Origin: a virus
IMG/VR virus record: IMGVR_UViG_3300007735_000802
Length of the DNA stretch: 64,000 nt
Strand: one strand, 5' to 3'
In this document: positions 1-64,000 of the stretch, one piece after another
Layout: every line of letters starts with the position of its first letter
Numbering within the stretch: the stretch's first letter is position 1
Position numbers and translations under genes: made by a program
The notes under the pieces: generated by a model
Database searches by the model: none
Seen by the model: only the letters and a program-made list of their open reading frames with translations
What the model was told of the DNA's origin: nothing

Positions 1-436
1 CATTCAGAATCGCATCGGCAGCATCCGACAACGAAGGCTTCATGCTGTTCTTCGTTTCCGCGAGGTACTGGTCGAAGAGATCTTCGATGCCGAGCTGACG
101 CGCGACTTCGCGAATCGACCGAAGCTCCGCATCGACATCGAACGGATTCTCGCTCCGGTACTTCGCAATCTCATCATGCACATCCTGCGCGATATCGACG
201 CAATTGTCGCTCGCGTCGTGCTGCATTCCGTAGGTATCACGGAGATTCCGCAGCAGCTTCTGCACATTGACGAGCACACGAACATCAGTCTCGCCCATGC
301 GGCCGTTCGCACCGATGTCGTTCAGCGTGTTCGTGAGATTGATGCCGATGATGTCGAGGATTCCCGCGACGACGAGCGGATTGTGCGTATTGGGAACACC
401 GTTGACCGAAAGGGGAAGATTGTGGTTGTTGCTCAT
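1..436 (-). CDS. hypothetical early protein (3' end runs off the window)
   Basis: ATG at 436 (MSNNHNLPLSVNGVPN...), open to the window edge, AGAGAG-like RBS upstream; not in the ORF track. Confidence 0.6.
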   Translation of the reverse strand, partial: MSNNHNLPLSVNGVPNTHNPLVVAGILDIIGINLTNTLNDIGANGRMGETDVRVLVNVQKLLRNLRDTYGMQHDASDNCVDIAQDVHDEIAKYRSENPFDVDAELRSIREVARQLGIEDLFDQYLAETKNSMKPSLSDAADAILN

Positions 437-468
437 TGTGTTGCTCTCTGAAAGGGGTGAAAGGTGAA

Positions 469-539
469 AGAGTCGAGCGGGAGTCGAACCCGCATTTCGT
501 CCCTTGTGGGGCGATCCTTCCATTTGGATGATCGACTCT
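469..539 (-). ncRNA. tRNA-like RNA with degenerate anticodon arm (pseudo-tRNA or tRNA mimic)
   Basis: Reverse complement gives acceptor stem GAGTCGA/TCGACTC, D-arm ATCC-AAATGGAA-GGAT and T-arm GCGGG-TTCGACT-CCCGC; the middle hairpin CGCCC-CACAAG-GGACG is not a canonical 5+7+5 arm. Confidence 0.6.
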
Positions 540-546
540 GCGAGGG

Positions 547-810
547 TCAGGCCTTGAGGCCAGCCTCCCGCAGGAACTCCGCGCGGAGCTTGTTCAGCGT
601 GTCGAGCGACGAAGTCGCATCGGCAGCGCGCTGATGCGCGATCTTGCGCTTGCGCTCCTCGACCGCGATCTTGCGGTCGATCTTCTTCATCTCCTTCGCG
701 ACCGCGTCACGGAGGAGCTGCTCGCGCAGGCTCGCGAGCGACTGAATCGGACGCGGACCCTTGCGGCTGGGGGTGCGGGTGGTGGAACCGTTAGCGTTGC
801 TGTTCTTCAT
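547..810 (-). CDS. basic coiled-coil early protein
   Basis: Start moved to ATG 810, 6 nt downstream of TATAAT (leaderless). Confidence 0.65.
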   Translation of the reverse strand: MKNSNANGSTTRTPSRKGPRPIQSLASLREQLLRDAVAKEMKKIDRKIAVEERKRKIAHQRAADATSSLDTLNKLRAEFLREAGLKA

Positions 811-816
811 GCGCTC

Positions 817-844
817 ATTATACCAAGGCCGCCATGCCATGCAA
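817..844 (-). promoter_or_regulatory. sigma70-type promoter, leaderless
   Basis: TTGCAT-16-TATAAT with extended TG; ATG 6 nt downstream. Confidence 0.65.
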
Positions 845-913
845 GCCCCTTGAAGCATAAATCTTCTCGGATTTCGTAACCCTCGAGGTGACAAGGACTT
901 ACGCGCAAAGAGG

Positions 914-1004
914 TTATTGGACCCGATTGTGGATAACTTGTGGACAGCGCACCCCGGTTGATAGTAAATTATTGGACCTAGAACTTATCCACAACTTATC
1001 CACA
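914..1004. promoter_or_regulatory. DnaA-box cluster with GTTGATAGTA and TTATTGGAC repeats between divergent promoters
   Basis: TGTGGATAA 928-936, degenerate TGTGGACAG 939-947, TTATCCACA 985-993 and 996-1004; GTTGATAGTA 957-966; TTATTGGAC 914-922 and 969-977. Confidence 0.75.
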
Positions 1005-1020
1005 TTCCGAAATGGTGGGC

Positions 1021-1049
1021 TTGACAGGGAGGGGAAAAGCTGATATTAT
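1021..1049 (+). promoter_or_regulatory. sigma70-type promoter, leaderless
   Basis: TTGACA-17-TATTAT with extended TG; ATG 1056 lies 6 nt downstream. Confidence 0.75.
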
Positions 1050-1055
1050 CAGGGA

Positions 1056-1268
1056 ATGCACAACTTCCCCAAGCATATGTACGAAATGACCGAAGCCGAG
1101 CTTATTCGCGAGCTCGGGATTCTCGAGCCGCGTGTTCGCGAGCTCTACGCGCTGCTCGACCGCGGTGAGCTGGAGTCGAAGGATCTCTTCGAGCTCAATC
1201 GCAGCGACATTCGCGCGACCATGATTCGTGCCGAGCTCGATGCGCGTTGCAATGCGGCTTGCGTCTGA
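1056..1268 (+). CDS. hypothetical early protein
   Basis: ORF directly after the promoter. Confidence 0.7.
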   Translation: MHNFPKHMYEMTEAELIRELGILEPRVRELYALLDRGELESKDLFELNRSDIRATMIRAELDARCNAACV

Positions 1269-1294
1269 TTCAATCCGAAAGAAAGAGGAAACAC

Positions 1295-1621
1295 ATGAGC
1301 GACGATGGCTACAACGGATGGAAGAACTACGAAACTTGGAATGTGAATCTCTGGATTCAGAACGACGAAGGCTTCTACAATGCAATGGTGGAAGAGCTGC
1401 GTTCGATTCTCGAATCTCACGAATGGGATTGGGAGAATGTCAGCCTTGCAGAAGTTCGCACTCTCGTTCGTGATGTCATCGGACTGAAGACTCCCGATGG
1501 CGTTCGCACTACGGATATCCTGATCGACTGGATGGAAATCTCCGATGCGCTCCTCGAGCTCGCGGAAGGCAACAACATTCCCGTGCGTGGCGAAGATTCG
1601 ACCGAAATCCCTGGCTACTAA
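1295..1621 (+). CDS. acidic conserved phage protein (YNGWxNYETWNVxLW motif)
   Basis: GAGGA RBS before ATG 1295; motif common in phage early proteins. Confidence 0.75.
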   Translation: MSDDGYNGWKNYETWNVNLWIQNDEGFYNAMVEELRSILESHEWDWENVSLAEVRTLVRDVIGLKTPDGVRTTDILIDWMEISDALLELAEGNNIPVRGEDSTEIPGY

Positions 1622-1634
1622 ATAGAGAAAGAAC

Positions 1635-1805
1635 ATGAGCTACCCACACGACGACGATTTCGATGGATACCGATACGGTCTGACCGAATCTCAGATTCGC
1701 GAAAAGCTTCGTTTCGCGATTCATGGCGACGAAGACGAAAACGACGATTTCTTCGATTCGTTCGATGATGTTGACGAATCCGAAGACGAAGATTCGGATT
1801 GGTGA
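1635..1805 (+). CDS. very acidic 56-aa protein
   Basis: MSYPHDDDFDGY...DEDENDDFFDSFDDVDESEDEDSDW; below the ORF-track cutoff; followed by a terminator. Confidence 0.65.
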   Translation: MSYPHDDDFDGYRYGLTESQIREKLRFAIHGDEDENDDFFDSFDDVDESEDEDSDW

Positions 1806-1831
1806 AATACCGATCCGTAGCTCAACGATTC

Positions 1832-1859
1832 AAACGGGATCCTTTCGGGATCCCGTTTT
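1832..1859 (+). terminator. intrinsic terminator
   Basis: AAACGGGATCC-TTTCG-GGATCCCGTTTT. Confidence 0.8.
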
Positions 1860-1860
1860 C

Positions 1861-1918
1861 GTTGATAGTATAATATGTTGATAGTATGGGCAGTTGATAG
1901 TATATACGGTTGATAGTA
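1861..1918 (+). repeat. iteron-like array, 4x GTTGATAGTA at exact 16-bp period
   Basis: Copies start at 1861, 1877, 1893 and 1909; an AT-rich tract follows. Confidence 0.9.
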
Positions 1919-2226
1919 ATTGTCATTTTCGCAATACGCTGTTTTATATTTTCAAGTAAAGTTTATTTGCGCGGTGTGGTACGCGGTGATTCGTTGCGAA
2001 TCATTGTGGATTATTGAGGAGCGGCTAAGCCTCACCCTCCCTACCACTATCCTCTAACCTTCTCTCCGGTATCCTCTACCATCGTATTGCAGTACCCTCT
2101 ACAGTCTTATACGAGAGTCTTTCCACACTTTCCCCCACATCTCCCCACTCTTTCCCACAACTTATTTGTTACCTTTACATAAAGAACAAAGATCCTTTCG
2201 GATCTTTGATATTTTGTCCTTTCTCA

Positions 2227-2655
2227 TCAGAAAAGAATGACGAGAAGCAGAACTGGAATGGCGATTAGAACAAATGCGAGAGAGCAGAGAATCAAAAGAG
2301 CGAGAATGAATACATCTGATGCTGAACTTTGACTTGGACTCTTGGTCGATTTCCATTGTGTGACATTCTTCTTTGTTCCGTTCAATGCATGAATGGTGTC
2401 TTCGTATGAGAAGAAGAGAGAATCGACGGGATCGGTGATTGATGTGGTATCGGGTTGAGGAGACTTTCGGGAAATCTTTCCTTCTCTTACCAGTCGATCT
2501 TCTTCAAGAGAGAGAAACATTTCGATGTCTGTGGGTACATATTCGGCATCGGAAGTGTTTGGTTTGGCATTTACCATCTCTGCGTACTGGCGAGATGCAA
2601 TGTCTGTCTGTACACGAAGAAAGTCTTCGAGGGATGATTCAATCTTGTTCGTCAT
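2227..2655 (-). CDS. hypothetical protein with C-terminal transmembrane segment
   Basis: C-terminal VFILALLILCSLAFVLIAIPVLLLVILF. Confidence 0.55.
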   Translation of the reverse strand: MTNKIESSLEDFLRVQTDIASRQYAEMVNAKPNTSDAEYVPTDIEMFLSLEEDRLVREGKISRKSPQPDTTSITDPVDSLFFSYEDTIHALNGTKKNVTQWKSTKSPSQSSASDVFILALLILCSLAFVLIAIPVLLLVILF

Positions 2656-2800
2656 CTTGGGTACTGGAGTCTTCCTATGCGAGCGAGCATATCGAATCGA
2701 AACAGGTCACACACTTCTTCTGATTGTGAGATTGCTTTCTGAGGAGGAGGAGGTGATTCATTTACCTTCTCCATCAGCGTATCCCAAAAGGCGTACTTGT

Positions 2801-2944
2801 CTATCGGTTGTTCCTTCGATTCTGCTCCTCGAGCTTGTCCTGAATCTTTCGGAGAGTGTTTGCGATGTCGTTGATTTGCCATACGATGGAACCGATGATA
2901 TAGGCGGTTGCGAGTGCGAACAGGACGAGAAAGAAGGTATCCAT
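2801..2944 (-). CDS. small single-pass membrane protein
   Basis: MDTFFLVLFALATAYIIGSIVWQINDIANTLRKIQDKLEEQNRRNNR; AAGGA RBS. Confidence 0.55.
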   Translation of the reverse strand: MDTFFLVLFALATAYIIGSIVWQINDIANTLRKIQDKLEEQNRRNNR

Positions 2945-2955
2945 GAGAGATTTCC

Positions 2956-3054
2956 TTAGTTGTCGAATAGGTCAATCCCGAAGATTGACATTAGAACGGA
3001 AGCGGTCAGAGCGAGCACGATGAAGATCACGATGAATGAAACGAGAAGACTCAT
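2956..3054 (-). CDS. small membrane peptide
   Basis: MSLLVSFIVIFIVLALTASVLMSIFGIDLFDN; ATGA overlap with the upstream gene. Confidence 0.55.
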   Translation of the reverse strand: MSLLVSFIVIFIVLALTASVLMSIFGIDLFDN

Positions 3055-3410
3055 GCGAGAATGACCCCGGAGAAGCGAGCGACATATGAGAATGCGTCTT
3101 TGGTGCGATTGCGGTAGATGCGAATGGAATCCGATTCCGAAGACATCAGCATTTCGGTGTTCGGGTCGATGTGCGTCTGAAGAATGAACCATGTGTCTTC
3201 ACCCTGCACCATTTCACGAAACAGAATGCAGACAGGAATCTGATCGGACTCAAGCTTGAATCCCTTGGGGTAGACGAGCGATTCGTAGTCGCGGTGAATG
3301 TAGCATGAGTACAGATCCGAGAACATCGAACGAGTCTTCTCGTCTTCGCGAAACAGCAGATGATCGGGAAGAAGAGAGCGAAGGTGCTGCATTGAAGTCG
3401 GTGTAATCAA
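3051..3410 (-). CDS. hypothetical early protein
   Basis: Coupled ORF in the minus-strand operon. Confidence 0.6.
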   Translation of the reverse strand: MITPTSMQHLRSLLPDHLLFREDEKTRSMFSDLYSCYIHRDYESLVYPKGFKLESDQIPVCILFREMVQGEDTWFILQTHIDPNTEMLMSSESDSIRIYRNRTKDAFSYVARFSGVILA

Positions 3411-3691
3411 GTGAGTTCTCCGTATTCGATTCCAGTTTCGGGATCGGTGTCTGCAATCAGAATCTCGTCTCGCTGAATGACGGCGATCTTGCGTCCGAGT
3501 TCAGTTTCGGGAGTCAGATGCGGGCTCGAGGAGTGATTCACCGGAACACCATTGCGAGTGAGAAGGTAGAATCCGTCCACGATTCCATCCTCGACTCCAT
3601 CTTCGAGGAGCGAAAGAAGACGATGATACCGATGCGATTCGATATCGACTGCGATAATGAGACGAGTGTGATTGTTTCCGCTGTCAGTCAT
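3407..3691 (-). CDS. hypothetical early protein
   Basis: Coupled ORF in the minus-strand operon. Confidence 0.6.
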   Translation of the reverse strand: MTDSGNNHTRLIIAVDIESHRYHRLLSLLEDGVEDGIVDGFYLLTRNGVPVNHSSSPHLTPETELGRKIAVIQRDEILIADTDPETGIEYGELT

Positions 3692-4523
3692 TGAGAGTCA
3701 CCATGTTGTCGTAGTTGCGATAAGCAGGACACGCGATGTGGTATCCGAAGTCGATGCAGACAGGATTTCCGTTCCATAGTCCGAGATTGCCACGATGAAG
3801 ATCGTTCATCATGTACGGATTGTCGTCTTCATTCCATGTCTCACCAAGGCGAAGACGAGGATTCTTCCATGCGTCTTCGCTTGTGTCCGTTTCGGACAGA
3901 TCGTCGTACTGCGTATTTCCAATGTCGAGTTCCATGATTCGGTACTTCAGCGACATGGGATCACGAACCGCGTCGATGGCATTGAACGAATCCATCCAGT
4001 TCGACTCTTCGTTCACATCGGCATCAATCGACTTCCAAAACTTCTTGACGGAAGACTTGGACATGGAGCGAAGACCGTAGAACCGAATGTAGTTCAGATA
4101 CATACCCTGAATCACCGGAGAACCAAGAATCTCTGCACAGAGACGACCGTGTTCGGTGCAGTCTGCATTGCAAGACTCGTACCCCCAACGATTGCGAGTA
4201 CGAGCCTTGTTCGTTCGTGGACGCACAATCCACAGAACCATCTTGCCAACAGGAGGAGCGAGTCCTTCGTCTGCTGCAATCTTTTGCCGCTGCCATGCGG
4301 CATACGCTTCAATCGAAGTGTTGAACATCTTGATGGCGTACTGGTTTGGATTGTTGACTTCTGCACCATTCGGAAAGAAGTCAGACTGGCATCCCGAATC
4401 ACGCGAAACAGGCATTCCCCGCATCTCGTACACCTTGACATCACCCATGATCGGGTGCGTCATTGTGCGAGTGGAAGTGAAATGCGGATACGATCCGTTC
4501 TGATTGTGTGGCACAGTTTCCAT
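3684..4523 (-). CDS. protein-kinase-like fold protein
   Basis: YAIKMF (beta3 Lys), NDLHRGN catalytic loop, CIDFG; start placed at ATG 4523, downstream of the promoter. Confidence 0.65.
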   Translation of the reverse strand: METVPHNQNGSYPHFTSTRTMTHPIMGDVKVYEMRGMPVSRDSGCQSDFFPNGAEVNNPNQYAIKMFNTSIEAYAAWQRQKIAADEGLAPPVGKMVLWIVRPRTNKARTRNRWGYESCNADCTEHGRLCAEILGSPVIQGMYLNYIRFYGLRSMSKSSVKKFWKSIDADVNEESNWMDSFNAIDAVRDPMSLKYRIMELDIGNTQYDDLSETDTSEDAWKNPRLRLGETWNEDDNPYMMNDLHRGNLGLWNGNPVCIDFGYHIACPAYRNYDNMVTLND

Positions 4524-4563
4524 ATCTCGAGCTCTCTTGAAGGGTTGCGAGTTGTGAGATGGC

Positions 4564-4592
4564 ATTATACCATAAATCCGGTTCGTTGTCAA
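4564..4592 (-). promoter_or_regulatory. sigma70-type early promoter (leadered)
   Basis: TTGACA-17-TATAAT with extended TG. Confidence 0.8.
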
Positions 4593-4605
4593 GTCGAGCG
4601 AGACA

Positions 4606-4809
4606 TCAGTACGGTCGATTGCTTGGAGAGGTCACGAACATTCGGAAGATGTTGGGGTAGTTGCCATCATCGTCCATGAATGCTTCATTGCTGCACTCGT
4701 TGACAATGAAATCCTCGAGCTCGAGCAGTTCCGCATCGGTCAGTTCGTTCAGCATATCGTTGATCGCCGTCCGAATGTTTTCGGTCTTGCTGTTCATTTC
4801 TTCGCTCAT
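4606..4809 (-). CDS. acidic hypothetical protein
   Basis: Likely start MSEEMNSK after AGGAG RBS. Confidence 0.6.
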   Translation of the reverse strand: MSEEMNSKTENIRTAINDMLNELTDAELLELEDFIVNECSNEAFMDDDGNYPNIFRMFVTSPSNRPY

Positions 4810-5330
4810 CAGACATTCTCCTTCCGGTTTGCGTCCTCGAAGTAAATCTCGTTCGGTTCCGAGTAGTGAACTTCGGTACGAATCACATCCTGCGCATAGA
4901 ACTTGCCATTCTCCCACAACCAACGCCAACGCTCACCATCTTCGCCCTTCACATCAACGAAGCATCCGTGAATGACCACGGGAGCAATGGCAGCGAAGAA
5001 CTTCTCTTCGTCACCAATCTTCGATTCACCACCACGAATGTCGAGGTAGAAGTGGGTAATGCCATTCTCCTCATTGGTGATCTCAAGATCGTATCCCCAA
5101 CACTCGAAAACGCGAATGATGTCACGATCCGCAACCGCCTTGCGGACATCTTCGGTATTCACCCACGAATACCACCAAGACGACTGCTTGTCGTTTGCAT
5201 AACATCCACCGTTGCCATTCTCTTCAAGATTCTTGTCGCTCATCAGATTGGCAACAAGATCGAAGAAGCGGGGAAGATCCGAAGTGCGAATGGAGAACGA
5301 AGTCTGCGGAGTGCTGATGTAGTAACCCAT
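4809..5330 (-). CDS. conserved phage protein
   Basis: Likely start MGYY after AAGGA; motif KIGDEEKFF...GEDGERWRW. Confidence 0.7.
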   Translation of the reverse strand: MGYYISTPQTSFSIRTSDLPRFFDLVANLMSDKNLEENGNGGCYANDKQSSWWYSWVNTEDVRKAVADRDIIRVFECWGYDLEITNEENGITHFYLDIRGGESKIGDEEKFFAAIAPVVIHGCFVDVKGEDGERWRWLWENGKFYAQDVIRTEVHYSEPNEIYFEDANRKENV

Positions 5331-5346
5331 TGTGTGTTTCCTTCTT

Positions 5347-5592
5347 TCAGAGAGACTTGTCGGTGATGCGAACGGCTTCGTGCATGGAATCCTCAATCGG
5401 TTCCACCATGTCTGTAATACCTTCTTCGATCTTGTTGAGATGACTGCAAATCTCATTCATGTTGATGTCTCCATCCATGATCCTGCTATGCAGATTGTCG
5501 ATCATGTCGATAACCCGATTCGCCTTTGCATCGACGCGAATGAGATTCTTTGCGGGAACCGAAACGGACTTGCTGATCTTCTTGGTCTTCAT
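5347..5592 (-). CDS. hypothetical helical protein (resembles 45908-46129)
   Basis: AAGGAAG RBS; shared IxDGxI...LxxIxExI pattern. Confidence 0.65.
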   Translation of the reverse strand: MKTKKISKSVSVPAKNLIRVDAKANRVIDMIDNLHSRIMDGDINMNEICSHLNKIEEGITDMVEPIEDSMHEAVRITDKSL

Positions 5593-5604
5593 GTCTTCCT
5601 TCTT

Positions 5605-5907
5605 TCAGAGATTCGGATTGATCGTGCTTGCGACGAAGATGAACTTGGCAACCTGATCGGTCGTGAGTCGCGCGAGGACATTCTCACCGTAGTAGTCGAA
5701 ACCTTCGACATGAACCCAAGCGTGAGTATCCGCGTTCCACGCAGCGCACTCTGCGGTCGTCTTGCCGTCAGAGTAGTTGCCTTCTCCCCAACGAACGGAA
5801 ACGGTCACGCGATTGGTGAAAGTCATCGTGAATCCACGGTTGACACGATGCGGTTCAAGATTGAAACGCGCGAGAGAATCGGAAATGGTGCTGTCCTCGG
5901 TCATCAT
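5605..5907 (-). CDS. hypothetical early protein, leaderless
   Basis: ATG 6 nt after TATAAT. Confidence 0.7.
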   Translation of the reverse strand: MMTEDSTISDSLARFNLEPHRVNRGFTMTFTNRVTVSVRWGEGNYSDGKTTAECAAWNADTHAWVHVEGFDYYGENVLARLTTDQVAKFIFVASTINPNL

Positions 5908-5913
5908 GCGTGT

Positions 5914-5942
5914 ATTATACCATAAATCGGGGTGCTTGTCAA
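5914..5942 (-). promoter_or_regulatory. sigma70-type promoter, leaderless
   Basis: TTGACA-17-TATAAT with extended TG. Confidence 0.85.
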
Positions 5943-6418
5943 GTCCAGTCCCTACTTGCGCGTTCATCCGCAAGGGTAGTCTCGCAAGCATCACAGATGG
6001 AATGCGGAAATGGTTGATCGCGGTCGAGGCGGAATGCCTCGCCGCAATGCCCACAGACTCGTTCGGACATTGCCTCTACCATCGAAACCATACCGTCGAT
6101 GAAGATGCAAGTCTCACGAATCTTTACCATTTCGCTCTCGTCAAGGTTCTCGGCGTAGTGGAAGTCGAGATAGAAGCGAAGAGAACCGTACTTCTCCTTC
6201 ACCTGTACCGCGACTGGTTGGAACTGACGATTCGGATGCATTCGATTGATGAAGTCGCAATGAGACTGAATCGAACCGCAGAGTGCTTCGATGAGATTGA
6301 ACCACCCATCTCCACACTCAAACCCGAATGCCATGCAAGTATCCTTCACATCTCCCCCGTAGTCAGAGAAGAGTTTGGGATACTTGGCGACGAGTTGCTG
6401 CTCTAGCTCGAGTTTCAT
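5939..6418 (-). CDS. conserved phage protein with C-terminal zinc finger
   Basis: FECGDGW, QVKEKYGSLRFY, CGHCG...CDAC. Confidence 0.75.
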   Translation of the reverse strand: MKLELEQQLVAKYPKLFSDYGGDVKDTCMAFGFECGDGWFNLIEALCGSIQSHCDFINRMHPNRQFQPVAVQVKEKYGSLRFYLDFHYAENLDESEMVKIRETCIFIDGMVSMVEAMSERVCGHCGEAFRLDRDQPFPHSICDACETTLADERASRDWT

Positions 6419-6681
6419 TACTGATCCACCTCGACACGAACCTTGAAGTAGTTCTCCCTACCCGAATCTTCGACCATGATCGAAGTGATCTTGCCGAATC
6501 CGTAATCCTCTCCGACGAAGAGAGCATTTCCGTTTAGGACTCCACCTTCGGCATCGAACATATTCTCTGCCCCGCGATTGTAGCGAGACACACCTTCGAT
6601 GGTGTAGATTCCGTGTCCATTGTCGGTCACGAATCGTTCGAGTCCGTATCGTGCCATGTACTTGCGCTTTGTCGTGTTCAT
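6418..6681 (-). CDS. hypothetical early protein
   Basis: GAGGA RBS before ATG 6681. Confidence 0.6.
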   Translation of the reverse strand: MNTTKRKYMARYGLERFVTDNGHGIYTIEGVSRYNRGAENMFDAEGGVLNGNALFVGEDYGFGKITSIMVEDSGRENYFKVRVEVDQ

Positions 6682-6689
6682 TGTGTTCC

Positions 6690-6869
6690 TCAAATGGTGA
6701 TTTCGGTCAGATCGTCAACGATGGTGATGTTGTCTCGCGCTTCGTCCCATTCTTCGGTTTCCTCGAAATGCTTGGCGACACGATCCACATTGATCGGTTT
6801 GTCGCTCTTGATTCGATAAACGAACGGAGAACAGTTGCGAAACTCAACGATTGCGATTGCTTCAAACAT
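6690..6869 (-). CDS. 59-aa hypothetical protein
   Basis: MFEAIAIVEFRNCSPFVYRIKSDKP...; fills the gap between coupled genes. Confidence 0.6.
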   Translation of the reverse strand: MFEAIAIVEFRNCSPFVYRIKSDKPINVDRVAKHFEETEEWDEARDNITIVDDLTEITI

Positions 6870-7082
6870 TTATCTTGCCCTCGCGTATTCGCGGTTCAGT
6901 CGTCGTGCGTCTTCATTGTTACGCGCAATGAAGAGTTCACAATCTGCCTTGTGTGAGTAGATGATTCGTGCCACGGACTTGAAGGTGTGCTTGTCGGCAC
7001 AACCGACACAGTATTCCGTATCGGGAAAGAACTCAAGTCGAGCAGCAGGAATCTCGTTGCCACAGTCGAAACACTTACACAT
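6870..7082 (-). CDS. TraR/DksA-type C4 zinc-finger protein
   Basis: CFDCGNEIPAARLEFFPDTEYCVGCA. Confidence 0.8.
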   Translation of the reverse strand: MCKCFDCGNEIPAARLEFFPDTEYCVGCADKHTFKSVARIIYSHKADCELFIARNNEDARRLNREYARAR

Positions 7083-7320
7083 TGCGGGTCTTGCTCCTCA
7101 TTTCGTCAAGAGTGTCGCGGTAGTCCGCGCAGACATCACGAAAGCGGTTGATGAATGCGTGAAGTGCCACAGACATCTCTTCCTGATTCGACATCTGAAG
7201 AATGGAAACAGTTGCTTCCATCTCCTTGATGAGATCATCGTCACTCATCATGTCGTAGTAGTCGTACACGGTGTCGCGGGTGTCGTCATTCGGAATCATT
7301 GGGGTACAACTCACTTTCAA
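7075..7320 (-). CDS. acidic hypothetical protein
   Basis: Coupled ORF; start uncertain. Confidence 0.55.
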   Translation of the reverse strand: MKVSCTPMIPNDDTRDTVYDYYDMMSDDDLIKEMEATVSILQMSNQEEMSVALHAFINRFRDVCADYRDTLDEMRSKTRNV

Positions 7321-7522
7321 TCTGATGCATCAGAGTTTCGATGTGGTGAATCTGTTCCTCGAGCTGAGCGATTCGGTCTTCGGAGCTCGAGTAGTATCCA
7401 CCATTTGCAATCGCAAAGAGAGAATGAAGATTTCCACGAAGGAAACCATATGCGTATGCGTATTGAGCCTGGGAACTACGCGGAATGATGCGCGGAGGAG
7501 TGACGGAAGTCTCGGTTTGCAT
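7286..7522 (-). CDS. hypothetical early protein, leaderless
   Basis: ATG 7522 lies 6 nt after TATAAT. Confidence 0.65.
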   Translation of the reverse strand: MQTETSVTPPRIIPRSSQAQYAYAYGFLRGNLHSLFAIANGGYYSSSEDRIAQLEEQIHHIETLMHQIESELYPNDSE

Positions 7523-7528
7523 GGGCAT

Positions 7529-7557
7529 ATTATACCACAAACGACTGCGGTTGTCAA
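7529..7557 (-). promoter_or_regulatory. sigma70-type promoter, leaderless
   Basis: TTGACA-17-TATAAT with extended TG. Confidence 0.85.
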
Positions 7558-7559
7558 GA

Positions 7560-8012
7560 TCAATGCGAAGTGCGGTGTTCTGCATTGCAGCAGTCTGCTT
7601 CGATGCGCTTGTCGCAAGTGCGACAAACCGTAGCAGACTCTCCCTTGTTTGCTGATGCGATATCGCACGGGAGTTCAGCGTAGAAGAACTCATTGCCATT
7701 CTCAATCGCGTCACCGCAATCGTCGCACCAGTATTGTGTGGTCTTCACATCTTCCCAACCAACGAAAGAGAGTCCATCCCATCCCATCGACAGCGCAATA
7801 TCCTGCGGAGTCTGTTCGGGATGATCGACATACCCTTCGCGGTGATCAACAGCGACGAACTCGCAGTAGAGCATACGAGCATCATCACGCTCTGCGATCA
7901 GGTTCTCAATCAGATTGGCAGACTCAACGAGATTCTGAATCTGTTCGGGTTCAAAGTCTGCGTTGTTCGCTGCTGCAAAATCACGAAGGAAGTTTGCGAG
8001 ATTGTGGTTCAT
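7560..8012 (-). CDS. ERDxAR-family protein with C-terminal zinc finger
   Basis: AERDDARMLYC...MGWDGL; CDDC...CRTC. Confidence 0.7.
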   Translation of the reverse strand: MNHNLANFLRDFAAANNADFEPEQIQNLVESANLIENLIAERDDARMLYCEFVAVDHREGYVDHPEQTPQDIALSMGWDGLSFVGWEDVKTTQYWCDDCGDAIENGNEFFYAELPCDIASANKGESATVCRTCDKRIEADCCNAEHRTSH

Positions 8013-8200
8013 GCGTTCTCCTTGTTGTCCATTGCGCGAAGACGGCGAACGACCTCGGCAAGAGCGAGATAGTCGTATCGGTCAATCTCATATCCACCGA
8101 ATCCCTCTTCGTTGGAGATGTTCTCAATCCAGTTTGCGAGTTCGTCGTTGCACATATTGTGCGCGTCGATGCGAGTCAAATCGTATTCGTTCTTGGTCAT
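8009..8200 (-). CDS. hypothetical protein
   Basis: Coupled ORF. Confidence 0.6.
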   Translation of the reverse strand: MTKNEYDLTRIDAHNMCNDELANWIENISNEEGFGGYEIDRYDYLALAEVVRRLRAMDNKENA

Positions 8201-8439
8201 GCGTAACTCACTTTCGAGAAAGATTGCTTGATGGTTCGTCGTTCGATGAATGCTTCGCCATCAGCTCGAGCATTCCGTTCCTTCGTGATCTTCTTTCCGA
8301 TTCCGAATGGTTTGCAGATGGTGCGATTGTGCTTCACTACTGCCGCACCTTCGCGCTCTGCTTCCATGTCGAAACGATCAATCACTCGCTTGGGCATTGG
8401 TTCCTCCGATACCACAAGTCTTTGCTGCACAGAGTTCAC
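8197..8439 (-). CDS. hypothetical basic protein
   Basis: Coupled ORF. Confidence 0.5.
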   Translation of the reverse strand: MNSVQQRLVVSEEPMPKRVIDRFDMEAEREGAAVVKHNRTICKPFGIGKKITKERNARADGEAFIERRTIKQSFSKVSYA

Positions 8440-8698
8440 GGAGATTCAGAATCTCAATCGACTGCGCGACAATGACTCGGTGAGTCTCTGCGAGCTTTTG
8501 CGAAAGTTTGATGTTCTGAACACAAACATTGTCGTAGTTCTTCTTGACTTCACGGAGAGTTTCATCCGATTCACGGAGCTCATCACTCACCGAGTCGAGT
8601 GCTGCGAGTGCTGATGCAACATCATCAAATCCCTGCATATGGAGAAGATCCATGTCGTACTTGCGCTGATTGTTCTTTTCGTTCTTAGGCATTGTCAT
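8378..8698 (-). CDS. coiled-coil hypothetical protein
   Basis: Start MTMPKNEK after AGGAG. Confidence 0.55.
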   Translation of the reverse strand: MTMPKNEKNNQRKYDMDLLHMQGFDDVASALAALDSVSDELRESDETLREVKKNYDNVCVQNIKLSQKLAETHRVIVAQSIEILNLRELCAAKTCGIGGTNAQASD

Positions 8699-8942
8699 TC
8701 TCCTTCGGAAAGCAGTCCCATCCCATTTCGTTGGCAATCTCTTCAACAGACATTCGACCATTTCGCGCGAGGTGATACTCATTGCACAGAGTGCGCCTCG
8801 CCTCGTCGCGCTCTTCACGCAGTTGCTTGAGCATCTTTACTGCGTGATACTCGTAGGAACTCTGTTCGGGATTCGTGTATCCCATGACCTTGACCGCCAT
8901 TTCAAAGTAGCGAATGAGTCCGTCGATTGAGTAGTCGCTCAT
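8685..8942 (-). CDS. ERDxAR-family protein
   Basis: EERDEARRTLC...MGWDCF. Confidence 0.7.
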   Translation of the reverse strand: MSDYSIDGLIRYFEMAVKVMGYTNPEQSSYEYHAVKMLKQLREERDEARRTLCNEYHLARNGRMSVEEIANEMGWDCFPKENDNA

Positions 8943-8943
8943 A

Positions 8944-9417
8944 TCAGACCGCCTTTCGGGGGTAAGTGTTGTAGTAGTACGGAATCACGCGATAGAACTG
9001 CTGCGTCATGCCGCTGAAGTGACAAGTCCATTCATCCCATGGATTGTCACAATACATACTGCTATTGAGTGGATTCGCAATCACATCCTGCGGAGTCCAT
9101 CCCTGCGCCTTCGTCTTCTTCCAATCTGCGCGCGCAGTTTCAAGATCGGGGAAATGAGAACCCTTCGACCTGTACCAAATGCCCTCATTACCCAAGACCC
9201 AATCGTAGAAACGAATCTCATTGGGAACCCACGGATTCGGAGTGTAGACACGCGCGAACTGCATTCCGTACTCGTTCACGGGAGAAACGAGCGCGTAGGT
9301 ACGCGGAATGTCAAAGTCGTGGAAAGTGTGCATTGCGTGAGGATAATCTCCCGCAACAAACGGAGTATGGACAAACGCAGGACGGGTAGAACCGATCTTG
9401 ACCTTCATCGTCTTCAT
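8944..9417 (-). CDS. hypothetical early protein, leaderless
   Basis: ATG 9417 lies 6 nt after TATAAT. Confidence 0.7.
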   Translation of the reverse strand: MKTMKVKIGSTRPAFVHTPFVAGDYPHAMHTFHDFDIPRTYALVSPVNEYGMQFARVYTPNPWVPNEIRFYDWVLGNEGIWYRSKGSHFPDLETARADWKKTKAQGWTPQDVIANPLNSSMYCDNPWDEWTCHFSGMTQQFYRVIPYYYNTYPRKAV

Positions 9418-9423
9418 GGGTGT

Positions 9424-9452
9424 ATTATACCACAAATGGGTGCGAGTGTCAA
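9424..9452 (-). promoter_or_regulatory. sigma70-type promoter, leaderless
   Basis: TTGACA-17-TATAAT with extended TG. Confidence 0.85.
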
Positions 9453-9456
9453 GCGA

Positions 9457-10173
9457 TTAGTGCTTGTGGTAAGTCACGGTTGCGACATTGCGATCCCAAC
9501 ACGCGCGACAATCGCGGCATTCGTTCGACTGAGAAGGTGCGAGACACGCGAACGAACCACGCGAACGCGCATTCTCCATTGCGGAGTCATTCGATGCGAC
9601 TTCCGACGAATGCTCGAAGTCATTCGGTGCAGACGAGTCGAGCATTGCCGCAGAAACGCGAACGGTGAGATTCGCGGGAAACTCACCGAACATCTCGCGG
9701 TACTTGCGAACAATCGCATACTCGCGCGTAGGAAGCCAGTGCTTCACATTTGGAGTCATTTCGCAGACTTGCACGATGTTGATGAGATGAGAGAGCGACT
9801 GCAAATCGCCCGAATCGTGCCAACGGAAATACGAAACCTTCTTGCACTTCTTTCCGATGACATACGCCATCGCTGCGACCCAACGCGAATCGAAGAGCGC
9901 GTTGTACCTACGCTCCATTGCCTTCTTTGTATTGGGGTAGTTGTAACTACCCTTGCAAGCGTAGCACTTCTCGCAAGTCGAACCCTTCACCTTTCGCAGC
10001 TTGGAACCGACATTGCAACGCTTCGCGGAGATGCTGGTACTCCAGCCTGGCATCTTGGAAGGCTTCGAAAGACCACCGACGATATCTTCGGCTTCGGAAT
10101 GATCGAAACTCGTTTCGGGATTGTGAATCGGAATAGCGCGAGTAGGAGCCTGGACGAGACTGTAAGTAACCAT
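9457..10173 (-). CDS. Gp88-like Cys-rich (probable Fe-S) phage protein
   Basis: GGLSKPSKMPG, C...CEKCYA, YFRWHDSGD, HWLPTRE, CRDCRACW. Confidence 0.8.
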   Translation of the reverse strand: MVTYSLVQAPTRAIPIHNPETSFDHSEAEDIVGGLSKPSKMPGWSTSISAKRCNVGSKLRKVKGSTCEKCYACKGSYNYPNTKKAMERRYNALFDSRWVAAMAYVIGKKCKKVSYFRWHDSGDLQSLSHLINIVQVCEMTPNVKHWLPTREYAIVRKYREMFGEFPANLTVRVSAAMLDSSAPNDFEHSSEVASNDSAMENARSRGSFACLAPSQSNECRDCRACWDRNVATVTYHKH

Positions 10174-10179
10174 TCCGGT

Positions 10180-10245
10180 AAGCTACCATAAACTTTCCCG
10201 CGTGTCAAGCCCTAACTTCCCGGAATGTGGATAACTTGTGGGTGA
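10180..10245 (-). promoter_or_regulatory. leaderless promoter with upstream DnaA box
   Basis: TTGACA-17-TAGCTT, ATG 6 nt downstream; perfect DnaA box 10226-10234 and degenerate box 10237-10245. Confidence 0.7.
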
Positions 10246-10298
10246 ATCTTATGCAAGGTAGGACTGCATATTCATTCATGCATATTCACACACACCGC

Positions 10299-10335
10299 GT
10301 TGATAGTAGTTGATAGTACACAAATGTTGATAGTA
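10299..10335 (+). repeat. 3x GTTGATAGTA cluster at a GC/AT boundary
   Basis: Copies at 10299, 10309 and 10326; TGCATATTCA x2 just upstream. Confidence 0.85.
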
Positions 10336-10347
10336 CACCCCCTATCT

Positions 10348-10875
10348 TTATTTTTCTCCAATAGAATCATGTATATAATAATTTGGGAATCTAGCCTTTA
10401 GCTCTCTCATAATAGCATCAAGAGAACTATTTGAAAAATAGTTTCGATGATTTGTGTTCATGCTTATCACTCTTCGATCATGATCTATTCTTCCGTATAC
10501 ATGAGGATGTGATTTATATGCTCCATTATCCGTGGTATAATATGCGTCAGGAAATAAATCAGCGTGTGTTTGTTCCATGTTTTGTATTGGTCTTATCGCT
10601 ACCAAATTTTCATTATTTTTTATTTCTTTTTTGATTGATGGACCAGCAGCCCACAGATGTGGTAATTTACCTTGATCAGATACTCCCCACACATCTCTTT
10701 TTATTTTGGCAAGTTCTGCCATTTTATTATCGTCGATTGGACCTAAATAACTCTCATCATCGTGACCAACATTAAGATATGTAGAGTTTACTTGTGGAAT
10801 TCTACTTTCTCTTCTTCTTCGTTGCTCTTCGCGAAATCGTTCTACTGATTCAAGTAGTTGTTTAAATTTGATCAT
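10348..10875 (-). CDS. putative internal head protein
   Basis: MIKFKQLLESVE leader; TATAGATA late-type promoter 5 nt upstream. Confidence 0.65.
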   Translation of the reverse strand: MIKFKQLLESVERFREEQRRRRESRIPQVNSTYLNVGHDDESYLGPIDDNKMAELAKIKRDVWGVSDQGKLPHLWAAGPSIKKEIKNNENLVAIRPIQNMEQTHADLFPDAYYTTDNGAYKSHPHVYGRIDHDRRVISMNTNHRNYFSNSSLDAIMRELKARFPNYYIHDSIGEK

Positions 10876-10892
10876 AATAGTATCTATAAATG

Positions 10893-10916
10893 AAAACCCC
10901 CCTTGCGGGGGGTTTT
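10893..10916. terminator. intrinsic terminator (symmetric)
   Basis: AAAACCCCCC-TTGC-GGGGGGTTTT. Confidence 0.8.
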
Positions 10917-10918
10917 GT

Positions 10919-12343
10919 TTAGGTAGCGACATACGGTGCTAGTGCAGGAGAATCTGGTGGTTCTTCTCCGGTTTCATTGTAATATAACCCACCACCAACA
11001 CCAAGTCCAAATCCAATTCCTTGATTTTCTATATTTGGCGCGATGTGTGCTGGTGCATTTGGATCACGATAGTGATCGAATGCTCTTCTGGAGACTAATC
11101 CGTTACCTCTCCAATCAAATGATCTAGAATCTCCAAGTTTTCTATAAACAAATTGACCAGTTGCTTCATCATATGCCCAGAAATGCCAGAATCCATTCGT
11201 GTCTTGATAATAAATTCCATCTTCTCGAACTTGTAACCAAGTATCTTGAGTTTGTTTCAATAAATCGGAAGTACCAACTAACGGTTTTGGAAGATCTGGT
11301 CTTGGTCTTGGTATGCTTAATTTATTAATTTTCATCCATCTATACAATAACTCTTTTGCTTGATCCTCTGTTAAATCCTCCCATACCAGTCTTCTTCCAA
11401 AAATAGATCCAATTCCACCCGGACCTCTTCCGGGTGGCCTGACTGGAGTATTACCACCACCATGTGGTGGTGCAGCTTCTAATATCGTTACTTCTTTCAA
11501 TTGTTCAAATAATCTATGTTTATAGTAATTTTTGATATTTTCATTTATGTTTTGCATATAGCTACTTTCGAATAATCTGTTTGGATCTGGAGGTCTAAGT
11601 CTTGTTGGATCTAAGCTAGGAGGAGTAAATACGGGGGGCATGTTTGGATTTTCAACTTGTCCAGGCCTATTTCTCACATGTAATGGACTTCTTTCCCATT
11701 GACCACTGTTTGGATTCCATTGATACCAATCATGTGGTTGTCCTCTTTCAAATGCTGGATTTGGTCTGTATTGCCATTCATTTGGGTTATATCCTTCTTC
11801 GCTTGGGTCATTTGGATTCCACCATCCGGGAGGTGGACCTTGAATTGGCGGTCCACCTCCCGGTGGGAAATAACCGGGATGTGTGTACCAAAGAGGTGGT
11901 GGATCATTGGGATTCGCATACCATGGATCAAGAGTAATTGGTCCGGCCGGACCTTCTGGTGCGGTATCTGTGCCACCAAAAACATCGACTTCATCTGGTA
12001 TTACCCAATATGGAAGTTGCCCTGGTGTTATTAAAATTGGGGGATATGGAGCTTTAGGATCTGGTGAAATATGATCAGGATGGTCCGCAGGAAGTCTATA
12101 TCTTCTTAACAAATCTCTAAGTTGTCTTCTCACTTCATCCTTCTGCTTATCTAAACGAGGAGGATTCATCCATCTATCATTCCCATATATGCTAGGATCG
12201 AAAGGGGGTTTTGGAGGAGCAGTACCGGAACTTGATGGTGGTGCATATCCAGGAACATTTGGATTTTGCGTTGGTGGAATTACAGGATCTGATTGCACAG
12301 TATCTTCTGTTATAGATTTGATGAATTTATTAAAACTTTTCAT
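10919..12343 (-). CDS. Pro-rich putative internal head (poly)protein
   Basis: MKSFNKFIKSITE leader; internal RLFES/RLFEQ/ILEA sites; TATACATA upstream. Confidence 0.65.
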   Translation of the reverse strand: MKSFNKFIKSITEDTVQSDPVIPPTQNPNVPGYAPPSSSGTAPPKPPFDPSIYGNDRWMNPPRLDKQKDEVRRQLRDLLRRYRLPADHPDHISPDPKAPYPPILITPGQLPYWVIPDEVDVFGGTDTAPEGPAGPITLDPWYANPNDPPPLWYTHPGYFPPGGGPPIQGPPPGWWNPNDPSEEGYNPNEWQYRPNPAFERGQPHDWYQWNPNSGQWERSPLHVRNRPGQVENPNMPPVFTPPSLDPTRLRPPDPNRLFESSYMQNINENIKNYYKHRLFEQLKEVTILEAAPPHGGGNTPVRPPGRGPGGIGSIFGRRLVWEDLTEDQAKELLYRWMKINKLSIPRPRPDLPKPLVGTSDLLKQTQDTWLQVREDGIYYQDTNGFWHFWAYDEATGQFVYRKLGDSRSFDWRGNGLVSRRAFDHYRDPNAPAHIAPNIENQGIGFGLGVGGGLYYNETGEEPPDSPALAPYVAT

Positions 12344-12370
12344 ACTATAATATGTATATATACAATTATC

Positions 12371-12967
12371 ATGAAAAAATTCAAACAACTATTAGAGTTT
12401 ATAGACAAAAACCGAGGAAGAAGAGATCGTGGAGATCCCGGAAGAGAAATTCGCGAATTTATGATGAAAATTCCATTCTCTGTAAAATTGTATTCTGATC
12501 GATCAAAAGAAACCCCACATGATCTACATTTTAAGGATATGTATGATGCTTCAAAATTAGTATCTTTTAACTTAGCAAAACACGAAGATGCTTTTAAAGA
12601 TAGCTATAACACAAAAAACAACAAAATGGTTGATTATTTCATGAACTCTACACAAACACATGAGAGTTTACTTGACAGAATGATGGTAGATTTAATGTTG
12701 CATCCAAAACTACCATCGCGATTAAAAAAGCATGTACCAGCAGTAATAGATGAAATTCAAAAAGAGGGTGAACAGGGACTAAGAACAACTAAATTACTTG
12801 GTGGAGATAACACTCAATATACAATAGAAATGCACAAATCAACAGATCCTTCATCAGATATTCATTCTCATCTTGAAGATGAATCACATCATTTACAGGG
12901 TGTGATTCGAAGAGTAAAAGAAGACCCGGATCGTGGATATTTTGTAAGACATGAAGAAATAGAATAA
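12371..12967 (+). CDS. putative internal head protein
   Basis: MKKFKQLLEF leader; TATATATA upstream. Confidence 0.65.
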   Translation: MKKFKQLLEFIDKNRGRRDRGDPGREIREFMMKIPFSVKLYSDRSKETPHDLHFKDMYDASKLVSFNLAKHEDAFKDSYNTKNNKMVDYFMNSTQTHESLLDRMMVDLMLHPKLPSRLKKHVPAVIDEIQKEGEQGLRTTKLLGGDNTQYTIEMHKSTDPSSDIHSHLEDESHHLQGVIRRVKEDPDRGYFVRHEEIE

Positions 12968-12970
12968 AAC

Positions 12971-12995
12971 AAAACCCCCCTTTCGGGGGGTTTTT
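12971..12995. terminator. bidirectional terminator between convergent genes
   Basis: AAAACCCCCC-TTTC-GGGGGGTTTTT. Confidence 0.85.
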
Positions 12996-13021
12996 GCGTT
13001 TGACTGGGTTGTCTGTTTAGG

Positions 13022-13231
13022 TCACGGGACGAAGACGATTCCACCCGTGCGACCACGCTTGAACTGAACACGCGAACCGTAGAAATCTACAATCATCTTC
13101 TTGACAATTGGGGACTTCATCTTGAACTCCTTGGCAAGATGCTTGACGGTGATTCGCTCGCCATTGGCAACGCGATTGGTGAGAGTAGCGGGATCAAAAC
13201 CATTCTGAGTCGTGAGAGTAGTTGCGGTCAT
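13022..13231 (-). CDS. small winged-helix DNA-binding protein
   Basis: ITVKHLAKEF helix and KRGRTGGI wing; AAGGA RBS. Confidence 0.6.
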   Translation of the reverse strand: MTATTLTTQNGFDPATLTNRVANGERITVKHLAKEFKMKSPIVKKMIVDFYGSRVQFKRGRTGGIVFVP

Positions 13232-13332
13232 ATGTAAATCCTTATGTTTGTTGGTAAAAAGTTGTTAGGGGTTTGTTGTTAAGAACGATTGTTTTTGTGC
13301 GTATGTCGTAACGAAAGTCGAGTGGAATCAGA

Positions 13333-14505
13333 TCAAAAAGGAACATCAGGATCGGATGCAGCAACCTCCTTGTTGTCATTGGTGCTCATCTGTTCCACAG
13401 TCGTCTCCGCATCAATCTTGTTGTAGAGACTGACGAACGCGGTCTGCGTATCCTTGTCGAAGCGCGTGAGAGCGAGAGTGATTGCCTTTCGCTTGTTGCC
13501 GAACATCGCATACGCCTTGCAGATGTTGATGGCACGACGAGTCGAGATGATCTCGTCAACACCACCTTCCGCAAAGGTCTTGCGAATGATCTCAGTCCAC
13601 TTGACGAGACAATCAGCGAAATTCTCGTCAATCTTGCCGAACTTCTTCATCGCCTTGAGAAGAATCTTCTTCTCAGTCGCGCGAGGAGCGTAGTCCTGCT
13701 CGAAAGTGTAGTCGTAGCGGTCAAGTGCCGCCTCGTTCATCACGCGAGTGCCGACGAAGCGACCATCATCCGAACCCTTGCCCTTGGTATTTGCAGTCGC
13801 AGCAACATTGAATCCATTGGCAGGAGAAACGAACTGACCAATCTTCTTGAGGAAGACACCCTTACCCTCAAGAACAGGTTGCAGGCACATGCACTTCTCC
13901 GTGCCAAGATCGATCTCGTCAAGAAGAAGAATCGCACCACGCTTCATTGCGAGAATGACCGGACCATCCTGCCATTCCATGTTGCCGTTGACGAGTCGCC
14001 ACGAACCGAGAAGTTCATCCTCATCTGTATCAGCAGTGATGTTGACACGGAAGCATTCGCGCTTCAACTTGGCACAGATCTGTTCGATCATCGTAGTCTT
14101 GCCGTTACCCGACAGACCAGTGACAAAGATCGGAGCAAAGATGTTGCTCTTGATGATCGTTGTGATATCCTCACAGTGGCCCCAAGGAACATACTCAGGG
14201 TTGACATCAGGAATGATCGAAGTACGCTCGCCCTGCGTCGATGCAGCGAGTGCGTAACACACGGAATTGGAAACGACGGGAGTTGTCATAGTCATGGTTG
14301 GATTTGACTTTGCGAGTTTAGTGTCGATGTAGAAATACCCACGACCCGCGCTGCGAGTCTTGTCTTGGACAAACCACGCAGGAGGGTACTTGAGTCCGAT
14401 GCTGTTCGCCGCTTCGACACATTGAGCGCGAGAAACAGTGTTCGATCCGTTTGCGATAGACTTGATTGCGTTGATGAATGCTGACTTGTTTGCGATCTTA
14501 GGCAT
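13333..14505 (-). CDS. MoxR/CobS-like AAA+ ATPase
   Basis: Walker A GLSGNGKT, Walker B LLLDEID, ATANTKGKG, NEAALDRY, ISTRR. Confidence 0.9.
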   Translation of the reverse strand: MPKIANKSAFINAIKSIANGSNTVSRAQCVEAANSIGLKYPPAWFVQDKTRSAGRGYFYIDTKLAKSNPTMTMTTPVVSNSVCYALAASTQGERTSIIPDVNPEYVPWGHCEDITTIIKSNIFAPIFVTGLSGNGKTTMIEQICAKLKRECFRVNITADTDEDELLGSWRLVNGNMEWQDGPVILAMKRGAILLLDEIDLGTEKCMCLQPVLEGKGVFLKKIGQFVSPANGFNVAATANTKGKGSDDGRFVGTRVMNEAALDRYDYTFEQDYAPRATEKKILLKAMKKFGKIDENFADCLVKWTEIIRKTFAEGGVDEIISTRRAINICKAYAMFGNKRKAITLALTRFDKDTQTAFVSLYNKIDAETTVEQMSTNDNKEVAASDPDVPF

Positions 14506-14512
14506 AGTGCGT

Positions 14513-14650
14513 ATATTATACCAAAATATAAGTTCCTGTCAATACCTTTTGTGTCATTTTTTGAACTTATCGGACGGGTTGATAGTATTATTATCGGACT
14601 CAAAATATGGGATGTTTCGTATTGACTCAAAGAATAAATTATGGTATAAT
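14513..14650. promoter_or_regulatory. divergent sigma70 promoters flanking TTATCGGAC-GTTGATAGTA-TTATCGGAC
   Basis: Minus: TTGACA 14542-14537, TATAAT 14520-14515. Plus: TTGACT 14622, TATAAT 14645. Motif 14578-14587. Confidence 0.8.
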
Positions 14651-14656
14651 AACGGT

Positions 14657-16966
14657 ATGTCTACCTCTAAGCAAAACAGCAAGTCGATTCTCGCTCGCGC
14701 ACTCGCCACAGAAAATATTCGTGTTGAACACAGTCCCAATACTTCGACTGCAATGTTCGATGTCGCAAATCGCGTTCTTGTTCTTCCCGTGTGGAAAGAT
14801 ATGAGTGACGAAGTGTACGACATGTTCGTCGGTCACGAAGTTGGTCACGCTCTATTCACTCCTGATATCGACAAGATGTTGAACAAGGTCACTAGTGGTC
14901 CTTGGTGTTCGGAAGCAGAGCGGATCGGTGGAACTGCACATGCTTCGTATGTGCAGGGACTGATGAACATCGTCGAGGATGTTCGCATTGAGAAGATGAT
15001 CAAGGATAAGTATCCGGGTCTTCGTCGCGACTTCTATGTCGGTTACAATGATCTCGAAAAGCGAGACTTCTTTGGTACGAAGGGAAAGAATCTCAATGAG
15101 TTTTCTTTCGCTGATCGTATCAATCTTCATTTCAAGTGTGGTGTATCTCTTGATGTTCCTTTCACCGATGAAGAGATGAAGTATGTCAATCTCATTGACT
15201 CTTGCAAGACCTTTGATGATGTCGTTCGTGCATCGGAAGAGGTCTATCGCTATCTTCGTGGTCAGAAGGAAGACAACAAGAATTCGGTGCAGACGAATGC
15301 AAATCCTGCTGCCATGAATTCTTCGACTGGAGAAAATGGAAATGGTTCTTCTTCTCAGATGGTTACTGAAACTGTCTCGAACGAGAAGAGCGAAGATCCC
15401 AATGGCACTCCGATGCAATCGAATGGTGACAAGAAGCAGGAGAACAACTCCTCTTCGAAGTCGAACAATGGTGCAGGAACTGGTCTTGCTTCTGAACTTG
15501 ACATTCAGACTCAGAAGAAGTTCAACGAGAATCAGAAGAGCATGGTTGACACCAATGTCTCTAGTGTGAACTATTGTTCGTTCCGTCTTACGGATCATTC
15601 TCGCGTGATTCTCCCGTACAAGAAGGTCATTTCCACTCTTGAGAACTACTACAACCCTGCACGAGCCAACAACAGGCAATACTCTGAGGTCTTCTCTGCA
15701 ATTGATGAGAAGTTTGCAAAGTTCACGCAGACGATGAAGCCTCTCATCAATACTCTCATCAAGCAGTTTGAGATGCGTAAGGCAGCGGATGTTCAGAAGC
15801 GTACTTCTGTTTCTCGCAGTGGCAAGATCGACGCAGACAAGATCTACAAGTATCGCGTGAGCGATGATATCTTCCTTCGCTTCTCGCGAGTTGCCGATGG
15901 AAAGAATCACGGTCTTGTGATGTTCATCGACTGGTCTTCTTCGATGCAACCCGCAACCGAAGATGTTCTTGTTCAGGTTCTGATTCTGTCGAACTTCTGT
16001 CGTCGCATGTCGATTCCGTTTGATGTCTACATGTTTACGAGTCAGTACACCGTTCTTCGCGATCATCTTGGTTTTAGTACGAACGAAGACATGTGGAATG
16101 CTGATCTTAGGCAGTGGGTTGGAACGACTGACAATCATCACCACAGCAAGTGGAACGGAATGATGAAGACTCACAACGATCACCGCGAAACATTTGCTCT
16201 GATTCAGATTCTTTCTTCCAACATGTCAATGAAGGAATTTGCAAGTGCTTCCAAGAATCTGTATACGATTGGTCAGATGATCACTCGTCCGGATGATGTC
16301 TTCAAGCAGAAGTATGTTCCGGGTCTTGTTCCTGATGGTTATCGTCAGGGAAATACTCCACTTGATTCCACGATTGTCGCAGCAATGACGATTGTTCCTG
16401 AGTTTCGTGAGAAGCACAAGTTGCAAGTCGTGAATACGATCTTCCTCACGGATGGTGATACTGGCGGAAGTCCGCTTTATCATGCAAACATGAACAGTTA
16501 CAACGCGAAGACTTATATTCGTTGTCCAATCACGAAGAAGGAGTTCTGCTTCAAGGATTCGGATACTACGAATGCTCTTCTTGAAATCTTCAAGCACAAT
16601 ACTCAGAGCACGACGATTGGATTCTTCGTGTGCTGTGGATCGTACTGCAAGTATTTCGAGGATTCAAAGCGAGATCGCAAGATTCTTCGTGACAATGGTT
16701 TCTACGAAGCACCGAAGGAGCGAAGCATTCTCGACTACACTGGAAATGTGAAGGCGAAGATCGTGAATCACGGATACGACAAGTTGTTTGTTCTTCCGTC
16801 TGAAATTGAGATTGATGACGAGTTTTCTGATCTCAACAATGTCGATACATCTGCAAGTCTCATCAAGATTCGCAATGCGTTCATGAACTCGCTCGACAAG
16901 CGCAGTGCGAGTCGTCTCTTCTTGAATCGGTTCGCAGATGTGATTGCGAATCCAAATACGAAGTAA
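14657..16966 (+). CDS. HExxH peptidase-like plus vWA-domain protein (MoxR partner, CobT-like)
   Basis: HEVGH, NIVEDVRIE, MIDAS DWSSSM...TPL...FLTDG; leaderless ATG 14657. Confidence 0.85.
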   Translation: MSTSKQNSKSILARALATENIRVEHSPNTSTAMFDVANRVLVLPVWKDMSDEVYDMFVGHEVGHALFTPDIDKMLNKVTSGPWCSEAERIGGTAHASYVQGLMNIVEDVRIEKMIKDKYPGLRRDFYVGYNDLEKRDFFGTKGKNLNEFSFADRINLHFKCGVSLDVPFTDEEMKYVNLIDSCKTFDDVVRASEEVYRYLRGQKEDNKNSVQTNANPAAMNSSTGENGNGSSSQMVTETVSNEKSEDPNGTPMQSNGDKKQENNSSSKSNNGAGTGLASELDIQTQKKFNENQKSMVDTNVSSVNYCSFRLTDHSRVILPYKKVISTLENYYNPARANNRQYSEVFSAIDEKFAKFTQTMKPLINTLIKQFEMRKAADVQKRTSVSRSGKIDADKIYKYRVSDDIFLRFSRVADGKNHGLVMFIDWSSSMQPATEDVLVQVLILSNFCRRMSIPFDVYMFTSQYTVLRDHLGFSTNEDMWNADLRQWVGTTDNHHHSKWNGMMKTHNDHRETFALIQILSSNMSMKEFASASKNLYTIGQMITRPDDVFKQKYVPGLVPDGYRQGNTPLDSTIVAAMTIVPEFREKHKLQVVNTIFLTDGDTGGSPLYHANMNSYNAKTYIRCPITKKEFCFKDSDTTNALLEIFKHNTQSTTIGFFVCCGSYCKYFEDSKRDRKILRDNGFYEAPKERSILDYTGNVKAKIVNHGYDKLFVLPSEIEIDDEFSDLNNVDTSASLIKIRNAFMNSLDKRSASRLFLNRFADVIANPNTK

Positions 16967-16989
16967 TCAAAAAATTAATAAATGAAATT

Positions 16990-17035
16990 GGAGATGAGTA
17001 ACCCTCATCTCCTTTTTTATTTTTTGTTGATAGTA
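16990..17035 (+). terminator. intrinsic terminator followed by GTTGATAGTA
   Basis: GGAGATGAG/CTCATCTCC plus T-run; motif at 17026-17035. Confidence 0.8.
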
Positions 17036-17048
17036 CCCCCTCCCCAAC

Positions 17049-17079
17049 AAAAAAAGAAAAGGGAGTCTTTCGACTCCCT
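17049..17079 (-). terminator. intrinsic terminator
   Basis: GGGAGTC-GAAA-GACTCCC followed by a T-run on the minus strand. Confidence 0.8.
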
Positions 17080-17126
17080 AATCTTCTCCCTTATTCCTTG
17101 ACCATGGTAAAGTTTATTTATAAAAA

Positions 17127-17252
17127 TTAATTATTCCATGGTAGTTTTTTGTTTACCCAATTCCATAGAGGAACACCTACCAATGCTCCTGCTGTAAATA
17201 CAACCAGAGTATAAAAAATAGTTCCGAGTGTGCTTGAGAATAATAGTTCCAT
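17127..17252 (-). CDS. 41-aa membrane peptide
   Basis: MELLFSSTLGTIFYTLVVFTAGALVGVPLWNWVNKKLPWNN; GGAGG RBS. Confidence 0.65.
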   Translation of the reverse strand: MELLFSSTLGTIFYTLVVFTAGALVGVPLWNWVNKKLPWNN

Positions 17253-17285
17253 ATAAACCTCCATGGTTATATATAAGATGGGCGA

Positions 17286-17474
17286 ATGAAAAAAGATAAG
17301 TGCTTTGCCAGAAACCTTAGAGCAATACTGAATGCCGAAGATTCAGCAGAATTGATTCGCACTCCACCATTTCTAGAATATCTTAAATTTGAGTCAAAAA
17401 AGAGGAAATTAGATCCTGCTTTATTTTTCACACATCCAGAAAAATTCATAAGAGCAATCTATAAAAAACACTAG
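17286..17474 (+). CDS. hypothetical basic protein
   Basis: ORF followed by a terminator-like hairpin at 17507-17540. Confidence 0.5.
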   Translation: MKKDKCFARNLRAILNAEDSAELIRTPPFLEYLKFESKKRKLDPALFFTHPEKFIRAIYKKH

Positions 17475-17552
17475 TGCCGCAGGGCTTTCGCTACCTTAAG
17501 GGACTAGGGGGGGATCAACGGGTATGATCCCCCCAATTTTATAAATACAGAT

Positions 17553-17711
17553 ATGAAAGACTTTAAGCAAATCTTATCTGAAACTATTCGTAAATCTGGA
17601 GATGAGTATACAATACTCAGCAAAAAAGGTAAGAAACTTGGAAAGTATAAAAGCAAAGAAGCAGCATTAAAGAGATTAAGACAAATAGAATGGTTTAAGA
17701 GGCATAAATGA
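17553..17711 (+). CDS. small basic protein with capsid-targeting-like leader
   Basis: MKDFKQILSETIRK...KRLRQIEWFKRHK; TATAAATA at 17540-17547. Confidence 0.7.
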   Translation: MKDFKQILSETIRKSGDEYTILSKKGKKLGKYKSKEAALKRLRQIEWFKRHK

Positions 17712-18478
17712 AAACATTTAAAACATATTTGGAAGAAAGAAAATTGGCAACACTTGCAGCACTTGGTCTTGCTGGAGCAGCGATGGCAGCACCACCAAAA
17801 CCAGAAGCAACACAAGCAATGGTTGACAAAATGAAAGAAAAAGAAGGTTTCAGACCAAAGGCAGAAATCGATAAGGATGTAAAAGGTCAAAAAAGAGTTG
17901 TGGTTGGTTATGGAACAACTGACACATACCCAGATACTGGAAAACCAATCAAAATTGGTGATACACTAACACCAGAACAAGGTGAGGAACAAATAAAAGC
18001 ATTTTTCAATAAAATGACACCACAACTTGAAAAGATTCCAGACTGGGATAATATGGATGCTGGAAAACAAGCAGCAATTATGAGTTTTGCTTATAATGTT
18101 GGACCTGGTTTCTATAAGTCAAAAGGATTTGAAACAATTTCTGGGCATCTAGAAAGAAAAGAGTGGGATAAAGTTCCAGATGCATTGAAACTATACAACA
18201 AAGCGGGGGGAAAGGTTCTTGGTGGTCTTGTCAAAAGAAGAGAAGAAGAAGGAAAGATGTGGTCGGAAGGACTTCCAACACAAACTCAAAAACAAGAAGC
18301 ACCAAAGACAGAACCAGCTGCACAAAAACCAACAGGTGACTACGAAGTAAAATCGGGTGATACACTCAGTGATATTGCAAAAAGACATGGTAAGAGTTTG
18401 CAAGATATAATAAAATCAAATCCACAGATCAAAGATCCAAATACAATCAAACCCGGTCAAAAAGTAAAAGTTAATTAA
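17708..18478 (+). CDS. GH24 lysozyme with C-terminal LysM
   Basis: EGF..., GYG, SFAYNVG, YNKAGGKVLGGLVKRREEE; LysM YEVKSGDTLSDIAKRHG. Confidence 0.9.
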   Translation: MKTFKTYLEERKLATLAALGLAGAAMAAPPKPEATQAMVDKMKEKEGFRPKAEIDKDVKGQKRVVVGYGTTDTYPDTGKPIKIGDTLTPEQGEEQIKAFFNKMTPQLEKIPDWDNMDAGKQAAIMSFAYNVGPGFYKSKGFETISGHLERKEWDKVPDALKLYNKAGGKVLGGLVKRREEEGKMWSEGLPTQTQKQEAPKTEPAAQKPTGDYEVKSGDTLSDIAKRHGKSLQDIIKSNPQIKDPNTIKPGQKVKVN

Positions 18479-18479
18479 T

Positions 18480-19028
18480 ATGCATAAAGAAGTATTTCAA
18501 TCTCTACACGAATCAATCAGGAAAAGAAATACTCCGGATCATTATGTTATTGATTCATCTCCCAGAAGGGATGTAATTCATCGTGGATATTTGCGAGGAG
18601 ATGTTGAGTTTCCTATGAGATATGATTTTATTCCTGATGGTTCTACATATAAAAATTCAGGAAGACATGTATATCACTTTAGAGATGGCGATAATTCTGG
18701 TGTTATAGAAATTATGCACACATATTCACCAACGAGTGATGGACATGAGACTACTAGTGTGCTTTCTTTTGAAAAATTAAGTGGATCTCTTCCAGAAATA
18801 AACATTCATAGACTTTTAATTCCAACTCTTAATCACCATATCAAATCACACGATCCGGATATTATCAAATTTTCAGATGGAATTCCATTCCCCGATGACA
18901 TGATAAGTAGACTTGGATCTAAATTTGATAATTTTGAAAATAAAATGGTAAAGAAAAAAATAGATCCAAAAATTACCCGAATATTATCTCACATCAAAAA
19001 TAAACTAAATACTACTAAGGAGAATTAA
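18480..19028 (+). CDS. hypothetical late protein
   Basis: ORF in the late operon. Confidence 0.6.
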   Translation: MHKEVFQSLHESIRKRNTPDHYVIDSSPRRDVIHRGYLRGDVEFPMRYDFIPDGSTYKNSGRHVYHFRDGDNSGVIEIMHTYSPTSDGHETTSVLSFEKLSGSLPEINIHRLLIPTLNHHIKSHDPDIIKFSDGIPFPDDMISRLGSKFDNFENKMVKKKIDPKITRILSHIKNKLNTTKEN

Positions 19029-19029
19029 T

Positions 19030-19305
19030 ATGCCATTAGGAGGACAAGATCCATTTATATCTGGACCAAAGAGATCTTTCGAAAGATCGATGTCTGATAA
19101 ACAACGAATTCGAAGTGGTGAATTTGGAAGAGTAGATCCTAATTATTCTCCAACACAAAGATCAAGAGAAAGAACCATTGGTCTTAAAAGAGAAATATTA
19201 TCTGGTCAAAAATTTGCAGGAAATGCCAGAGAAAATTACGCAAGAACAAATCAAAAATCAATTCAAGGTTTTATGGAAAGAATGATTAGACAAAGGGGTC
19301 AATAA
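19030..19305 (+). CDS. hypothetical basic protein
   Basis: AAGGAG RBS. Confidence 0.6.
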   Translation: MPLGGQDPFISGPKRSFERSMSDKQRIRSGEFGRVDPNYSPTQRSRERTIGLKREILSGQKFAGNARENYARTNQKSIQGFMERMIRQRGQ

Positions 19306-19306
19306 T

Positions 19307-19606
19307 ATGCCAGTATATGGATTTATTTGTGATGGTTGTGAACACTCGTTTGACGAATTATTAAGTATAGAGGAAAGAGATAATCCACTTTCTAAAAAAT
19401 GTCCAAAGTGCAATAAAAAGAAAGTAAGAAGATCATATGATTCTTTTTCACAACCAATTGGTTCTGATACCACACTTACACCAAACAAAGCAACTGGTGG
19501 AAGATGGAATGAACTTATGGGTAGAATGAAAAAGGGATTAGCAAAAAGATATCACGAAAATCTAGACACCGCTACAAGTAGAAATGGAAGATACTGGAAA
19601 GGCTAA
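19307..19606 (+). CDS. FmdB-family zinc-ribbon protein
   Basis: MPVYGFICDGCEHSF...CPKC. Confidence 0.8.
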   Translation: MPVYGFICDGCEHSFDELLSIEERDNPLSKKCPKCNKKKVRRSYDSFSQPIGSDTTLTPNKATGGRWNELMGRMKKGLAKRYHENLDTATSRNGRYWKG

Positions 19607-19607
19607 C

Positions 19608-20720
19608 ATGCTCAGAAAAATATACGAAAGTCAACTTAAAAATTCATACAGTAAATTGAATGAAGCAAATATTGTAAGATCAACAGCACCAAGTATCAAA
19701 AGACTACCAACATCTGGTGGAAAATTGCAAGCTGCTCAAGACGCTGCTGATCTTGCGAGTCTTGGACTCGCAGCAGGAGCATTGGGAACAGCAGCAACTG
19801 GAATTGGCGTACCAGCATCTCCATTCTTGGAAATAGGATCAAGCGCAATAGATTTAGTAAATGCAGCTACATATGGTGGAAGAGCAATTGGTTCTTTTGC
19901 CTCTGGTGATTATGGAACAGGAATGCAGCATTTAGGATCTGCTGGTTTGAGAACAGCAGCAGCAATACCATATGTCGGTGATGTTGCACAACCAGTTGCA
20001 GCGACATCAGCAGCAACAAGATTGGGTCCAAAGGCAGCTGAACTTGGATTAGGGATGATGGCAAAAGGATCAAAAGCGGGTCCAACTTTGAGAACTGGTG
20101 AAAGAGTGACAGATGTTGCAGCACAACTAATGAAAAGAAGATCTGCACAAAAAGCAGGAACACAATCAACAGAACTTGCAGTCAAGGAAATTCCTTGGGC
20201 TAAAAGAATTCCAAGATCAGGAGAACCAATAGGAACTCAATCTCCTGTATCTGGAACAAAATCAATTGTTAGATCGGGTTTAGAAAAAGCAAGAAGATAT
20301 GGTCCACCAGCAGTCGTTGCAGCAGAAATAGCAAGAAGAGCATTACAACCAGAGAATGAGGCAGAGGTTCCAGAATACAAAGGAATTCCATCAAGTGCAA
20401 ATATAGCACAACTTCCAGTTGGTATGTTCGAACCAGGACAAGTTAGTTCTTATGGAAAATCGATTGGTAAAGGATCTCAAGATATAGATGATAGATTTAC
20501 CACTCCACATTTCTACAGAACACCTGTTTCTATGGCAACTTTATTCCGCAGACCAGTAACTGAAGAAAATGTGTCATCTTCAGAAAAAGAATCACCACTT
20601 TATTCTAAAGTTAAAAAATATGTCTCACATTATCTAAAATCTCAAAGTGGTCAATTGTTGAAGAAAAGATTAGAAGAAATTGGCGAAAAGAACAAATTAA
20701 AAACAAAAAAAGATAGTTGA
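19608..20720 (+). CDS. Gly/Ala-rich putative ejected virion protein
   Basis: Hydrophobic Gly/Ala tract with AAIPYVGD; KLNEA and VTEE possible cleavage sites. Confidence 0.55.
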   Translation: MLRKIYESQLKNSYSKLNEANIVRSTAPSIKRLPTSGGKLQAAQDAADLASLGLAAGALGTAATGIGVPASPFLEIGSSAIDLVNAATYGGRAIGSFASGDYGTGMQHLGSAGLRTAAAIPYVGDVAQPVAATSAATRLGPKAAELGLGMMAKGSKAGPTLRTGERVTDVAAQLMKRRSAQKAGTQSTELAVKEIPWAKRIPRSGEPIGTQSPVSGTKSIVRSGLEKARRYGPPAVVAAEIARRALQPENEAEVPEYKGIPSSANIAQLPVGMFEPGQVSSYGKSIGKGSQDIDDRFTTPHFYRTPVSMATLFRRPVTEENVSSSEKESPLYSKVKKYVSHYLKSQSGQLLKKRLEEIGEKNKLKTKKDS

Positions 20721-20750
20721 CTGAAAAATTAAAGATGTTACAATATGGTT

Positions 20751-21410
20751 GTGATTGGAAATTTTAAACATAATCTATATCAGTTTCCAGAAATAGAAAT
20801 TGAACAAAAAGAAATAAACGGACTTCGGGTGTATTCAACACCCGAAGGTATTTTTCCTTCTGTAACCACCGTTGTAGGGTACGAAAAACAAAAACAATTT
20901 GCCGAATGGAGAAAAAAGAACTCCAAAGAATCACAGAGAGTGTGTGATCGTGGTACTGCTCTACATTCCAAGATAGAATCTTATCTATTAAATGAAGAAA
21001 TTATCATGAACAATGATGATGAATTGTTTAATCTGATAAAAAAAGAAGTAGATAATATTAATAATGTTCGTGCGTGTGAACAAATGCTATGGGGTAAGAT
21101 AACTGGTCTTGCTGGTAGAGTAGACTGTATTGCAGAATATAAAAGTGAATTGTCAGTAATTGACTTTAAAGCAAGCACATATCCAAAGAAAAAAATAGAC
21201 ATAGAAAATTACTTTTGCCAAGCAGCAGCATATTCGTTGTTATGGCAGGAAAGAACCGGAGAATCGGTTCCAAATATTGTCATTTTGATTGCGAATGAGC
21301 AAGGATTTGTACAAGTCTACAAAGAAAAGGTAATCAACTATATAGATTCTCTAAAAAAATCTATTGATACATATAAAAAAGAGGTAAATTTCGATGGCAT
21401 TATCATTTAA
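20751..21410 (+). CDS. PD-(D/E)XK exonuclease (Cas4/lambda-exo-like)
   Basis: PSVTTV, RGTALH, AGRVDC, IDFK, QAAAY; GTG 20751 lies 6 nt after TTGACT-16-TACAAT. Confidence 0.85.
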   Translation: MIGNFKHNLYQFPEIEIEQKEINGLRVYSTPEGIFPSVTTVVGYEKQKQFAEWRKKNSKESQRVCDRGTALHSKIESYLLNEEIIMNNDDELFNLIKKEVDNINNVRACEQMLWGKITGLAGRVDCIAEYKSELSVIDFKASTYPKKKIDIENYFCQAAAYSLLWQERTGESVPNIVILIANEQGFVQVYKEKVINYIDSLKKSIDTYKKEVNFDGIII

Positions 21411-21780
21411 TGATGTTAATAAAAGAAACAGTTTTACATGGATAAAGTGCAATGATGATGCAAAATCAGTGTTTTTTCGAAACACCTTTGTAACAAAGTA
21501 TGGTGGAGAGTTTGTAAAAAATGGTAGATATTGGGAATGGAAACCAAAGCAAGAGGAAATGATTGAACTTAATCAATCAATTATAGAAGAACCAGTTTCA
21601 GAAAATGAACCAACAAAGACTTGGTCATTTAAAAATCCAAATGGTGATATTGTAAAAACTCAAAATTTACAAGAATTTTGCAAAGAAAATAATTTAACAA
21701 GATCCAGTCTCTACGAAGTAATTTCTGGCAAAAGACAGAACCATAAAGGGTATTCTTTTATAGAAATAACCAAAGAATAA
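21394..21780 (+). CDS. putative DNA-binding protein (NUMOD/HTH-like C-terminus)
   Basis: NLQEFCKENNL...ISGKRQNHKGY. Confidence 0.6.
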   Translation: MALSFNDVNKRNSFTWIKCNDDAKSVFFRNTFVTKYGGEFVKNGRYWEWKPKQEEMIELNQSIIEEPVSENEPTKTWSFKNPNGDIVKTQNLQEFCKENNLTRSSLYEVISGKRQNHKGYSFIEITKE

Positions 21781-21782
21781 CT

Positions 21783-21822
21783 AAAAACCCACCGAAAGGT
21801 GGGTTTTTTTATGTTATAAATA
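21783..21822 (+). promoter_or_regulatory. terminator plus T4-type late promoter
   Basis: CCCACC-GAAA-GGTGGG-T7; TATAAATA 21815-21822, ATG 6 nt downstream. Confidence 0.8.
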
Positions 21823-21828
21823 TTCAAT

Positions 21829-24800
21829 ATGGATAGACAATCAGATCACATTGTTATTACTTGGGGACGATTTCAACCACCTACATCTGGTCATCATGCG
21901 ATGGTGCAGACAGTAAAAGATTTGGCAGATAAGCATGGTGCTGATCATGCAGTATTTACATTTCAGACACATGGAGATGCAAAAAATCCACTACCTCCAG
22001 ATGTAAAAGAAAAGCACATGAGGGTGATTCTTGGTACTGACAATGTGTTCCAACATGAGGATATTAAAACTCCAGGTGATGTATTTCAATTATTACATGA
22101 CAAGGGATATAAGAAAATAACTGTCGTTGCTGGTGGTGCAAGAGCACAGGAATACGAAGATCAATTCAAAAAATATTTTGGACAACGAACAACAAGCAAA
22201 AAAACAGGAAGAGTTTTAGATCTGACGAATATTCATCGTGATAATTTTAAAGTACACGCAATAGAAAGAGATGCAGATTCCGATCAAGGAGAAGTTGGTA
22301 TAGAGTCCCACATGATTGATCCAAGAACAAACAAAATGCGCTTGCCTTTTGTTTCTGGATCAAGAATGAGAGAAGCAGCAGTAAACGACAGTATTCATGC
22401 TTTTATGTCCATGCTTCCTCCACATGTAACTATTCAACAAGGAAAAGCACTACAAAAAGATTTAAAGTCTTTTGGAAAAAAGAACAAATTACAAGAAGAA
22501 GTTTCAGTAAAGACAAGAATAAAACTCAGCAGAGCAGCAAGAAGAACCGCACCAAGAAGAAAAATAGTAAGAAGAATGAGAGAGAAGAGAAGAAAGAATC
22601 TTCCTCAATTAAAGAAAAGAGCGGTAAGTTTAATTCGAAATGCTCTTCGCGAAAGAGTGTTCAAAGGAAACTGGAAAAATCTTCCACTTTCATCAAGAGC
22701 AAATATAGACAAACAAATAAACAGAAATCCAAAATTGATAACAACTATGGTAAGAAAAATTCTTCCAAAGGTAATGAAGGGAGAATCAGAAAGATTAAAA
22801 AATCTCAGTAAAAAGAATTTGAAGGAATCTATGAATCCAGTATTAAATAACTTTTTCTCCAATTATATAAGTGAAGCAAAAACTCCAAGGAGAGCACCAA
22901 AGACTGGAGAAGAGAAGTTAAAAAGAAAAGCACAAAACAGAAATAATCAACGAACACATAGATCCCGTGAAAGTAATGCAATCAAATCTGGCGATGTCAA
23001 AAACAAAGTAATGGTTGTAAAGAACAATAAAACGGGAAGAATTGAAATTATCGATAAAGATTCATATGATAAATCTGTACACGAAATTAAAGTAGATGCA
23101 AAAAATGCAACAGTAGGTGCAGTACAAAAGTTTTTAAACGACAAAGCATTCGCAAATACAGACACATCAATTGCACTATTTGGTAAAGTCGCCAAGGGTG
23201 CTGGTGGTGCTAAAGAAGGTAAAACTAAAAAATCAGAAGAACCAAAAAAGAAAACTACATCAGAAAAACCAAAGAAAGAAACCAAAGCAGTAGAACCAGT
23301 TCAACAATTAACTCCTGCTACTAAGAAAGCATCTAAAGCAGATACATTTCCAACATCACACAACGCAACAGATATGGAATCTGGCATAGTATATGCAATG
23401 AACTCCATGCTTGGTCTTTCTCCAGAACAAATGGTAGAAAAAGGACTTATCGATAGAAAAGACCTTGAAGCAGCAATGAAAAATTCTCATGAATCATTTT
23501 TGCCTTCATGTCAAAGAGCAGCACAACAAATATTAAAACAATACGGTAGAGTCTATGTAAAACACACTGGTAGACTGAAAAAAGAAACCAAACTCACCAA
23601 AGAAGCAAAAGACAATGGTGTAGTTGACACTACACCAAAATCAGATTTGATTTTGGTAGATGATAAAGGAGATGTTGTTGCCGGATTATCACAAAAGATC
23701 GGAGAATCACAACTCAGTTCTGGTGGTCCATCAGAAACAATTACAAATTTGAAATGGGCAATGGGACAAGTTGGTGATAAGATGTTGCCAAGTTCAAAGA
23801 AACAAATAGAGCAATTTATAAAATTTTTTGAAACAGAACTGAGTGGAAATCCAAGAACAAAGTCAGGACCAGTTTCACTATATCAAAAAGATGGAAAACG
23901 AGGAGGAGAAGACAAAGAAGTTGCAAGAAGAGAAAATCTTCACGACAAGGCAACTGAAATGTTAAACTCTGTACTAAACGGAGACAAAAAACTTGCTTCA
24001 TCATTTGTTTTTGCATTAATGACTGGAATGAGTAAGTTTGAACAAGGAAGTTCTGCAATTGCAACACATATATTCAGTGCAAATCGCGATGGTACAAATT
24101 CTAAATTGACACCAATCACAACAGACTATTGTGAAAAGATTCTTGATAAAGTTAAGTTTCAGATGAAATTTAAATCATCTGCTGTTGAAACTACGGATGT
24201 TAGAAAGAAATGGGAAGAGTTCAAGGAGAGAAAAAGAAAACTTGGAGAAAAGGTAACTCTCGAAGAAGACTTTAGACCATACTCATTTAGAAGTGTAATT
24301 CGTGCATATCTAACAGAAAATTTTCTATTGACTGGAAATAAATTAATCAAACTTTTGATTGAAAAATCAGAAAAGATTGAAGATATGGTACAGGAACCAA
24401 AAACACCAGAAGAAGCAGTTCAATATTTAAAAGATGCATTTGAATATATTGGTGATGATGGATTTAAACTCATGCAGTTCTTCGAAGATACTATTGATTT
24501 TGGAATTACAGAACCAGTTATTAACTGGCCAGAATATGCAAATCAACCATCATCAATTACAAATAAAGTTTATGTAAATGGAAAAGAGTTTGTAATTCCA
24601 GTAGAGGAACCATACAACTACGATGAGTCTGGAAGAATGAATTCTCCTTTGTCAGAAGAAAGAAATTATCGTAAAGAATATGATAATTACCATTCAAAAC
24701 CAGAACAAAGAAAGAATCGTTCGAAGAGAGTCCTTGCTCGCAGACTCATGATCAAACTCGGTAGAGTCAAGAAAGGTGATGGTAAGGATGTTGATCACAA

Positions 24801-24879
24801 GGATGGCAATCCAAGAAACAATGGAAAGCACAATTTGAGAGTCAGATCTAAATCTGAGAATAGAGCAGACAATGATTAA
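21829..24879 (+). CDS. multidomain protein: HxGH cytidylyltransferase-like, central nuclease-like, C-terminal HNH
   Basis: WGRFQPPTSGH, SGSRMR; TPKSDL...LSQK; DVDHKDGNPRNN...NLRV...NR. Confidence 0.8.
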   Translation: MDRQSDHIVITWGRFQPPTSGHHAMVQTVKDLADKHGADHAVFTFQTHGDAKNPLPPDVKEKHMRVILGTDNVFQHEDIKTPGDVFQLLHDKGYKKITVVAGGARAQEYEDQFKKYFGQRTTSKKTGRVLDLTNIHRDNFKVHAIERDADSDQGEVGIESHMIDPRTNKMRLPFVSGSRMREAAVNDSIHAFMSMLPPHVTIQQGKALQKDLKSFGKKNKLQEEVSVKTRIKLSRAARRTAPRRKIVRRMREKRRKNLPQLKKRAVSLIRNALRERVFKGNWKNLPLSSRANIDKQINRNPKLITTMVRKILPKVMKGESERLKNLSKKNLKESMNPVLNNFFSNYISEAKTPRRAPKTGEEKLKRKAQNRNNQRTHRSRESNAIKSGDVKNKVMVVKNNKTGRIEIIDKDSYDKSVHEIKVDAKNATVGAVQKFLNDKAFANTDTSIALFGKVAKGAGGAKEGKTKKSEEPKKKTTSEKPKKETKAVEPVQQLTPATKKASKADTFPTSHNATDMESGIVYAMNSMLGLSPEQMVEKGLIDRKDLEAAMKNSHESFLPSCQRAAQQILKQYGRVYVKHTGRLKKETKLTKEAKDNGVVDTTPKSDLILVDDKGDVVAGLSQKIGESQLSSGGPSETITNLKWAMGQVGDKMLPSSKKQIEQFIKFFETELSGNPRTKSGPVSLYQKDGKRGGEDKEVARRENLHDKATEMLNSVLNGDKKLASSFVFALMTGMSKFEQGSSAIATHIFSANRDGTNSKLTPITTDYCEKILDKVKFQMKFKSSAVETTDVRKKWEEFKERKRKLGEKVTLEEDFRPYSFRSVIRAYLTENFLLTGNKLIKLLIEKSEKIEDMVQEPKTPEEAVQYLKDAFEYIGDDGFKLMQFFEDTIDFGITEPVINWPEYANQPSSITNKVYVNGKEFVIPVEEPYNYDESGRMNSPLSEERNYRKEYDNYHSKPEQRKNRSKRVLARRLMIKLGRVKKGDGKDVDHKDGNPRNNGKHNLRVRSKSENRADND

Positions 24880-26506
24880 TAGACAACTAATAGAAAAGTG
24901 GACTCAAAAGTATAAGAAATCAATCGATTGCTCAAATCCAAAAGGTTTCAGTCAACGAGCACATTGCCAAGGTCGTAAAAAGAAATTACATGAAGATCTT
25001 CGAAGATGGTTCAAAGAAAAGTGGACTGCACAAGACGGATCCGAATGTGGTGATTATAAAGGTCGTGGTCGTGTAAAGTGTCGTCCATCTCGTCGTGTTT
25101 CTGAAAAGAGTCCGCAGACCTGGGGTGAAATGTCTAAAGAGGAAAAGAAAAAGGCAGTAAGAAAGAAACAAGAAGCACATCGTAAGGGAAAGCAGTGGAG
25201 TTCACATAAGACTGGAAAGACTTGGGATGGACCAAAGAATAAATATAAGCCTGGAAAGAAAAAAATGGATGAATCATACCTAGTCGAAGATGATGTTATT
25301 GCAACTGGAGAAAATCCAGCAGAATACAGAAAAAGATTGTTAAGAACAATTCAATCTGGTGATATTTCATCAATGGATAATCATGACAGAGTTCATGGTG
25401 CTTTAGCATATATCGATTCTATAAAAGATCAATATACTGGTAGAGATAGAAATATAAATTTAGTTGTAAGAGCACATGGAAATAAAAGTGGAGGAGGAAC
25501 TGTTGGATATATGATTCATTCTATAGGCGGAAAAGGAAAGCACGCAACGGCAATTCCAACTGCAATGGGTGGATCACATAAACAAACTGTAGAGTTACCA
25601 ATAAGAGAAATACAGGGACTACAAATATCATCATACCCCAATCTAAAACCAGAACATAGAAGTGTTTTGGCAAGATTAATGGACTTCAGAGGATTACAAG
25701 AAATGAAAGAATACATCAAACAACTATTTTTAGAGCGTAGACAGAACAAAAATTGTGGATGTGATGAACTCACAGAAGCAAAAGAAAAAAAACCATATAA
25801 AGGTTTCAAGAAAGGAAAGAATCATCCAGAGGGTGGTCTTTCCCGTGCTGAAGCCAAACGCCAAGGAATTCATGCTGGTATAGAAACCAAGGATGAAGCA
25901 AAGCGTAAGGGTGGATTTGGTAAACTTTCATCAAAAACACAAAAGCGTAGAAAGTCATTTTGTGCTCGTATGTGTGGAATGAAGAAAAGAAGAACCAGTT
26001 CAAAAACTGCAAGAGATCCAAAGAGCAAGATCAATGCTGCTCTTCGCGTCTGGGGTTGTCGTTGTGGAACAAATGAGTCATATGAAAATAATGACAATAT
26101 CATTTCGGAAAATTATCTCACAGAAGCAAATAAACCAACAGATTCAAAGCTTTGGTCAAAGGCAAAAGCACTTGCCAGAAGAAAGTTTAAAGTATATCCA
26201 TCCGCATATGCAAATGCATGGGCTGCTAAATGGTACAAGAAACATGGTGGTGGATGGAGAAAAACTGTCTCTGAGGAAGTGGTAAATGCAGAGCATAAAG
26301 GAACTATGACTGCAAAAGAAATAAAAAGAAGAGATGAAATTGCAAAAACTGCAAAAAATATAGTTGCAATTAAACCCGGAGATACAGATAAAAATGCCAG
26401 ATTCCGATACGCAACTTACATAGTCCTTAATCGTAGAAAGAAAGAAGGAAAAGGTAAGAAGGAAGAGACTGAGAGAAAGAAGAAGACAAAGAAAAAGTCT
26501 AAATAA
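24872..26506 (+). CDS. basic modular virion protein (concatenated T4-like modules)
   Basis: SIDCSNPKGFSQRAHC; LRRWFKEKW; RRKSFCARM; KFKVYPSAYANAWAAKWYK. Confidence 0.75.
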   Translation: MINRQLIEKWTQKYKKSIDCSNPKGFSQRAHCQGRKKKLHEDLRRWFKEKWTAQDGSECGDYKGRGRVKCRPSRRVSEKSPQTWGEMSKEEKKKAVRKKQEAHRKGKQWSSHKTGKTWDGPKNKYKPGKKKMDESYLVEDDVIATGENPAEYRKRLLRTIQSGDISSMDNHDRVHGALAYIDSIKDQYTGRDRNINLVVRAHGNKSGGGTVGYMIHSIGGKGKHATAIPTAMGGSHKQTVELPIREIQGLQISSYPNLKPEHRSVLARLMDFRGLQEMKEYIKQLFLERRQNKNCGCDELTEAKEKKPYKGFKKGKNHPEGGLSRAEAKRQGIHAGIETKDEAKRKGGFGKLSSKTQKRRKSFCARMCGMKKRRTSSKTARDPKSKINAALRVWGCRCGTNESYENNDNIISENYLTEANKPTDSKLWSKAKALARRKFKVYPSAYANAWAAKWYKKHGGGWRKTVSEEVVNAEHKGTMTAKEIKRRDEIAKTAKNIVAIKPGDTDKNARFRYATYIVLNRRKKEGKGKKEETERKKKTKKKSK

Positions 26507-26520
26507 CTAAAGAGGGTAAT

Positions 26521-27207
26521 ATGAAAAACTTAAACGAATTCACAACAGGATATCCAGTTTCATACGCTAACAGTCAGTCTCAAGAATATCAAGGAGTCTT
26601 AGGACCAGTTGATGCAGAGACTGTACAAGGAAATGACAGATTCAATCCAAAGACACCCGAGGGTCTACACAGATTGAATGCATTTATCAACCACTTCTTC
26701 AGAAGAACCACACTAAATCCACACTACGATCTGACACATTTAAAATCTAGACTCAATCACTTAAATCTAGATTTTAAAATTGATGTTACAAAACCACTAA
26801 ATCCTGGAATGAACACATTCAAGGTAACTAAAGGCGAAGTTTTTGGTGTAACACCAACAACAGACTTAAGTCAAGGATTTGATAAGGGATCTGATCTACC
26901 AGAATATTTGTTGGATGTAAATGTATTGAAGACTGAAGATGGATTCAAACTTGAAGGTAAACTAAGACCACATGACGGAATGACAGAAACTCCAGTCATG
27001 GAAGAGGGATTCAAGCAAATGATGAAAGATAAAGAAAAGAGAAACAAGAGAATTAAACTTGTCAAGGAACTTTGGAATAAAAGAGTCAATGAACAAGTTG
27101 AAAAACAAAATGCTGAAAATGTCAAAGATCTAACAGGCGAGACAAAAAAAGAAATGCGTAAGGATAAGAAGAAGATAGAAACTCAGCTAAAATCAGTCAA
27201 AAGATAA
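26521..27207 (+). CDS. hypothetical late protein
   Basis: MKNLNEF leader; GAGGG RBS. Confidence 0.65.
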   Translation: MKNLNEFTTGYPVSYANSQSQEYQGVLGPVDAETVQGNDRFNPKTPEGLHRLNAFINHFFRRTTLNPHYDLTHLKSRLNHLNLDFKIDVTKPLNPGMNTFKVTKGEVFGVTPTTDLSQGFDKGSDLPEYLLDVNVLKTEDGFKLEGKLRPHDGMTETPVMEEGFKQMMKDKEKRNKRIKLVKELWNKRVNEQVEKQNAENVKDLTGETKKEMRKDKKKIETQLKSVKR

Positions 27208-27216
27208 TATTATGTC

Positions 27217-27594
27217 ATGAAAGAAAAACTGTGTCCAAATAATTTTGTTTTATATGCAATGAAGATGTATAGCAATCCACGCTGCACCGGAGTGGATGAA
27301 TTCAAGGAAGACATAACAAGAATAAAGTACATAAAAAGATTGCTAATCAAGTATAAACGAAATGGTGAATTGAAAGACAGATTGATACTGAATCATGTGA
27401 TAATTCTTCAAAATTTATTTGGAGCAGAAGCATGTGCAAGAATTTTATTCTATAAGATACCAAGAGAATTGCATTCTTATTTGAAAGCATTTTTGGAATA
27501 TTTACAATATCTTCCATACGAAATACCAGAAGTGGATTTAAATTCAATAAACTCAGATCATAGAGTAATTAAAATATTACAAAGGTTAAAATAA
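27217..27594 (+). CDS. conserved T4-like phage protein
   Basis: NFVLYAMKMY...EFKED...KYIKRL...RLILNH. Confidence 0.75.
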   Translation: MKEKLCPNNFVLYAMKMYSNPRCTGVDEFKEDITRIKYIKRLLIKYKRNGELKDRLILNHVIILQNLFGAEACARILFYKIPRELHSYLKAFLEYLQYLPYEIPEVDLNSINSDHRVIKILQRLK

Positions 27595-28976
27595 TGGGCA
27601 AAGGTGCTTCTCCTACAATACAAACCACTGGTCATATGACTCATATCGGTGACTGGGCGATATATGGAGATCCAACTCTTTCATTAAAACACATCGAAGC
27701 AGTTCACGACTTTCTACGAGGAAAACAACAAGAAGGTCACAGTGTATCTTTAAAAGCAGATGGTGGAGTCAGTGTTTTGTTTGGAAGAAAATCTGATGGT
27801 AGACATTTTGTTTCATACAAGAGTGGAAAGAATCAATTTCATACACCAGAAGAAATTGATGCAGCACAAGTTCCATATGGAGAAGACATCAAACAATTAC
27901 TCAGTCGTGTACAAGAAATGCCATTAAAAAAAGGTCATGTATTTCAAGGAGATATGTTGTGGGCAGATTCTTCTGAAAATGACAGAGGAATGATAAGACC
28001 AAATACAATAAAATATTCAAATATGCCAAACACTCCGCTTGGCATTGCAGTACATGGTCAATATAGAATCAAAAAAGATGGTTCCATTCAAAAAGTTTCA
28101 AGCACTCCAGATCTAAAACAAATACAACACCCAGATGTTCACATTCCAGATCTACAATTAGAAAAAAGACATATACCACTTTCAGCAGAAAGAAACAAGG
28201 CAATAAGAACTTCTATTGCAGCAGCAAAAAGTGCTCTTACACCAGAAGTATCTGAATATGCAAGAGGTATTCCACAAGATAAAGATATTCATAAATTTCT
28301 ACAAGAATATTTAAATGAAGTTGTTGCGACAACCGGAAAAAGAAGTGTAGAAAGTCTTAGAACTTATATTCACTCACCGCTGAGACGAATACAAACATCA
28401 AAAGCATACATGAGCAAACCAACTCAGGCGAATCTTTCTGATAAACGAAGAAACGCACTGTTGGAAAAATTAACAACACACATAGATCAAAACGAACAAA
28501 ATTTACATAATCTTTTTCAACACATGAATCATATCAGTAATGCCAAACATCATATTCTTGATGCTCTGGCAGAAAGACAATCAAGTCACAGCATTACTCC
28601 ACATCGTCAAAATGAACACGAAGGAATAGTATCTGCTCTTGATGTTCCTGGTAAAGATGAAACTTTGGCAAAACTAACAAGGGAGGGACCAATGGGATTT
28701 AGTGCAAAAAATAGAGCAAGAGGTCTTGAAAGAGGTTTCTATGGTCCCGTTCAAGAGGAAATCATGACCGCGAGCAGTGGTGGTGTTTCTGGTATGGGAT
28801 ACAATCTCGGTGGTCCACCACCAGATGATGTAAAAATAACACCACGCGCACAAAAAGAATATACAGATGCAAATATAAAAGCACCTCCAGTTAAACCCAT
28901 GGGAATAAATGACTTGATCAAAAAAGCCATTTATCGAAAATTGGGAAGATTAAATGTTGGACGAGAAGCATACTAA
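27594..28976 (+). CDS. ligase-like nucleotidyltransferase-fold protein
   Basis: HMTHIGD, SLKADG (KxDG motif I), FQGDM, HEGIV, AKL. Confidence 0.7.
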   Translation: MGKGASPTIQTTGHMTHIGDWAIYGDPTLSLKHIEAVHDFLRGKQQEGHSVSLKADGGVSVLFGRKSDGRHFVSYKSGKNQFHTPEEIDAAQVPYGEDIKQLLSRVQEMPLKKGHVFQGDMLWADSSENDRGMIRPNTIKYSNMPNTPLGIAVHGQYRIKKDGSIQKVSSTPDLKQIQHPDVHIPDLQLEKRHIPLSAERNKAIRTSIAAAKSALTPEVSEYARGIPQDKDIHKFLQEYLNEVVATTGKRSVESLRTYIHSPLRRIQTSKAYMSKPTQANLSDKRRNALLEKLTTHIDQNEQNLHNLFQHMNHISNAKHHILDALAERQSSHSITPHRQNEHEGIVSALDVPGKDETLAKLTREGPMGFSAKNRARGLERGFYGPVQEEIMTASSGGVSGMGYNLGGPPPDDVKITPRAQKEYTDANIKAPPVKPMGINDLIKKAIYRKLGRLNVGREAY

Positions 28977-29179
28977 TGTCAAAAAACAAAAACAAAAAGG
29001 GCAGAGAGTCTGATGAATATTTCCTCTGCACTCATGTTGATAGTAACGGATACCAATTCGAACTTCTTTTAACAAAAAGAGAGTTTGATATTGGAGTTGA
29101 AAGAGCAATTAAAAATCCAGAAGATATCCCAGACATGTTTATAGTTTTACAAGGAGTAAAGAAATGCCAACAGAATTAA
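28976..29179 (+). CDS. hypothetical protein
   Basis: Coupled ORF; LLLTKREF...RAIKNPED. Confidence 0.6.
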   Translation: MSKNKNKKGRESDEYFLCTHVDSNGYQFELLLTKREFDIGVERAIKNPEDIPDMFIVLQGVKKCQQN

Positions 29180-29598
29180 TATCACTTATAGGAGGATCTG
29201 CTGCTGGATTTATTTTCAGATATATGGCAGAAAAACGCCAAGCAGAACAAGAAAATTTCAAAAGACTTCTTGAAGCAAATGATAGAACAAATAGAAATCA
29301 AAACGAAGCAGTAAAAAGAGTCCCACTAGATGCAGGAAAAGCAGTAAGACAAATAATTGTTCTTGCAATACTATTTGGAACAATTGTTGCTCCATTTGTT
29401 CTTCCATTCTTTGGCATTCCAACAGTCGTAGAAGTCATTGAGACACATCCTGAGTTTCTGTTTGGTTTGATCCCAGAAACCAAAGAAACGGTCTTCCAAT
29501 CAGTTTCTGGATACCTATTCACTCAAGAAAATAGACAAATTCTACTTTCAATCGTAGGTTTCTACTTTGGTAGTGCCACTGCTGGAAATAAGACATGA
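29164..29598 (+). CDS. membrane protein, holin-like
   Basis: 2-3 hydrophobic segments; C-terminal IVGFYFGS. Confidence 0.6.
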   Translation: MPTELISLIGGSAAGFIFRYMAEKRQAEQENFKRLLEANDRTNRNQNEAVKRVPLDAGKAVRQIIVLAILFGTIVAPFVLPFFGIPTVVEVIETHPEFLFGLIPETKETVFQSVSGYLFTQENRQILLSIVGFYFGSATAGNKT

Positions 29599-29882
29599 AA
29601 AAATTATTTCTAGCTCTCAGTCTTTTGTTTACTCCAGTAGCAAAAGCTGAAACAATTATGATACCTGTTCAAGATTTGTTATATGAAATACCAAATTTTG
29701 AAGCACCAAAATTTAATTTTAATGCAGCACTGGAATATTCAAACATAATAGGTGATTTGAAGAAATCAAAAAGAGAAAGAAAAGAAGCAGAGAATAAACT
29801 CATAAATCTACTATATGAACTTTATCCAGATGCAACTTCTATGAAAATATATCGCGGAACTTTAATTATAAGGATTGACTAA
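29595..29882 (+). CDS. exported small protein
   Basis: Signal peptide ending AKA; VQDLLYEIPNFEAPKF. Confidence 0.65.
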   Translation: MKKLFLALSLLFTPVAKAETIMIPVQDLLYEIPNFEAPKFNFNAALEYSNIIGDLKKSKRERKEAENKLINLLYELYPDATSMKIYRGTLIIRID

Positions 29883-30535
29883 TGAAAAAGAATCTTTTAA
29901 TAGTATTTCTAAGTTTAATATTTTTAATGTCTGGTTGTAGACCAACTCTATCTGTTAATTCTCCATTAATGGAAAAAACTCAAGATGTTATAAGCAAACC
30001 AACAAAAACAATAATCTCTAAAGAAACAGTAGGTGAACTACCAAAAAATACATGGATCAAGACAGATCCAGAAGAAAAGGTCGAAGTTAAATTAGAAGAG
30101 GATACTGTTGTTACTTTGATTCAGCCAGTAATAACTCCTGTTCCAGAAATCACACAAACACCTAAAATTGAAGATGATTCAATAAAAAATGAAACTACTT
30201 TAAATCCCCCAAAAGTTCCAACTCTGGAAAAACCAGTGCAGATAATTCTTCCAAAGAATACTCCTGTAATTCTTCCAGAGAACACATATTTGCAGACATC
30301 GGATCAGGCAAAAGTAATTATGGAAGCCCAGACAGAGGTAACTTTGCCTGTAGGAACAGAAATTTCTATAAGCAAAATCAATTGGTATGCGATTCTATTT
30401 TACTTACTATTACTCTTTGGTGTTGTCTGGTACTATTTGCAAGGAAAAACCGAGGACAAAGACGGAGATGGTTTTGTCGATGAATCAAATAAACAAGAAA
30501 GCAAAGAAGAAAATAAGGAAGAAACTAAGACTTAA
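29882..30535 (+). CDS. lipoprotein with C-terminal TM helix (u-spanin-like topology)
   Basis: Lipobox LMSG-C; C-terminal WYAILFYLLLLFGVVWYYL. Confidence 0.6.
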   Translation: MKKNLLIVFLSLIFLMSGCRPTLSVNSPLMEKTQDVISKPTKTIISKETVGELPKNTWIKTDPEEKVEVKLEEDTVVTLIQPVITPVPEITQTPKIEDDSIKNETTLNPPKVPTLEKPVQIILPKNTPVILPENTYLQTSDQAKVIMEAQTEVTLPVGTEISISKINWYAILFYLLLLFGVVWYYLQGKTEDKDGDGFVDESNKQESKEENKEETKT

Positions 30536-31079
30536 TTTGATCGTGTAATATTTTACAAATATAATAACAATCTACAATATCTGTTACAGGACTCCCAACG
30601 AGTGTTTTGTTGGGAGTTATTATTTCCTGCAAGTTTATTCCAGTTTCATTTAGAAAGGAATCAACCATTAGTTGTTTATCTGCATTTCCTTTTCCTGTTG
30701 CAATCTTTTTAACCTTTGTTGGTTCGATAATTTCTACAGGAATGGATGCTTCATATAATTTGTATTTTAATATACCTGTATTTTCAGCAATATGGAATAT
30801 TCTTCCGGTAGCATTATATGCATATCCCTCTAAGGCAACCATATCAGAACCAATACACACTCGCATTACCCAATCAGATATAGAATCATATCGCTCACAC
30901 TCTTCATCATATGGTCGAAACAATTCTCCGTAAATATTATTTAAGAATAGAGTTGCATATTTTTTGGTATCTGTGAGAAAATAAAAGTTACAATTCTTGA
31001 AAGAAAAGTTACCTTTTTGTGTGTCAAATACACAGATGGCGGGTCCATTTAAAGAATAATCAATCCCAGAAATTATCAT
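30525..31079 (-). CDS. RuvC-like Holliday junction resolvase
   Basis: GIDYS, ALEGY, VKKIATGKGNADK, DIVD. Confidence 0.8.
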   Translation of the reverse strand: MIISGIDYSLNGPAICVFDTQKGNFSFKNCNFYFLTDTKKYATLFLNNIYGELFRPYDEECERYDSISDWVMRVCIGSDMVALEGYAYNATGRIFHIAENTGILKYKLYEASIPVEIIEPTKVKKIATGKGNADKQLMVDSFLNETGINLQEIITPNKTLVGSPVTDIVDCYYICKILHDQIKS

Positions 31080-31114
31080 TGATATAAATATATATACCAA
31101 ATCAGGGAGATAAC

Positions 31115-31981
31115 ATGAACGGATACAAACCAAACTATTTCAATAAAAATTTATTAGAGTCAATGAAAAGTTCATTAAGAAATGTTGTTCTAGGAGAAGC
31201 AGAGACAAGACCAGTTGCTCAAGCAGCAAAGAAAGGTTTTGCAGGATATGGTGGTTTGCCAATGGAAAAACTCTCAGATCTTGAATTGCAGAAAAGAATG
31301 CAAGGAACCAAGAGAACATCCATTTTTGGACCACAAAAACAATCAGATGAATATCTTGCATATGAAGCAGAAATGAACAGAAGAAAGGGTGCTCAAGCAG
31401 CACCAGTTACAGCACCAGCACCAAGTGATGTTGCAGTTCCTGGATTAAAGAGTGGACTACCACAAATGGCAGATGCGGATATTCCAACACCATCTATACC
31501 TTCAGCACAAACACAACCAAGTCCAGAACAAGAAGCAGAAGAAGGCAGACAAAGAAGAATAGAAAGAGCTCCAGCAAGAAAAGAATACTCAAATACAACA
31601 GGAATTCCTGCTGTTGATCGATCAATTGATCCTGTTGTACAAGCAGCATCGAAAACCGTTCCCGGATCTCTAGTTCGTGCCGCAGGAGAAGCAATTGGTA
31701 AAATGACAGCAGGTTCTAGTCCATTCACACCAACTCCAGCTGGTTATAATCAAATGAAACCTGTTGTTTTGCAACCAGGTGATATAAGACCAGCTGGTTC
31801 TGCACCAACCGCTATGCCAGCAAGACCAACTCCACTTCAAGCAAAACCATCAGAAATGCCAGCAGATACCAGAGCAGAGTTGCTAAGACAAACAGATACT
31901 CCTGCTGCAAGAAGAAGAGGAACAAATCTTCCTCCAAGACAAACAATGAATCCTGGATTTAGTCCAATGGGTGGATTTTAA
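31115..31981 (+). CDS. Pro/Ala-rich putative internal protein
   Basis: TATAAATA at 31083; LLES/LGEA possible cleavage sites; terminator 32001-32030. Confidence 0.6.
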   Translation: MNGYKPNYFNKNLLESMKSSLRNVVLGEAETRPVAQAAKKGFAGYGGLPMEKLSDLELQKRMQGTKRTSIFGPQKQSDEYLAYEAEMNRRKGAQAAPVTAPAPSDVAVPGLKSGLPQMADADIPTPSIPSAQTQPSPEQEAEEGRQRRIERAPARKEYSNTTGIPAVDRSIDPVVQAASKTVPGSLVRAAGEAIGKMTAGSSPFTPTPAGYNQMKPVVLQPGDIRPAGSAPTAMPARPTPLQAKPSEMPADTRAELLRQTDTPAARRRGTNLPPRQTMNPGFSPMGGF

Positions 31982-32054
31982 GTTATTATAATAAACAAAA
32001 AAGACCCCCCGAAAGGGGGGTTTTCTTTTTTATAAATAAATTTGGAGATTTGAT

Positions 32055-32990
32055 ATGTCAAATAAATTAATTCCCGAATATGTAGAACATTATAAGAAAC
32101 AGTTAGTAGAAGATAATACATTATCTTCTTGGGCAAGAAAAAATTATCCTACAATTGGAGCAGCTACAGGTACATTAGTGGGTGGACCACTGGGTGGTGC
32201 TGCGGGATATGGACTTGGAAAAGCAATGCAATCTGACGCAGCAAAAACCGCTATTGGTGGAGCAGTGGGTGGAACTCCCACATCAAAAGCAGCAGGAACT
32301 GCGGTAGGAACTGCGGTAGGAACTGCTGTTGGTGGACCTGTAGGTGGAGTTGTTGGTGGTCTTGCAGGAGGAGCCTTATCAGATTTCTCAATAGAAGATA
32401 TAAAAAGAGGAATTTCAAAAGTTTTTGGTGGTGCAAAGAAACCATCAGGAAGAATGGGATCTGTTGCAAGATTTGTTGAACGAACTCCAAGTGCTGCTAC
32501 TCAATATGGAAGAAGAATGCAATATGGTATAGGAATGGAAGAACCAAGATCACAATACGATCTGTACAGAATAGCAATGGCAGATAAAGACATTGCCGCT
32601 GCGGAAGCAGAAGCAGGAGGCAATCTTGGATATCAGTCAAGAGCACAACAATTAGCAGGAAGAGTTCAAAGAGGATATAGTGGAACACTTGGTGCTAATC
32701 TACAAGGAGATGAAAAGCATGGTGAATTTGCAGGAAAACTTTTCACTCCAGTTGGTGCGTTTGAAAGAGAACTTGCAAAATCAAAAGCAAATACAGCACA
32801 AATGAGAAGAGAGATGGAAACTGGAGTTTCAGATAAATTATCAGATTTAGAAATTGTTAGAGGCGGCGGACAGTTTGGAAGTCCAGAAGAGGCAAGAAAA
32901 GAAAGACTTGATGCTTCCACTAGATTGATGGATAAGATCAAACGCGAAGCAGAAGAGAAAAAGAGAAAAGAAACTCAAGCAGCAATGTAA
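32055..32990 (+). CDS. glycine-zipper putative ejected protein
   Basis: TATAAATA at 32031; KQLVED; GTAVGTAVGTAVGGPVGG. Confidence 0.6.
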   Translation: MSNKLIPEYVEHYKKQLVEDNTLSSWARKNYPTIGAATGTLVGGPLGGAAGYGLGKAMQSDAAKTAIGGAVGGTPTSKAAGTAVGTAVGTAVGGPVGGVVGGLAGGALSDFSIEDIKRGISKVFGGAKKPSGRMGSVARFVERTPSAATQYGRRMQYGIGMEEPRSQYDLYRIAMADKDIAAAEAEAGGNLGYQSRAQQLAGRVQRGYSGTLGANLQGDEKHGEFAGKLFTPVGAFERELAKSKANTAQMRREMETGVSDKLSDLEIVRGGGQFGSPEEARKERLDASTRLMDKIKREAEEKKRKETQAAM

Positions 32991-32991
32991 A

Positions 32992-33020
32992 GAAAACAAC
33001 CCCCTTTCGGGGGTTGTTTC
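32992..33020. terminator. bidirectional terminator
   Basis: AAACAACCCCC-TTTC-GGGGGTTGTTT. Confidence 0.85.
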
Positions 33021-33028
33021 TTATTAAC

Positions 33029-34108
33029 TTATTTTTGTAATATTTGTTTACAGAACTCGTACAAGAAATTACTATAGATTGTTTTCACTGCTGCTTTCAT
33101 AGAATCAGATGTCCAAAATATATCAAGATCAGCTGGTGCTCCATATCCATTTAAGAATTGCTTATTGAAATGATTTCTTATTGCAATTTGTTCTTCTCTT
33201 CTTGCTGGATTTGAAGTGTCTGCTAATGGACTAGTTACTAAATAAACTCTCCAGTTTCCACCAAACCAAACAATAAATCCATCTCCACCATTTACTAAAA
33301 ATGGATAAATTGTATCTTTTAATAATTCATCAAAAGGTATTGTTTCAAAACCTTTTACTTTTGAATTTTCTCCAGTAATATCAGCTATTAATTCTTTAAA
33401 TAGAACAGGACTTATCCATGCTAATTTTTCTTTTGTATTTGAGGGATCAAATCTATTTACTAGTTCAGCAGTTATTTTAGTTTTTAGAGGATCAATTTTA
33501 TCTAAATTAGACTTATCTTTATCAGCAACATCATGCTGGTATAATTCAGCTGCAATCATATCAGATGCCTCTGCTACATCTTTATAACTTTCATATAAAG
33601 CATCTTTAAAATCTTTTAACTGTTTTTCATTTGCTTCGAAAACTCTAATTTGTTTTGTGCAAGTTTCATGTCTAATTGTATCTCCACCATCGGCGCATAT
33701 CCATATTGGAACATTAGGAAGAGCATAATATCCCCATTTTTTATCTGGATATTTTTTCTTTAACACATTTATCGCATCTACCATATTTTTAGATACGGTT
33801 TTTTGATTTACTGGTGTTCCATTTTGATGGGTTTTATTATACTCATTTCCTGTCATAAGAACCCAAGTATGTGGTTCTTCAAAATCAAGAAATACAGTTT
33901 TTGCTGTTGCAAATGGTGCTCCACCATCCACATATCCAGGTTTCTCTACATGGTCAATTATTTGATTTACATCAACAGTTCCATCTGTAGATTCATGATC
34001 ATTTACATCATATTGATAAAGAATAGAATATTGTTCTACTCCTAATTCTTCAAATCTAGAAACAAAAGTTGGATCTGGAATATCGTCTATGTATAACTTT
34101 ATCTTCAT
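33029..34108 (-). CDS. putative glycoside-hydrolase-like TIM-barrel protein
   Basis: VFLDFEEP, KWGYYALP, DGFIVW (reminiscent of hyaluronidase-like GH). Confidence 0.5.
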   Translation of the reverse strand: MKIKLYIDDIPDPTFVSRFEELGVEQYSILYQYDVNDHESTDGTVDVNQIIDHVEKPGYVDGGAPFATAKTVFLDFEEPHTWVLMTGNEYNKTHQNGTPVNQKTVSKNMVDAINVLKKKYPDKKWGYYALPNVPIWICADGGDTIRHETCTKQIRVFEANEKQLKDFKDALYESYKDVAEASDMIAAELYQHDVADKDKSNLDKIDPLKTKITAELVNRFDPSNTKEKLAWISPVLFKELIADITGENSKVKGFETIPFDELLKDTIYPFLVNGGDGFIVWFGGNWRVYLVTSPLADTSNPARREEQIAIRNHFNKQFLNGYGAPADLDIFWTSDSMKAAVKTIYSNFLYEFCKQILQK

Positions 34109-34116
34109 AATTCTCC

Positions 34117-35838
34117 TTACTGACAACCGCTAGTTGATACATTTAATTGTCTAACATTAGGTTCAATTAAATATGGTTGGTTTCTTTCTGAATTTCCATA
34201 ATCTACCATTCCAGCAACACACACATTTTTAATTAATACATTTTTAATATTCAAAGATTTATCAGCATCAGTTGCATGTTTTTTCCATCTCATTGGTTGA
34301 TCTTTGAACTTTATGTTCTCCATCAATAAATGATTTGCATCAATCATCCACCATGATCCAGCAACTGAATTTCTGTCTTGAGATACATCCCAGTTGATAA
34401 AAGCTGTATTATCATATTGCTGAGTGCCTGTAGTCGAACTACAATTCATTTGAAATCCTTGCATCCAAAAATTTCTTGCAGTTATGTTAAAGAATATATT
34501 GTTTTCTCTTCTAATAGGACTTCCAGAATTAGCAAAGAAATGCACTAAATCTGCATGATCATCTCCAATTCTAACATATTGATCTATAAATGCATTTATA
34601 TGCAATCCTGTATTTGCTAATGGAGTATCCCCAGGTCGTATTAATCTAGAATTTATCGAAATATTAGCACTTCTCATTGTTCCTCTGGTGTTGTACATTT
34701 CACAATTTATATAATATGCACCAGCAAAACTAGAACTAAACTCACTTCCAAGTATAGGATCTTTTAAATTTCCATTATCATCATATGCCTCATAAGTGGC
34801 ATAACAATTTTCTATCGATATTATTGAGTCTAAATTACCACTTCTTATTTGTGTTGATGTAATTGTATCGTTATTATAAAAAGTTATATTTTTTACTTGT
34901 ATTAACTTAGTTCCGTAATTACCAACTCCAATTAATTTTACTTGTTCTCTGGTTAAATTTGGTGCTGGTTGTATTGTTATAAAACGACTAATAGTTGTTG
35001 GATTTGGATAAGAATACGATCCAATCCCATTTTGATGACTGCCTTCCATTAAATATATTTTAGCACCATCACATATTCCATTTTGTAGTGTTCTAACTTG
35101 TCTTAGTGCTTTACCTATGGATTGATATGGAAGTGCTTCTGAACCATTTCCTATAGTATCATTTCCATTTGGTGAAACATACATCACTAAACTTGAAAGA
35201 GTTCCATGTGAATTTAAATTTAAAAATAAAGAATGATTTCCATCTTTATATTTTAGATAATTCACTCCACCAACTCTAATATCAGATAATGATCCTTGAA
35301 GAACTCTTGGCATACCTATGTTTGGATATACAATCGCTCTTACTTCAATTAAACCATCTTGAGTGTCAAATGGATTTACAGAAATAAAATATTCTTCCAC
35401 ATTATTTGAGGAATTTAATTTTGGTTGATAAACGGATTTCCATGCTCCACCATTTACAGAAAAATCAACCTTTTGTATACCACAGATATGAAAAGCAACT
35501 ACACCTATTGTAAAATCAGTATTATATTCTGTAAATGGAACATTTGTCCATCTTGCAATGGCTTGGGCATCATATCCCCATTCATCTGGAGAACCGTTAT
35601 TTTCTGGTTGTGGAGTGGTTTCTAAAAATCCATTACCTATATCAGTTCTTTCTTCTTGACCTAGAAATATAGCTAAATCAGCAGCATTTACTGTCCCATC
35701 ACCATTAAAATCATAGTTTGGATTATTAGTATCCCATGAATTTAGAAGTTCAGCCAATTTTTCAGCATCAGATTGTTCATTATTTGGTAAATTTGCCATT
35801 CCAATCAACATCGCAAAGAGAAGTATAAACTTTCTCAA
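34117..35838 (-). CDS. exported protein with dockerin-like motif and beta-helix (pectin-lyase-like) domain
   Basis: TTG start after AGGAG; signal peptide; DFNGDGTVNAADLAIFL; YVSPNGND...GNGS..LPYQSIGKAL. Confidence 0.65.
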   Translation of the reverse strand: MRKFILLFAMLIGMANLPNNEQSDAEKLAELLNSWDTNNPNYDFNGDGTVNAADLAIFLGQEERTDIGNGFLETTPQPENNGSPDEWGYDAQAIARWTNVPFTEYNTDFTIGVVAFHICGIQKVDFSVNGGAWKSVYQPKLNSSNNVEEYFISVNPFDTQDGLIEVRAIVYPNIGMPRVLQGSLSDIRVGGVNYLKYKDGNHSLFLNLNSHGTLSSLVMYVSPNGNDTIGNGSEALPYQSIGKALRQVRTLQNGICDGAKIYLMEGSHQNGIGSYSYPNPTTISRFITIQPAPNLTREQVKLIGVGNYGTKLIQVKNITFYNNDTITSTQIRSGNLDSIISIENCYATYEAYDDNGNLKDPILGSEFSSSFAGAYYINCEMYNTRGTMRSANISINSRLIRPGDTPLANTGLHINAFIDQYVRIGDDHADLVHFFANSGSPIRRENNIFFNITARNFWMQGFQMNCSSTTGTQQYDNTAFINWDVSQDRNSVAGSWWMIDANHLLMENIKFKDQPMRWKKHATDADKSLNIKNVLIKNVCVAGMVDYGNSERNQPYLIEPNVRQLNVSTSGCQ

Positions 35839-35926
35839 TGGAGTACTCCTTTCTATTATGTATAAAGAAACAACCCCCATTTCTGAGGGTTGTCGGACCT
35901 GAGATGCTATCTCAAGTGGGGTTATA

Positions 35927-37843
35927 TTATGTAGTCAGATCTACAAGTTCGCATTTGTCACCACTACATGCGAATGTTTGAGTTCCAACAGTCTTGTCTT
36001 CTTTCTCATAATTTTTGAGTAGAGTCCAATCGACATTCTTTGGCATTTGTTCAAGTGCCTTTTCATACTCTTCCTTGGAACAATCCTGATATGGTGCTTG
36101 ACGATATGAGTGATCGGAATGAGGTAAAAATGAAATACCTGAGATCTCATCAAAGTGCTTATATACAAACGCTCCAACTTCCATCCATTCATGTTCCTTG
36201 ACAGTAACAGTAATTGATGGTTTATGTTCACACCAATGACGCTGATAAGTCAACCACAATTCTAGATGTTCAATTGCTGTAAGATCATTTCGTGTTACTG
36301 AACCTTCTGCCTTCATTGGGAAAGAAAAAACCATGGTGTGGTCTGGTTTCATAACACAAGGTTCCGCAGGGAATCCCATATCAATCATCATCTGACAAAG
36401 AGGATCTTTGCGATCTGCACGAACTGTGCGAATGTAATATTCATTGTGGCGAGCATGAATACCAGATGCAGCATCTGTCAATTGAGATACAGTGCCACTT
36501 GGTTTGATACAAGTGATTGCTGCTGCTGGATTAATTCCAATAATATTCGCCCACTCTTTATTAACTTCGACTGCTAATTCTTTGAGATTGATAAGAGTAT
36601 TTGGAATATCCTGTGTACTTCTCATCATTTTGTTATCAAGAATTCCAGTTAACGAAACACCTAATAGTGCTTCTTCAGTGCAATTCTTCTTCCACTCGGA
36701 TGAGAGATATGGGAAATGAGTCAATGATGCTTGCCATGTTCCTAGAATTGTAGCAAGTCTTACTTTACGACGAAGAGACTCTAGAGTATCTTCAGGACGA
36801 ACTACAACTTCTGTAAGGTTGCAAAACTGACGATCACGAAGAATAATTTCACTGCAAGGATTTGTACCAAACTCATAGGATGCATCACGACGATCACCAA
36901 GTTTAGATACAGTTCTTCTACAAGCATCACGGTTGAAAATACCACGCTCTCCACTCTTTGACTTGTAGAGTGAAACCCATTCGTCCATGAATACGCCTAT
37001 TTCTGGTTTTTCTTTATACGCGACCGAGTTGTTCGCGAGCGCGCGTTGCGGGTTTTCATTCCACCATGCTCCTGACTTGGCATCTCGCATTCTTTCATCT
37101 GTGAGATTGGATAGGCTAATAAGAGCAGATCTACGGACTCCTCCCACCACGACAATTTCTGCAATCTTGCAGACAATATCGTGACATTCAATGGATGTGA
37201 GCTTTCTCCCTGCCGATCTTTTAAAAGTATCAATGGTGAATTTGAAAAGATCTTCGAGAGGTCTTGGTCCACTTGCTCTCCCACCGAAAGTTTTGAGGCG
37301 AGCCCCAGCAGGACGAACCTTTGATAAGTCCCACTTTGGAATCTGACCTCCAATGAGTAAGGAGATAAGTTCTTTGTAAGCCTTAGCCCAACCAGCCTTA
37401 CTATCTTCAACAATAATTGTGGTATCGCTAGGACTAAAGTTTTCAGCGACTGTAGGAAGTTTTTCAACATATTGTCTCTCCACCGAAAATCCTACACCAG
37501 TTCCACACATGAGAATGTATAGGATTTCATCAAACGCTCTTACGCGGTTAATTGCAACATAAGAGCAATTATATCCTGCTGTATTATCTCTCTTCAATGC
37601 ATCCCCGGCCGTCATGAGTGATCGCATGGAAGGCATGATTTCTAGATTCAAAACTGCATCTTTCAATTCCTGACGCAATTCTGGTTGCAAATTATAATTC
37701 AATTGTGTTAGATGTTCATCGAAGAATTTAAAATAACGCTCCACGGTTTCTTCCCATGTCTCACGACGCTTTTCTTTCTCAATCCAGCGAGCGTATCTGG
37801 ATGTGTGTATAAACTTCTGATAATCAGATGGTAAATCTTTCAT
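35927..37843 (-). CDS. nrdJ: class II (B12-dependent) ribonucleotide reductase
   Basis: MPSMR, YNC, GGVRRSALI, GTNPCSEI, QFCNL, IKPSGTVS, C-terminal CSGDKC. Confidence 0.92.
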   Translation of the reverse strand: MKDLPSDYQKFIHTSRYARWIEKEKRRETWEETVERYFKFFDEHLTQLNYNLQPELRQELKDAVLNLEIMPSMRSLMTAGDALKRDNTAGYNCSYVAINRVRAFDEILYILMCGTGVGFSVERQYVEKLPTVAENFSPSDTTIIVEDSKAGWAKAYKELISLLIGGQIPKWDLSKVRPAGARLKTFGGRASGPRPLEDLFKFTIDTFKRSAGRKLTSIECHDIVCKIAEIVVVGGVRRSALISLSNLTDERMRDAKSGAWWNENPQRALANNSVAYKEKPEIGVFMDEWVSLYKSKSGERGIFNRDACRRTVSKLGDRRDASYEFGTNPCSEIILRDRQFCNLTEVVVRPEDTLESLRRKVRLATILGTWQASLTHFPYLSSEWKKNCTEEALLGVSLTGILDNKMMRSTQDIPNTLINLKELAVEVNKEWANIIGINPAAAITCIKPSGTVSQLTDAASGIHARHNEYYIRTVRADRKDPLCQMMIDMGFPAEPCVMKPDHTMVFSFPMKAEGSVTRNDLTAIEHLELWLTYQRHWCEHKPSITVTVKEHEWMEVGAFVYKHFDEISGISFLPHSDHSYRQAPYQDCSKEEYEKALEQMPKNVDWTLLKNYEKEDKTVGTQTFACSGDKCELVDLTT

Positions 37844-37864
37844 ATAACTCCTTTAGTCGGTATC

Positions 37865-38566
37865 TTATGTATTCGCTGTCAGTAGACTCCAAGATTCATA
37901 AAACAAAGGTTCAATTATTTCTCCAATTGCCTTTGCATATTCTTGAACTTCCCACTGTGCATGAGGATCTGTTCTTTGTTTGTATACTCTTGCATAAGCA
38001 GAAAGAGAACCAGTCCACCACCACTCGGTATATACACCTTGTGGTAAAATAAATCTTGCTTGCTCTGGTGCAACTCCTGCTTCTAGAAGTTGGTCATAAA
38101 CTTCAATCGCTTGTTTTGCATTTTCACGATAGATTCTGTCAACATGTTCTTTTGCTCTAGGATCTGTGATGAAATCTTCCGATCCTTGCTTTGCACCATT
38201 TGTTGGTTTGCTACGAAAAAATGGATAATAAAGATCTGGTTCATATGAAACATATCTTCGTGAAATTTCATTCTCAACGAACCCAACCTTGTGTTTGAAA
38301 AGTTGTGTACGAATAGAAATTGGTGCTTTAATTCTCAAAGTTATTGAGGTATGTGCAAATGGAGTCCAGTGTTGGTGTTTTGCAAGATACTGAATTAACT
38401 TTGAATCTTTTGCTGAGAGATGACCAACACCATCATGATCAACTTCTTCCCAAGTGCTTTCTTTATTAAACGAAACTCTTGCTGCATTTACAATTGACAA
38501 GTCTGAACCCATATGATCAACATATTCAACAAACCCCGCATCAAGAACATTCTTTCTGTTGTTCAT
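37865..38566 (-). CDS. thyX: flavin-dependent thymidylate synthase
   Basis: NAARVS, HWTPF, NEISRRY, EQARFILPQ, HAQWEV. Confidence 0.95.
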   Translation of the reverse strand: MNNRKNVLDAGFVEYVDHMGSDLSIVNAARVSFNKESTWEEVDHDGVGHLSAKDSKLIQYLAKHQHWTPFAHTSITLRIKAPISIRTQLFKHKVGFVENEISRRYVSYEPDLYYPFFRSKPTNGAKQGSEDFITDPRAKEHVDRIYRENAKQAIEVYDQLLEAGVAPEQARFILPQGVYTEWWWTGSLSAYARVYKQRTDPHAQWEVQEYAKAIGEIIEPLFYESWSLLTANT

Positions 38567-39078
38567 TTAAACTCCTTCAAAAAATCACTAGTATCACCAA
38601 GATTCTTCTTTATTTGTTCAATTGCAAATTCAATAAACTTTGGATCATCTGTGATATATTTGCAAACTTTGACAAAGTTACTCCAATCAGTTGTATCAAA
38701 ATTTTCATATGACAAACTACGGGCATGATGAATAAAATTTGCAAGATAATTCTTCATTCCAAGAAGATCATCCTTTTGAGTCTTCTTCTTTTTCATCCAA
38801 ATTTCTTTTGCTTCGTCCTCATTTCCAACCTTGTTAACTAGACGATTAAAACTAGACTCAGTCTTAACAAGAGTCCTGAGAAGTTCATCTAAGAACTTTT
38901 TATTATCTTCATGCCAATAGTCGAAAACAATTCCATTGTCATTCTTTGCATATGTCTTGGCATAATCAACTGCTCTATAAAATAAATCACGATCTGTCTC
39001 GCGAATATATTCACTAAACTTAAAATGAAATTCTACCATGCTGGTAAGAAGTAAAAAATCTTTCTCTGAAATCTTCAT
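38563..39078 (-). CDS. hypothetical protein
   Basis: Coupled between primase and thyX. Confidence 0.65.
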   Translation of the reverse strand: MKISEKDFLLLTSMVEFHFKFSEYIRETDRDLFYRAVDYAKTYAKNDNGIVFDYWHEDNKKFLDELLRTLVKTESSFNRLVNKVGNEDEAKEIWMKKKKTQKDDLLGMKNYLANFIHHARSLSYENFDTTDWSNFVKVCKYITDDPKFIEFAIEQIKKNLGDTSDFLKEFK

Positions 39079-40070
39079 TGGCATTTTCTCCATGAATTAA
39101 ATGCTAAAAGTGCAGAAGCATTTTGATGTGTGTTATTACCTATTATAACAAGTGGATCCAGATCATTCAATACCATATCATTTATATCCTTTTCTTTTAT
39201 ATGATCTGGATAAATGCATATTTTTTCGCCGCGGTCGATGAGTTCTCTATAAATTTTCACTATCTCTTTATTTCTTGGTTCATTGTCCAATACGAAAATC
39301 AAATCTTGAGTTGGAAATGTCTTTCTAATTTCTAGAAAATTTCCTGAACCAAGACAAGCAATTGCATTGGGTAGGAAGAGACTGTCGATTGGACCCTCCA
39401 CAACAAAGATACGCTTGCTCAAATTAACAGTATTCAGTCCATAAATTAGTCTTGTTTTTTCATTTCTTTTCAGAGTTATATACTTTGGTTTTATATTTTC
39501 CAAAGATCTACCCTGAGCACCTATAAGTTGATTGTGCTCATCGTAAATTGGAATTATTATTCTTTCGTCTTCAATTAAAGAATAATCTGAATTTATATTT
39601 TTTGCATATGTACCAAATGTTTTGGTGTATTTAAATTTATCCCAGTGCTGCTTTGGTATTTTTCTAGACTGTAGAAAATGAATTGCCTTATGTGTCTCTT
39701 CTAGATCAGAAATAAATTCTGACGAATCAACAATCATACTAGTGATATTTTGTTTTTCTTCTACCACTATAGATTCATGTTTTGGTCTTTCATTTTTCTC
39801 CATAAACTTTTCAAGAGAGTATTGCTTAAAAAGAACAGGAGAAACTATTTCCAAAAATTTGTAGATGTTATGTGATGCACCACAATTATGACATTTGAAA
39901 AAGTAAGTATTTTCTGATTGAAAGAAATAACCTCTCGCTTTATTCTTGTTTACTTCAGAATCTCCACAAATTGGACATCTACAATTTGCAAGATTAATCT
40001 TCTTCCATTTGAATTTTTGAAGAGAAGAAGAAACAAGATTAATATACTTTTGATCAAGATACAGACTCAT
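39075..40070 (-). CDS. gp61: DNA primase (T4 gp61-like)
   Basis: CPICGDS...KCHNCG; TOPRIM VVEGPIDS, DNEPRN, KDINDM. Confidence 0.95.
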   Translation of the reverse strand: MSLYLDQKYINLVSSSLQKFKWKKINLANCRCPICGDSEVNKNKARGYFFQSENTYFFKCHNCGASHNIYKFLEIVSPVLFKQYSLEKFMEKNERPKHESIVVEEKQNITSMIVDSSEFISDLEETHKAIHFLQSRKIPKQHWDKFKYTKTFGTYAKNINSDYSLIEDERIIIPIYDEHNQLIGAQGRSLENIKPKYITLKRNEKTRLIYGLNTVNLSKRIFVVEGPIDSLFLPNAIACLGSGNFLEIRKTFPTQDLIFVLDNEPRNKEIVKIYRELIDRGEKICIYPDHIKEKDINDMVLNDLDPLVIIGNNTHQNASALLAFNSWRKCQ

Positions 40071-41440
40071 CAGAAATTCCAATTTTCAAACTTAAAGTTT
40101 TTATTTTCTTTTGGTTGTTGCTTTGGTTGCGAAGTGGGAATCACAAGCGCATCATCTTTCTTGATGTCAAACACTTTCATCTTCGCACGATTAATTCCAA
40201 GAATAAACTTTCTATTCACTGCTGTATCATTATATCGATTCTTGAGTTGCTTGACCATTATTTGGTTCATCTCTGCCAGTTCTTCGGTAGAGATCAATGC
40301 AAACATGAAATCAGCAGTAGCAGGAAGACCAAACGACTCAGATGTGTCTTCCAATCCCACATCAGAGTTTGAATATCCGGATCTTGTAGTTTGTGTTGCA
40401 CTGAAAATTGGTACATTATATTCAACCGCGAGTCCACGAAGTTCTTCAGCAATAGACTTGATGTATGTATAACTGTTTATGTTATTTCCATTCTTTAAAC
40501 GAGCAGATGCACATATATTCAAATAATCGATGAAGATAACATCTGGTTTAAACTTTCTCTTTAACCAAAGTTCATCAAGTAGAAATCTAAAGTGATTTAC
40601 ATTTGCTGTTGCGGTAGGATATTCTTTGATGATAAGTTTTCCAGTTACACCAGCACTCAGATTTTGCATTCTCTTTTCATAAACTGTCTTTGGAAGTTCC
40701 TTCAGGTTATCAAGAGTGATGTCTAATAGATTTGCATCTATTCTTTCAGCAATTCTTTCTTCTGCCATCTCACAAGTAATATACAAAACATTTGAATTTT
40801 GTTTCAGACAATTCGCGGCATGGTGGCAAAGAAATAATGACTTACCAACACCAGTTCCTGCCATGACGATATTGAGTGTCTTAGCAGGAGTTCCACCATT
40901 TGTGATTTGATTAAAGAAGTCCAAGTCAAATGGAACTTTCTTTTCAACTGTATGATAAAATTCGTAACGCTGTTCATAATCTTCAATGTAGTCATGTCCG
41001 ATATGTACATCAAAGGAAACAGCAAGTGCTTTTGATAAAATATCAGGGATTGCTCCTTGACTATTTTGAGATTTTCCATCAATGATGGAAATAGATTCCA
41101 TAATTGCATTATAAACTGCCTTTTCTTTGCAGAATGTTTCTGTCTCTGCAAATAACCATTCCATATCACACGATTCCTTACTGTTTGAAATTTCCTCAAC
41201 AATATTGGAAACGCGCTTTAGTTCATCCTGTGTGATTGATTTATTTTTATCAAGAATAATATACAGTGCCTCTTTTGTGGGCAAGTTATTATACTTCAAA
41301 ATAAAATCATGAATGCTCTCAAAAACAAATCTTACAGATCTGTCATGAAAATACTCCCTCTTGAGGAAGGGAGTAACTTTTCGTGAGTATGGTTCATTTT
41401 TGAGAAGACTGTGTAGTATTAGTTTTTCGATATCCGTCAT
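40070..41440 (-). CDS. gp41: replicative helicase (T4 gp41-like)
   Basis: [33 protein letters not shown]. Confidence 0.95.
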
Positions 41441-42480
41441 TCTTCATCCTCAGTTTTGGTTTCTCCACCATAACTGAACTTATTATACACTGCTTTATCG
41501 ATCTGGTCAAGTATGTCTTTGGTAAAATACTTTTCAGGATTATCATAGATCGTTTTTTCAAAAACTTTTGACCCATCTGACAATTCAATACGAGTAGAAT
41601 TCTTCTTGAATATTCCTGCCTCTACAGCAATATCGACAAGACCATAATATGGATCAATACCCGTATCATAATTCAGACGAATATCAACCATGCTGTTTTC
41701 TTTTGTAAATCTACCCTTGTAAAGTTTAGCATGAATAATATTTCCAACAACTTCACCATCTGAATTCTTATCCTTCTTCTTTGAAAGATAAACAATCGTA
41801 GATGCTGCGTATTTAAGACCAGTACCACCACCCATTTCAGACATTGGAACATATGCACCAACTACTTGATATGTGTGATTGGTCATGATCATTGGAATCT
41901 TTGCCACTCCGAGTTTAACAGTAAGAACACGGAATGTTGACTTTACAATCTGCGCGCGAGTCATGTCGCGTGTTTCCTTTCCTTCAGCAGTGTCATTCAT
42001 CTCCTTCGATGTTGACAACATGCCAAGAGAATCAAGAACAATCATTGTTGGTTTGCGACTCTCTTGTGGAAGTTCAAGTACCTTGTCAACGATTGTAATT
42101 GCTTGGTGTCTGAATTCCTCAATGGTTGCAACAGGAAAAACTGCAACACGCTTTGGATCAATACCTCGACTCTTGAACATCTCAGAAGTAACTGCTTGTT
42201 CTGAATCAAAGTAAAGAACGACTGCTTCTGGATTATCTCGTAAAAACTTTGAAACAATACCTAGTGTAAAATAGGTCTTACCTGTAGATGACTCTCCAGC
42301 AAGTGCTAGAATCTTATTGTTCGGAAGACCCGAATAAATGCTTGCACTTAGAAGTCCATTGAAAAGATAACAACCAGTGTCAACAAATCCTGCAACATCA
42401 CTGCCATCCAATCCTTCAGAAACGAGAGAAGCATATTTGTTTCCTGAAGATTTAACCATAGAAGATAAAAAATCACTCAT
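41437..42480 (-). CDS. uvsX: RecA-like recombinase
   Basis: [30 protein letters not shown]. Confidence 0.95.
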
Positions 42481-42490
42481 AATATTTCCT

Positions 42491-43606
42491 TTACCCAAAT
42501 AGGGATTCTAATGTATTTTTCTTTTCAGTTGACCATCCTATAGTATCTAGGATTGTAGTCAATGGATCTATAAAAGATTTTTCAAATTGCATTTTGTAAT
42601 CAATAAATTCATGCAATCCAAATTCTTTTGGTAAAATATTTGGAAAAGAAATAATTTGATCTTCACCACGAATACCACCAAGTGGATTTGGTTTCTTCAA
42701 ATGAAGATACTTGATCTTATCTCCTTCAATTATTTTTTTGTACTTTTTATTAATTTTATATTTTTCGATATAGTGGTTGTAAATCAAAGAACCTTTTACA
42801 GCAATTGGTGTCGATTTCTTATAGATTGTAGCACGATCAGCATACTTATCCATACCATTTACACTACGAGGAAATGCAATTTCCTCTGGACTTAAGGAAA
42901 AGAATTGCTTTTTACATTTTTCAACAAAAGTAACCATATCACTCTCATTGCCATTCATTGTAATATGAATTGCATCTTTGAGATATTTTCTAACACATTC
43001 TGGTGTTGAACTACGAGTAGTTTCAATTCCCATAATCTTAAGTTTTGGTTCTACATATCGAACACCTTCAGAGTCCCATACATTAAGCATGTATCTTTTC
43101 TTTGCAGTCCAAATTCCCTTGTCTGCAATAACTTCTCGACCCATCTGCATCTTATTCTCATAAGCATTCATGATGGAGGCAAGTTCTTTAAACTTTTTGT
43201 CGATGAACGGCAAGATTGCGTCGATTGAAGATTTATCGATAAAATTTACAATCTTGGTTTTATCAGTCGTATTTGGCATTACTTTTTGTACAAGTGGTCC
43301 AAGATTCAAATAAACAGAGTCAGTATCAGATGCGATCACATAATCAATATCTTTAGTTCCGACAATCTTGTTTAAATAATTATTTAGTTCTTGACCAATC
43401 CATTGAATAGACAACTGACCCGACAGAGTGATTGCCTCTGCGAGTTCAGTTGAATAATATCTAAAATATTCGTTTCCAATTGCCCCGTAAGCAGAATTCA
43501 ATTGAATTTTTCTTACTAACTGGAAATTATGGTATTTGGAAATTTCTAATTCATATTGTTTACGGAGAGATAGCAATTCTTCCGTAGATAACTTTGAATA
43601 ATTCAT
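42491..43606 (-). CDS. gp43: family B DNA polymerase, C-terminal half (gp43B)
   Basis: [20 protein letters not shown]; own promoter TTGACT-16-TACAAT 7 nt upstream. Confidence 0.92.
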
Positions 43607-43626
43607 AAGTCACATTGTATCAAAAA

Positions 43627-43986
43627 TTAATGAAGAGTCAAGAGATACTTTGTTGTATTGATGATTGCTAGCATCTCATCACGAATATTTAAAAGATCAG
43701 AGTCTTTATCTTCAGACAAACTCTGTGGTAATTCATTGAGCAAAAAGTTTTCAAAATACTTCAAAACGGGCATTGGATGTGCAGCTTCATATCCGAGTAA
43801 CTCAATTGTTCTATTTTGTTCAGTATCCTTACCATACTTGCCCATGTAAGTTTCAACAAAAGAGTCAATTAGTGGATCTAGTGCTTCGTATGCTTTTCCA
43901 AGTGCTTTATGTTCAGCAAAGGAAGGTGTTTGCCAGTGATGAATTCTTAATTGATTTTGAAGGGTTAAAAACTTTTCGATATGCAT
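43627..43986 (-). CDS. ferritin/Dps-like four-helix-bundle protein
   Basis: HHWQT..FAEHKALG..Y...D.FVE; NIRDEM. Confidence 0.75.
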   Translation of the reverse strand: MHIEKFLTLQNQLRIHHWQTPSFAEHKALGKAYEALDPLIDSFVETYMGKYGKDTEQNRTIELLGYEAAHPMPVLKYFENFLLNELPQSLSEDKDSDLLNIRDEMLAIINTTKYLLTLH

Positions 43987-44002
43987 ATTATTCTCCTATA
44001 CT

Positions 44003-44257
44003 TTATATAGAAGACTTCCAAACACCATCTAGAATGACTCCATAATCTGGAACATCATCTGGAGATACCTTTTCTACGCTGTAACATTGACTAATTTTCA
44101 TCGCAGTCCTGAGTCTATTTAATATTTCACATTCAGTAACTGCATTTGATTTCTTCTTGAATACAAGAATACCCTTACGGGGTTCTCCCGAAGGGTCTTT
44201 AATATTATCAGAAACAAAGTTTTTGGTTCCAGTTACAATTCCGTACATTAAAACCAT
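44003..44257 (-). CDS. hypothetical protein
   Basis: Coupled ORF in the island. Confidence 0.55.
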   Translation of the reverse strand: MVLMYGIVTGTKNFVSDNIKDPSGEPRKGILVFKKKSNAVTECEILNRLRTAMKISQCYSVEKVSPDDVPDYGVILDGVWKSSI

Positions 44258-44523
44258 CCCTTTTTCTTCTCAGGACAATTGAAGACGATACAAGAAGGTC
44301 GAGTCCATTCGTAGCGCATTACCCCATAGTAGTCTAGAACCACTACACGACACACATACATTGGCATGACAATTGTTCCACTCTCCCATTGCTTTTTAAA
44401 GAGATCAGACAACTTACTGATTTCTTCCTCGTCATCGCCCGTGTATTCAGAGTCGATATGGATCAGGAACTTCAGGTTGCTCATTTCTTGTTTCTTTTGT
44501 GCTTCAGTCATACCACTATCCAT
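44248..44523 (-). CDS. hypothetical protein
   Basis: Coupled ORF; start uncertain. Confidence 0.55.
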   Translation of the reverse strand: MDSGMTEAQKKQEMSNLKFLIHIDSEYTGDDEEEISKLSDLFKKQWESGTIVMPMYVCRVVVLDYYGVMRYEWTRPSCIVFNCPEKKKGWF

Positions 44524-44804
44524 CCCTTCTCTTTGGTCAGGTACTTGAACAGTTCTCTTCCTACTGGGCGACTCATCGTTCTGAACTCACCTCTCCTCAA
44601 TGTGATCTGTGGAAACTTCATCACATATTCATCATCTCCGTATCCTGGGATGATTGTGACTCCAACCATATCGGTATCAACATCATCAGACCAACAGAAA
44701 TGGACTTCGTCAAGGGATGGGAGATGTCTCACAACACACGACTTTTCCCAATTCAATTCCAACGGAGATGTATCTGGAATGTATGGATCACCGTAGCGTT
44801 TCAT
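44508..44804 (-). CDS. hypothetical protein
   Basis: GGAGGAG RBS; ATGA overlap. Confidence 0.6.
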   Translation of the reverse strand: MKRYGDPYIPDTSPLELNWEKSCVVRHLPSLDEVHFCWSDDVDTDMVGVTIIPGYGDDEYVMKFPQITLRRGEFRTMSRPVGRELFKYLTKEKGWIVV

Positions 44805-45436
44805 CGTCTCCTCCGAACACCAATCATACCAGCAATCCCGATCAGCGCAAGTGCCGATGGTACAGGAACAACCGTGTAGTCGATGTTGTCTATGGCAAGG
44901 TGAGACGAATACGCCGTTCCAACTCCATACACCTTGATATCCGTGATGTTGTTCAGAGGACCAGGATATGCATTAGAGATGATGAGTTTCGTCCGATCTG
45001 CCTGATTGAGTTGGGCGGTATAGGTGAACACTCCCTCTCCGTATCGGTATCCTTCGATCACCATAGTCATGGAAGTCCACACCGCCGTGACCTCAAGGCT
45101 GTTCAGCCTCCATAATTCACCACCACGACTGATGCGATAGTTGTTGAATGCATAAGAACCCCACGGAGTGTAGATGGCACGATCTCCGATGATGCCTTCG
45201 TCATATCCACCCCAACCCGCTCCACCAACCATGTCATAATAGGACCATTGGTAGTTTCCTTGTGCATTGGAACTTGTAAAGTTGAATCCTTCGTATGATC
45301 CAATCGAATCGTGCATGAATCCAGTTGAATTGGTAAAGGAATCTGCGTTCGTCGGAGCAGGAAGGTTCTCAAAGGTGCAGAGCGCACCTTGTGCCGAAGT
45401 AGCGATCAGAGTCGTTGCGATTAGTGTCTTCATCAT
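44801..45436 (-). CDS. PEP-CTERM-type surface-sorted protein
   Basis: Signal peptide MMKTLIATTLIATSAQG; C-terminus VPVPSALALIGIAGMIGVRRRR. Confidence 0.85.
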   Translation of the reverse strand: MMKTLIATTLIATSAQGALCTFENLPAPTNADSFTNSTGFMHDSIGSYEGFNFTSSNAQGNYQWSYYDMVGGAGWGGYDEGIIGDRAIYTPWGSYAFNNYRISRGGELWRLNSLEVTAVWTSMTMVIEGYRYGEGVFTYTAQLNQADRTKLIISNAYPGPLNNITDIKVYGVGTAYSSHLAIDNIDYTVVPVPSALALIGIAGMIGVRRRR

Positions 45437-45447
45437 TGTGTGTTCCT

Positions 45448-45915
45448 TTATCCCAAGTCCTGTAGATTTTCGTAATGGGGTGGTGTTGCCTTGACGGGTT
45501 CTGAAACCACACCCCGCATCTTCAGTTCCCTCAATTGCCTGTTCTCTTCCCAAAGTCGCTCAATGCTTTTGTTATTTTCCTCTGAGCGTGCCTTTAGAAA
45601 TTTATCAAAGTCAGTTACCGATTGTGGAAACTTTGCCCACTTTCTTTCATCATTGAAATAGTTCCAACCACGGGAGATGGCATAGTCACCCGCAAGGAAT
45701 CCAGTCAAGTGGTGAAAGCCACAGACTTCCCACCTTGCTTCATCTCGTTCCTTCTCAAGTTCACGGCACTTCTGCACCAACAGGTTGTTCTGGTACTTTG
45801 CATTCTCCAGTTCCTCCGTCAGACGGTATCGCTCAGACATGGCAGGGTATGGCTTCCTGCCACGGAGTCTGTCTAGGTTGTCTCCTGCGAGTAGATCGGG
45901 GTCTTCTTCAGTCAT
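45448..45915 (-). CDS. ERDxAR-family coiled-coil protein
   Basis: KERDEARWEVC...RGWNYF. Confidence 0.65.
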   Translation of the reverse strand: MTEEDPDLLAGDNLDRLRGRKPYPAMSERYRLTEELENAKYQNNLLVQKCRELEKERDEARWEVCGFHHLTGFLAGDYAISRGWNYFNDERKWAKFPQSVTDFDKFLKARSEENNKSIERLWEENRQLRELKMRGVVSEPVKATPPHYENLQDLG

Positions 45916-46129
45916 TGTTGTCCTCCTTGAAGCAGTAAACCTTCAGTGTTTCAATCTCTTCATATATTCGGTCAAGTTTTTCATGAGTTTTATTCGGTGA
46001 AATGTTCCCATCACCAATATCGTGGCCAAGATCTATTATCTTTTCTTGGATTTTATCCAAGCAAATAAGAACATATTTTTTGGTGCCTTTTTTACTTTTT
46101 GTTTTCTTTTTAGTCTTGGGCACTGGCAT
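45908..46129 (-). CDS. hypothetical helical protein
   Basis: AGGAG RBS; resembles 5347-5592. Confidence 0.6.
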   Translation of the reverse strand: MPVPKTKKKTKSKKGTKKYVLICLDKIQEKIIDLGHDIGDGNISPNKTHEKLDRIYEEIETLKVYCFKEDNND

Positions 46130-46547
46130 TCTCCTTCAGATATTGCCACCCACGCTTCTTGTATTCCTCGTCTACATCTTCAAAACGACAGGCTTGATCG
46201 ATGATCGAAGACATTACTTCTCGCCGTGCTTCGTCGCGCTCCTTGATCAAGCGATCTATCTCACTGCATCGGTGATGACCATATTCACCCGCATATCCCG
46301 CATGGCATTGATTTGCAGCAAGTGCCGTATTCTCATCAAGGAGTCTACGGGCAATGTATACCATGTCCGCAAAGTCATCGCCGTAATTGGGATACTCATC
46401 GGTTCCCTCAACTCGCTTGTCCTCCGCTGCAAGTTCCTCTTCATGGAACTTGATCGTCTTCTCCATGTCTTGCAGAGACATGATGTGATCGGAGGGACCG
46501 CATGTGAGGTTTTTGAAGTAGTCTAGTGGATTTTCTTCGTTTGTCAT
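46110..46547 (-). CDS. ERDxAR-family protein
   Basis: KERDEARREV...RGWQYL; ATG 46547 lies just past the tRNA-Leu 3' end. Confidence 0.65.
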   Translation of the reverse strand: MTNEENPLDYFKNLTCGPSDHIMSLQDMEKTIKFHEEELAAEDKRVEGTDEYPNYGDDFADMVYIARRLLDENTALAANQCHAGYAGEYGHHRCSEIDRLIKERDEARREVMSSIIDQACRFEDVDEEYKKRGWQYLKENASAQD

Positions 46548-46549
46548 AA

Positions 46550-46631
46550 TACCAAAGGTGGGAATCGAACCCACATGCCGTTAGGCAATTGATTTTGAAT
46601 CAATCGTGTATGCCAATTTCACCACTTTGGT
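46550..46631 (-). tRNA. tRNA-Leu(CAA)
   Basis: ACCAAAG acceptor, ATTGA-TTCAAAA-TCAAT anticodon arm, long variable arm, GGTTCGATTCC; no encoded CCA. Confidence 0.9.
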
Positions 46632-46636
46632 ATGAA

Positions 46637-46721
46637 TGGGATTGGTGGGATTCGAACCCACAATGTTTCTTAAGTGAGGCATTTTAAGTGCCTTGCGTTT
46701 CGCCAGTTTCGCCACAATCCC
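46637..46721 (-). tRNA. tRNA-Leu(TAA)
   Basis: GGGATTG acceptor, AGGCA-CTTAAAA-TGCCT, long variable arm, GGTTCGAATCC. Confidence 0.9.
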
Positions 46722-46724
46722 GAA

Positions 46725-46795
46725 CTACCCCGCCTAGATTCGAACTAGGAAAAAGAGATCCAAAGTCTCCTGTGATACCGTTTCACCACGGGGTA
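46725..46795 (-). tRNA. tRNA-Gln(TTG)
   Basis: TACCCCG acceptor, GGAGA-CTTTGGA-TCTCT, CCTAG-TTCGAAT-CTAGG. Confidence 0.9.
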
Positions 46796-47335
46796 TTAAA
46801 ACACATTACTTGCGAGTGCGTACATTGCGATACCACTCGCGGTTCTTACATTCAGACTCCTGACAGTTCCATATTGCTTAATATACAATCTGTGGTCGCA
46901 GATGTCAAGAATCTCTGCTGGAAGACCGACTTGTTCTTGACCGAACGCTAGAACATAATGTGTATTTTTATTCCATTCAAACTCATTAATTGCCGAAGCA
47001 CCCGGTAGATTATCTATGCCAATGACGGATACATTTCCATAGGAACCTCGTAGGATCTTGATTTGATCTTCAAGTTCAGAAAAGGTTCTGGTATGTAGAA
47101 AGTTCGTATAATGATGTGTACCGACAGTGCCGCGACGATCATATTGTTTAGATCCGTAAAGAATTACCTGTTTAGCAAGGAACGCATTCGAATTGCGAAT
47201 GACTGTAGCGATATTGAAGTCATTATATAAATTGCTGCAAATAACGGTAAAATTATTCCGTTTTGTTTCAAGGTCAGCAATGATCGCTTCATGCGACCAG
47301 TAGTGGTAGTGGTCGATGATGTTCCTCGTTTCCAT
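46796..47335 (-). CDS. SPOUT (SpoU/TrmH/TrmL-family) RNA 2'-O-methyltransferase
   Basis: NIATVIRNSNAF, FGQEQVGLP, YIKQYGTVRSLNV.TASGIAMY; leaderless promoter TTGACA-16-TATAAT. Confidence 0.88.
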   Translation of the reverse strand: METRNIIDHYHYWSHEAIIADLETKRNNFTVICSNLYNDFNIATVIRNSNAFLAKQVILYGSKQYDRRGTVGTHHYTNFLHTRTFSELEDQIKILRGSYGNVSVIGIDNLPGASAINEFEWNKNTHYVLAFGQEQVGLPAEILDICDHRLYIKQYGTVRSLNVRTASGIAMYALASNVF

Positions 47336-47357
47336 GGTTGTATTATATCAGAATTAT

Positions 47358-48839
47358 TCACTTTGTCAACCCCCTACGCTTCAATTCTGCATCAACATCT
47401 TCTAAACTTTTCTTTGCTTCAATCATTTTATTCTTAAACTCTTTTCGATCTTTATACATCTTTTCCATAAGATCTGGCAAGAATCCACGAACATTCTTTT
47501 TATAGGTTGTTCCATTTGCAGCAACGGAAAGATCTTTTCTCTTATGCTGCTCTATAAACGAAAGCGAAACATTTCCTCCAGTAAGAATACCATCAGGAGA
47601 TACTGTTCCTCTTGCACCATCTGTAGTCAAAGTCTCTGGAGAGATATTGTACTGCATAATGAGATGAGGATACAGAGAATTCAAGTCAAATGAAGCAACC
47701 CAGTGATGCATTCCAACCAAAGGTTCCTTTACATATGCACCAGCATACTGCTCGTCTTTTCTTTCTTTCTTCTTTGGAGGAATTGCAATTCCTCTTGCTT
47801 TCAAATCATTGTATATAATAACATCCCATGTTCGTACTTGTGAAAACACATCTTGATAATTAACACCAGCAGAGTATGCAAGTGCTACTGCGAGTTCAAT
47901 CAGTCTTAGTTTCTTTTCAAGTTTCTGTACTAATTCAACATCTCGAATATTATATTCAATAAACTTTTGAAAATCCTTTTTATAGAAATCGGTGATGCTC
48001 TCATACTCTGAATATGAAAGTTTTCTTTCTCCAAGTTCCACCCACGAAATATGATTTAAACTGTAAGACTCTTGATTTACATATGTAAATGTTTTATAGA
48101 GTTCGTAATAATCAAGCATTGCTATTCCGATGATATCATATGCTTGTTCTTCTGAACCCTTCTTCGTAATGAACTTTTCTTTTATGATTCCCCACGGAGA
48201 AAGTTTACGAGATATTTTCTTTCCAAGTATTTTGTTAATTCGATTAATCAAATATGGAAAATCGAAGAATCTAATGTTCCATCCAGTCACGATGTCAGGG
48301 TATGATGTTGAAAAATATTCTACAAATTTATACAGAAGATTTTCTTCAGAATCAAATTCATATACATCGATATCTTCGGTTGTCTTAAACTTACCAAGAC
48401 AAAATGTTTTCTTTCCGGTTCTTGTCGATGTGCAAGATATTGCAATGACTTCTTCTTCTGGATTTTGGATGGATGGGAAACCATTTTCTGATGCTGTCTC
48501 AATATCAATATACATGATATCGATTTGTGAGAAGTCGTAGTTTGCATTCGTCCCATATCGTGAACTTATAAACTGATACTCTATAGAAATATCACCATGA
48601 ATTTTAAAATTTGGAATTGACGAATACTTCTCTAAAAATTCCTTATATTCGTCATAAGAATCAAACTTCATCTCTGTCAAAAAATCACCCGTAAGTGACT
48701 TAACGGGTGTTTGTTTATTTGAGGGAAGATATAGAGTGTGTTTAAAATTTTCTGTTATGTATTTTGTCGAACCATCCTTTTGCTTTTCTGCTAAAAGAAT
48801 GTTTCGATAGTCATAATAAACACTTGTATAAAACTTCAT
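47358..48839 (-). CDS. gp43: family B DNA polymerase, N-terminal half (gp43A: exonuclease plus motif A)
   Basis: DIET, TGWNIRFFD, YNIRDV, SFDLNSLYPH; ends in the fingers helix. Confidence 0.92.
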   Translation of the reverse strand: MKFYTSVYYDYRNILLAEKQKDGSTKYITENFKHTLYLPSNKQTPVKSLTGDFLTEMKFDSYDEYKEFLEKYSSIPNFKIHGDISIEYQFISSRYGTNANYDFSQIDIMYIDIETASENGFPSIQNPEEEVIAISCTSTRTGKKTFCLGKFKTTEDIDVYEFDSEENLLYKFVEYFSTSYPDIVTGWNIRFFDFPYLINRINKILGKKISRKLSPWGIIKEKFITKKGSEEQAYDIIGIAMLDYYELYKTFTYVNQESYSLNHISWVELGERKLSYSEYESITDFYKKDFQKFIEYNIRDVELVQKLEKKLRLIELAVALAYSAGVNYQDVFSQVRTWDVIIYNDLKARGIAIPPKKKERKDEQYAGAYVKEPLVGMHHWVASFDLNSLYPHLIMQYNISPETLTTDGARGTVSPDGILTGGNVSLSFIEQHKRKDLSVAANGTTYKKNVRGFLPDLMEKMYKDRKEFKNKMIEAKKSLEDVDAELKRRGLTK

Positions 48840-49168
48840 GAATTTTCTTTGCTTTTAATATAAGCTGCTAGTAAAATTGAATAATTGATCATGTCAATTA
48901 GAGTATCATATACGGATTCATCTTCAACACTCAATTTTCCTTTTGCAGAGAAAGAAGAAAGTCTTGACATCTTATCAGTCATTCTGACTAGAAATGCTTG
49001 CTCTGTAGAGCAAATCCCAAGTGCTTCTGCTCTTTTAAAGTTTGCAAAAGGATTCACACCGTCACTACCTGCATAGTCTGCATTTTTCTTTTTCATCAAT
49101 TCTAAAGCATCATATGTCATGCTTTGATGCATCTTAAAAAGTTCTTCTCTCGTCATTTTAGTCTCCAA
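48836..49168 (-). CDS. MazG-like all-alpha NTP pyrophosphatase / nucleotide-modification-associated protein
   Basis: KKNADY, NPFANF, RMTDKMSRL, ESVYDTLIDMINY. Confidence 0.7.
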   Translation of the reverse strand: METKMTREELFKMHQSMTYDALELMKKKNADYAGSDGVNPFANFKRAEALGICSTEQAFLVRMTDKMSRLSSFSAKGKLSVEDESVYDTLIDMINYSILLAAYIKSKENS

Positions 49169-50492
49169 AAAGTCCCTCTAGTGTAGCAGATTTATAAGAA
49201 ATGTCAAATCCATTCTTTGAAAAACACCATATGTTTTCAATAAATGTTGTTGAGAGATGTTTCTTAAGATCCGATGATGCAATATTTTTTGGTCTTTGCT
49301 TTATTCTCATTCCTATTTGCCCATCAAATATTCCACCAAGTGATATGATATGATCTACCATCTGATCACATGTAGTATATCGTTTTCCGCTTACCCACGG
49401 ATCCATAATATTCATCATCATAGAACCACTTTCGCTGAGTGATTCATAACATGCTGTAATTACTGGTTTATAGAATTTATTCCACCAATTATCATATTCT
49501 GGATATCTGAACCACGATTGTTTCCAATCATCTCCACCTTCATCATATAATTCAGTAGAAAAATAGGGAGGTGAAGTAAAAATACAATCATATTTGTGCT
49601 TTTTTATTTCATTCAGTATGTCTTCTGCTGGTGCGTTATATGCAAACACTTCTTTTCCTGATTTGCCAAGACAATGGAAACCATCGTAAATATGATCTCC
49701 CTTTTTTATCTGTATCTTAGTTATAATAGGCAACTCACCTGAAAGCATCATCTCATAATCTTCACACTGTTTGAGATAAACAGCAAACACACTTGGATTT
49801 GGATCTGTTCCAACATAGATATTTGCTTTTGAAGCATAAAATCCAGCAAGTCTATCTCCCCATCCCATGCTTATATCAAGAACAGATTTTGTATTTGAGT
49901 TTATCTTGGAAAAGACAAAGTCATAAATTGTCTTTGCAACATGTGGTTTAAATTGAGTTGCTACATATGCACCAAGTCTGAATGATCCTCTGAATGTAAC
50001 TGGTGTCATTCCATCATTGTCTAGTCTCCAAAAAGTCCAATTCATCTTTTTTAGATCATCTGGAGAATACCAATATTCATTTGGAGACAAAAATCCATGA
50101 GATCCACAATCGTATCGATTTCGTTGCTGATAATAATTGCTTATGTCATTGAAATAATGACCATATGATATTACTGTTTTTCCATGCTTTGAAAATGGAT
50201 ATTTGTAATCATTATACTTTTCAACAACATCACCCTGATCTTTCATAATGAAAGACGAAAAGTTTGTTGTCTTTAACTGATTGAACTTGTCAGCAACATC
50301 CTCAAAACTTATTTTTCTAAAAGGAAACAATACAGAATTTTTTGAAATATATTCTGCAAGACCTTCTTTTATTTCTTCTTTTGTAAATTTAAAATTTAAT
50401 TCTTGCCAATCGGTTCCAACAATAGTTGGAATTCCATCAGCGTCTGCAAATTTTGAAATAAATTCAACAACATCATCTATTTTAGTATTCAT
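49158..50492 (-). CDS. amino-type DNA methyltransferase (N4C or N6A)
   Basis: Motif I VLDISMGWGDRL; motif IV FTSPPYF. Confidence 0.85.
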   Translation of the reverse strand: MNTKIDDVVEFISKFADADGIPTIVGTDWQELNFKFTKEEIKEGLAEYISKNSVLFPFRKISFEDVADKFNQLKTTNFSSFIMKDQGDVVEKYNDYKYPFSKHGKTVISYGHYFNDISNYYQQRNRYDCGSHGFLSPNEYWYSPDDLKKMNWTFWRLDNDGMTPVTFRGSFRLGAYVATQFKPHVAKTIYDFVFSKINSNTKSVLDISMGWGDRLAGFYASKANIYVGTDPNPSVFAVYLKQCEDYEMMLSGELPIITKIQIKKGDHIYDGFHCLGKSGKEVFAYNAPAEDILNEIKKHKYDCIFTSPPYFSTELYDEGGDDWKQSWFRYPEYDNWWNKFYKPVITACYESLSESGSMMMNIMDPWVSGKRYTTCDQMVDHIISLGGIFDGQIGMRIKQRPKNIASSDLKKHLSTTFIENIWCFSKNGFDISYKSATLEGLFGD

Positions 50493-51028
50493 TATATTCC
50501 TGTGGAACCGAATCCACCATCACGATCAGTTTTAATTTTTGGTTTTTCTGTTGTATATGCAAATATAGTAGGATTATTTAAAACCATTTCACCCTGTGCT
50601 ATTCTCTCTCCACAATAAATTCTTATCTTTTCTTGTGAGTTATTGTACAAGGGAACAAATAACTGTTCAACATAATCAGAATCAATTATACCAACACAAT
50701 TAATCAAGTTCAATCCTTTTTTAGAAGAAATACCTGATCTTGGATATATTCTTACAGAATGACCTTCAGGAATGTCAAGAATAAGACCCGTAGGTATTAA
50801 TGCCCTCCACTCCCCAGGAAGATCAATGAAATTTTTCCCTTCGGCATCTTGCGTTGCCAAAATTTCTACAAGACCATTGTTCTTTGTATATGCCTTAACA
50901 CATGTCTGGAATGTTATATAAGAAGATATATCAAAACATGCTGCCTGTTCTGAACCATATTTTAGGTTAGGAACATCTTCATGTAATTTATAAAGAGTAA
51001 GTAATTGTGTTTTGAATTTTTCATTCAT
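50492..51028 (-). CDS. dut: trimeric dUTPase
   Basis: AACFD, PRSG, GIIDSDY, RIAQ, RDGGFGSTG; leaderless promoter TTGACA-16-TATAAT. Confidence 0.95.
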   Translation of the reverse strand: MNEKFKTQLLTLYKLHEDVPNLKYGSEQAACFDISSYITFQTCVKAYTKNNGLVEILATQDAEGKNFIDLPGEWRALIPTGLILDIPEGHSVRIYPRSGISSKKGLNLINCVGIIDSDYVEQLFVPLYNNSQEKIRIYCGERIAQGEMVLNNPTIFAYTTEKPKIKTDRDGGFGSTGI

Positions 51029-51051
51029 AGCAATATTATATCAATACAGAA

Positions 51052-51375
51052 TTAGATGTCAATAGCACCACTAAATTCAGAAACATTATCTTTTACAAAT
51101 TCATAAGATTTTGTAATGAGATTAGAGTTTTGCAATATTGATGGATTGAAATATAAATTTGCCTCTGATTCATTAGTAACAATTGTTTTTGACATAAAAG
51201 AATCTCTACCATCCAATCTGGCTTGTTCTGTAAGATATCCTTCAAGAAGTATTGTTATTGTATTGATGACTTGATTTTCACTTGAAATCCACTCAGAAAT
51301 GACTTTTTGTATTTTCCAATACTCAGCAGATATTCCAGAATTATTATTGATGTATATTTGTTTTTGTAGTGCCAT
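51052..51375 (-). CDS. tail-fibre-associated protein
   Basis: End of the fibre operon; MALQK...EFSGAID. Confidence 0.55.
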   Translation of the reverse strand: MALQKQIYINNNSGISAEYWKIQKVISEWISSENQVINTITILLEGYLTEQARLDGRDSFMSKTIVTNESEANLYFNPSILQNSNLITKSYEFVKDNVSEFSGAIDI

Positions 51376-51384
51376 GTTTTATCC

Positions 51385-51600
51385 TTATATTTCGCTTGGA
51401 TCGACTTCTACAAAGTCCTCTGGGCGAAGATGTACTAATCGTTTTCCACAATAAACACCTTCAACAATACATCTTGTTGAGTCTTGTGCTATTGTGCCGA
51501 GATATATGAATCTATCGTTTTCCTTAATATCAAACACTGCAACATCAATATCTGTGATATCAACAGCCTTGACAATTGAATTTACTCTTGGTAATGGCAT
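51385..51600 (-). CDS. hypothetical protein
   Basis: AAGGA RBS. Confidence 0.6.
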   Translation of the reverse strand: MPLPRVNSIVKAVDITDIDVAVFDIKENDRFIYLGTIAQDSTRCIVEGVYCGKRLVHLRPEDFVEVDPSEI

Positions 51601-51610
51601 TAGTTTATCC

Positions 51611-52507
51611 TTATGTTGAGAAAATTATCATCTCTCTGTCTAGTTTTCTTCGTATTCTAGCATAGATGTAATCGACTAAAATAAATGTAGAATTTGCTGT
51701 AGCAGTTCCAGCCTTAGCACAGACTAAACCAACACCCATTGTATCTGTAGATGCTAGTGGATAATATGTTGCTGGCACTGAAGGAGCAGCAGTTCCACTT
51801 GTAGTTACTCCTGTTGTTAAATTTTTTACACTATATGTTGTAGTAAATGTTCCTGCTGAGTTTCTTTCAACAGACAAATATAATCTATATCCTGTACTTG
51901 CAGATACAGTTACATTTGTATTTACTCTTTCTTGATTTGGATTGTTTCTGAATACTATATTCCATGTGGTGTCATTTGTTGTACCGTCATATAAAAACTC
52001 AAAATATACACCATCGTTTGGTGCGCTGTTAGTAGCAGTAGACATAGCACCAAATCTTATTGATCCGTTTCTAGTCGCTCCAAATATATTTGCATCTGTC
52101 TCAATATTGCATTCAAATTCATATTTTGTTATAAAACTATTTGTTGGAGTTGGAATTCCACCAAGAATTGATATAGAACTTTGAACAGCGGAATAAGCAG
52201 TAGCATTATTTGTAGTTCCAGTTTCTAATCTAAGAATTCCTATTGAGTTATCTATTCCAAATGAAGCATAGTCTGTAGTGCTATTTGATGTAACCGATCC
52301 ACCACCAGAAACTGGAGTAACAAAAACACCACCAGAAATAGGAACGGTTCCAGCAGTGGTTGCCGATTGAATAAAATCGGAAAACATAATTGTATCCATT
52401 TGACTTGCTGTCAAACCAGTTTCGAATCTACTGTATGAAGTGGCAGCAGAGGGCATATTTTCTACCCGACCGACACCATCGTTCACATTCATTACACCAT
52501 ATGCCAT
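51611..52507 (-). CDS. beta-sandwich virion/fibre protein, paralog 2
   Basis: Shares long identical blocks with 52517-53419 (DGVYFEFLYDGTTNDTTWNIVFR). Confidence 0.7.
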   Translation of the reverse strand: MAYGVMNVNDGVGRVENMPSAATSYSRFETGLTASQMDTIMFSDFIQSATTAGTVPISGGVFVTPVSGGGSVTSNSTTDYASFGIDNSIGILRLETGTTNNATAYSAVQSSISILGGIPTPTNSFITKYEFECNIETDANIFGATRNGSIRFGAMSTATNSAPNDGVYFEFLYDGTTNDTTWNIVFRNNPNQERVNTNVTVSASTGYRLYLSVERNSAGTFTTTYSVKNLTTGVTTSGTAAPSVPATYYPLASTDTMGVGLVCAKAGTATANSTFILVDYIYARIRRKLDREMIIFST

Positions 52508-52516
52508 TTGTTTTCC

Positions 52517-53419
52517 TTATGTACCAAATGCTACCATTTCTCTATTCAATTTCTTTCTAATTCTACAAGTAATATAATCAGACAATACAAAAGTAGAGTT
52601 TGCTGTTGCAGTTCCTGCTTTTGAACAAACTAATGATATTCCCATGTAGTTCACACCGCTGTCTGCTGGATAATAAGTTCCTGGAACTGACGGTGCTGCT
52701 GTTCCTGTAGTTTCTGTATTATCTGTTACATTTTTTATTCTATAACTGGTGGTAAAAGTTCCTGCTGTATTTCGTTCAACACTCATATACAATCTATACA
52801 TTTTACTTGCTGTAAAATTGACACTTGTGTTTACTCGTTCTTGCGTTGCGTCTCTTCTGAATACTATATTCCATGTAGTGTCATTTGTTGTACCATCATA
52901 TAAAAATTCAAAATATACACCATCGGTTGGAGCAGTATTGATATTTCCAGACATCAAACCAAAGCGAATAGATCCGTTTCTTGCTGCTCCAAAAACAACT
53001 GAATCTGTTTGTAAATTACATTCCCATTCATATTTAGTGACATATCCAGTTGTTGGTGTTGGTATTCCGTCCACCAATCCATTTGCTGTTGTTATTGCTG
53101 CATATCCTGTGGCATTGTTTGTTGTGCCTGTTGTAAGTCTGATCACTCCTATGCATTTTTCAGATCCAATGGAAGTATAATCAGTAGTGCTGTTTGATGT
53201 TACTGCTCCTCCGTTGGCAACTGGAGTATAGTAACATCCACCAGAAACAGGAACTGTCGCAGAAGAAGTAGCACTACTAACAAAATCAGAAAATAACAAA
53301 GTATCCATTTGCACGGCATTAGTAACACCAACTGCAAGTCTTTCATATTTTGTTAATGATGATGGTAATAATTCAATATTACCAACACCACCATTTATAC
53401 TCATGACTCCATATGCCAT
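52517..53419 (-). CDS. beta-sandwich virion/fibre protein, paralog 1
   Basis: Tandem duplicate of 51611-52507. Confidence 0.7.
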   Translation of the reverse strand: MAYGVMSINGGVGNIELLPSSLTKYERLAVGVTNAVQMDTLLFSDFVSSATSSATVPVSGGCYYTPVANGGAVTSNSTTDYTSIGSEKCIGVIRLTTGTTNNATGYAAITTANGLVDGIPTPTTGYVTKYEWECNLQTDSVVFGAARNGSIRFGLMSGNINTAPTDGVYFEFLYDGTTNDTTWNIVFRRDATQERVNTSVNFTASKMYRLYMSVERNTAGTFTTSYRIKNVTDNTETTGTAAPSVPGTYYPADSGVNYMGISLVCSKAGTATANSTFVLSDYITCRIRKKLNREMVAFGT

Positions 53420-53429
53420 TTGCTCTCCT

Positions 53430-55412
53430 TTATACTATAGACCAGTTGGATCCATTACTTATCAAACCAATTGCCTGATATTGTTTATTTAAATAATATG
53501 CCGTAGCACCATCTATAGTCTGAGATGATGTTGTAAATATATTAATCGTTGATGCAGTTGTGCTTTTAACTGTATAAAGATTTGTATTTGATGCTGCCGT
53601 TGGCATGGTTAGTGTTAATCCAGCAGTTGCAATGTAAATATAATCAGTCGATGCAGCAGATCCTGCTGTTGTGTCTGTGCTTATACTTGATATTGATCGT
53701 GATATTCCAGATCCAGATGCTGATCCCCATGTGATGCCAGAACCAGTTGACATCAAAACTTGATTGTTTGTGCCTGTTGAACCACCAATATAAATTTTTG
53801 CAGAAGATCCAAATGTTATTCCATCTGCGACAAATAAACTTTCGCCTGATATTCCACCAACAACATGTAATTTAGCTGCTGGTGATGTGGTATTGATTCC
53901 AACATTTCCATTTAAATCAACAAGAAGTCTTGTATTTTGTGTCTCACCATATTCAGTTCCAGCAACACCAGTAATATTTGTATGGATCGACACACCAGTG
54001 TCATATCTCATCTTTACATAGTGACCAATATCAAATGTTGTTTTTTCAACTTTTGCGGCAGATTGCTTTGATGCTGCTACTGAATTTCCCCAAATTAATG
54101 CAGAAGATGATGTTGTTTCGGATACTGTTCCGTAAACACCAATATTCATTCTTTGTGCTGTGTTACCTATTGCTTGATAAGGAATACTTAATAAATTACC
54201 AATTATCGCTTGGTCAACGACATTTAATTTAGAAGCAGTTAATCCACTATTTACAAATACAACACCATTGAATGTTCCCCCAGATGCACTCAATCCGAAA
54301 TTTGCTGTCAATAATCCACTAAGTGTTGTACCAGCAGCACTCAATCCTCCATTTACTCTAACATCATTTGTAAATTCAAAGTTACCGACAGTTGTGTTTC
54401 CATCATTTGCTCTGATTGTTGATAATTTAACACCAGAACCAGAAGAAGTTGTATCAACTTTCATACCAAAATGAGTTGTTCCTGTGCCATTTGGCATCAA
54501 GTCAATTGACCCATTTGTAGAATTTCTTATAAATTCATCATTTGCTAAATTTACATTTGATGTAAACTTTCCACCAGTATTAAATGCTATATTTGTTGGT
54601 ACAAAACTTACAGCATATAAAGATCCAGTATTAACATTAACAGTAGTTGCAATTACATCTATAGATGATGGAATATTATCAGTATCTCCACCGGAAAGTC
54701 TAATATAAGCTGGGTCATCAATAAGTGCTGTAGTTTCTTGTGACTTAATTTCTAAATATTTTGAAGTAGCAGCGACAGATGGTGCAGAATGTAACATTCT
54801 AGTTCCGCTACTAGAAGTATCATTGAACACAATAGAATTTGTCATTGCTGAGAAAGTTATTCCGCGAGAAAACAATCCACCCGCAGAAGTGAACCCAGAA
54901 CTCATCACCTGAAGGACTGAGAATGTATTTCCTTCATTTGTTCGTGCAACATTTGTAATTGCACCAGTTGATCCATTTAGCGAGGAGACATAGTTGACGA
55001 ACGATACTGCACCCGTTGAACCATTAAATGATATTACATATTCTGTTGGTATTGCCCCAGTAGCACCAGTAGCACCAGTAGCACCAGTAGGGCCAACAGA
55101 ACCAGCAGGACCAGTAGCTCCTGTAATTCCTATAGGACCAGTAGGACCAGTAGGTCCAGTAGGTCCAGTAGGTCCAGTAGCACCAATACCACCAGAAATG
55201 CTATCCACATAAGTTTTAACAGCATATTGAGTGGGTATTTTTGTCTGACTATTTGAGGCTAAGGTTGCGCTGTTATCTATTTCAGCACCAACCCAAACGG
55301 CAGAAGAAGTAACACCAAGAAATAATTTATTATTGGCATAATCCCATGCTGGTTCAGCAAGGGTTAGTCCACTTGGTCCTGTAATTCCTCTTTTAAATTT
55401 TATTGTTGCCAT
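53430..55412 (-). CDS. tail fibre protein with collagen-like segment
   Basis: IKFKRG N-terminus, GPT repeats, [16 protein letters not shown]. Confidence 0.8.
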
Positions 55413-56617
55413 TAATATGTTCCGCCATCTATATTTAGATCACCTAAAACAATTAAATTTCCACTTATTGTTACATTGTTAGGTAATCCAATTATAATAT
55501 TTGGACAAGAGTTTGTTATTTCTATTTCATTTATAGTTCCAGTAATTCCTAAAATACCAGTGCATCCATTCAGCGATATTAAATAATCACCAACAGGACC
55601 AGTTGGACCTGTGATACCTTGAATACCCTGAGATCCGGTAGGACCAGTTGGACCTGTGATACCCTGAGATCCTGTAGGACCAGTTGGACCTGTGATACCT
55701 TGAATACCCTGAGATCCTGTAGGACCAGTTGGACCAGTTGGACCTGTTAGTTTATTATTTTGAACATATCGATATACTGCATCAGCAGTTGCGAGTGCAG
55801 AACTTCCAGACTGCACATCTCCAGTAACTGCTGTAATCTCTATTGTTGCTCCAACTTTTGATCCCAGTATTTGACTAGGAGAATTGCTCGTAATGTCGTC
55901 AACAAATGTATCAATAGTGTTAATTGATCTTACATGGCCATAAGCATCTATAGTAATTGTATTATTATTTGCAATTGCATATGTATTTCCACCCAAAGGA
56001 GAAGTAGCATGAGAAATAGTCAAAGCACCAGAACTTACAATAATAGGAGACACACCAGTATACTGAGGTCCAGTTGGACCAGTTGGACCAATAGAACCAG
56101 TTGGTCCAGTTGGACCTGTAATTCCTTGTATTCCTTGTGCTCCAGTTGGACCCGTTGATCCTGTTGGACCAGTTGGTCCAATAGAACCAGTTGGACCAGT
56201 TGGACCAGTTGGACCAGGAACTGTAGAATCTGCTCCAGTTGCTCCCGTTGGTCCAATAGAACCAGTTGGACCAGTTGGACCAGTTGGACCAATAGAACCA
56301 GTTGGTCCAGTTACACCCTGAATACCCTGTATGCCTTGTGGTCCTGACAAAGCAACACCAGGATAAGAAGCATATAAAACAGTAGAAGATGCTTGTGTAT
56401 TTGCTACTACATTTATTGATTGTGGTGCTGCTACTGTAAGTTGAACAGAACTTTGTTGATTTACTACAACATTGTTACTTGATTGTGATGTTGCAGTGAT
56501 TGTTGTTGCGGGACTATTCGAAGCAATTAAATTTGATAAATTACCAGAACCAGAAGATTGTACTTCTGTTCTTTCTATTATTCTAGTAATTACAAGTATT
56601 GCTTGGGTTATAGACAT
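55412..56617 (-). CDS. collagen-like fibre protein
   Basis: Extensive G-P-T and G-x-Q repeats; IDGGTY end. Confidence 0.85.
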
Positions 56618-57051
56618 TACCTAGTTATTTCTCTGTTTATCTCAAATGTTCCCTCTATTAAACGAGTTACTTCTCCGATAGAATTTGTCAATTCTAAATC
56701 ATAAAAGTGCTTTCCATATGGAGTATTTTTCATGCTAGTAGCATCAACTTTAATTAATATTCCACCTGTATATCCCGTTGCACCAGCAATTGATGTATTA
56801 AAACTTATTCCACCAACACCAGAAATTCCATAACCCAAACTAAATTCTCCTGTATTACCTCCACCTGTAATTCCATTTTGACTTAAAAATAATATGATAT
56901 TATCATCTTTTGAAGATCTTCGAACTTGCATAGAACCTGTAAAGTTTGATAAATCAATACCAGTTCCACCAGATCCTGCATATTTGTAATCTAAGTGAAG
57001 TTTAAAAGTTGTTCCTTGTTCTGCGTAGATATCGTATCGTGATGCTGGCAT
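56617..57051 (-). CDS. structural / fibre-attachment protein
   Basis: IYAEQGTTF...YDLEL...RLIEG. Confidence 0.7.
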
Positions 57052-57061
57052 ATAATTTCCT

Positions 57062-57346
57062 TTAAAATGTTCCTCCGTCTAAAACCGAAACATTCACCCA
57101 CTGACTTGTAGATGAATTGTAAATTAAAATATCATTATTTTGTGCTCCTGTGATTGTTACATCACTAAGTCCATCTAATGTTGTAGATCCAGCAGCACCC
57201 GTTGGACCAGTTGGTCCTTGAATTCCCTGTGGACCAGTTAATCCTATATTATAACTTATCCATCCAGCACCATCCCACTTCCAGGTTTTACCTCCGAAAG
57301 TATAAAGATCATTTAAAGATGGTGTTGATGGAAAATCAAGAGGCAT
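57062..57346 (-). CDS. short collagen-like virion protein
   Basis: FPSTP...WKWDGAGW, GPT repeats, LSDV, LDGGTF. Confidence 0.7.
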   Translation of the reverse strand: MPLDFPSTPSLNDLYTFGGKTWKWDGAGWISYNIGLTGPQGIQGPTGPTGAAGSTTLDGLSDVTITGAQNNDILIYNSSTSQWVNVSVLDGGTF

Positions 57347-57354
57347 ATTTTATC

Positions 57355-58587
57355 TCATAAAACTTCATACCATGAAAAATCTGCAAATATTTTTGCTCCA
57401 CTATTTACAGGTATGAATGTAAGGCAGATAACTTCACTCACACCAGTCTGAGTTCTACCTATTTGATAATTAAAATTATCAGTTTCTGTAACTGTAATCG
57501 AACCGCTGCTAGAAATATATCCGCCTACAAGTTCTGTTCCACCAGTTACACTAGTCATTCCAGTATTATATTCAATATTTTCATTTACATGTGCAGTCCA
57601 ACCTCCACCAGTAATCGTAGGATTTAATAGAATTCTATATTGAACAGTATCTGGTTTATTTGATGCAGTTTCTTCTAGAACAGCATTCAACTGTGCTGGT
57701 ATGACAATACCATCTAATCTGCTTGAAGGCAATCTAATTGCTATAAATGGATATTCAGTTCCGGCAGTAGTTAATGTTGTAGCAGTAAATCCTTTATTAA
57801 TATTAAACTTTTTATTAAATCCTTGGAATCCTGCTTCACTCATTACACTAGAACATATTTGCTTCATGGTGTTTCCAGAATATGTTGTACCTGTATTTTC
57901 AATTTCATATCGAATTGGTAGACAAGCAGTTGTCATATATGTTGATGAATTTATATTGTCATTGTGGAATGTATGTGCCACAACTGGTTTTCCATCAACA
58001 AAAAAACCTGTTCGAACATCACCAACTCCTAACCATTCTATGTCTGTCCAAAAAATATTTGCTTTAGAAACATCTAGTATTCTCTCAGACTCTCCACTTC
58101 CATCAAATTTATCTCCATTCCAATTTGATTGACTTACTGTTGTTGTTGTATTTAATGAACCGCTTGCTAAACATAATGATAAAGTCAATCCATCTTGTTG
58201 TAGATAAACTCCATTATAAGGAGTACCAAATGTAGCACCACCAGTTAAACCAAAATAACCAATTCTTTGTCTTAGACCATCTTTTGGTGTACTAAATGCA
58301 AAAGTGTTTAAAATTAACAATGATTTTCCAGGTTGGTATGGAAATACTCTTTTTGTTTCTCTTGTTACCTTTGAACCAAGAGTAGCTCCGACTATTAAAT
58401 TTACAGCACTTTCATTTAAAATATAATTAGCAGTTCCACCTGTGACACCAAATGTGTCCCATTTATTATTAAATCTATATCTGTTTTGAGAATCAAATAC
58501 AGTAAATGGTTGTGATACTTTTAATCGATTAAAAGCATCAACTGCATTTCCTTTAAATCCTACAAGATCGTTAAATAGATAACTCAT
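57355..58587 (-). CDS. conserved virion structural protein
   Basis: DAFNRLKVS, YQPGKS, EWLGVG. Confidence 0.7.
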   Translation of the reverse strand: MSYLFNDLVGFKGNAVDAFNRLKVSQPFTVFDSQNRYRFNNKWDTFGVTGGTANYILNESAVNLIVGATLGSKVTRETKRVFPYQPGKSLLILNTFAFSTPKDGLRQRIGYFGLTGGATFGTPYNGVYLQQDGLTLSLCLASGSLNTTTTVSQSNWNGDKFDGSGESERILDVSKANIFWTDIEWLGVGDVRTGFFVDGKPVVAHTFHNDNINSSTYMTTACLPIRYEIENTGTTYSGNTMKQICSSVMSEAGFQGFNKKFNINKGFTATTLTTAGTEYPFIAIRLPSSRLDGIVIPAQLNAVLEETASNKPDTVQYRILLNPTITGGGWTAHVNENIEYNTGMTSVTGGTELVGGYISSSGSITVTETDNFNYQIGRTQTGVSEVICLTFIPVNSGAKIFADFSWYEVL

Positions 58588-59123
58588 TAAATTATTCTCC
58601 AACCATCCCTGTATATAAATTGCAATGAACCATTATTGATATTTATTGTAGCGGATAACTGTCTATCGATCTTATCAGTATAAGTTGCTCCGCTTATTAC
58701 AATAAATTTATTAGCATCACCAGCATGACCCGATTCATCTTTTACCACCATTATTCTTCCTACTTCTGGTCCTGATGGTAGTTTAATTCCAGCTGTTCCA
58801 GCATAACTAACACCGATATAATAATCAGCATTTGTTGCTTGGTATGTGGATCCTGTTACTGTTTGTGTTGCTTGAATTAAAACAGATGATCCGTTATCAG
58901 TTGGTTGAACCCACTGTGAACTATTTCCATCGTATATGTAAATATATTCAACGCCAGTATCAGAATCCATCCATCTAGTCCCAAAAGTAATACCAGTTGG
59001 TGGATTTTGTTGGTAATAAAAAGCATAACCTTCAAGTTTGTCCCAAGCAGCCCCATTAAAAGACCACACACGGCGATTGATGCTGTGTGTGGTTCCTGTG
59101 GATGGATTTGTGGGAAATGCCAT
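58587..59123 (-). CDS. virion fibre-like protein
   Basis: MAFPTNP...WSFNGAAW; DYYIGV, VKDESG; TATAAATA at 59144-59137. Confidence 0.7.
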   Translation of the reverse strand: MAFPTNPSTGTTHSINRRVWSFNGAAWDKLEGYAFYYQQNPPTGITFGTRWMDSDTGVEYIYIYDGNSSQWVQPTDNGSSVLIQATQTVTGSTYQATNADYYIGVSYAGTAGIKLPSGPEVGRIMVVKDESGHAGDANKFIVISGATYTDKIDRQLSATININNGSLQFIYRDGWRII

Positions 59124-59150
59124 AGTTCTATAGCATTATTTATAACAATT

Positions 59151-60374
59151 TTAGGTCTTTTGCTTTTTTCTCTCTTTGAACTTTTTCTTCTTTTGTTGGG
59201 CAGTTTCTAGTTGTTCTTTTTGTGCAACTTGCTGTTGTTGTATCATTTGTTGCTGTTGTTTTGAAATATTTTCCATTATTTGTCTATAATTATTGTAATT
59301 GTTTTGAACTCGTTCTATGTGTTCGGTGGGAATCTTTCCACTTTCTAATAATTTCTTACATGCCAAATAACCAATTTCTGGTCGTCCAGCAGCATGTGCT
59401 GTTGCTCCCAATTCATCAAGAGCAACAAAATTATAGATTATGTCGGGTACGAACAATATTTCACCATTTGGATATGGTAATTCTGCTGCTGTCTTTGCGA
59501 AGACATATGCTGCCGCTGGTTGATCAAATTTTTGTCGAAGAACTTGAGCAATGTGAACTAATGGTTCGGCACGAATTGGTCTGTAATTATATGCATCCAA
59601 GAAAGATGCCATGATTTCAGGCCATGGTCTATCCATCATTGCGCGACAAACTGCTACTCTGTACAATGAGTAATAAACCTCTTCTTGCCAACCACCCATC
59701 TCTGCTCTTTTCTTATAAGCATTCATAGATTTTTCCCATTGCTGAGAATCAAAATATGATTGTGCGAGATAGAATTGGTATCTTGTATTTGTTGGATCTT
59801 CTACAAGTGCCTTTTCTAATAGTTCTGCATCTCTTGTATACTTCTCAACAGCGGTTATTCCAACATTTCTAGCACCCAAAGTTCTTGCATTGATGTGATA
59901 ATTACCTTCAATCTTTACTAACTTTGGAGTTGGTTTGGAACATGCTGGATATTCGTGAAGAACTCCAACATATTTCCAATCAGAATCTAATCTAAAAATC
60001 TGAGTTCTCCACCAAGAAAATTCAGGTTTACCCATTCTGACAACATATCCATCTGCATCCATTTCTTGTGGAAGTTTAAGAGTACCTTCAACACAATCGT
60101 CAGCATCAATCATCCATGCATATTCCGCCTTGCCTTTTGCATGTTCCAACACTAGACTTCTGTTGTGACCAAAGTTCTTCCACTCATCTTGGTGTAGTTC
60201 TCCAGGAATTCCTTTTTCTTCGAAGAACTTCTTGATAATATCTTGAGTTCCATCTGTAGAACCAGTATCTGATATTACCCAATAATCAATTTGGTTGTAA
60301 ATAGAATTTAAGCACTCATGAATAATATGAGACTCATTCTTGACGATCATGCATAGTGTTAATTTTGGTTTCAT
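59151..60374 (-). CDS. GT2 glycosyltransferase with TPR repeats
   Basis: LCMIVKNE, DTGSTDGT, IDADD, FYLAQSY. Confidence 0.9.
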   Translation of the reverse strand: MKPKLTLCMIVKNESHIIHECLNSIYNQIDYWVISDTGSTDGTQDIIKKFFEEKGIPGELHQDEWKNFGHNRSLVLEHAKGKAEYAWMIDADDCVEGTLKLPQEMDADGYVVRMGKPEFSWWRTQIFRLDSDWKYVGVLHEYPACSKPTPKLVKIEGNYHINARTLGARNVGITAVEKYTRDAELLEKALVEDPTNTRYQFYLAQSYFDSQQWEKSMNAYKKRAEMGGWQEEVYYSLYRVAVCRAMMDRPWPEIMASFLDAYNYRPIRAEPLVHIAQVLRQKFDQPAAAYVFAKTAAELPYPNGEILFVPDIIYNFVALDELGATAHAAGRPEIGYLACKKLLESGKIPTEHIERVQNNYNNYRQIMENISKQQQQMIQQQQVAQKEQLETAQQKKKKFKERKKQKT

Positions 60375-60375
60375 G

Positions 60376-61719
60376 TTAAACTCTTATATTGTCTGCTTTC
60401 GAAAAGTAATCATTCACCTTCTCTTCTATATAGTCCATTTGTTCATCTGTAATTACTGGACTTGTTCCTAAGAAGAAAGTATCTGTAGTTACCTTTGTAG
60501 CTACTGGAAAATCTTTCTTTGCATCTCCAGAATAAACATTACTATATGCTGGTTGAAGTAAGAGATTACCTCCAAAATAATTTCTGGTTTGTATCTTTTG
60601 ATCTTCTAGATACATAGTGAAATCATTTCTCTTCATAAAAACACCACTTCGAACTGTTAGTGGAAATGCAAACCATGATGGATCTGATTTCTCTGTTGCT
60701 TTTGGAAGATGAAAGATTTCTTCATATTTTGAAAATATAGAATATAGACGATTAAAGTTCTTCTTTCGAATCTCAATGATCTTGTCAAGTTTCTTGATCT
60801 GAACAAGACCAATTGCTGCTTGCATGTCTAATGGTTTTAAATTATATCCAATCTCTTCGTAGACATATTTGTGATCAAATATTTCCTCTGGAAATGCTGG
60901 CAACCAATTGCTAAATCTCTTTTTACACATTCCATTTCGCAAACACGCTGCACCTTTACCAGAGCAATAACATCCTCTTCCCCATTCGCGAAGACTCTTG
61001 ACAACTGTCTCTTGCTCTTCTGTATTACACGCAACAAACCCACCTTCACCCATTGTTATGTGATGTGCAGGATAAAAAGAGCAAGAAGCAAACTGACCAA
61101 AGGATCCTAGAAGTTTACCATCATATTTGCTACCAAGTGCATCACAACAATCTTCTAGTAGAACAAGATTGTATTTGTATACAATCTCCATGAGACGATC
61201 CATGTTTGGGGGATTACCAAGCACATGTGCAAACACCAATGCCTTAGCACCTTGTTTTGCTGCCTCTTCTACTTGATCTAGATTGAGATTTAGCGTATCA
61301 ATTTCAATATCGACAAATACTGGTTCGAATCCATTTTGTAAAATAGGATTTACCGTTGTAGGAAAACCAGCAACAGGAGTTATAATCTTTGTTCCTTTTG
61401 GAAAATTATACAATCTCTTGCTAGTTAACGCAGAGATCATCAAAAGATTTGCACTCGAACCGCTGTTTGTTAATGCTCCATATTGCTTACCCAGTTTTTC
61501 TTTAAACTGCCGCTCAAATCGAATACCATTTTCACCAAGTCCAAACCAACCCTCAAGTAAACAATCTACTGCTGCAATATATTCTTCAGAAGAAACATAA
61601 GAACCAGCATATTGAACCCAATCTTTTCCAGGTATCCACTGCTTACTAGTTTCATCAATTACTTGTTCTATAAGTGAATTTATTTTTTGTATAGTTAAAG
61701 TTTTATTCAAATTAATCAT
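60376..61719 (-). CDS. rfbH: RfbH/DdhC-like PMP-dependent CDP-4-keto-6-deoxyglucose 3-dehydratase
   Basis: NSGSSANL, EDCCDALGS, SFYPAHHITMGEGG (His replaces Lys), WGRGCYC...C...C. Confidence 0.88.
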   Translation of the reverse strand: MINLNKTLTIQKINSLIEQVIDETSKQWIPGKDWVQYAGSYVSSEEYIAAVDCLLEGWFGLGENGIRFERQFKEKLGKQYGALTNSGSSANLLMISALTSKRLYNFPKGTKIITPVAGFPTTVNPILQNGFEPVFVDIEIDTLNLNLDQVEEAAKQGAKALVFAHVLGNPPNMDRLMEIVYKYNLVLLEDCCDALGSKYDGKLLGSFGQFASCSFYPAHHITMGEGGFVACNTEEQETVVKSLREWGRGCYCSGKGAACLRNGMCKKRFSNWLPAFPEEIFDHKYVYEEIGYNLKPLDMQAAIGLVQIKKLDKIIEIRKKNFNRLYSIFSKYEEIFHLPKATEKSDPSWFAFPLTVRSGVFMKRNDFTMYLEDQKIQTRNYFGGNLLLQPAYSNVYSGDAKKDFPVATKVTTDTFFLGTSPVITDEQMDYIEEKVNDYFSKADNIRV

Positions 61720-62548
61720 TATATGCCTTTAGTATAGTATCAACTGCTTGATAAACTGTAGTTTTAGGTCTATATCCTAAAGCAAGTAACCTACTGTTGT
61801 CAAGATACATATTTTCAATTTGAACAATTTTGTGAAACTCTGGTGTGTTTATGTTGACTATATTGCTATTAGAATTTAATTTTTCTTTGCAATAATATAT
61901 TATATCCTTAATTTTAACAGGTTCTGAGTTTGATATATTTGTAATACTGTTGACAGGTCCATTGGTTATACATGTCATGATTGCTTCACAACAATCATCC
62001 ACGAACATGTAATCACGAATTGCTGATCCTCCATCATACAATTTAACTTCCTCATTATTTTTAAGAAGGTTGATCATATATTGTAAAGCATTTTTCTTTT
62101 TTGAAACTTTCTTATCAGTTGGACCAATTATATTAGTAAGACGAAGAATTCTGTAATTCAGTCCAAAAGTTTCGCAATAAGATACTAACATTTTTTCAGC
62201 AGCAAATTTTGTTATTGAATAAAAACCAGTGGGATTACATAATGAAGACTCATTTGCTGGAAGATCATTTGTTTTTCCATATACAAACCAAGAACTTATA
62301 AAATTAAAAACTATTTGTTCTTTTTCTTTTCTACACTCTTCCAAGACATCAATTAATTTTAATAAATTTGTATTGATATCGAGTTTTGGATCACTGTGTA
62401 TATTATAATTATCTACTGTACTTATTAGATAAAGTATATTACTTGATAATGGTTTATTGGATAATTTTGATATAGACATAGATTCATTTTTATACATTTC
62501 ATTAAATCTAGATCCAATAAATCCAGTGCTTCCATATATCGATATCAT
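61712..62548 (-). CDS. NAD-dependent sugar epimerase/reductase
   Basis: GSTGFIG, ISSWFVYG, YSITK, RDYMFV. Confidence 0.85.
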   Translation of the reverse strand: MISIYGSTGFIGSRFNEMYKNESMSISKLSNKPLSSNILYLISTVDNYNIHSDPKLDINTNLLKLIDVLEECRKEKEQIVFNFISSWFVYGKTNDLPANESSLCNPTGFYSITKFAAEKMLVSYCETFGLNYRILRLTNIIGPTDKKVSKKKNALQYMINLLKNNEEVKLYDGGSAIRDYMFVDDCCEAIMTCITNGPVNSITNISNSEPVKIKDIIYYCKEKLNSNSNIVNINTPEFHKIVQIENMYLDNSRLLALGYRPKTTVYQAVDTILKAYND

Positions 62549-62973
62549 CTATAGTTCTCCACATAATCTGAACATATTCCCATAACCTTTAAATCTGGAA
62601 CTACATCTCTATCCAAACAAACAGTTATTCCATTCTTTATATAAACACCAGGAAAACACCAAGGTATGCCTTTACTTGTAATTGTAAACTTGTCAGACTC
62701 ATGCCAAAAATAATTTAAAAAATTTACAACTTCCGTTTCTGCTGCTTCTAAATTTTTAAGATGAACCCATAATTTTTCTTTTCTATTAAATAACCAATAT
62801 TTGTCTATCTTGTAATAGGGTTCATCGTGACCTAAGTAAAAATTACTATCTTTAACCCAAAGGTCAATTTCAACATCATATCCTAATTCTATAACTTTAT
62901 TGATACGAGATGGATTATTTTCAAATTGTGGATTAGGTCCATTTAAATTTCCTCTATGCGATATCAGTTTCAT
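62545..62973 (-). CDS. GDPD-like phosphodiesterase-fold protein
   Basis: ISHRGN, EN, DVEIDLW, LGHD, GICSDY. Confidence 0.75.
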   Translation of the reverse strand: MKLISHRGNLNGPNPQFENNPSRINKVIELGYDVEIDLWVKDSNFYLGHDEPYYKIDKYWLFNRKEKLWVHLKNLEAAETEVVNFLNYFWHESDKFTITSKGIPWCFPGVYIKNGITVCLDRDVVPDLKVMGICSDYVENYR

Positions 62974-63715
62974 AAATATACTTTCTGGTTGGAGTAGAAT
63001 CTACTTCAATGTCACTTTTTACAACTTGGTACAGAATATTATCATTAAAGTTTATATTAATATTTAAATAATCTGTAAGATAATATTTTAACATTCCTTC
63101 AGCATGTGAAATATTAGCATTGCGTTCGAGATACATTTTGTCAAAATGATCATACATTGATAAATAATTAATCATCGATACTTCATCGCCGTATGCCAAG
63201 TGATCACAAAATCCAGATTTAATATCTGCATTTGGTTGATAATATACACTAAAAAAATTATATGGTATAGTTATTCCAGAATCAACAGAATTTATATTTA
63301 CATCAATATAGTTAAGATCAAATCTACTTCTTACAATTATATCATAATAATTTTTTGGAATTAAATCAATAGACTGCTTTACTAAGTACCATTGATATCT
63401 TATTCTATTTGAAGCATTTGTTCCTTGTTCAATTGCAAATTTATTTGTTTTGTAAATATCATATGGTCTATCTACGGGAATAGTTGTTGGTATTGTTTTT
63501 TTATGAATATTCCAATTTAAAATTTTAATTCCTGCACATGAATTATTTTTAAATATATCAATTGGAATTTTTGTTTCATTATTTGCATCTACAGTATCCC
63601 AAGCACAATAATAAATATCAGCATTTTGAAATTTTTCAAATAATTTTAAGTGAAGTTGATGTCCATACTTTATAAAAGATCTTACAAATCCGGTAAAAAT
63701 AATAGCAGTTTTCAT
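62954..63715 (-). CDS. glycosylation-cluster protein (GT-like)
   Basis: MKTAIIFTGFVR, YDIIVRSRFD. Confidence 0.55.
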   Translation of the reverse strand: MKTAIIFTGFVRSFIKYGHQLHLKLFEKFQNADIYYCAWDTVDANNETKIPIDIFKNNSCAGIKILNWNIHKKTIPTTIPVDRPYDIYKTNKFAIEQGTNASNRIRYQWYLVKQSIDLIPKNYYDIIVRSRFDLNYIDVNINSVDSGITIPYNFFSVYYQPNADIKSGFCDHLAYGDEVSMINYLSMYDHFDKMYLERNANISHAEGMLKYYLTDYLNININFNDNILYQVVKSDIEVDSTPTRKYIYETDIA

Positions 63716-64000
63716 TTTAATATACAGTATCCAAAACCATAATCTTGTGGACACAAATTTTCAACAACATGCCACTTATCTGTATTCAATGCCTTTATAA
63801 ATGAGTTTGGCCCAGGATGTGCCGTAACATCATGAAATCCCACAACTCCTCCCTTTCTCAGCAATTTTGTATATTCCCAATCATATAAAACTTGATTAAT
63901 ACTATGAATTGCATCTATATGAATAAAATCTAAGTAGGTTACACCCAAAGATGATAAATAATCCACCACAGTAGTATAATCTCTAGAATTTGCTTGTATG
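63712..64000 (-). CDS. class I SAM methyltransferase (5' end outside the window)
   Basis: DFIHIDAIH...LLRKGGVVGFHD. Confidence 0.7.
   Translation of the reverse strand, partial: IQANSRDYTTVVDYLSSLGVTYLDFIHIDAIHSINQVLYDWEYTKLLRKGGVVGFHDVTAHPGPNSFIKALNTDKWHVVENLCPQDYGFGYCILK

Follow-up and report, generated by a model that had tools for sequence, protein, structure and literature searches.

Exact DnaA boxes stand at a fixed distance from, and in one orientation to, a small set of early promoters in an uncultured freshwater T4-like phage and its relatives. We give slightly better than even chances to the reading that host DnaA modulates, and probably activates, these few early promoters, which have weak −10 elements and would drive leaderless genes; the phage would thus probably make these early genes respond to host state. 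DnaA binding, the direction of its effect and the transcription start sites we infer from the sequence. The DNA analysed, hereafter the window, is a 64,000-nucleotide part of the phage genome (IMG/VR record IMGVR_UViG_3300007735_000802). It encodes a gp43-type DNA polymerase with 48% identity to cyanomyophage gp43, which bears out the T4-like label of a first-pass annotation, and also a ribonucleotide reductase, tail fibres and a clamp-loader-like ATPase.

Exact boxes in the early block

The G+C content is ~50% in the first 10.3 kb of the window and ~35% in the remainder, with the junction at ~10.3 kb (window 1-10340 versus the rest). A chimera with a host oriC fragment, against which the first-pass annotation had cautioned, was rejected, as the junction and the motifs recur in independent assemblies: gene order, the GC junction and the phage-specific word GTTGATAGTA are shared by contigs L230, L275, L280 and others. 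L230, the nearest viral contig, runs collinear with positions 466-10192 of the window, passes through the same GC junction into AT-rich DNA and carries the same GTTGATAGTA arrays, and some twenty metagenome contigs from other samples have the junction region in common. The GC junction is therefore real, given that independent assemblies share it. The genes flanking the box region are phage genes.

Four exact copies of the DnaA box (consensus TT(A/T)TNCACA, ideally TTATCCACA) were found in the window, all of them intergenic and all within the early block. A first-order Markov model over both strands predicts 0.83 exact boxes for the whole window and only 0.047 for the GC-rich block 1-10400, for which the probability of finding at least four is ~2e-7. 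One-mismatch boxes showed no excess (20 seen versus 22.5 expected), and it is thus the exact boxes, with the way they are arranged, that carry the signal.

Box pairs and divergent promoters

Three of the exact boxes lie in the 245-bp gap between a leftward gene (547-810) and a rightward gene (1056-1268). The left pair, on the minus strand, consists of an outer, strong box, the perfect TGTGGATAA at 928-936 (found by direct reading and pattern search), and an inner, degenerate one, TGTGGACAG at 939-947, which reads CTGTCCACA on the minus strand, matches at 7/9 positions and keeps CCACA. The right pair, on the plus strand, consists of two perfect TTATCCACA boxes, the promoter-distal one at 985-993 and the promoter-proximal one at 996-1004, which ends 16 nt before the −35 element. 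Within each pair 2 bp separate the boxes, giving an 11-bp period, and the whole array places four boxes in 77 bp as two opposed pairs. The phage-specific word GTTGATAGTA (957-966, plus strand) lies between the two pairs. Repeat and sequence searches further detected two plus-strand copies of the word TTATTGGAC, at 914-922 and 969-977, and the exact 10-mer TTATTGGACC of the first copy recurs at 969 as a direct repeat at a distance of 55 bp. A 20-nt inverted repeat links 925-944 with 988-1007 (90% complementary, 43 nt between the arms; repeat search), and the degenerate box at 939-947 overlaps its left arm.

The first-pass annotation had described boxes at 928, 939, 985 and 996 in 11-bp pairs around a central GTTGATAGTA, and every one of these elements is in its place; the divergent early promoters that it claimed around them are both good sigma70 consensus matches. 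The rightward promoter (1021-1049) comprises TTGACA at 1021-1026, a 17-nt spacer with a TG extension and a weak −10, TATTAT, at 1044-1049. The leftward promoter (844-817, minus strand) comprises TTGCAT at 844-839, a 16-nt spacer and TATAAT at 822-817. Only 176 bp separate the two, and the left box pair, 83 nt upstream of the leftward −35, is at an activator-like distance from neither. Each start codon, ATG 1056 rightward and ATG 810 leftward, comes 6 nt past its −10.

The rightward gene encodes a 70-aa protein without assigned function (p70), whose mRNA is probably leaderless because its ATG follows so closely on the −10. The leftward gene, apparently leaderless as well, encodes by its open reading frame and translation a small basic coiled-coil protein of 87 aa. 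This protein has 82 homologues, mostly of 87-105 aa, and no match in Pfam, NCBIfam or PDB profile searches; the JGI name "negative regulator of replication initiation", carried by a homologue of 94% identity, was accordingly set aside, as those three databases give it no backing.

The same promoter type recurs in the window, at 4592, 5942, 7557, 9452, 14542 (−) and 14622 (+) besides 844 (−), 1021 (+) and 10208 (−). The early promoters are near-perfect matches to TTGACA-N17-TGgTATAAT, and all but that at 4592 have the ATG 6-9 nt past the −10. Because of this short distance, most early mRNAs of the phage should be leaderless. All seven box-less early promoters in the window have TATAAT, and the box-linked ones combine a perfect −35 and a TG extension with a weak −10 (TATTAT at p70 and TAGCTT at the promoter of a GP88-family gene).

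The sister module and its conservation

The fourth perfect box, TTATCCACA at 10234-10226 (minus strand), belongs to a sister module in front of the GP88-family gene. Its degenerate partner, TCACCCACA at 10245-10237, lies 2 bp (ag) away, and 17 nt after the perfect box comes a minus-strand promoter (10208-10180) with TTGACA at 10208-10203, a 17-nt spacer and TAGCTT at 10185-10180. The gene itself (10173-9457, minus strand) starts with an ATG 6 nt past TAGCTT. A third copy was found in L230 at 2080-2101, before a paralogue of the small basic protein. One layout is thus present at three promoters, those of window p70 (16 nt from box to TTGACA), window GP88 (17 nt) and L230.

Relatives of the sister module were retrieved through the GP88 protein, which yielded 20 contigs with 74-99% protein identity and readable upstream DNA. 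The box unit was detected upstream of the GP88-family gene in 18 of these 20 metagenome contigs (16 distinct promoter sequences). Seventeen distinct promoter sequences were compared, drawn from the GP88 promoters of the relatives (16), window p70 and L230; the window GP88 promoter is identical to that of L274. At least one perfect TTATCCACA stands in register in 17/17, in 15 of them at the proximal position, and in several promoters two or three boxes follow one another at 11-bp intervals. The box unit points in one orientation and ends 16-17 nt before TTGACA in all 17. Mean pairwise identity was 94% for the proximal box and 72% for the distal box, falling to 50% in the 14 nt after the box. 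Furthermore, of 24 exact boxes in 76 kb of the relatives' contigs, where 0.6 were expected, 23 are at the GP88 promoter and in the orientation of the gene. The GP88 promoters of the relatives have the same short layout from −10 to ATG, and their distinct −10 elements are TAGCTT (9), TAGAAT (3), TAGCCT (2), TAGCAT (1) and TATAAT (1). The one relative with TATAAT, L287, has nevertheless kept the box.

The variation within the sites follows the DnaA consensus, with the fifth base free, A or T at the third and CACA nearly invariant. Across the 17 promoters, positions 4 and 6-9 of the proximal box are invariant and T is permitted at position 5, and positions 6-9 of the distal box are retained in 15-17. 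The tolerated variants, TTATTCACA, TTTTCCACA, TCATTCACA and others that keep CCACA, all fit TT(A/T)TNCACA.

Two relatives, L254 and L329, have TCCGATAA words in place of the boxes, which are therefore dispensable. In the GP88 tree L254 falls, at weak support, within the group that has boxes, and its position thus looks like a cassette replacement. Among 44 distant GP88 homologues, no consensus box was found within 330 nt upstream. This rules out that boxes generally accompany GP88 genes and indicates that they belong to the phage lineage and its promoter rather than to the gene family. The exact boxes of G003, G006 and L293 (at 1368), which are more distant relatives, were also discounted: each is single, lies in coding DNA and is compatible with chance.

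Phage-specific words and other possible binders

At the site syntenic to 914-1049, no DnaA box was found in L230 or L338, the sole two readable relatives and both distant ones (56% and 39% protein identity to the window, respectively, for the leftward gene). The boxes, whose conservation in relatives the first-pass annotation had left to be checked, are kept at the sister module and absent from the syntenic site in these two distant contigs. Both carry GTTGATAGTA and TTATCGGAC words there. L338 has a perfect dyad upstream of its small-basic-protein homologue, GTTGATAGTA-N5-TTATCGGAC-g-GTCCGATAA-aa-TACTATCAAC, which points to a dimeric phage regulator as its binder.

The window has 11 exact copies of GTTGATAGTA, all on the plus strand, and 14 sites with up to one mismatch versus ~4.6 expected. 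Composite sites of TTATYGGAC and GTTGATAGTA were observed in L338 (1-60), in the window (914-977 and 14567-14599) and in L230 (4091-4112 and 10891-10931), and in some relatives these words occupy the place taken by DnaA boxes in the window's lineage. Since L230 and L338 carry the words without boxes, the control regions of this group would seem to consist of phage operator words, to which, or in place of which, a single sublineage has taken up DnaA boxes. A search of viral contigs with the leftward protein, singly and as an alignment, matched only the contig of L230; genome contigs searched for relatives of 914-1049 gave no match, and nothing near 914-1049 was found among GenBank phages. At the protein level, close homologues of the genes of the locus do exist (P0001-P0085).

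Such words raise the question of whether the box word, too, is read by a protein other than DnaA, either an early regulator of the phage or a host factor with an equal site. In favour of this, GTTGATAGTA and TTATYGGAC share the control regions and must have binders of their own, TTATCGGAC words replace the boxes in L254, L329, L230 and L338 as if the binders were interchangeable, and most early proteins have no assigned function. We nevertheless hold it to be unlikely. All 17 distinct promoters have the exact high-affinity DnaA box, and the variants obey the DnaA consensus at the free fifth base, the A/T third and the fixed CACA. R1/R4-type boxes are bound by DnaA with an affinity of ~1 nM (PMC5835720), and occupancy of such sites, with nanomolar affinity, is therefore expected in any host with a canonical DnaA. 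Furthermore, Pfam scans detected no DnaA-like domain in 20 early-block proteins, and neither a DnaA domain IV-like fold nor another DNA-binding domain was seen among these 20, which represent a part of the phage genome; with PHROGs returning families of unknown function only, a phage DnaA-like binder was rejected within this set.

Proposed role of DnaA at the early promoters

With host DnaA as the preferred binder, the 9-mers would be true host DnaA binding sites and DnaA would be used as a transcription factor. In one sublineage of freshwater T4-like phages a two-box unit, one box perfect and its partner 2 bp off, is joined to an early promoter of sigma70 type. Both boxes of the unit point towards the promoter, with 16-17 nt between the end of the unit and TTGACA. 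Provided that the A of the ATG is the transcription start, the centre of the unit would lie near −61.5, the classic place of an upstream (class I) activator. Bound DnaA may then help RNA polymerase at promoters with a weak −10, and expression of p70 and of the GP88-family gene at 10.2 kb would follow the level of DnaA, or its ATP state, during infection. The regulation of early promoters, which was among the roles that the first-pass annotation proposed, gains good, if indirect, support from the fixed spacing and orientation at three promoters and from the sister unit in 18/20 relatives.

The direction of the effect may be judged from the polarity of the unit, in which the weak partner sits 5′ of the strong box at 2-bp spacing. 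DnaA oligomers in oriC grow from a strong box towards weak sites on its 5′ side, and Rozgaja et al. reportedly described in 2011 that the low-affinity arrays of E. coli oriC have their weak sites 5′ of a strong box with 2-bp spacing. Oligomer growth from the strong box would lead off the core promoter, and activation thus fits better than occlusion. Contacts between DnaA and RNA polymerase, and regulation of lambda pR by DnaA, are documented (PMC3017604 and its reference 35). For the left inverted pair, cooperative DnaA binding would be the most likely role, or else the pair may be a relic of an inverted cassette duplication.

Origin, sink and cassette shuffling as alternatives

The opposed pairs could also be a mini oriC-like region, serving as a DnaA-dependent origin or acting, in the manner of lambda pR, through transcriptional activation of the module at 1861-2165. 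R1 and R4 are outermost in E. coli oriC and point outward, and the pairs here likewise face outward, the outermost box being a strong one. A cluster of DnaA boxes, as an origin should have, is present with the four boxes in 77 bp, and the region's lowest GC content over 30 nt (27%) is that of the spacer between the pairs. Arrays of GTTGATAGTA are close to the boxes, which are 0.9 kb from 1861-2165, a candidate origin module in which TTGTG words are phased at 10 bp, both in the window and in L230, and the box-linked promoters are the outermost ones of two transcription units converging on this module. However, four consensus promoters without boxes likewise transcribe towards 1861-2165, no AT-rich unwinding element lies beside the boxes, where the flanks are 49-52% GC, and a scan of 781-1100 found no DnaA-trio-like repeat, IHF consensus or GATC site. 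Moreover, what is conserved is the distance to the −35, not that to any unwinding element, and T4-type replication starts without DnaA: T4 itself initiates from R-loops and recombination intermediates. We thus regard an origin-like region as quite unlikely. That the opposed arrays work as a mini oriC, so that host DnaA would license phage replication directly or via transcription of 1861-2165, is very unlikely; if true, it would give T4-type phages their first case of an initiation step that depends on DnaA.

The first-pass annotation had also suggested a datA-like sink that blocks host initiation; as phage genomes multiply, the boxes would titrate or inactivate host DnaA. With at least four perfect boxes per genome, 100 copies would rival the roughly 300 consensus DnaA boxes of the E. 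coli chromosome (PMC5835720). Yet a sink needs neither fixed spacing to the −35 nor fixed orientation, and exactly these are conserved, so that the promoter spacing would be left unexplained. The IHF site essential to a datA-like element was not found either, there being no IHF consensus, only 4-6 boxes are present in 64 kb, and some relatives manage without boxes. A sink is therefore very improbable.

Another possibility is that only the right pair is functional and that the inverted arrangement is a by-product of cassette shuffling, the left pair being a stranded copy, or that the pairs have a T5-like role and hold the DNA at the membrane through DnaA. The module does recur at non-homologous places before different genes, and the box-less L254 within the box-bearing clade suggests, at weak support, that cassettes are replaced. 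In addition, TTATTGGACC, repeated directly at 55 bp, and the 20-nt inverted repeat both resemble duplication products. Recombining early-promoter cassettes are known in RB49 and phi1 (PMC2839356), and in T5-like phages DnaA boxes are retained as inverted pairs whose role is unproven (bioRxiv 10.1101/866236). Against this stands the left pair itself, which retains a perfect box and a weak partner 2 bp 5′ of it, an arrangement that decay would soon erase, and we accord this explanation a very low probability.

Comparison with known systems

T4-type phages are the textbook case of a takeover by own factors, with replication that proceeds without DnaA. DnaA is a transcription factor at the E. coli dnaA, nrdAB and other promoters, and the temperate phage lambda has DnaA boxes downstream of pR. 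Compared with pR, the phage described here is a T4-like phage of virulent type with a repeated two-box cassette at a fixed 16-17 nt upstream of the −35 of probably leaderless early genes. The likeness lies in consensus 9-mers beside a sigma70 promoter, as in the DnaA-regulated promoters that include lambda pR, a phage promoter already known to respond to DnaA (Glinkowska et al. 2003, as cited in PMC3017604).

T5-like phages have paired DnaA boxes in the first-step-transfer region, where the box was first noted in 1987 (Davison, bioRxiv 10.1101/866236). They resemble our phage in being virulent, in replicating independently of DnaA and in having conserved pairs within inverted repeats, perfect TTATCCACA included. 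They differ in having eight boxes with 3-bp pair spacing, in two inverted-repeat sets, within an untranslated terminal-repeat region at the injection stop, whereas the window has four boxes with 2-bp spacing, locked to promoters, and no sign of a terminal repeat. In E. coli oriC, the two low-affinity arrays, R1 to I2 and R4 to C3, likewise face opposite ways, each with a strong box, placed outermost, and weak boxes 5′ of it at 2 bp; the array here spans 77 bp with four boxes and is without an unwinding element, an IHF or Fis site, or a GATC cluster.

Sites of a host global regulator in a lytic phage are also found at the early promoters of phi29 and Nf, which carry Spo0A boxes and so make phage development dependent on the state of the host (PMC2731898). 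Spo0A represses phi29, whereas here the factor would be DnaA, the host group is another one, and the proposed effect is activation. Closest in genome type are the PeSL elements of RB49 and phi1 (PMC2839356), intergenic cassettes of ~60-100 bp with a sigma70-like early promoter before small genes without known function, which occur in T4-type genomes with a distribution suggesting shuffling. A PeSL, however, is AT-rich in its upstream part and contains a GC stem-loop and a Shine-Dalgarno sequence, in place of which the cassette described here has DnaA boxes and neither stem-loop nor leader.

Full-text literature searches found no account of T4-type or uncultured phages in which DnaA boxes hold a fixed place upstream of promoters, and the only published phage precedents found were the T5 box pairs and lambda pR. 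In viral contigs, by comparison with a chance expectation of ~0.1 (from a rough estimate of collection size), the exact tandem 20-mer TTATCCACAACTTATCCACA (TTATCCACA-ac-TTATCCACA) was present in 119 unrelated ones (L001-L119) of very different G+C, many of them with arrays of three to six boxes repeated every 11 bp. DnaA-box arrays are therefore common in phage DNA, as the tandem occurs in viral contigs of so many kinds, and the T4-type case may be an instance of a widespread and essentially undescribed phage habit. If DnaA does act at these promoters, a T4-type phage would read the replication and growth status of its host from the first minute of infection.

Other features of the early block

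TTGTG recurs at an exact 10-bp period in the window (1961-2015) and in L230 (4231-4290, five copies), beside a GTTGATAGTA array. These words match the CACAA half of DnaA-box-like words, and TAATCCACA at 2005-2013 (minus strand) is one mismatch from the DnaA box.

Two observations bear on the host. Relatives of the GP88-family gene sit in phages of Alphaproteobacteria and Acinetobacter, and a 64% homologue of the small basic protein occurs in a Candidatus Nanopelagicaceae MAG, which is a weak hint.

Rfam matched no family on window 1-12000. ARAGORN reported a tRNA-like gene with a two-base anticodon (tRNA-???) at 468-539 (minus strand), without an Rfam match at the gathering threshold; it adjoins the gene of the small basic protein, as it does in L230 (about 3590-3660). 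Lastly, the product of window 6870-7082 (minus strand), 70 aa long, contains a C4 zinc finger of the DksA/TraR type (Pfam E 1e-9); within the early block it is a candidate for binding the secondary channel of RNA polymerase.

Follow-up and report, generated by a model that had tools for sequence, protein, structure and literature searches.

A conserved, strand-skewed non-coding module between converging early operons of a distant T4-like phage, tentatively read as a replication origin

T4-type phages are the textbook example of genomes whose origins fire from R-loops and by recombination, without a host initiator. What is established on origin specification comes essentially from T4 itself, and, to our knowledge, no role of the T4 oriE repeats in origin function has been shown in 25 years. 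In plasmids, the incA and incC control loci hold extra iteron copies elsewhere in the genome. The T4 origins coincide with switches of the transcribed strand; an early promoter is required at oriE, where direct repeats recur at even spacing, while oriF and oriG have a factor-dependent promoter and an unwinding element (PMC3016281). Sites at which Rho is loaded onto RNA (rut sites) are described as C-rich, G-poor, at least 70–80 nt long and unstructured, with regularly spaced cytosines (PMC6407284).

The stretch of viral DNA analysed here (64,000 nucleotides; hereafter the window) comes from a distant T4-like phage, with a split family-B DNA polymerase 46–48% identical to cyanophage gp43. It also encodes tRNAs and ribonucleotide reductase, and at 17540 it has the late promoter sequence canonical for T4 (TATAAATA). 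The G+C content is about 50% in the first 10.3 kb and about 35% in the rest of the window, and this GC-rich early block consists of densely packed small genes of unassigned function with textbook sigma70 promoters, which match the consensus and have an extended -10. Such an early block, about 11 kb long and with a G+C content of about 50% against about 35% for the phage, was observed both in the window (1–10335) and in contig L001 (about 2000–11010), and recalls the first-step-transfer region of T5 in size and content; the end of the T5 region also has repeats and DnaA boxes. The right border of the GC-rich block is a two- to three-copy array of the 10-mer GTTGATAGTA in the window, L056, L001 and L075 (three exact copies in the window, L001 and L075; two exact and one degenerate in L056). 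GC skew in the window tracks gene direction and is uninformative on origins.

Within this block, a gene-free module of about 350 bp lies between two converging early operons: the rightward small-gene operon 1056–1805, ended by the terminator at the left border, and a leftward early operon (2227–2655 and beyond), ended by the hairpin at the right border. Its parts and its immediate surroundings are as follows.

928–1004: upstream DnaA-box region, with exact boxes at 928–936 (- strand), 985–993 (+ strand) and 996–1004 (+ strand) around a single GTTGATAGTA at 957–966
1635–1805, + strand: open reading frame converging on the module from the left
1832–1859, + strand: intrinsic terminator at the left border, 11-bp perfect stem and T run
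1861–1918, + strand: repeat array, four exact GTTGATAGTA starting at 1861, 1877, 1893 and 1909, with an exact 16-bp period
1897–1926, - strand: leftward promoter-like site, -35 ATGACA (1926–1921) and -10 TATACT (1904–1899) or TACTAT (1902–1897)
1919–1968: AT-rich stretch, 76% A+T, holding the promoter and the conserved GTTTATTTG
1920–1950, + strand: rightward sigma70-like promoter, -35 TTGTCA (1920–1925) and -10 TATATT (1945–1950), 19-nt spacer
1970–2022, + strand: G-arm, 39% G and 15% C, including the hairpin below and TGTGGATTA (2005–2013)
1987–1993 and 1997–2003: hairpin TGATTCG/CGAATCA
2023–2035: conserved box GGCTAAGCC-TCAC, of which the first 9 bp (2023–2031) are palindromic
2036–2159, + strand: C-arm, 41% C and 7% G
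2119–2159, + strand: four tandem units ending in CCAC(A), namely CTTTCCACA, CTTTCCCCCACA, TCTCCCCAC and TCTTTCCCACA, spaced 12, 10 and 10 bp
2160–2186: AT-rich right flank
2187–2208: bidirectional terminator hairpin at the right border, 9-bp stem with T-rich tails on both strands
2227–2655, - strand: open reading frame converging on the module from the right

Much of what the original prediction had described was recovered in this anatomy: a gap where + and - early operons converge, which the two open reading frames and two terminators delimit; four exact repeats at 16-bp spacing; the AT-rich run at 1919–1968; the hairpin at 1987–2003; and a C/T-rich tract, with 43% C and 8% G over 2028–2160.

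Pattern scans and an nhmmer profile identified nine further copies of the module, in contigs L001, L080, L079, L102, L141, L128, L050, L159 and L051. Despite a mean column identity of only about 41%, the order of parts is constant: two to five GTTGATAGTA, mostly 16 bp apart in the nine homologues; a promoter pair; AT-rich DNA with GTTTATT(T)G; the G-arm; the box; the C-arm; the CCAC(A) units; and 30–45 bp of AT-rich DNA followed by the terminator of the converging gene. The right-hand hairpin in L080 and L051 terminates the minus strand only, and in L159 a terminator sits between promoter and core. Synteny around the module is loose, with a DUF7249 gene and a small basic protein gene recurrent upstream. 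No similar DNA was found among 50,697 phage records, and a genome-contig scan and two viral scans with the core patterns revealed no further homologues.

The original prediction had allowed that the region might prove to encode a conserved protein or a structured RNA. No conserved open reading frame was detected, since stops fall in different frames across the homologues, and the unit lengths of 10, 11 and 22–23 nt break any reading frame; an early tblastn match was rejected as coding evidence, as it reflects nucleotide conservation of the box. Rfam gave no match at gathering or permissive thresholds (best E-values 0.03, with scores below half the gathering score), no tRNA or tmRNA was found in the module region, and the RNAalifold consensus structure of the homologues contained 0 pairs. 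Single-sequence folding gave z of about -2.7 on both strands, largely owing to the terminator, and a long hairpin between G-arm and C-arm was no better than in arm-shuffled controls (z -1.0 to +0.6). Given neither an open reading frame nor a conserved RNA structure, the conservation rests on short motifs, spacing and strand composition. The module is a genuine and conserved feature that no catalogued family explains.

With up to one mismatch, GTTGATAGTA occurs 14 times in the window against 4.6 expected, a number reached in 0 of 100 shuffles. Exact copies number 11 at six sites (957; 1861–1918, four copies; 10299, 10309 and 10326, which mark the border between GC-rich and AT-rich DNA; 14578; 17026; 29036), all on the + strand and all intergenic. 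Copy number differs between relatives at equivalent loci, the homologue of the 17026 site in L002 having four or more. A strong promoter lies within 140 nt in 9 of 34 arrays on each side, against a background of 4.75%, and exact DnaA boxes, TTATCGGAC and TTGTCAAT/ATTGACAA half-sites often occur together with the 10-mer. Because the motif is dispersed over six intergenic places, strand-polar and near strong promoters, it is not an origin-specific initiator site, contrary to its earlier reading as an origin iteron; it behaves, on its distribution, as the predicted site of a general early-region DNA-binding factor. A strand-polar 10-mer and its binding factor would be a regulatory code for this phage group, whichever reading of the module holds.

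Several known classes of site were considered for GTTGATAGTA and rejected: a late promoter, the canonical TATAAATA being present (e.g. at 17540); a MotA-type box, there being no TAnnnT at a fixed distance; an extended -10, the base 3' of the motif not being conserved as T; and an IHF site, the TTR being out of register. A literature search for the 10-mer returned only unrelated primers. Two further motifs were observed in company with it. In paralogous junctions a perfect palindrome, TGTCAATATTGACA, stands directly 3' of GTTGATAGTA (L001 2966–2981; L051 about 1906–1925 and L113 about 907–925, both in reverse-complement coordinates). It may represent an operator-like second motif or two -35 hexamers placed back to back; elsewhere the half-sites TTGTCAAT and ATTGACA are 14–15 nt apart. 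TTAT(C/T)GGAC, a third motif, borders GTTGATAGTA sites that occur singly between divergent promoters (window 14567–14599; L001 4080–4125 and 10880–10930; L123 5880–5895).

Of all 50-bp windows in the 10.3-kb block (mean 49.7% A+T, sd 6.2), the three with the highest A+T and the lowest stability are 1918–1967, 1857–1906 and 2165–2214, flanking the core on both sides. The -35 of the rightward promoter directly adjoins the last GTTGATAGTA repeat, and an alternative -10, TTATAT, has an 18-nt spacer. In the consensus of the copies the promoter pair reads (A/T)TTGTCAA, about 16 nt, TTTACA(A/T)T, corresponding to a -35 and a -10 about 18 nt apart, and the geometry TTGTCA, about 18 nt, TAC(A/T)(A/T)T is kept in 9 of 11 homologous or paralogous copies whose spacers are unrelated. 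The promoter is weak by position weight matrix (7–12 bits) and is missing in two or three homologues; the conserved spacing is the best evidence for a predicted rightward transcription start near 1957. The -10 of the leftward promoter-like site falls inside the third (penultimate) repeat and its -35 is the reverse of TTGTCAA. That site scores 9–15 bits in the window, L080, L141, L159 and L001, and a small basic protein gene lies to its left in L001, L079 and L141. A leftward promoter at the right end, from which a G-rich RNA might be made, is not conserved, being present among the ten copies only in L102, L080 and L128. Minus-strand G-rich RNA, which the original prediction had proposed to form the R-loop, would start behind the terminator in the window and could come only from read-through of 2208–2187.

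Strand composition flips at the box, which is unique in the window and reads GGCT(A/T)AGCC-TCAC across the copies, so placed that composition has dyad symmetry around the palindromic GGCTAAGCC. The G-arm measures 36–119 nt in the homologues, with 6–23% C; its G content is 38–42% in six copies and 17–28% in four, the window being counted among the ten, and the hairpin at 1987–2003 is only partly kept in two relatives. The C-arm measures 65–165 nt across the ten copies, with 38–49% C and 1–12% G, and the depletion of G extends through its variable parts and spacers. On neither strand of the 64 kb does the C/G ratio over 78 nt rise above the 8.4 of the window's C-arm, the 99.9th percentile being 5.0. 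In the window the C-arm ends in four units of 10–12 bp (YYYYCCCAC), and in the homologues in two to six units; their invariant part is CCAC/GUGG, and the core as a whole is single-copy in the window. Of 24 intervals between successive CCAC, 12 measured 10 bp and 5 measured 12 bp (shuffle mean 0.29, maximum 3 in 1000), and by this spacing the units are helically phased. The minus strand had been suggested as a place to look for G-quadruplexes, and none of canonical form (G3+N1-7) was predicted there in the window or the nine homologues (0 of 10 copies; G4Hunter maxima 1.2–2.0).

Two resemblances of the core were also noted. The start of the C-arm in the window (2032–2046, UCACCCUCCCUA) and in L080 (321–335, UCACCUUCCCUA) resembles the 3' end of 16S rRNA, whose anti-Shine-Dalgarno region is UCACCUCCUUA; the likeness is short, lies in C-rich sequence and may be due to chance. 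At the left border of the GC-rich block of L001 (1480–1600) there is a miniature of the core, with G10, GGGG and GGTGGGG, then the palindrome GCTAGC, then the C-rich stretch CCCCTGACACCCCTAACATCCTCC.

The near-matches to the DnaA box that the original prediction had listed are in place, but they are not above chance: one-mismatch boxes number 20 in the window against 22.5 expected, and two of those listed, CTTTCCACA and TTTCCCACA, differ from the consensus at two positions. TGTGGATTA is the only box with at most one mismatch to TTATCCACA inside the module (1861–2208), so that no DnaA-box cluster lies within it, and the degenerate CCAC units are two or more mismatches away. Exact boxes are distributed differently. 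Four occur in the window (928, 985, 996 and 10226), against roughly 0.5 expected by our own arithmetic, all in regulatory gaps of the early block. The cluster in the window lies 0.9 kb left of the array, with three small genes between. Exact boxes were found within 210 bp upstream of the array in five of the eight homologues with enough flank (three in L141, three in L128, one in L051, one in L079 and five in L102), and in L102, L128 and L141 a cluster stands directly upstream of it, that of L102 having five exact and three one-mismatch boxes within 120 bp. As a separate observation, the four exact host-type boxes of the window (928–1004 and 10226–10234) adjoin early promoters, and the arrangement GTTGATAGTA .. 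TTATCCACA, 17–18 nt, TTGACA, 17 nt, TATAAT recurs in L159 (7974 and 9755) and L051 (605).

Searches of the neighbouring proteins against Pfam and PHROGs revealed no DNA-binding domain, and no Rep-like gene in the flanks or homologue of RepEA or RepEB was found. The 87-aa neighbour (window 550–810, - strand) has, in its predicted structure, a disordered basic N-terminus and one long helix without a DNA-binding fold, and the ESM Atlas gave no lead for it. It belongs to a family of 87–94-aa proteins with a basic disordered N-terminus (RKGPRPIQ) and one long helix (mean pLDDT 84), to which neither Pfam nor PHROGs assigns a family; further members are encoded at L001 3673–3954 (- strand) and 2143–2409 (+ strand), L079 3082–3357, L141 878–1153, L159 9124–9402 and L051 3527–3796. 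Because its gene is divergent from the arrays in L001, L079 and L141, this protein is a candidate for the factor that binds them. A tRNA-like gene with an aberrant anticodon loop was detected by ARAGORN (window 468–539, - strand), the DNA of which is conserved in L001, L051, L079, L114 and L159.

We propose that 1861–2208 is a dedicated non-coding nucleoprotein site, most likely, although we hold this only tentatively and at less than an even chance, a transcription-coupled replication origin of the iteron-plus-DnaA-box type; the origin kind that we have in mind, with the same reserve, would combine an array of initiator sites, DnaA boxes, a promoter and easily melted DNA. From the arrangement of its parts we infer protein binding, transcription, R-loop formation and initiation in the following way. 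A phage or host protein would occupy the tandem GTTGATAGTA sites adjoining the -35 of the rightward promoter, and host DnaA would bind the nearby exact boxes and possibly the CCAC(A) units, which are helically phased and resemble DnaA boxes. The bound proteins, together with transcription from the promoter, would open the AT-rich flanks. The first 50–120 nt of the transcript would be G-rich and C-poor, and thus prone to stay hybridised to the template, after which a T4-type replisome would be loaded as at T4 oriE and oriF. The proposed primer is therefore this rightward transcript rather than a minus-strand RNA.

The proposal is drawn from the evenly spaced exact repeats, far above chance; the constant, ordered architecture in nine other contigs; the presence in the module of the three most AT-rich windows of the early block; the promoter geometry conserved beside the array; the phasing of the repeat units; a composition with dyad symmetry around a box that occurs once in the window; the lack of any open reading frame or conserved RNA structure; the exact DnaA boxes close upstream of the array in L141, L128, L102, L051 and L079; and the precedents of the T4 origins (PMC3016281). 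Against it we count that GTTGATAGTA is not private to the locus and varies in copy number between relatives at one locus, that its enrichment near strong promoters on both sides fits a general regulator, that no initiator gene is recognisable (neither RepEA nor RepEB has a homologue and the 87-aa neighbour lacks a DNA-binding fold), and that the AT-rich run is largely the promoter itself, leaving no separate downstream unwinding element. That G is depleted along the whole C-arm, in the spacers as well, is a sign of selection acting on one strand, namely on RNA, and also counts against an origin, as does the fact that T4-type phages do not need a sequence-specific one. Of the hybrid origin originally predicted, what stands is a non-coding locus, conserved in ten contigs, with even repeats, melting-prone DNA, a promoter and convergent operons; what does not is origin specificity of GTTGATAGTA, a conserved promoter for the G-rich RNA and a canonical G-quadruplex. 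The origin interpretation is a reasonable hypothesis, and its earlier details need correcting.

The single-strand signature of the C-arm is what an alternative account takes as its starting point, namely that the module encodes an untranslated transcript ending in an exceptionally strong rut site, which serves as a termination buffer. RNA made from the promoter, or by read-through from the + operon, would carry the C-arm in its 3' part, and Rho would stop RNA polymerase at the AT-rich flank and hairpin before antisense transcription enters the early operon that converges on the module. For leftward read-through, the complementary strand of the G-arm would act likewise, more weakly, and a protein-bound repeat array may add a roadblock. 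As sequence, the C-arm fits the published description of a rut site at least as well as it fits any feature of an origin (PMC6407284): over at least 78 nt its C/G exceeds 1, and reaches 6.1–27.7 in 10 of 10 copies (8.4 in the window), with five to seven cytosines spaced 11–13 nt apart and a hairpin within 150 nt downstream. Its variable parts are G-depleted too, no RNA structure is conserved, the minus strand of the G-arm has a C/G of 2.6–6.8 in 7 of 10 homologues, and the module sits exactly between converging operons, with a right-hand hairpin that in L080 and L051 ends transcription of the minus strand only. However, such a buffer leaves unexplained the palindromic box, the conserved TTTCCACAC...CCCCAC units, the promoter into the element and the DnaA-box clusters; other convergent junctions (window around 33 kb; L001 at 2940) have no such core; good intrinsic terminators are already present on both operons; and the skew far exceeds what rut sites normally show, a C/G of at least 3 being reached by only 37 of about 4,500 validated E. 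coli rut predictions (PMC6407284). We regard the buffer as possible, though rather unlikely. None of the readings of the module, those below included, excludes another; a transcript-primed origin with a Rho-terminated primer would join the origin and the buffer.

If the rightward RNA were instead the product, it would be a non-coding RNA of about 250 nt, acting in trans and mostly unstructured, running from about 1957 to the terminator at 2208, whose C-rich motifs (CCUC, UCCC, CCCCAC) would capture G-rich targets, either as a sponge or by antisense pairing, candidates being Shine-Dalgarno regions, GGA-rich host sRNA and Rho itself. The positionally conserved promoter flanked by regulator sites, the bounding terminators, the single copy in the window, a strand asymmetry kept in 10 of 10 homologues and motif arrays that change quickly in number while keeping their composition, as in sponge RNAs, are all consistent with this. 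Such an RNA is nevertheless an unlikely explanation, with no Rfam match, no consensus pairs and folding no better than in arm-shuffled controls, a promoter both weak and sometimes missing, and, in L159, a terminator between promoter and core. A variant in which the minus strand is read, giving a GGA-rich sponge like CsrB or RsmZ, draws on the minus-strand units AUCAGGGAAUG and AUGAGGAAUG of L050, L001 and L080 and on 8 GGA in the complement of the window's C-arm (about 140 nt), but that strand has no conserved leftward promoter, and a CsrA sponge was rejected because the invariant core is GUGG, not GGA. The dispersal of GTTGATAGTA leads to yet another account, a regulatory or titration hub without a replication role, at which dense sites for an early-region DNA-binding factor and host DnaA would act as a switch for early promoters, as an insulator of neighbouring operons or as a sink for DnaA that stops host initiation. 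The 10-mer's place in divergent promoter regions and at operon ends, in the early block and beyond and always on one strand, would suit such a hub, as would its frequent pairing with exact DnaA boxes and the half-sites, its proximity to strong promoters, the eight DnaA boxes in 120 bp of L102 and the small basic protein gene divergent beside arrays in three relatives. The strand-level G depletion of the C-arm and the single-copy core would remain unexplained, the neighbouring proteins have no DNA-binding fold and the CCAC units are too degenerate to be DnaA boxes of one mismatch, and we consider a hub quite unlikely. If the module should prove to be a transcript that loads Rho, or a sponge RNA, few known elements of that kind would match its extremity of composition, and it would represent a novel early-region device of phages.

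Returning to the origin that we favour, one near counterpart is T4 oriE: both belong to T4-type phages, have an evenly spaced cluster of direct repeats near a switch of the transcribed strand, and are associated with an early sigma70 rather than a middle promoter. The oriE repeats, however, are GTTGAAGGTAAT with a 24-nt period (L283 3927–4058) and lie inside gene 5, coding for the C-terminal beta-helix of gp5, whereas those of the module are non-coding, have a 16-bp period and are dispersed over six loci. The T4 unit GTTGAAGGTA and GTTGATAGTA are identical at 8 of 10 bases, which is probably chance because register and strand were free. With oriF and oriG the module shares activator-type sites upstream of a promoter, beside easily melted DNA, and a nascent RNA that would be hybrid-prone, the G-arm being G-rich and C-poor; it lacks the MotA geometry, no TAnnnT being seen by eye 11–13 bp after GTTGATAGTA, its AT-rich DNA coincides with the promoter instead of forming an element downstream of it, and a C-rich tract follows.

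Outside the T4 origins, the C-arm resembles rut sites in being C-rich, G-poor and unstructured over 65–165 nt, with a C every 10–13 nt and a hairpin downstream, and differs in its far more extreme skew and in features dispensable for rut sites, namely the sequence-conserved motifs and the palindromic box. The many dense, similar short motifs, the quick turnover of unit number and the GGA-rich minus strand recall CsrB and RsmZ, whereas conserved GGA hairpins, a promoter for the minus strand and an Rfam match are lacking and the core is GUGG.

Compared with the iteron origins of plasmids and of phage P1 (oriR), the module has no adjacent Rep gene, its repeat is only 10 bp with a period of 16 bp (1.5 helical turns) against about 22 bp, and it sits in a lytic T4-like virus with its own replisome; the repeats are not origin-specific, occurring at six loci in 30 kb. 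Notwithstanding these differences, regularly spaced repeats in one orientation are present in the window (four) and in the nine homologues (two to five), the extra GTTGATAGTA copies elsewhere recall those of the incA and incC loci, and L102, L128 and L141 show DnaA boxes, same-orientation repeats and AT-rich DNA in that order. On adjacent AT-rich DNA and DnaA boxes the observations point both ways: the array is flanked by the most AT-rich DNA of the block, which coincides with a promoter, and exact boxes are within 210 bp in five of the eight homologues with enough flank but 0.9 kb away in the window. It is conceivable, although we think it improbable, that this T4-like lineage starts replication in the manner of a plasmid, from a dyad-symmetric origin with host DnaA, a phage iteron-binding factor and a primer promoter, DnaA then using the exact boxes and a phased array of degenerate ones; if true, this would overturn the view that T4-type initiation does without DnaA or sequence-specific initiators. 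With its repeat arrays and exact host DnaA boxes, the module is a concrete, clonable candidate through which the question of origins can be put to an uncultured lineage.

Follow-up and report, generated by a model that had tools for sequence, protein, structure and literature searches.

When the gene of a viral RNA methylase runs directly into three tRNA genes, are these tRNAs the substrates of the enzyme and, if so, at which nucleotide are they modified? This question is raised by a 64,000-nt window, the whole stretch of DNA analyzed here (IMG/VR record IMGVR_UViG_3300007735_000802), whose source is an uncultured T4-like phage. A preliminary description had proposed a TrmL-type methylase, co-transcribed with the two leucine tRNAs that TrmL modifies and with a glutamine tRNA. 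Our analysis leads to a different enzyme: on balance, we judge it probable that the phage makes a divergent TrmH-type (SpoU-class) SAM-dependent ribose 2'-O-methyltransferase together with its own tRNAs, and that this enzyme modifies them, likely at G18.

Every feature of the cassette is encoded on the minus strand. First comes the SPOUT ORF (46796-47335) for a protein of 179 aa, which profile, fold, alignment and tree identify as a SpoU/TrmH-like SAM-dependent RNA 2'-O-ribose methyltransferase. Its TAA stop codon (46796-46798) adjoins tRNA-Gln(UUG) (46725-46795, 71 nt) with 0 nt between them. A gap of 3 nt leads to tRNA-Leu(UAA) (46637-46721, 85 nt), a class II tRNA with a long variable arm, and a gap of 5 nt to tRNA-Leu(CAA), likewise class II (82 nt; 46550-46631 according to Rfam, 46549-46632 according to ARAGORN). 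The three tRNAs score 58-59 bits each against a threshold of 29 bits, and their order behind the methylase gene is as previously described.

The promoter that had been noted upstream also stood up to closer analysis. This sigma-70-type site with an extended TG (TTGACA-16-TG-TATAAT, 47342..47369) is a 12/12 match; its -35 hexamer lies inside the last codons of the N-terminal half of PolB and its -10 hexamer ends 6 nt 5' of the SPOUT ATG, so the mRNA would be leaderless. The region shows no excess of promoter-like sites (18 against 20.8 expected), and it is therefore not the site frequency but the conservation in relatives that argues for a real promoter: a -35/-10 pair that ends 4-7 nt before the ATG is retained in 34/36 distinct upstream sequences of relatives, while the spacers diverge. 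A second promoter-like site within the SPOUT ORF (TTGACA-17-TATATT, 46880..46908; 11/12), about 85 nt 5' of tRNA-Gln, may serve as a tRNA-only promoter; its hexamers are retained in most relatives, a signal confounded by amino-acid conservation. In a terminator scan near the cassette, the sole matches were the T-arms of the tRNAs. The next ORF (46110..46547, minus strand), an orphan in a GC-rich island, has its ATG 2 nt past the 3' end of tRNA-Leu(CAA), so that its mRNA would be nearly leaderless after tRNA processing. Judging from this layout, methylase and tRNAs evidently form one compact co-transcribed unit, in which the SPOUT mRNA appears leaderless and bounded by tRNA, without a UTR at either end. 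In the T4 tRNA cluster and in mitochondrial "tRNA punctuation", tRNAs likewise lie a few nucleotides apart on one transcript and mRNA ends are set by tRNA processing. However, the T4 tRNAs are modified by host enzymes, whereas the window cassette has its putative modifier on the same transcript.

The cassette sits within the gap of a split gene for a T4-type PolB (gp43). The N-terminal half (47358..48839, minus strand) corresponds to positions 7-496 of the 856 positions of phrog_262 and the C-terminal half (42491..43606, minus strand) to positions 498-852; the latter is preceded by a separate promoter, whose end lies 7 nt upstream of the ATG. Among the PolB relatives, unsplit genes are accompanied by neither tRNAs nor methylase and split genes always by tRNAs. 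The methylase never occurs without tRNAs, yet tRNAs also occur without the methylase.

Next, we analyzed the enzyme itself. A Pfam search with the 179-aa protein returned PF00588 (E 6e-24, residues 29-172; 85 bits against a cut-off of 29.7) and nothing besides, including no L30e-like SpoU_sub_bind N-terminal domain; the catalytic domain begins at residue 29. An AF2 model (pLDDT 81) gave 110 PDB matches at E<=0.001 in Foldseek, all of them SPOUT enzymes among the matches listed and the best being 1zjr and 1v2x, both TrmH. As is the case for other SPOUT enzymes, the protein presumably forms a knotted homodimer. The residues needed for methyl transfer in Thermus TrmH are N35, R41, E124, S150 and N152 (PMC5372735); they align with N41, R47, E134, S160 and N162 of the phage enzyme, and these five positions are 94-100% conserved among 119 family representatives. 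With a dN/dS of 0.08-0.24, the methylase is, by this sequence measure, under purifying selection.

Compared with the known TrmH enzymes (Thermus 1V2X, Aquifex 1ZJR, E. coli 7EDC), the phage protein has the SPOUT knot fold, the three motifs and the five activity residues in common; the N-terminal helix is present and an extra RNA-binding domain is missing. However, it is only about 20-25% identical to them and scores far under the curated cut-off, its family has features of its own (an invariant N-terminal motif RN-x-x-D-x-Y-x-Y-W and a DRRG insert), and its gene is virus-encoded and physically fused to tRNA genes. Thermus TrmH uses a basic C-terminal tail (R166, R168, R176) for initial tRNA binding; by alignment, such a tail is absent from the phage protein, which stops about 7 residues past the end of the aligned helix and contains no basic residue there.

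To which SPOUT family does this protein belong? It reached none of the curated NCBIfam thresholds, and the best-scoring family was TrmH (equivalog NF008295, 46.5 bits, cut-off 227), followed by RlmB (46 bits), TrmL (equivalog TIGR00185, 26.3 bits, cut-off 190.6, residues 65-173 only) and TrmJ (22.9 bits), an ordering that recurs across 24 family members. In a profile search of the PDB, the top four matches were Gm18 enzymes (Aquifex TrmH, 53 bits; E. coli TrmH, 48; human TARBP1, 45; Thermus TrmH, 35), and TrmL gave a partial match of 28 bits. With hhalign, the family profile scored 131.5 (E 2e-21) against E. coli TrmH, 97.6 against RlmB, 62.3 against TrmL and 47.2 against TrmJ; the alignment spans TrmH residues 8-164, including the N-terminal helix. 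In a maximum-likelihood tree, TrmL and TrmJ split off from the rest with 98/98 support. Across these sequence and profile comparisons, the enzyme is grouped with TrmH/SpoU (tRNA Gm18 type), far from TrmL and TrmJ. The TrmL identity proposed earlier was thus rejected on the basis of NCBIfam, PDB profile search, Foldseek, hhalign and tree.

The same data bear on a TrmL-like function, i.e. a wobble (U34/C34) 2'-O-methylase dedicated to both adjacent leucine tRNAs. Like the phage protein, TrmL (YibK/CspR) is a SPOUT enzyme with a single domain and a comparably small size, and its exact substrates in E. coli are the two leucine isoacceptors found downstream of the phage gene (PMC4615657), both of which show the A36-A37-A38 context here. 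Moreover, one short part of the protein (YDRRG..GTHHY) is similar to the stretch RLRRAGLDYHEF of TrmL, and one distant cluster of the family was auto-annotated as TrmL by IMG. However, TrmL came third or fourth by every method and lies on the opposite side of the deepest split of the tree, and the N-terminal helix that aligns to TrmH is absent from it. Together with the variable tRNA neighborhoods described below, this makes a wobble methylase very improbable.

RlmB-type rRNA methylases score nearly as well as TrmH in NCBIfam, an observation that speaks against a TrmH-type assignment. An enzyme of the RlmB/AviRb kind would methylate rRNA or other RNA, acting on host ribosomes or phage RNA, and would lie near tRNAs merely as part of an early translation module. 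AviRb and RlmB also rank high in Foldseek, and the actinobacterial homologs are not found near tRNAs. Nevertheless, rRNA SpoU enzymes carry the L30e-like N-terminal domain that the phage protein lacks, hhalign clearly favors TrmH, and the very tight linkage to tRNAs holds across unrelated genomic contexts; we therefore regard an rRNA or other-RNA target as unlikely.

This linkage is evident from the relatives of the gene, which occur on about 190 related viral contigs and there invariably next to tRNA genes; clustered at 50% identity, the proteins that match the family profile form at least 155 clusters. At 74/80 related viral loci a tRNA gene lies within about 520 nt, and the other 6 loci are truncated on the relevant side. 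The neighboring tRNAs vary by clade and comprise Gln/Leu, Asp/Asn, or Ile/Glu within 18-tRNA arrays, where the methylase gene lies between the Ile and Glu tRNAs. In one island (L016) the methylase is accompanied by tRNA-Gln alone and at another locus (L050) by Asp, Asn, Thr, Gly and Tyr tRNAs with no Leu. Because the neighbors differ between clades, the methylase is tied to phage tRNA arrays generally and not to two leucine tRNAs; synteny with the latter is frequent among relatives but not conserved, and the specific pairing suggested in the preliminary description did not hold. The arrangement is conserved throughout a large family of uncultured phages, which speaks for a functional connection of the methylase with phage tRNAs. 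Adjacency to tRNA genes could also mean shared early expression instead of an enzyme-substrate relation.

No PHROGs family matches the methylase, and 50,697 deposited phage genomes gave only 6 weak matches (<=37% identity), the only phages concerned being the Rhodococcus phages Trina and NiceHouse and a 484-kb uncultured phage (LR756508). Their "tRNA-methyltransferase" proteins are 31-37% identical over 96% of the length, but they are distant, uncharacterized and encoded outside tRNA arrays. The closest cellular relatives are Actinomycetota SpoU-family proteins (Micromonospora, Glycomyces, Acidimicrobiia, Thermoleophilia) with 41-46% identity over the full length. They share the N-terminal motif and the DRRG insert with the phage family and form its sister clade (91/89); however, these uncharacterized proteins are chromosomally encoded and away from tRNA genes, with only a DUF6758 neighbor beside a Micromonospora homolog. 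A literature search for phage SpoU returned false positives on "Spounavirinae", and one for Rv0380c as a possible characterized actinobacterial relative returned nothing usable.

Are the three tRNAs suitable substrates for a Gm18-type enzyme? tRNA-Gln(UUG) has a 7-nt D-loop (AACGGTA) with G18G19 and without nucleotide 17, as well as G37, U1-A72 and G73; both leucine tRNAs have G18G19 and A73. As G18G19 is near-universal in tRNAs, its presence discriminates nothing. In E. coli, Gm18 is confined to Leu, Ser, Tyr and Gln tRNAs, and the two kinds of tRNA beside the phage gene, Gln and Leu, are thus among the natural substrates of E. coli TrmH; Gm18 of tRNA-Gln further requires a short A14-G18 distance (PMC11640301), which the tRNA-Gln of the window has.

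The copy in the window shows one peculiarity, which had already been noted as an atypical SLNVRTA knot motif. The motif is indeed present, and its arginine (codon 164, AGA, motif 3, 46844..46846, minus strand) is private to this sequence. Residue 164 is Gly (GGA) in 77/77 readable phage relatives, even in those with 99% identity, and G/A/S in 114/117 wider representatives; the equivalent residues in E. coli TrmH, TrmL, TrmJ and RlmB are S, S, A and S. A small residue after SLNV is hence absent from the window copy only and not from the family. Since a single G-to-A change separates AGA from GGA, the window gene could be a damaged allele or the product of faulty assembly; G164R would then weaken or prevent SAM binding or folding, and the phage would only deliver its tRNAs. 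However, the remainder of the ORF shows no defect and differs from the nearest relative by just one further amino acid, and the residue follows the invariant SLNV as a possible helix N-cap, where a surface arginine could be tolerated. We regard a crippled or erroneous allele as a real, though lesser, possibility; on the evidence of this substitution, the enzyme in this genome may be weakened or dead.

Taken together, a TrmH-type enzyme could act as follows. Transcription would start from a strong host-type promoter at or next to the AUG, yielding a leaderless mRNA that continues unbroken into tRNA-Gln, tRNA-Leu(UAA) and tRNA-Leu(CAA). RNase P would cut at the 5' end of tRNA-Gln and leave an mRNA ending exactly at the stop codon, and the enzyme would methylate the phage tRNAs, with G18 of the D-loop as the most likely site. 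These AT-rich tRNAs could benefit from a more stable D-loop/T-loop core or from maturing independently of the host. The tRNAs supply codons on which the phage relies heavily: UUA and UUG together account for 47% of its Leu codons, and 80% of its Gln codons are CAA.

A different benefit would be counter-defense, with 2'-O-methylation armoring phage tRNAs against host tRNA-cleaving nucleases. A 2'-O-methyl group blocks metal-independent RNases at that bond. More distant members of the family are found near Thg1, an RNA ligase or an anti-Gabija gene, or fused to a Panacea antitoxin-type domain, and escape from tRNA-targeting defenses is a known property of phage tRNAs (PMC10264068, PMC11555353). 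However, these neighborhood hints come from distant relatives only, and the cited nucleases cut the anticodon loop or arm; a Gm18-type enzyme, with its target in the D-loop, would leave the anticodon loop unprotected. We consider such armoring quite unlikely. Similarly doubtful is the idea that the enzyme chemically marks tRNAs from its own transcript versus host tRNAs, so that they survive a tRNA-directed nuclease, be it a host defense or a phage shut-off factor; if true, modification would here distinguish self from non-self at the level of tRNA and not of DNA.

Of the preliminary description, the compact and conserved methylase-tRNA unit remains, while TrmL identity and the Leu-specific pairing do not; a "tRNA plus modifier" cassette acting at G18 is plausible. 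The locus illustrates that an enzyme beside its textbook substrates, here TrmL and leucine tRNAs, can mislead, as TrmH too has Gln and Leu tRNAs among its natural substrates. The general assumption is that phages leave the modification of their tRNAs to host enzymes (review PMC13191261). In the present case, a large lineage of uncultured phages has a methylase of the tRNA type built into the transcript of its tRNAs, which offers a concrete and easily testable case of a virus that may bring a tRNA plus its body-modification enzyme, with three short tRNAs as the obvious candidate substrates and a natural Gly/Arg allele pair as control.

Within the window, a SPOUT/SpoU methylase gene (46796-47335, minus strand; 179 aa; PF00588, E 6e-24) is directly followed by three tRNA genes on the same strand, each confirmed by Rfam at 58-59 bits. 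The TAA stop of the methylase abuts tRNA-Gln(UUG) (46725-46795) with no gap, and tRNA-Leu(UAA) (46637-46721) and tRNA-Leu(CAA) (46550-46631) follow after 3 and 5 nt, respectively. Upstream, the -10 hexamer of a sigma-70-type promoter with an extended TG (47369..47342, minus strand; 12/12) ends 6 nt 5' of the methylase ATG, so that the layout given in a preliminary description (promoter, SPOUT ORF, three tRNAs) proved accurate throughout.

Relatives of the methylase are encoded on 193 viral contigs, and a profile search for the family gave 155 clusters at 50% identity (E<1e-30). Their pairwise dN/dS values range from 0.08 to 0.24. A tRNA gene lies within ~520 nt of the methylase in 74/80 fetched loci, the other 6 being cut at the relevant end. 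At identities of at least 75% to the window's protein, the neighbours are Gln-Leu-Leu, Gln-Leu, Gln alone (locus L016) or Leu(UAA) alone; at ~67% they are Asp-Asn. Methylases with ~63% identity lie 7 nt 3' of tRNA-Ile(UAU) and 14 nt 5' of tRNA-Glu(UUC), within arrays of up to 18 tRNAs and with no PolB nearby. These arrays also carry odd anticodons, namely Ile(UAU), Ser(ACU) and, in L051, Asn(AUU). In three more distant methylase-bearing phages, ARAGORN reports a tmRNA-like gene (tag ANELAMAA*) overlapping tRNA-Gly in the 18-tRNA array (L066 7074-7388, L069 8626-8939, L073 9965-10279).

The window itself belongs to a T4-like myovirus with a T4-type DNA polymerase (PolB) about 47% identical to cyanomyovirus PolBs. 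This polymerase is split into an N-half (47358-48839, minus strand; positions 7-496 of 856 in PHROG 262) and a C-half (42491-43606, minus strand; positions 498-852), and the 3.75-kb gap between them holds the methylase, the tRNAs, a DUF5856 gene and an island of higher GC content made up of orphan ORFs. In a scan for relatives of the PolB C-half, 20 loci with unsplit PolB contained neither tRNAs nor methylase, and all split loci had at least one tRNA inside the gap: 24 with both tRNAs and methylase, 6 with tRNAs but without methylase, and no instance of a methylase without tRNAs. A tRNA-related function of the enzyme is suggested chiefly by this asymmetric co-occurrence and by the fact that the linkage persists in two genomic contexts unrelated to each other. 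tRNA-Gln occurs in none of the 6 methylase-less split loci, which are mutually related and hence offer a hint rather than a statistic, whereas most methylase-bearing loci do have it.

The split site is a hotspot for tRNA insertion (window 42491-48839; L192, L205, L206, L215, L216, L236). The smallest gap, of 181-187 nt, holds one tRNA-Leu(UAA) and a mini-ORF (L205 2700-2990; L206), and larger ones contain cargo genes and as many as 8 tRNAs. The methylase/tRNA junction also resembles a recombination point: L001, with a 99% identical methylase, has a different tRNA cassette (5561-6532), in which an HNH-endonuclease-like ORF of 257 aa separates tRNA-Gln from the Leu tRNAs. In L001, as in L024-L029, tRNA-Leu(UAA) and tRNA-Leu(CAA) are just 73 nt long and have no long variable arm. 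In the island (~45-48% GC vs 34%), a small orphan protein is encoded by paralogous genes in tandem, two in the window (45448-45915, 46110-46547) and at least four in L001 (7589-9557). These proteins have in common an ERDEAR-x-EV(C) stretch and, at the C-terminus, the motif RGW(D/N/Q)(C/Y)(F/L), and had no match in Pfam or PHROG. The C-terminus of another island ORF (44801-45553) weakly resembles PEP-CTERM (Pfam E 0.005, under the cut-off), and the ORF has homologues of 36-64% identity in the same island of the related phages L007, L019-L023 and L029. Elsewhere, long ORFs are few in positions 1-17000, where GC content is about 50% against 34% in the remainder, and at 468-539 ARAGORN places an unusual tRNA-like gene whose anticodon has two bases.

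In the PolB-gap clade, 34/36 distinct upstream sequences carry a -35/-10 pair, with variable spacers, ending 4-7 nt 5' of the ATG, which implies a putatively leaderless methylase mRNA. Since a TAnAAT -10 box also ends 6-7 nt before the ATG of the PolB C-half (43614-43641; start 43606) and of the dUTPase gene (upstream of 51028), leaderless early genes seem to be a recurring design of this phage; Shine-Dalgarno-like motifs precede about half of the window's other genes. In the tRNA-array clade, the methylase ATG lies 7 nt downstream of tRNA-Ile, and in the window the ORF 3' of tRNA-Leu(CAA) begins 2 nt past the tRNA end. A terminator scan of the window found none between methylase and tRNAs. 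Read most simply, this is a tRNA-punctuated transcript giving mRNAs that are essentially without UTRs. Within the methylase ORF, a second promoter-like site (46908..46880, minus strand; 11/12) is mostly conserved among relatives, yet overlaps conserved codons.

The enzyme had been proposed to resemble TrmL, the tRNA-Leu wobble-34 2'-O-methylase, an assignment that our comparisons do not bear out. NCBIfam bit scores were 46.5 for TrmH (tRNA Gm18 methylase), 46 for RlmB, 26.3 (partial) for TrmL and 22.9 for TrmJ, none reaching its curated cut-off, and this ranking holds in 24 family members. A family-profile search of PDB sequences returned four Gm18 enzymes as best matches (Aquifex TrmH, E. coli TrmH, human TARBP1, Thermus TrmH) and partial TrmL matches. 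With hhalign, a 120-member family profile scored 131.5 against E. coli TrmH (E 2e-21, TrmH residues 8-164), compared with 97.6 for RlmB, 62.3 for TrmL and 47.2 for TrmJ. The AlphaFold model (pLDDT 81, pTM 0.80) is closest to Aquifex and Thermus TrmH, with TrmL entries from rank 18 down. An ML tree splits TrmL and TrmJ from all others with 98/98 support, to be read with caution given the long reference branches. These four comparisons and the tree led us to reject a TrmL identity. Thermus TrmH activity is nearly abolished by mutating N35, R41, E124, S150 or N152 (PMC5372735); these align with N41, R47, E134, S160 and N162 of the phage enzyme, conserved at 94-100% across the family. A Pfam search found no L30e-like rRNA-binding domain in the methylase. 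Because the best scores are to TrmH, yet the protein lacks TrmH's basic C-terminal tail and its family shows an invariant N-terminal motif of its own as well as a DRRG insert, we class it as TrmH-like rather than as a TrmH orthologue. On chromosomes, almost exclusively those of Actinomycetota, >580 loci encode full-length homologues (41-46% identity, same N-terminal motif), which in the ML tree are sister to the phage proteins (91/89). These homologues have no curated function, and no tRNA genes were found near them.

In E. coli, Gm18 is limited to 14 tRNA species: those of class II (Leu, Ser, Tyr) and tRNA-Gln, in which a shortened A14-G18 distance is the determinant (PMC11640301). In the window, nucleotide 17 is missing from the 7-nt D-loop (AACGGTA) of tRNA-Gln, and the two Leu tRNAs, each with G18G19, belong to class II. 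The target position is probably G18, a fit tempered by the fact that G18G19 is near-universal among tRNAs and that E. coli TrmH is only a distant relative. The phage tRNA-Gln also has a 4-nt variable loop and G37 after G36, a TrmD-type m1G37 context; E. coli tRNA-Gln carries A37. Of the Leu codons in phage ORFs, 47% are UUA or UUG, and of the Gln codons 80% are CAA, which agrees with an ordinary role of these tRNAs in codon supply.

The atypical SLNVRTA motif flagged in the preliminary description is indeed exceptional. The family motif is SLNVGTA, and the window's Arg164 arises from a single G-to-A change (AGA vs GGA) seen in 0/77 phage relatives covering the site, including copies with just one other residue difference. 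Position 164 is G, A or S in 114/117 wider representatives, and S, S, A and S in E. coli TrmH, TrmL, TrmJ and RlmB. This suspect allele may reflect an impaired copy or a base error.

A shield against anticodon nucleases had also been suggested. The nucleases published in connection with phage tRNAs act at the anticodon loop (PMC10264068, PMC11555353), which D-loop methylation would not protect. Distant family members lie near Thg1, RNA ligase or anti-Gabija genes, and wider SpoU-family proteins (P0148 at L088 5177-6142, P0165, P0192, P0202, P0217, P0237) carry N-terminal fusions to SocA/Panacea antitoxin-type, DUF559/REase-like nuclease, HAD hydrolase, GNAT acetyltransferase or HTH domains; as hints of counter-defence, these are leads only. 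Altogether, the arrangement of methylase and tRNA genes is real and conserved, and its enzyme is TrmH-like, not TrmL-like as first proposed. The idea of a cassette holds up in altered form, as a tRNA methylase that would be made together with the phage's tRNAs, its probable target being G18, a moderately interesting and readily testable finding.
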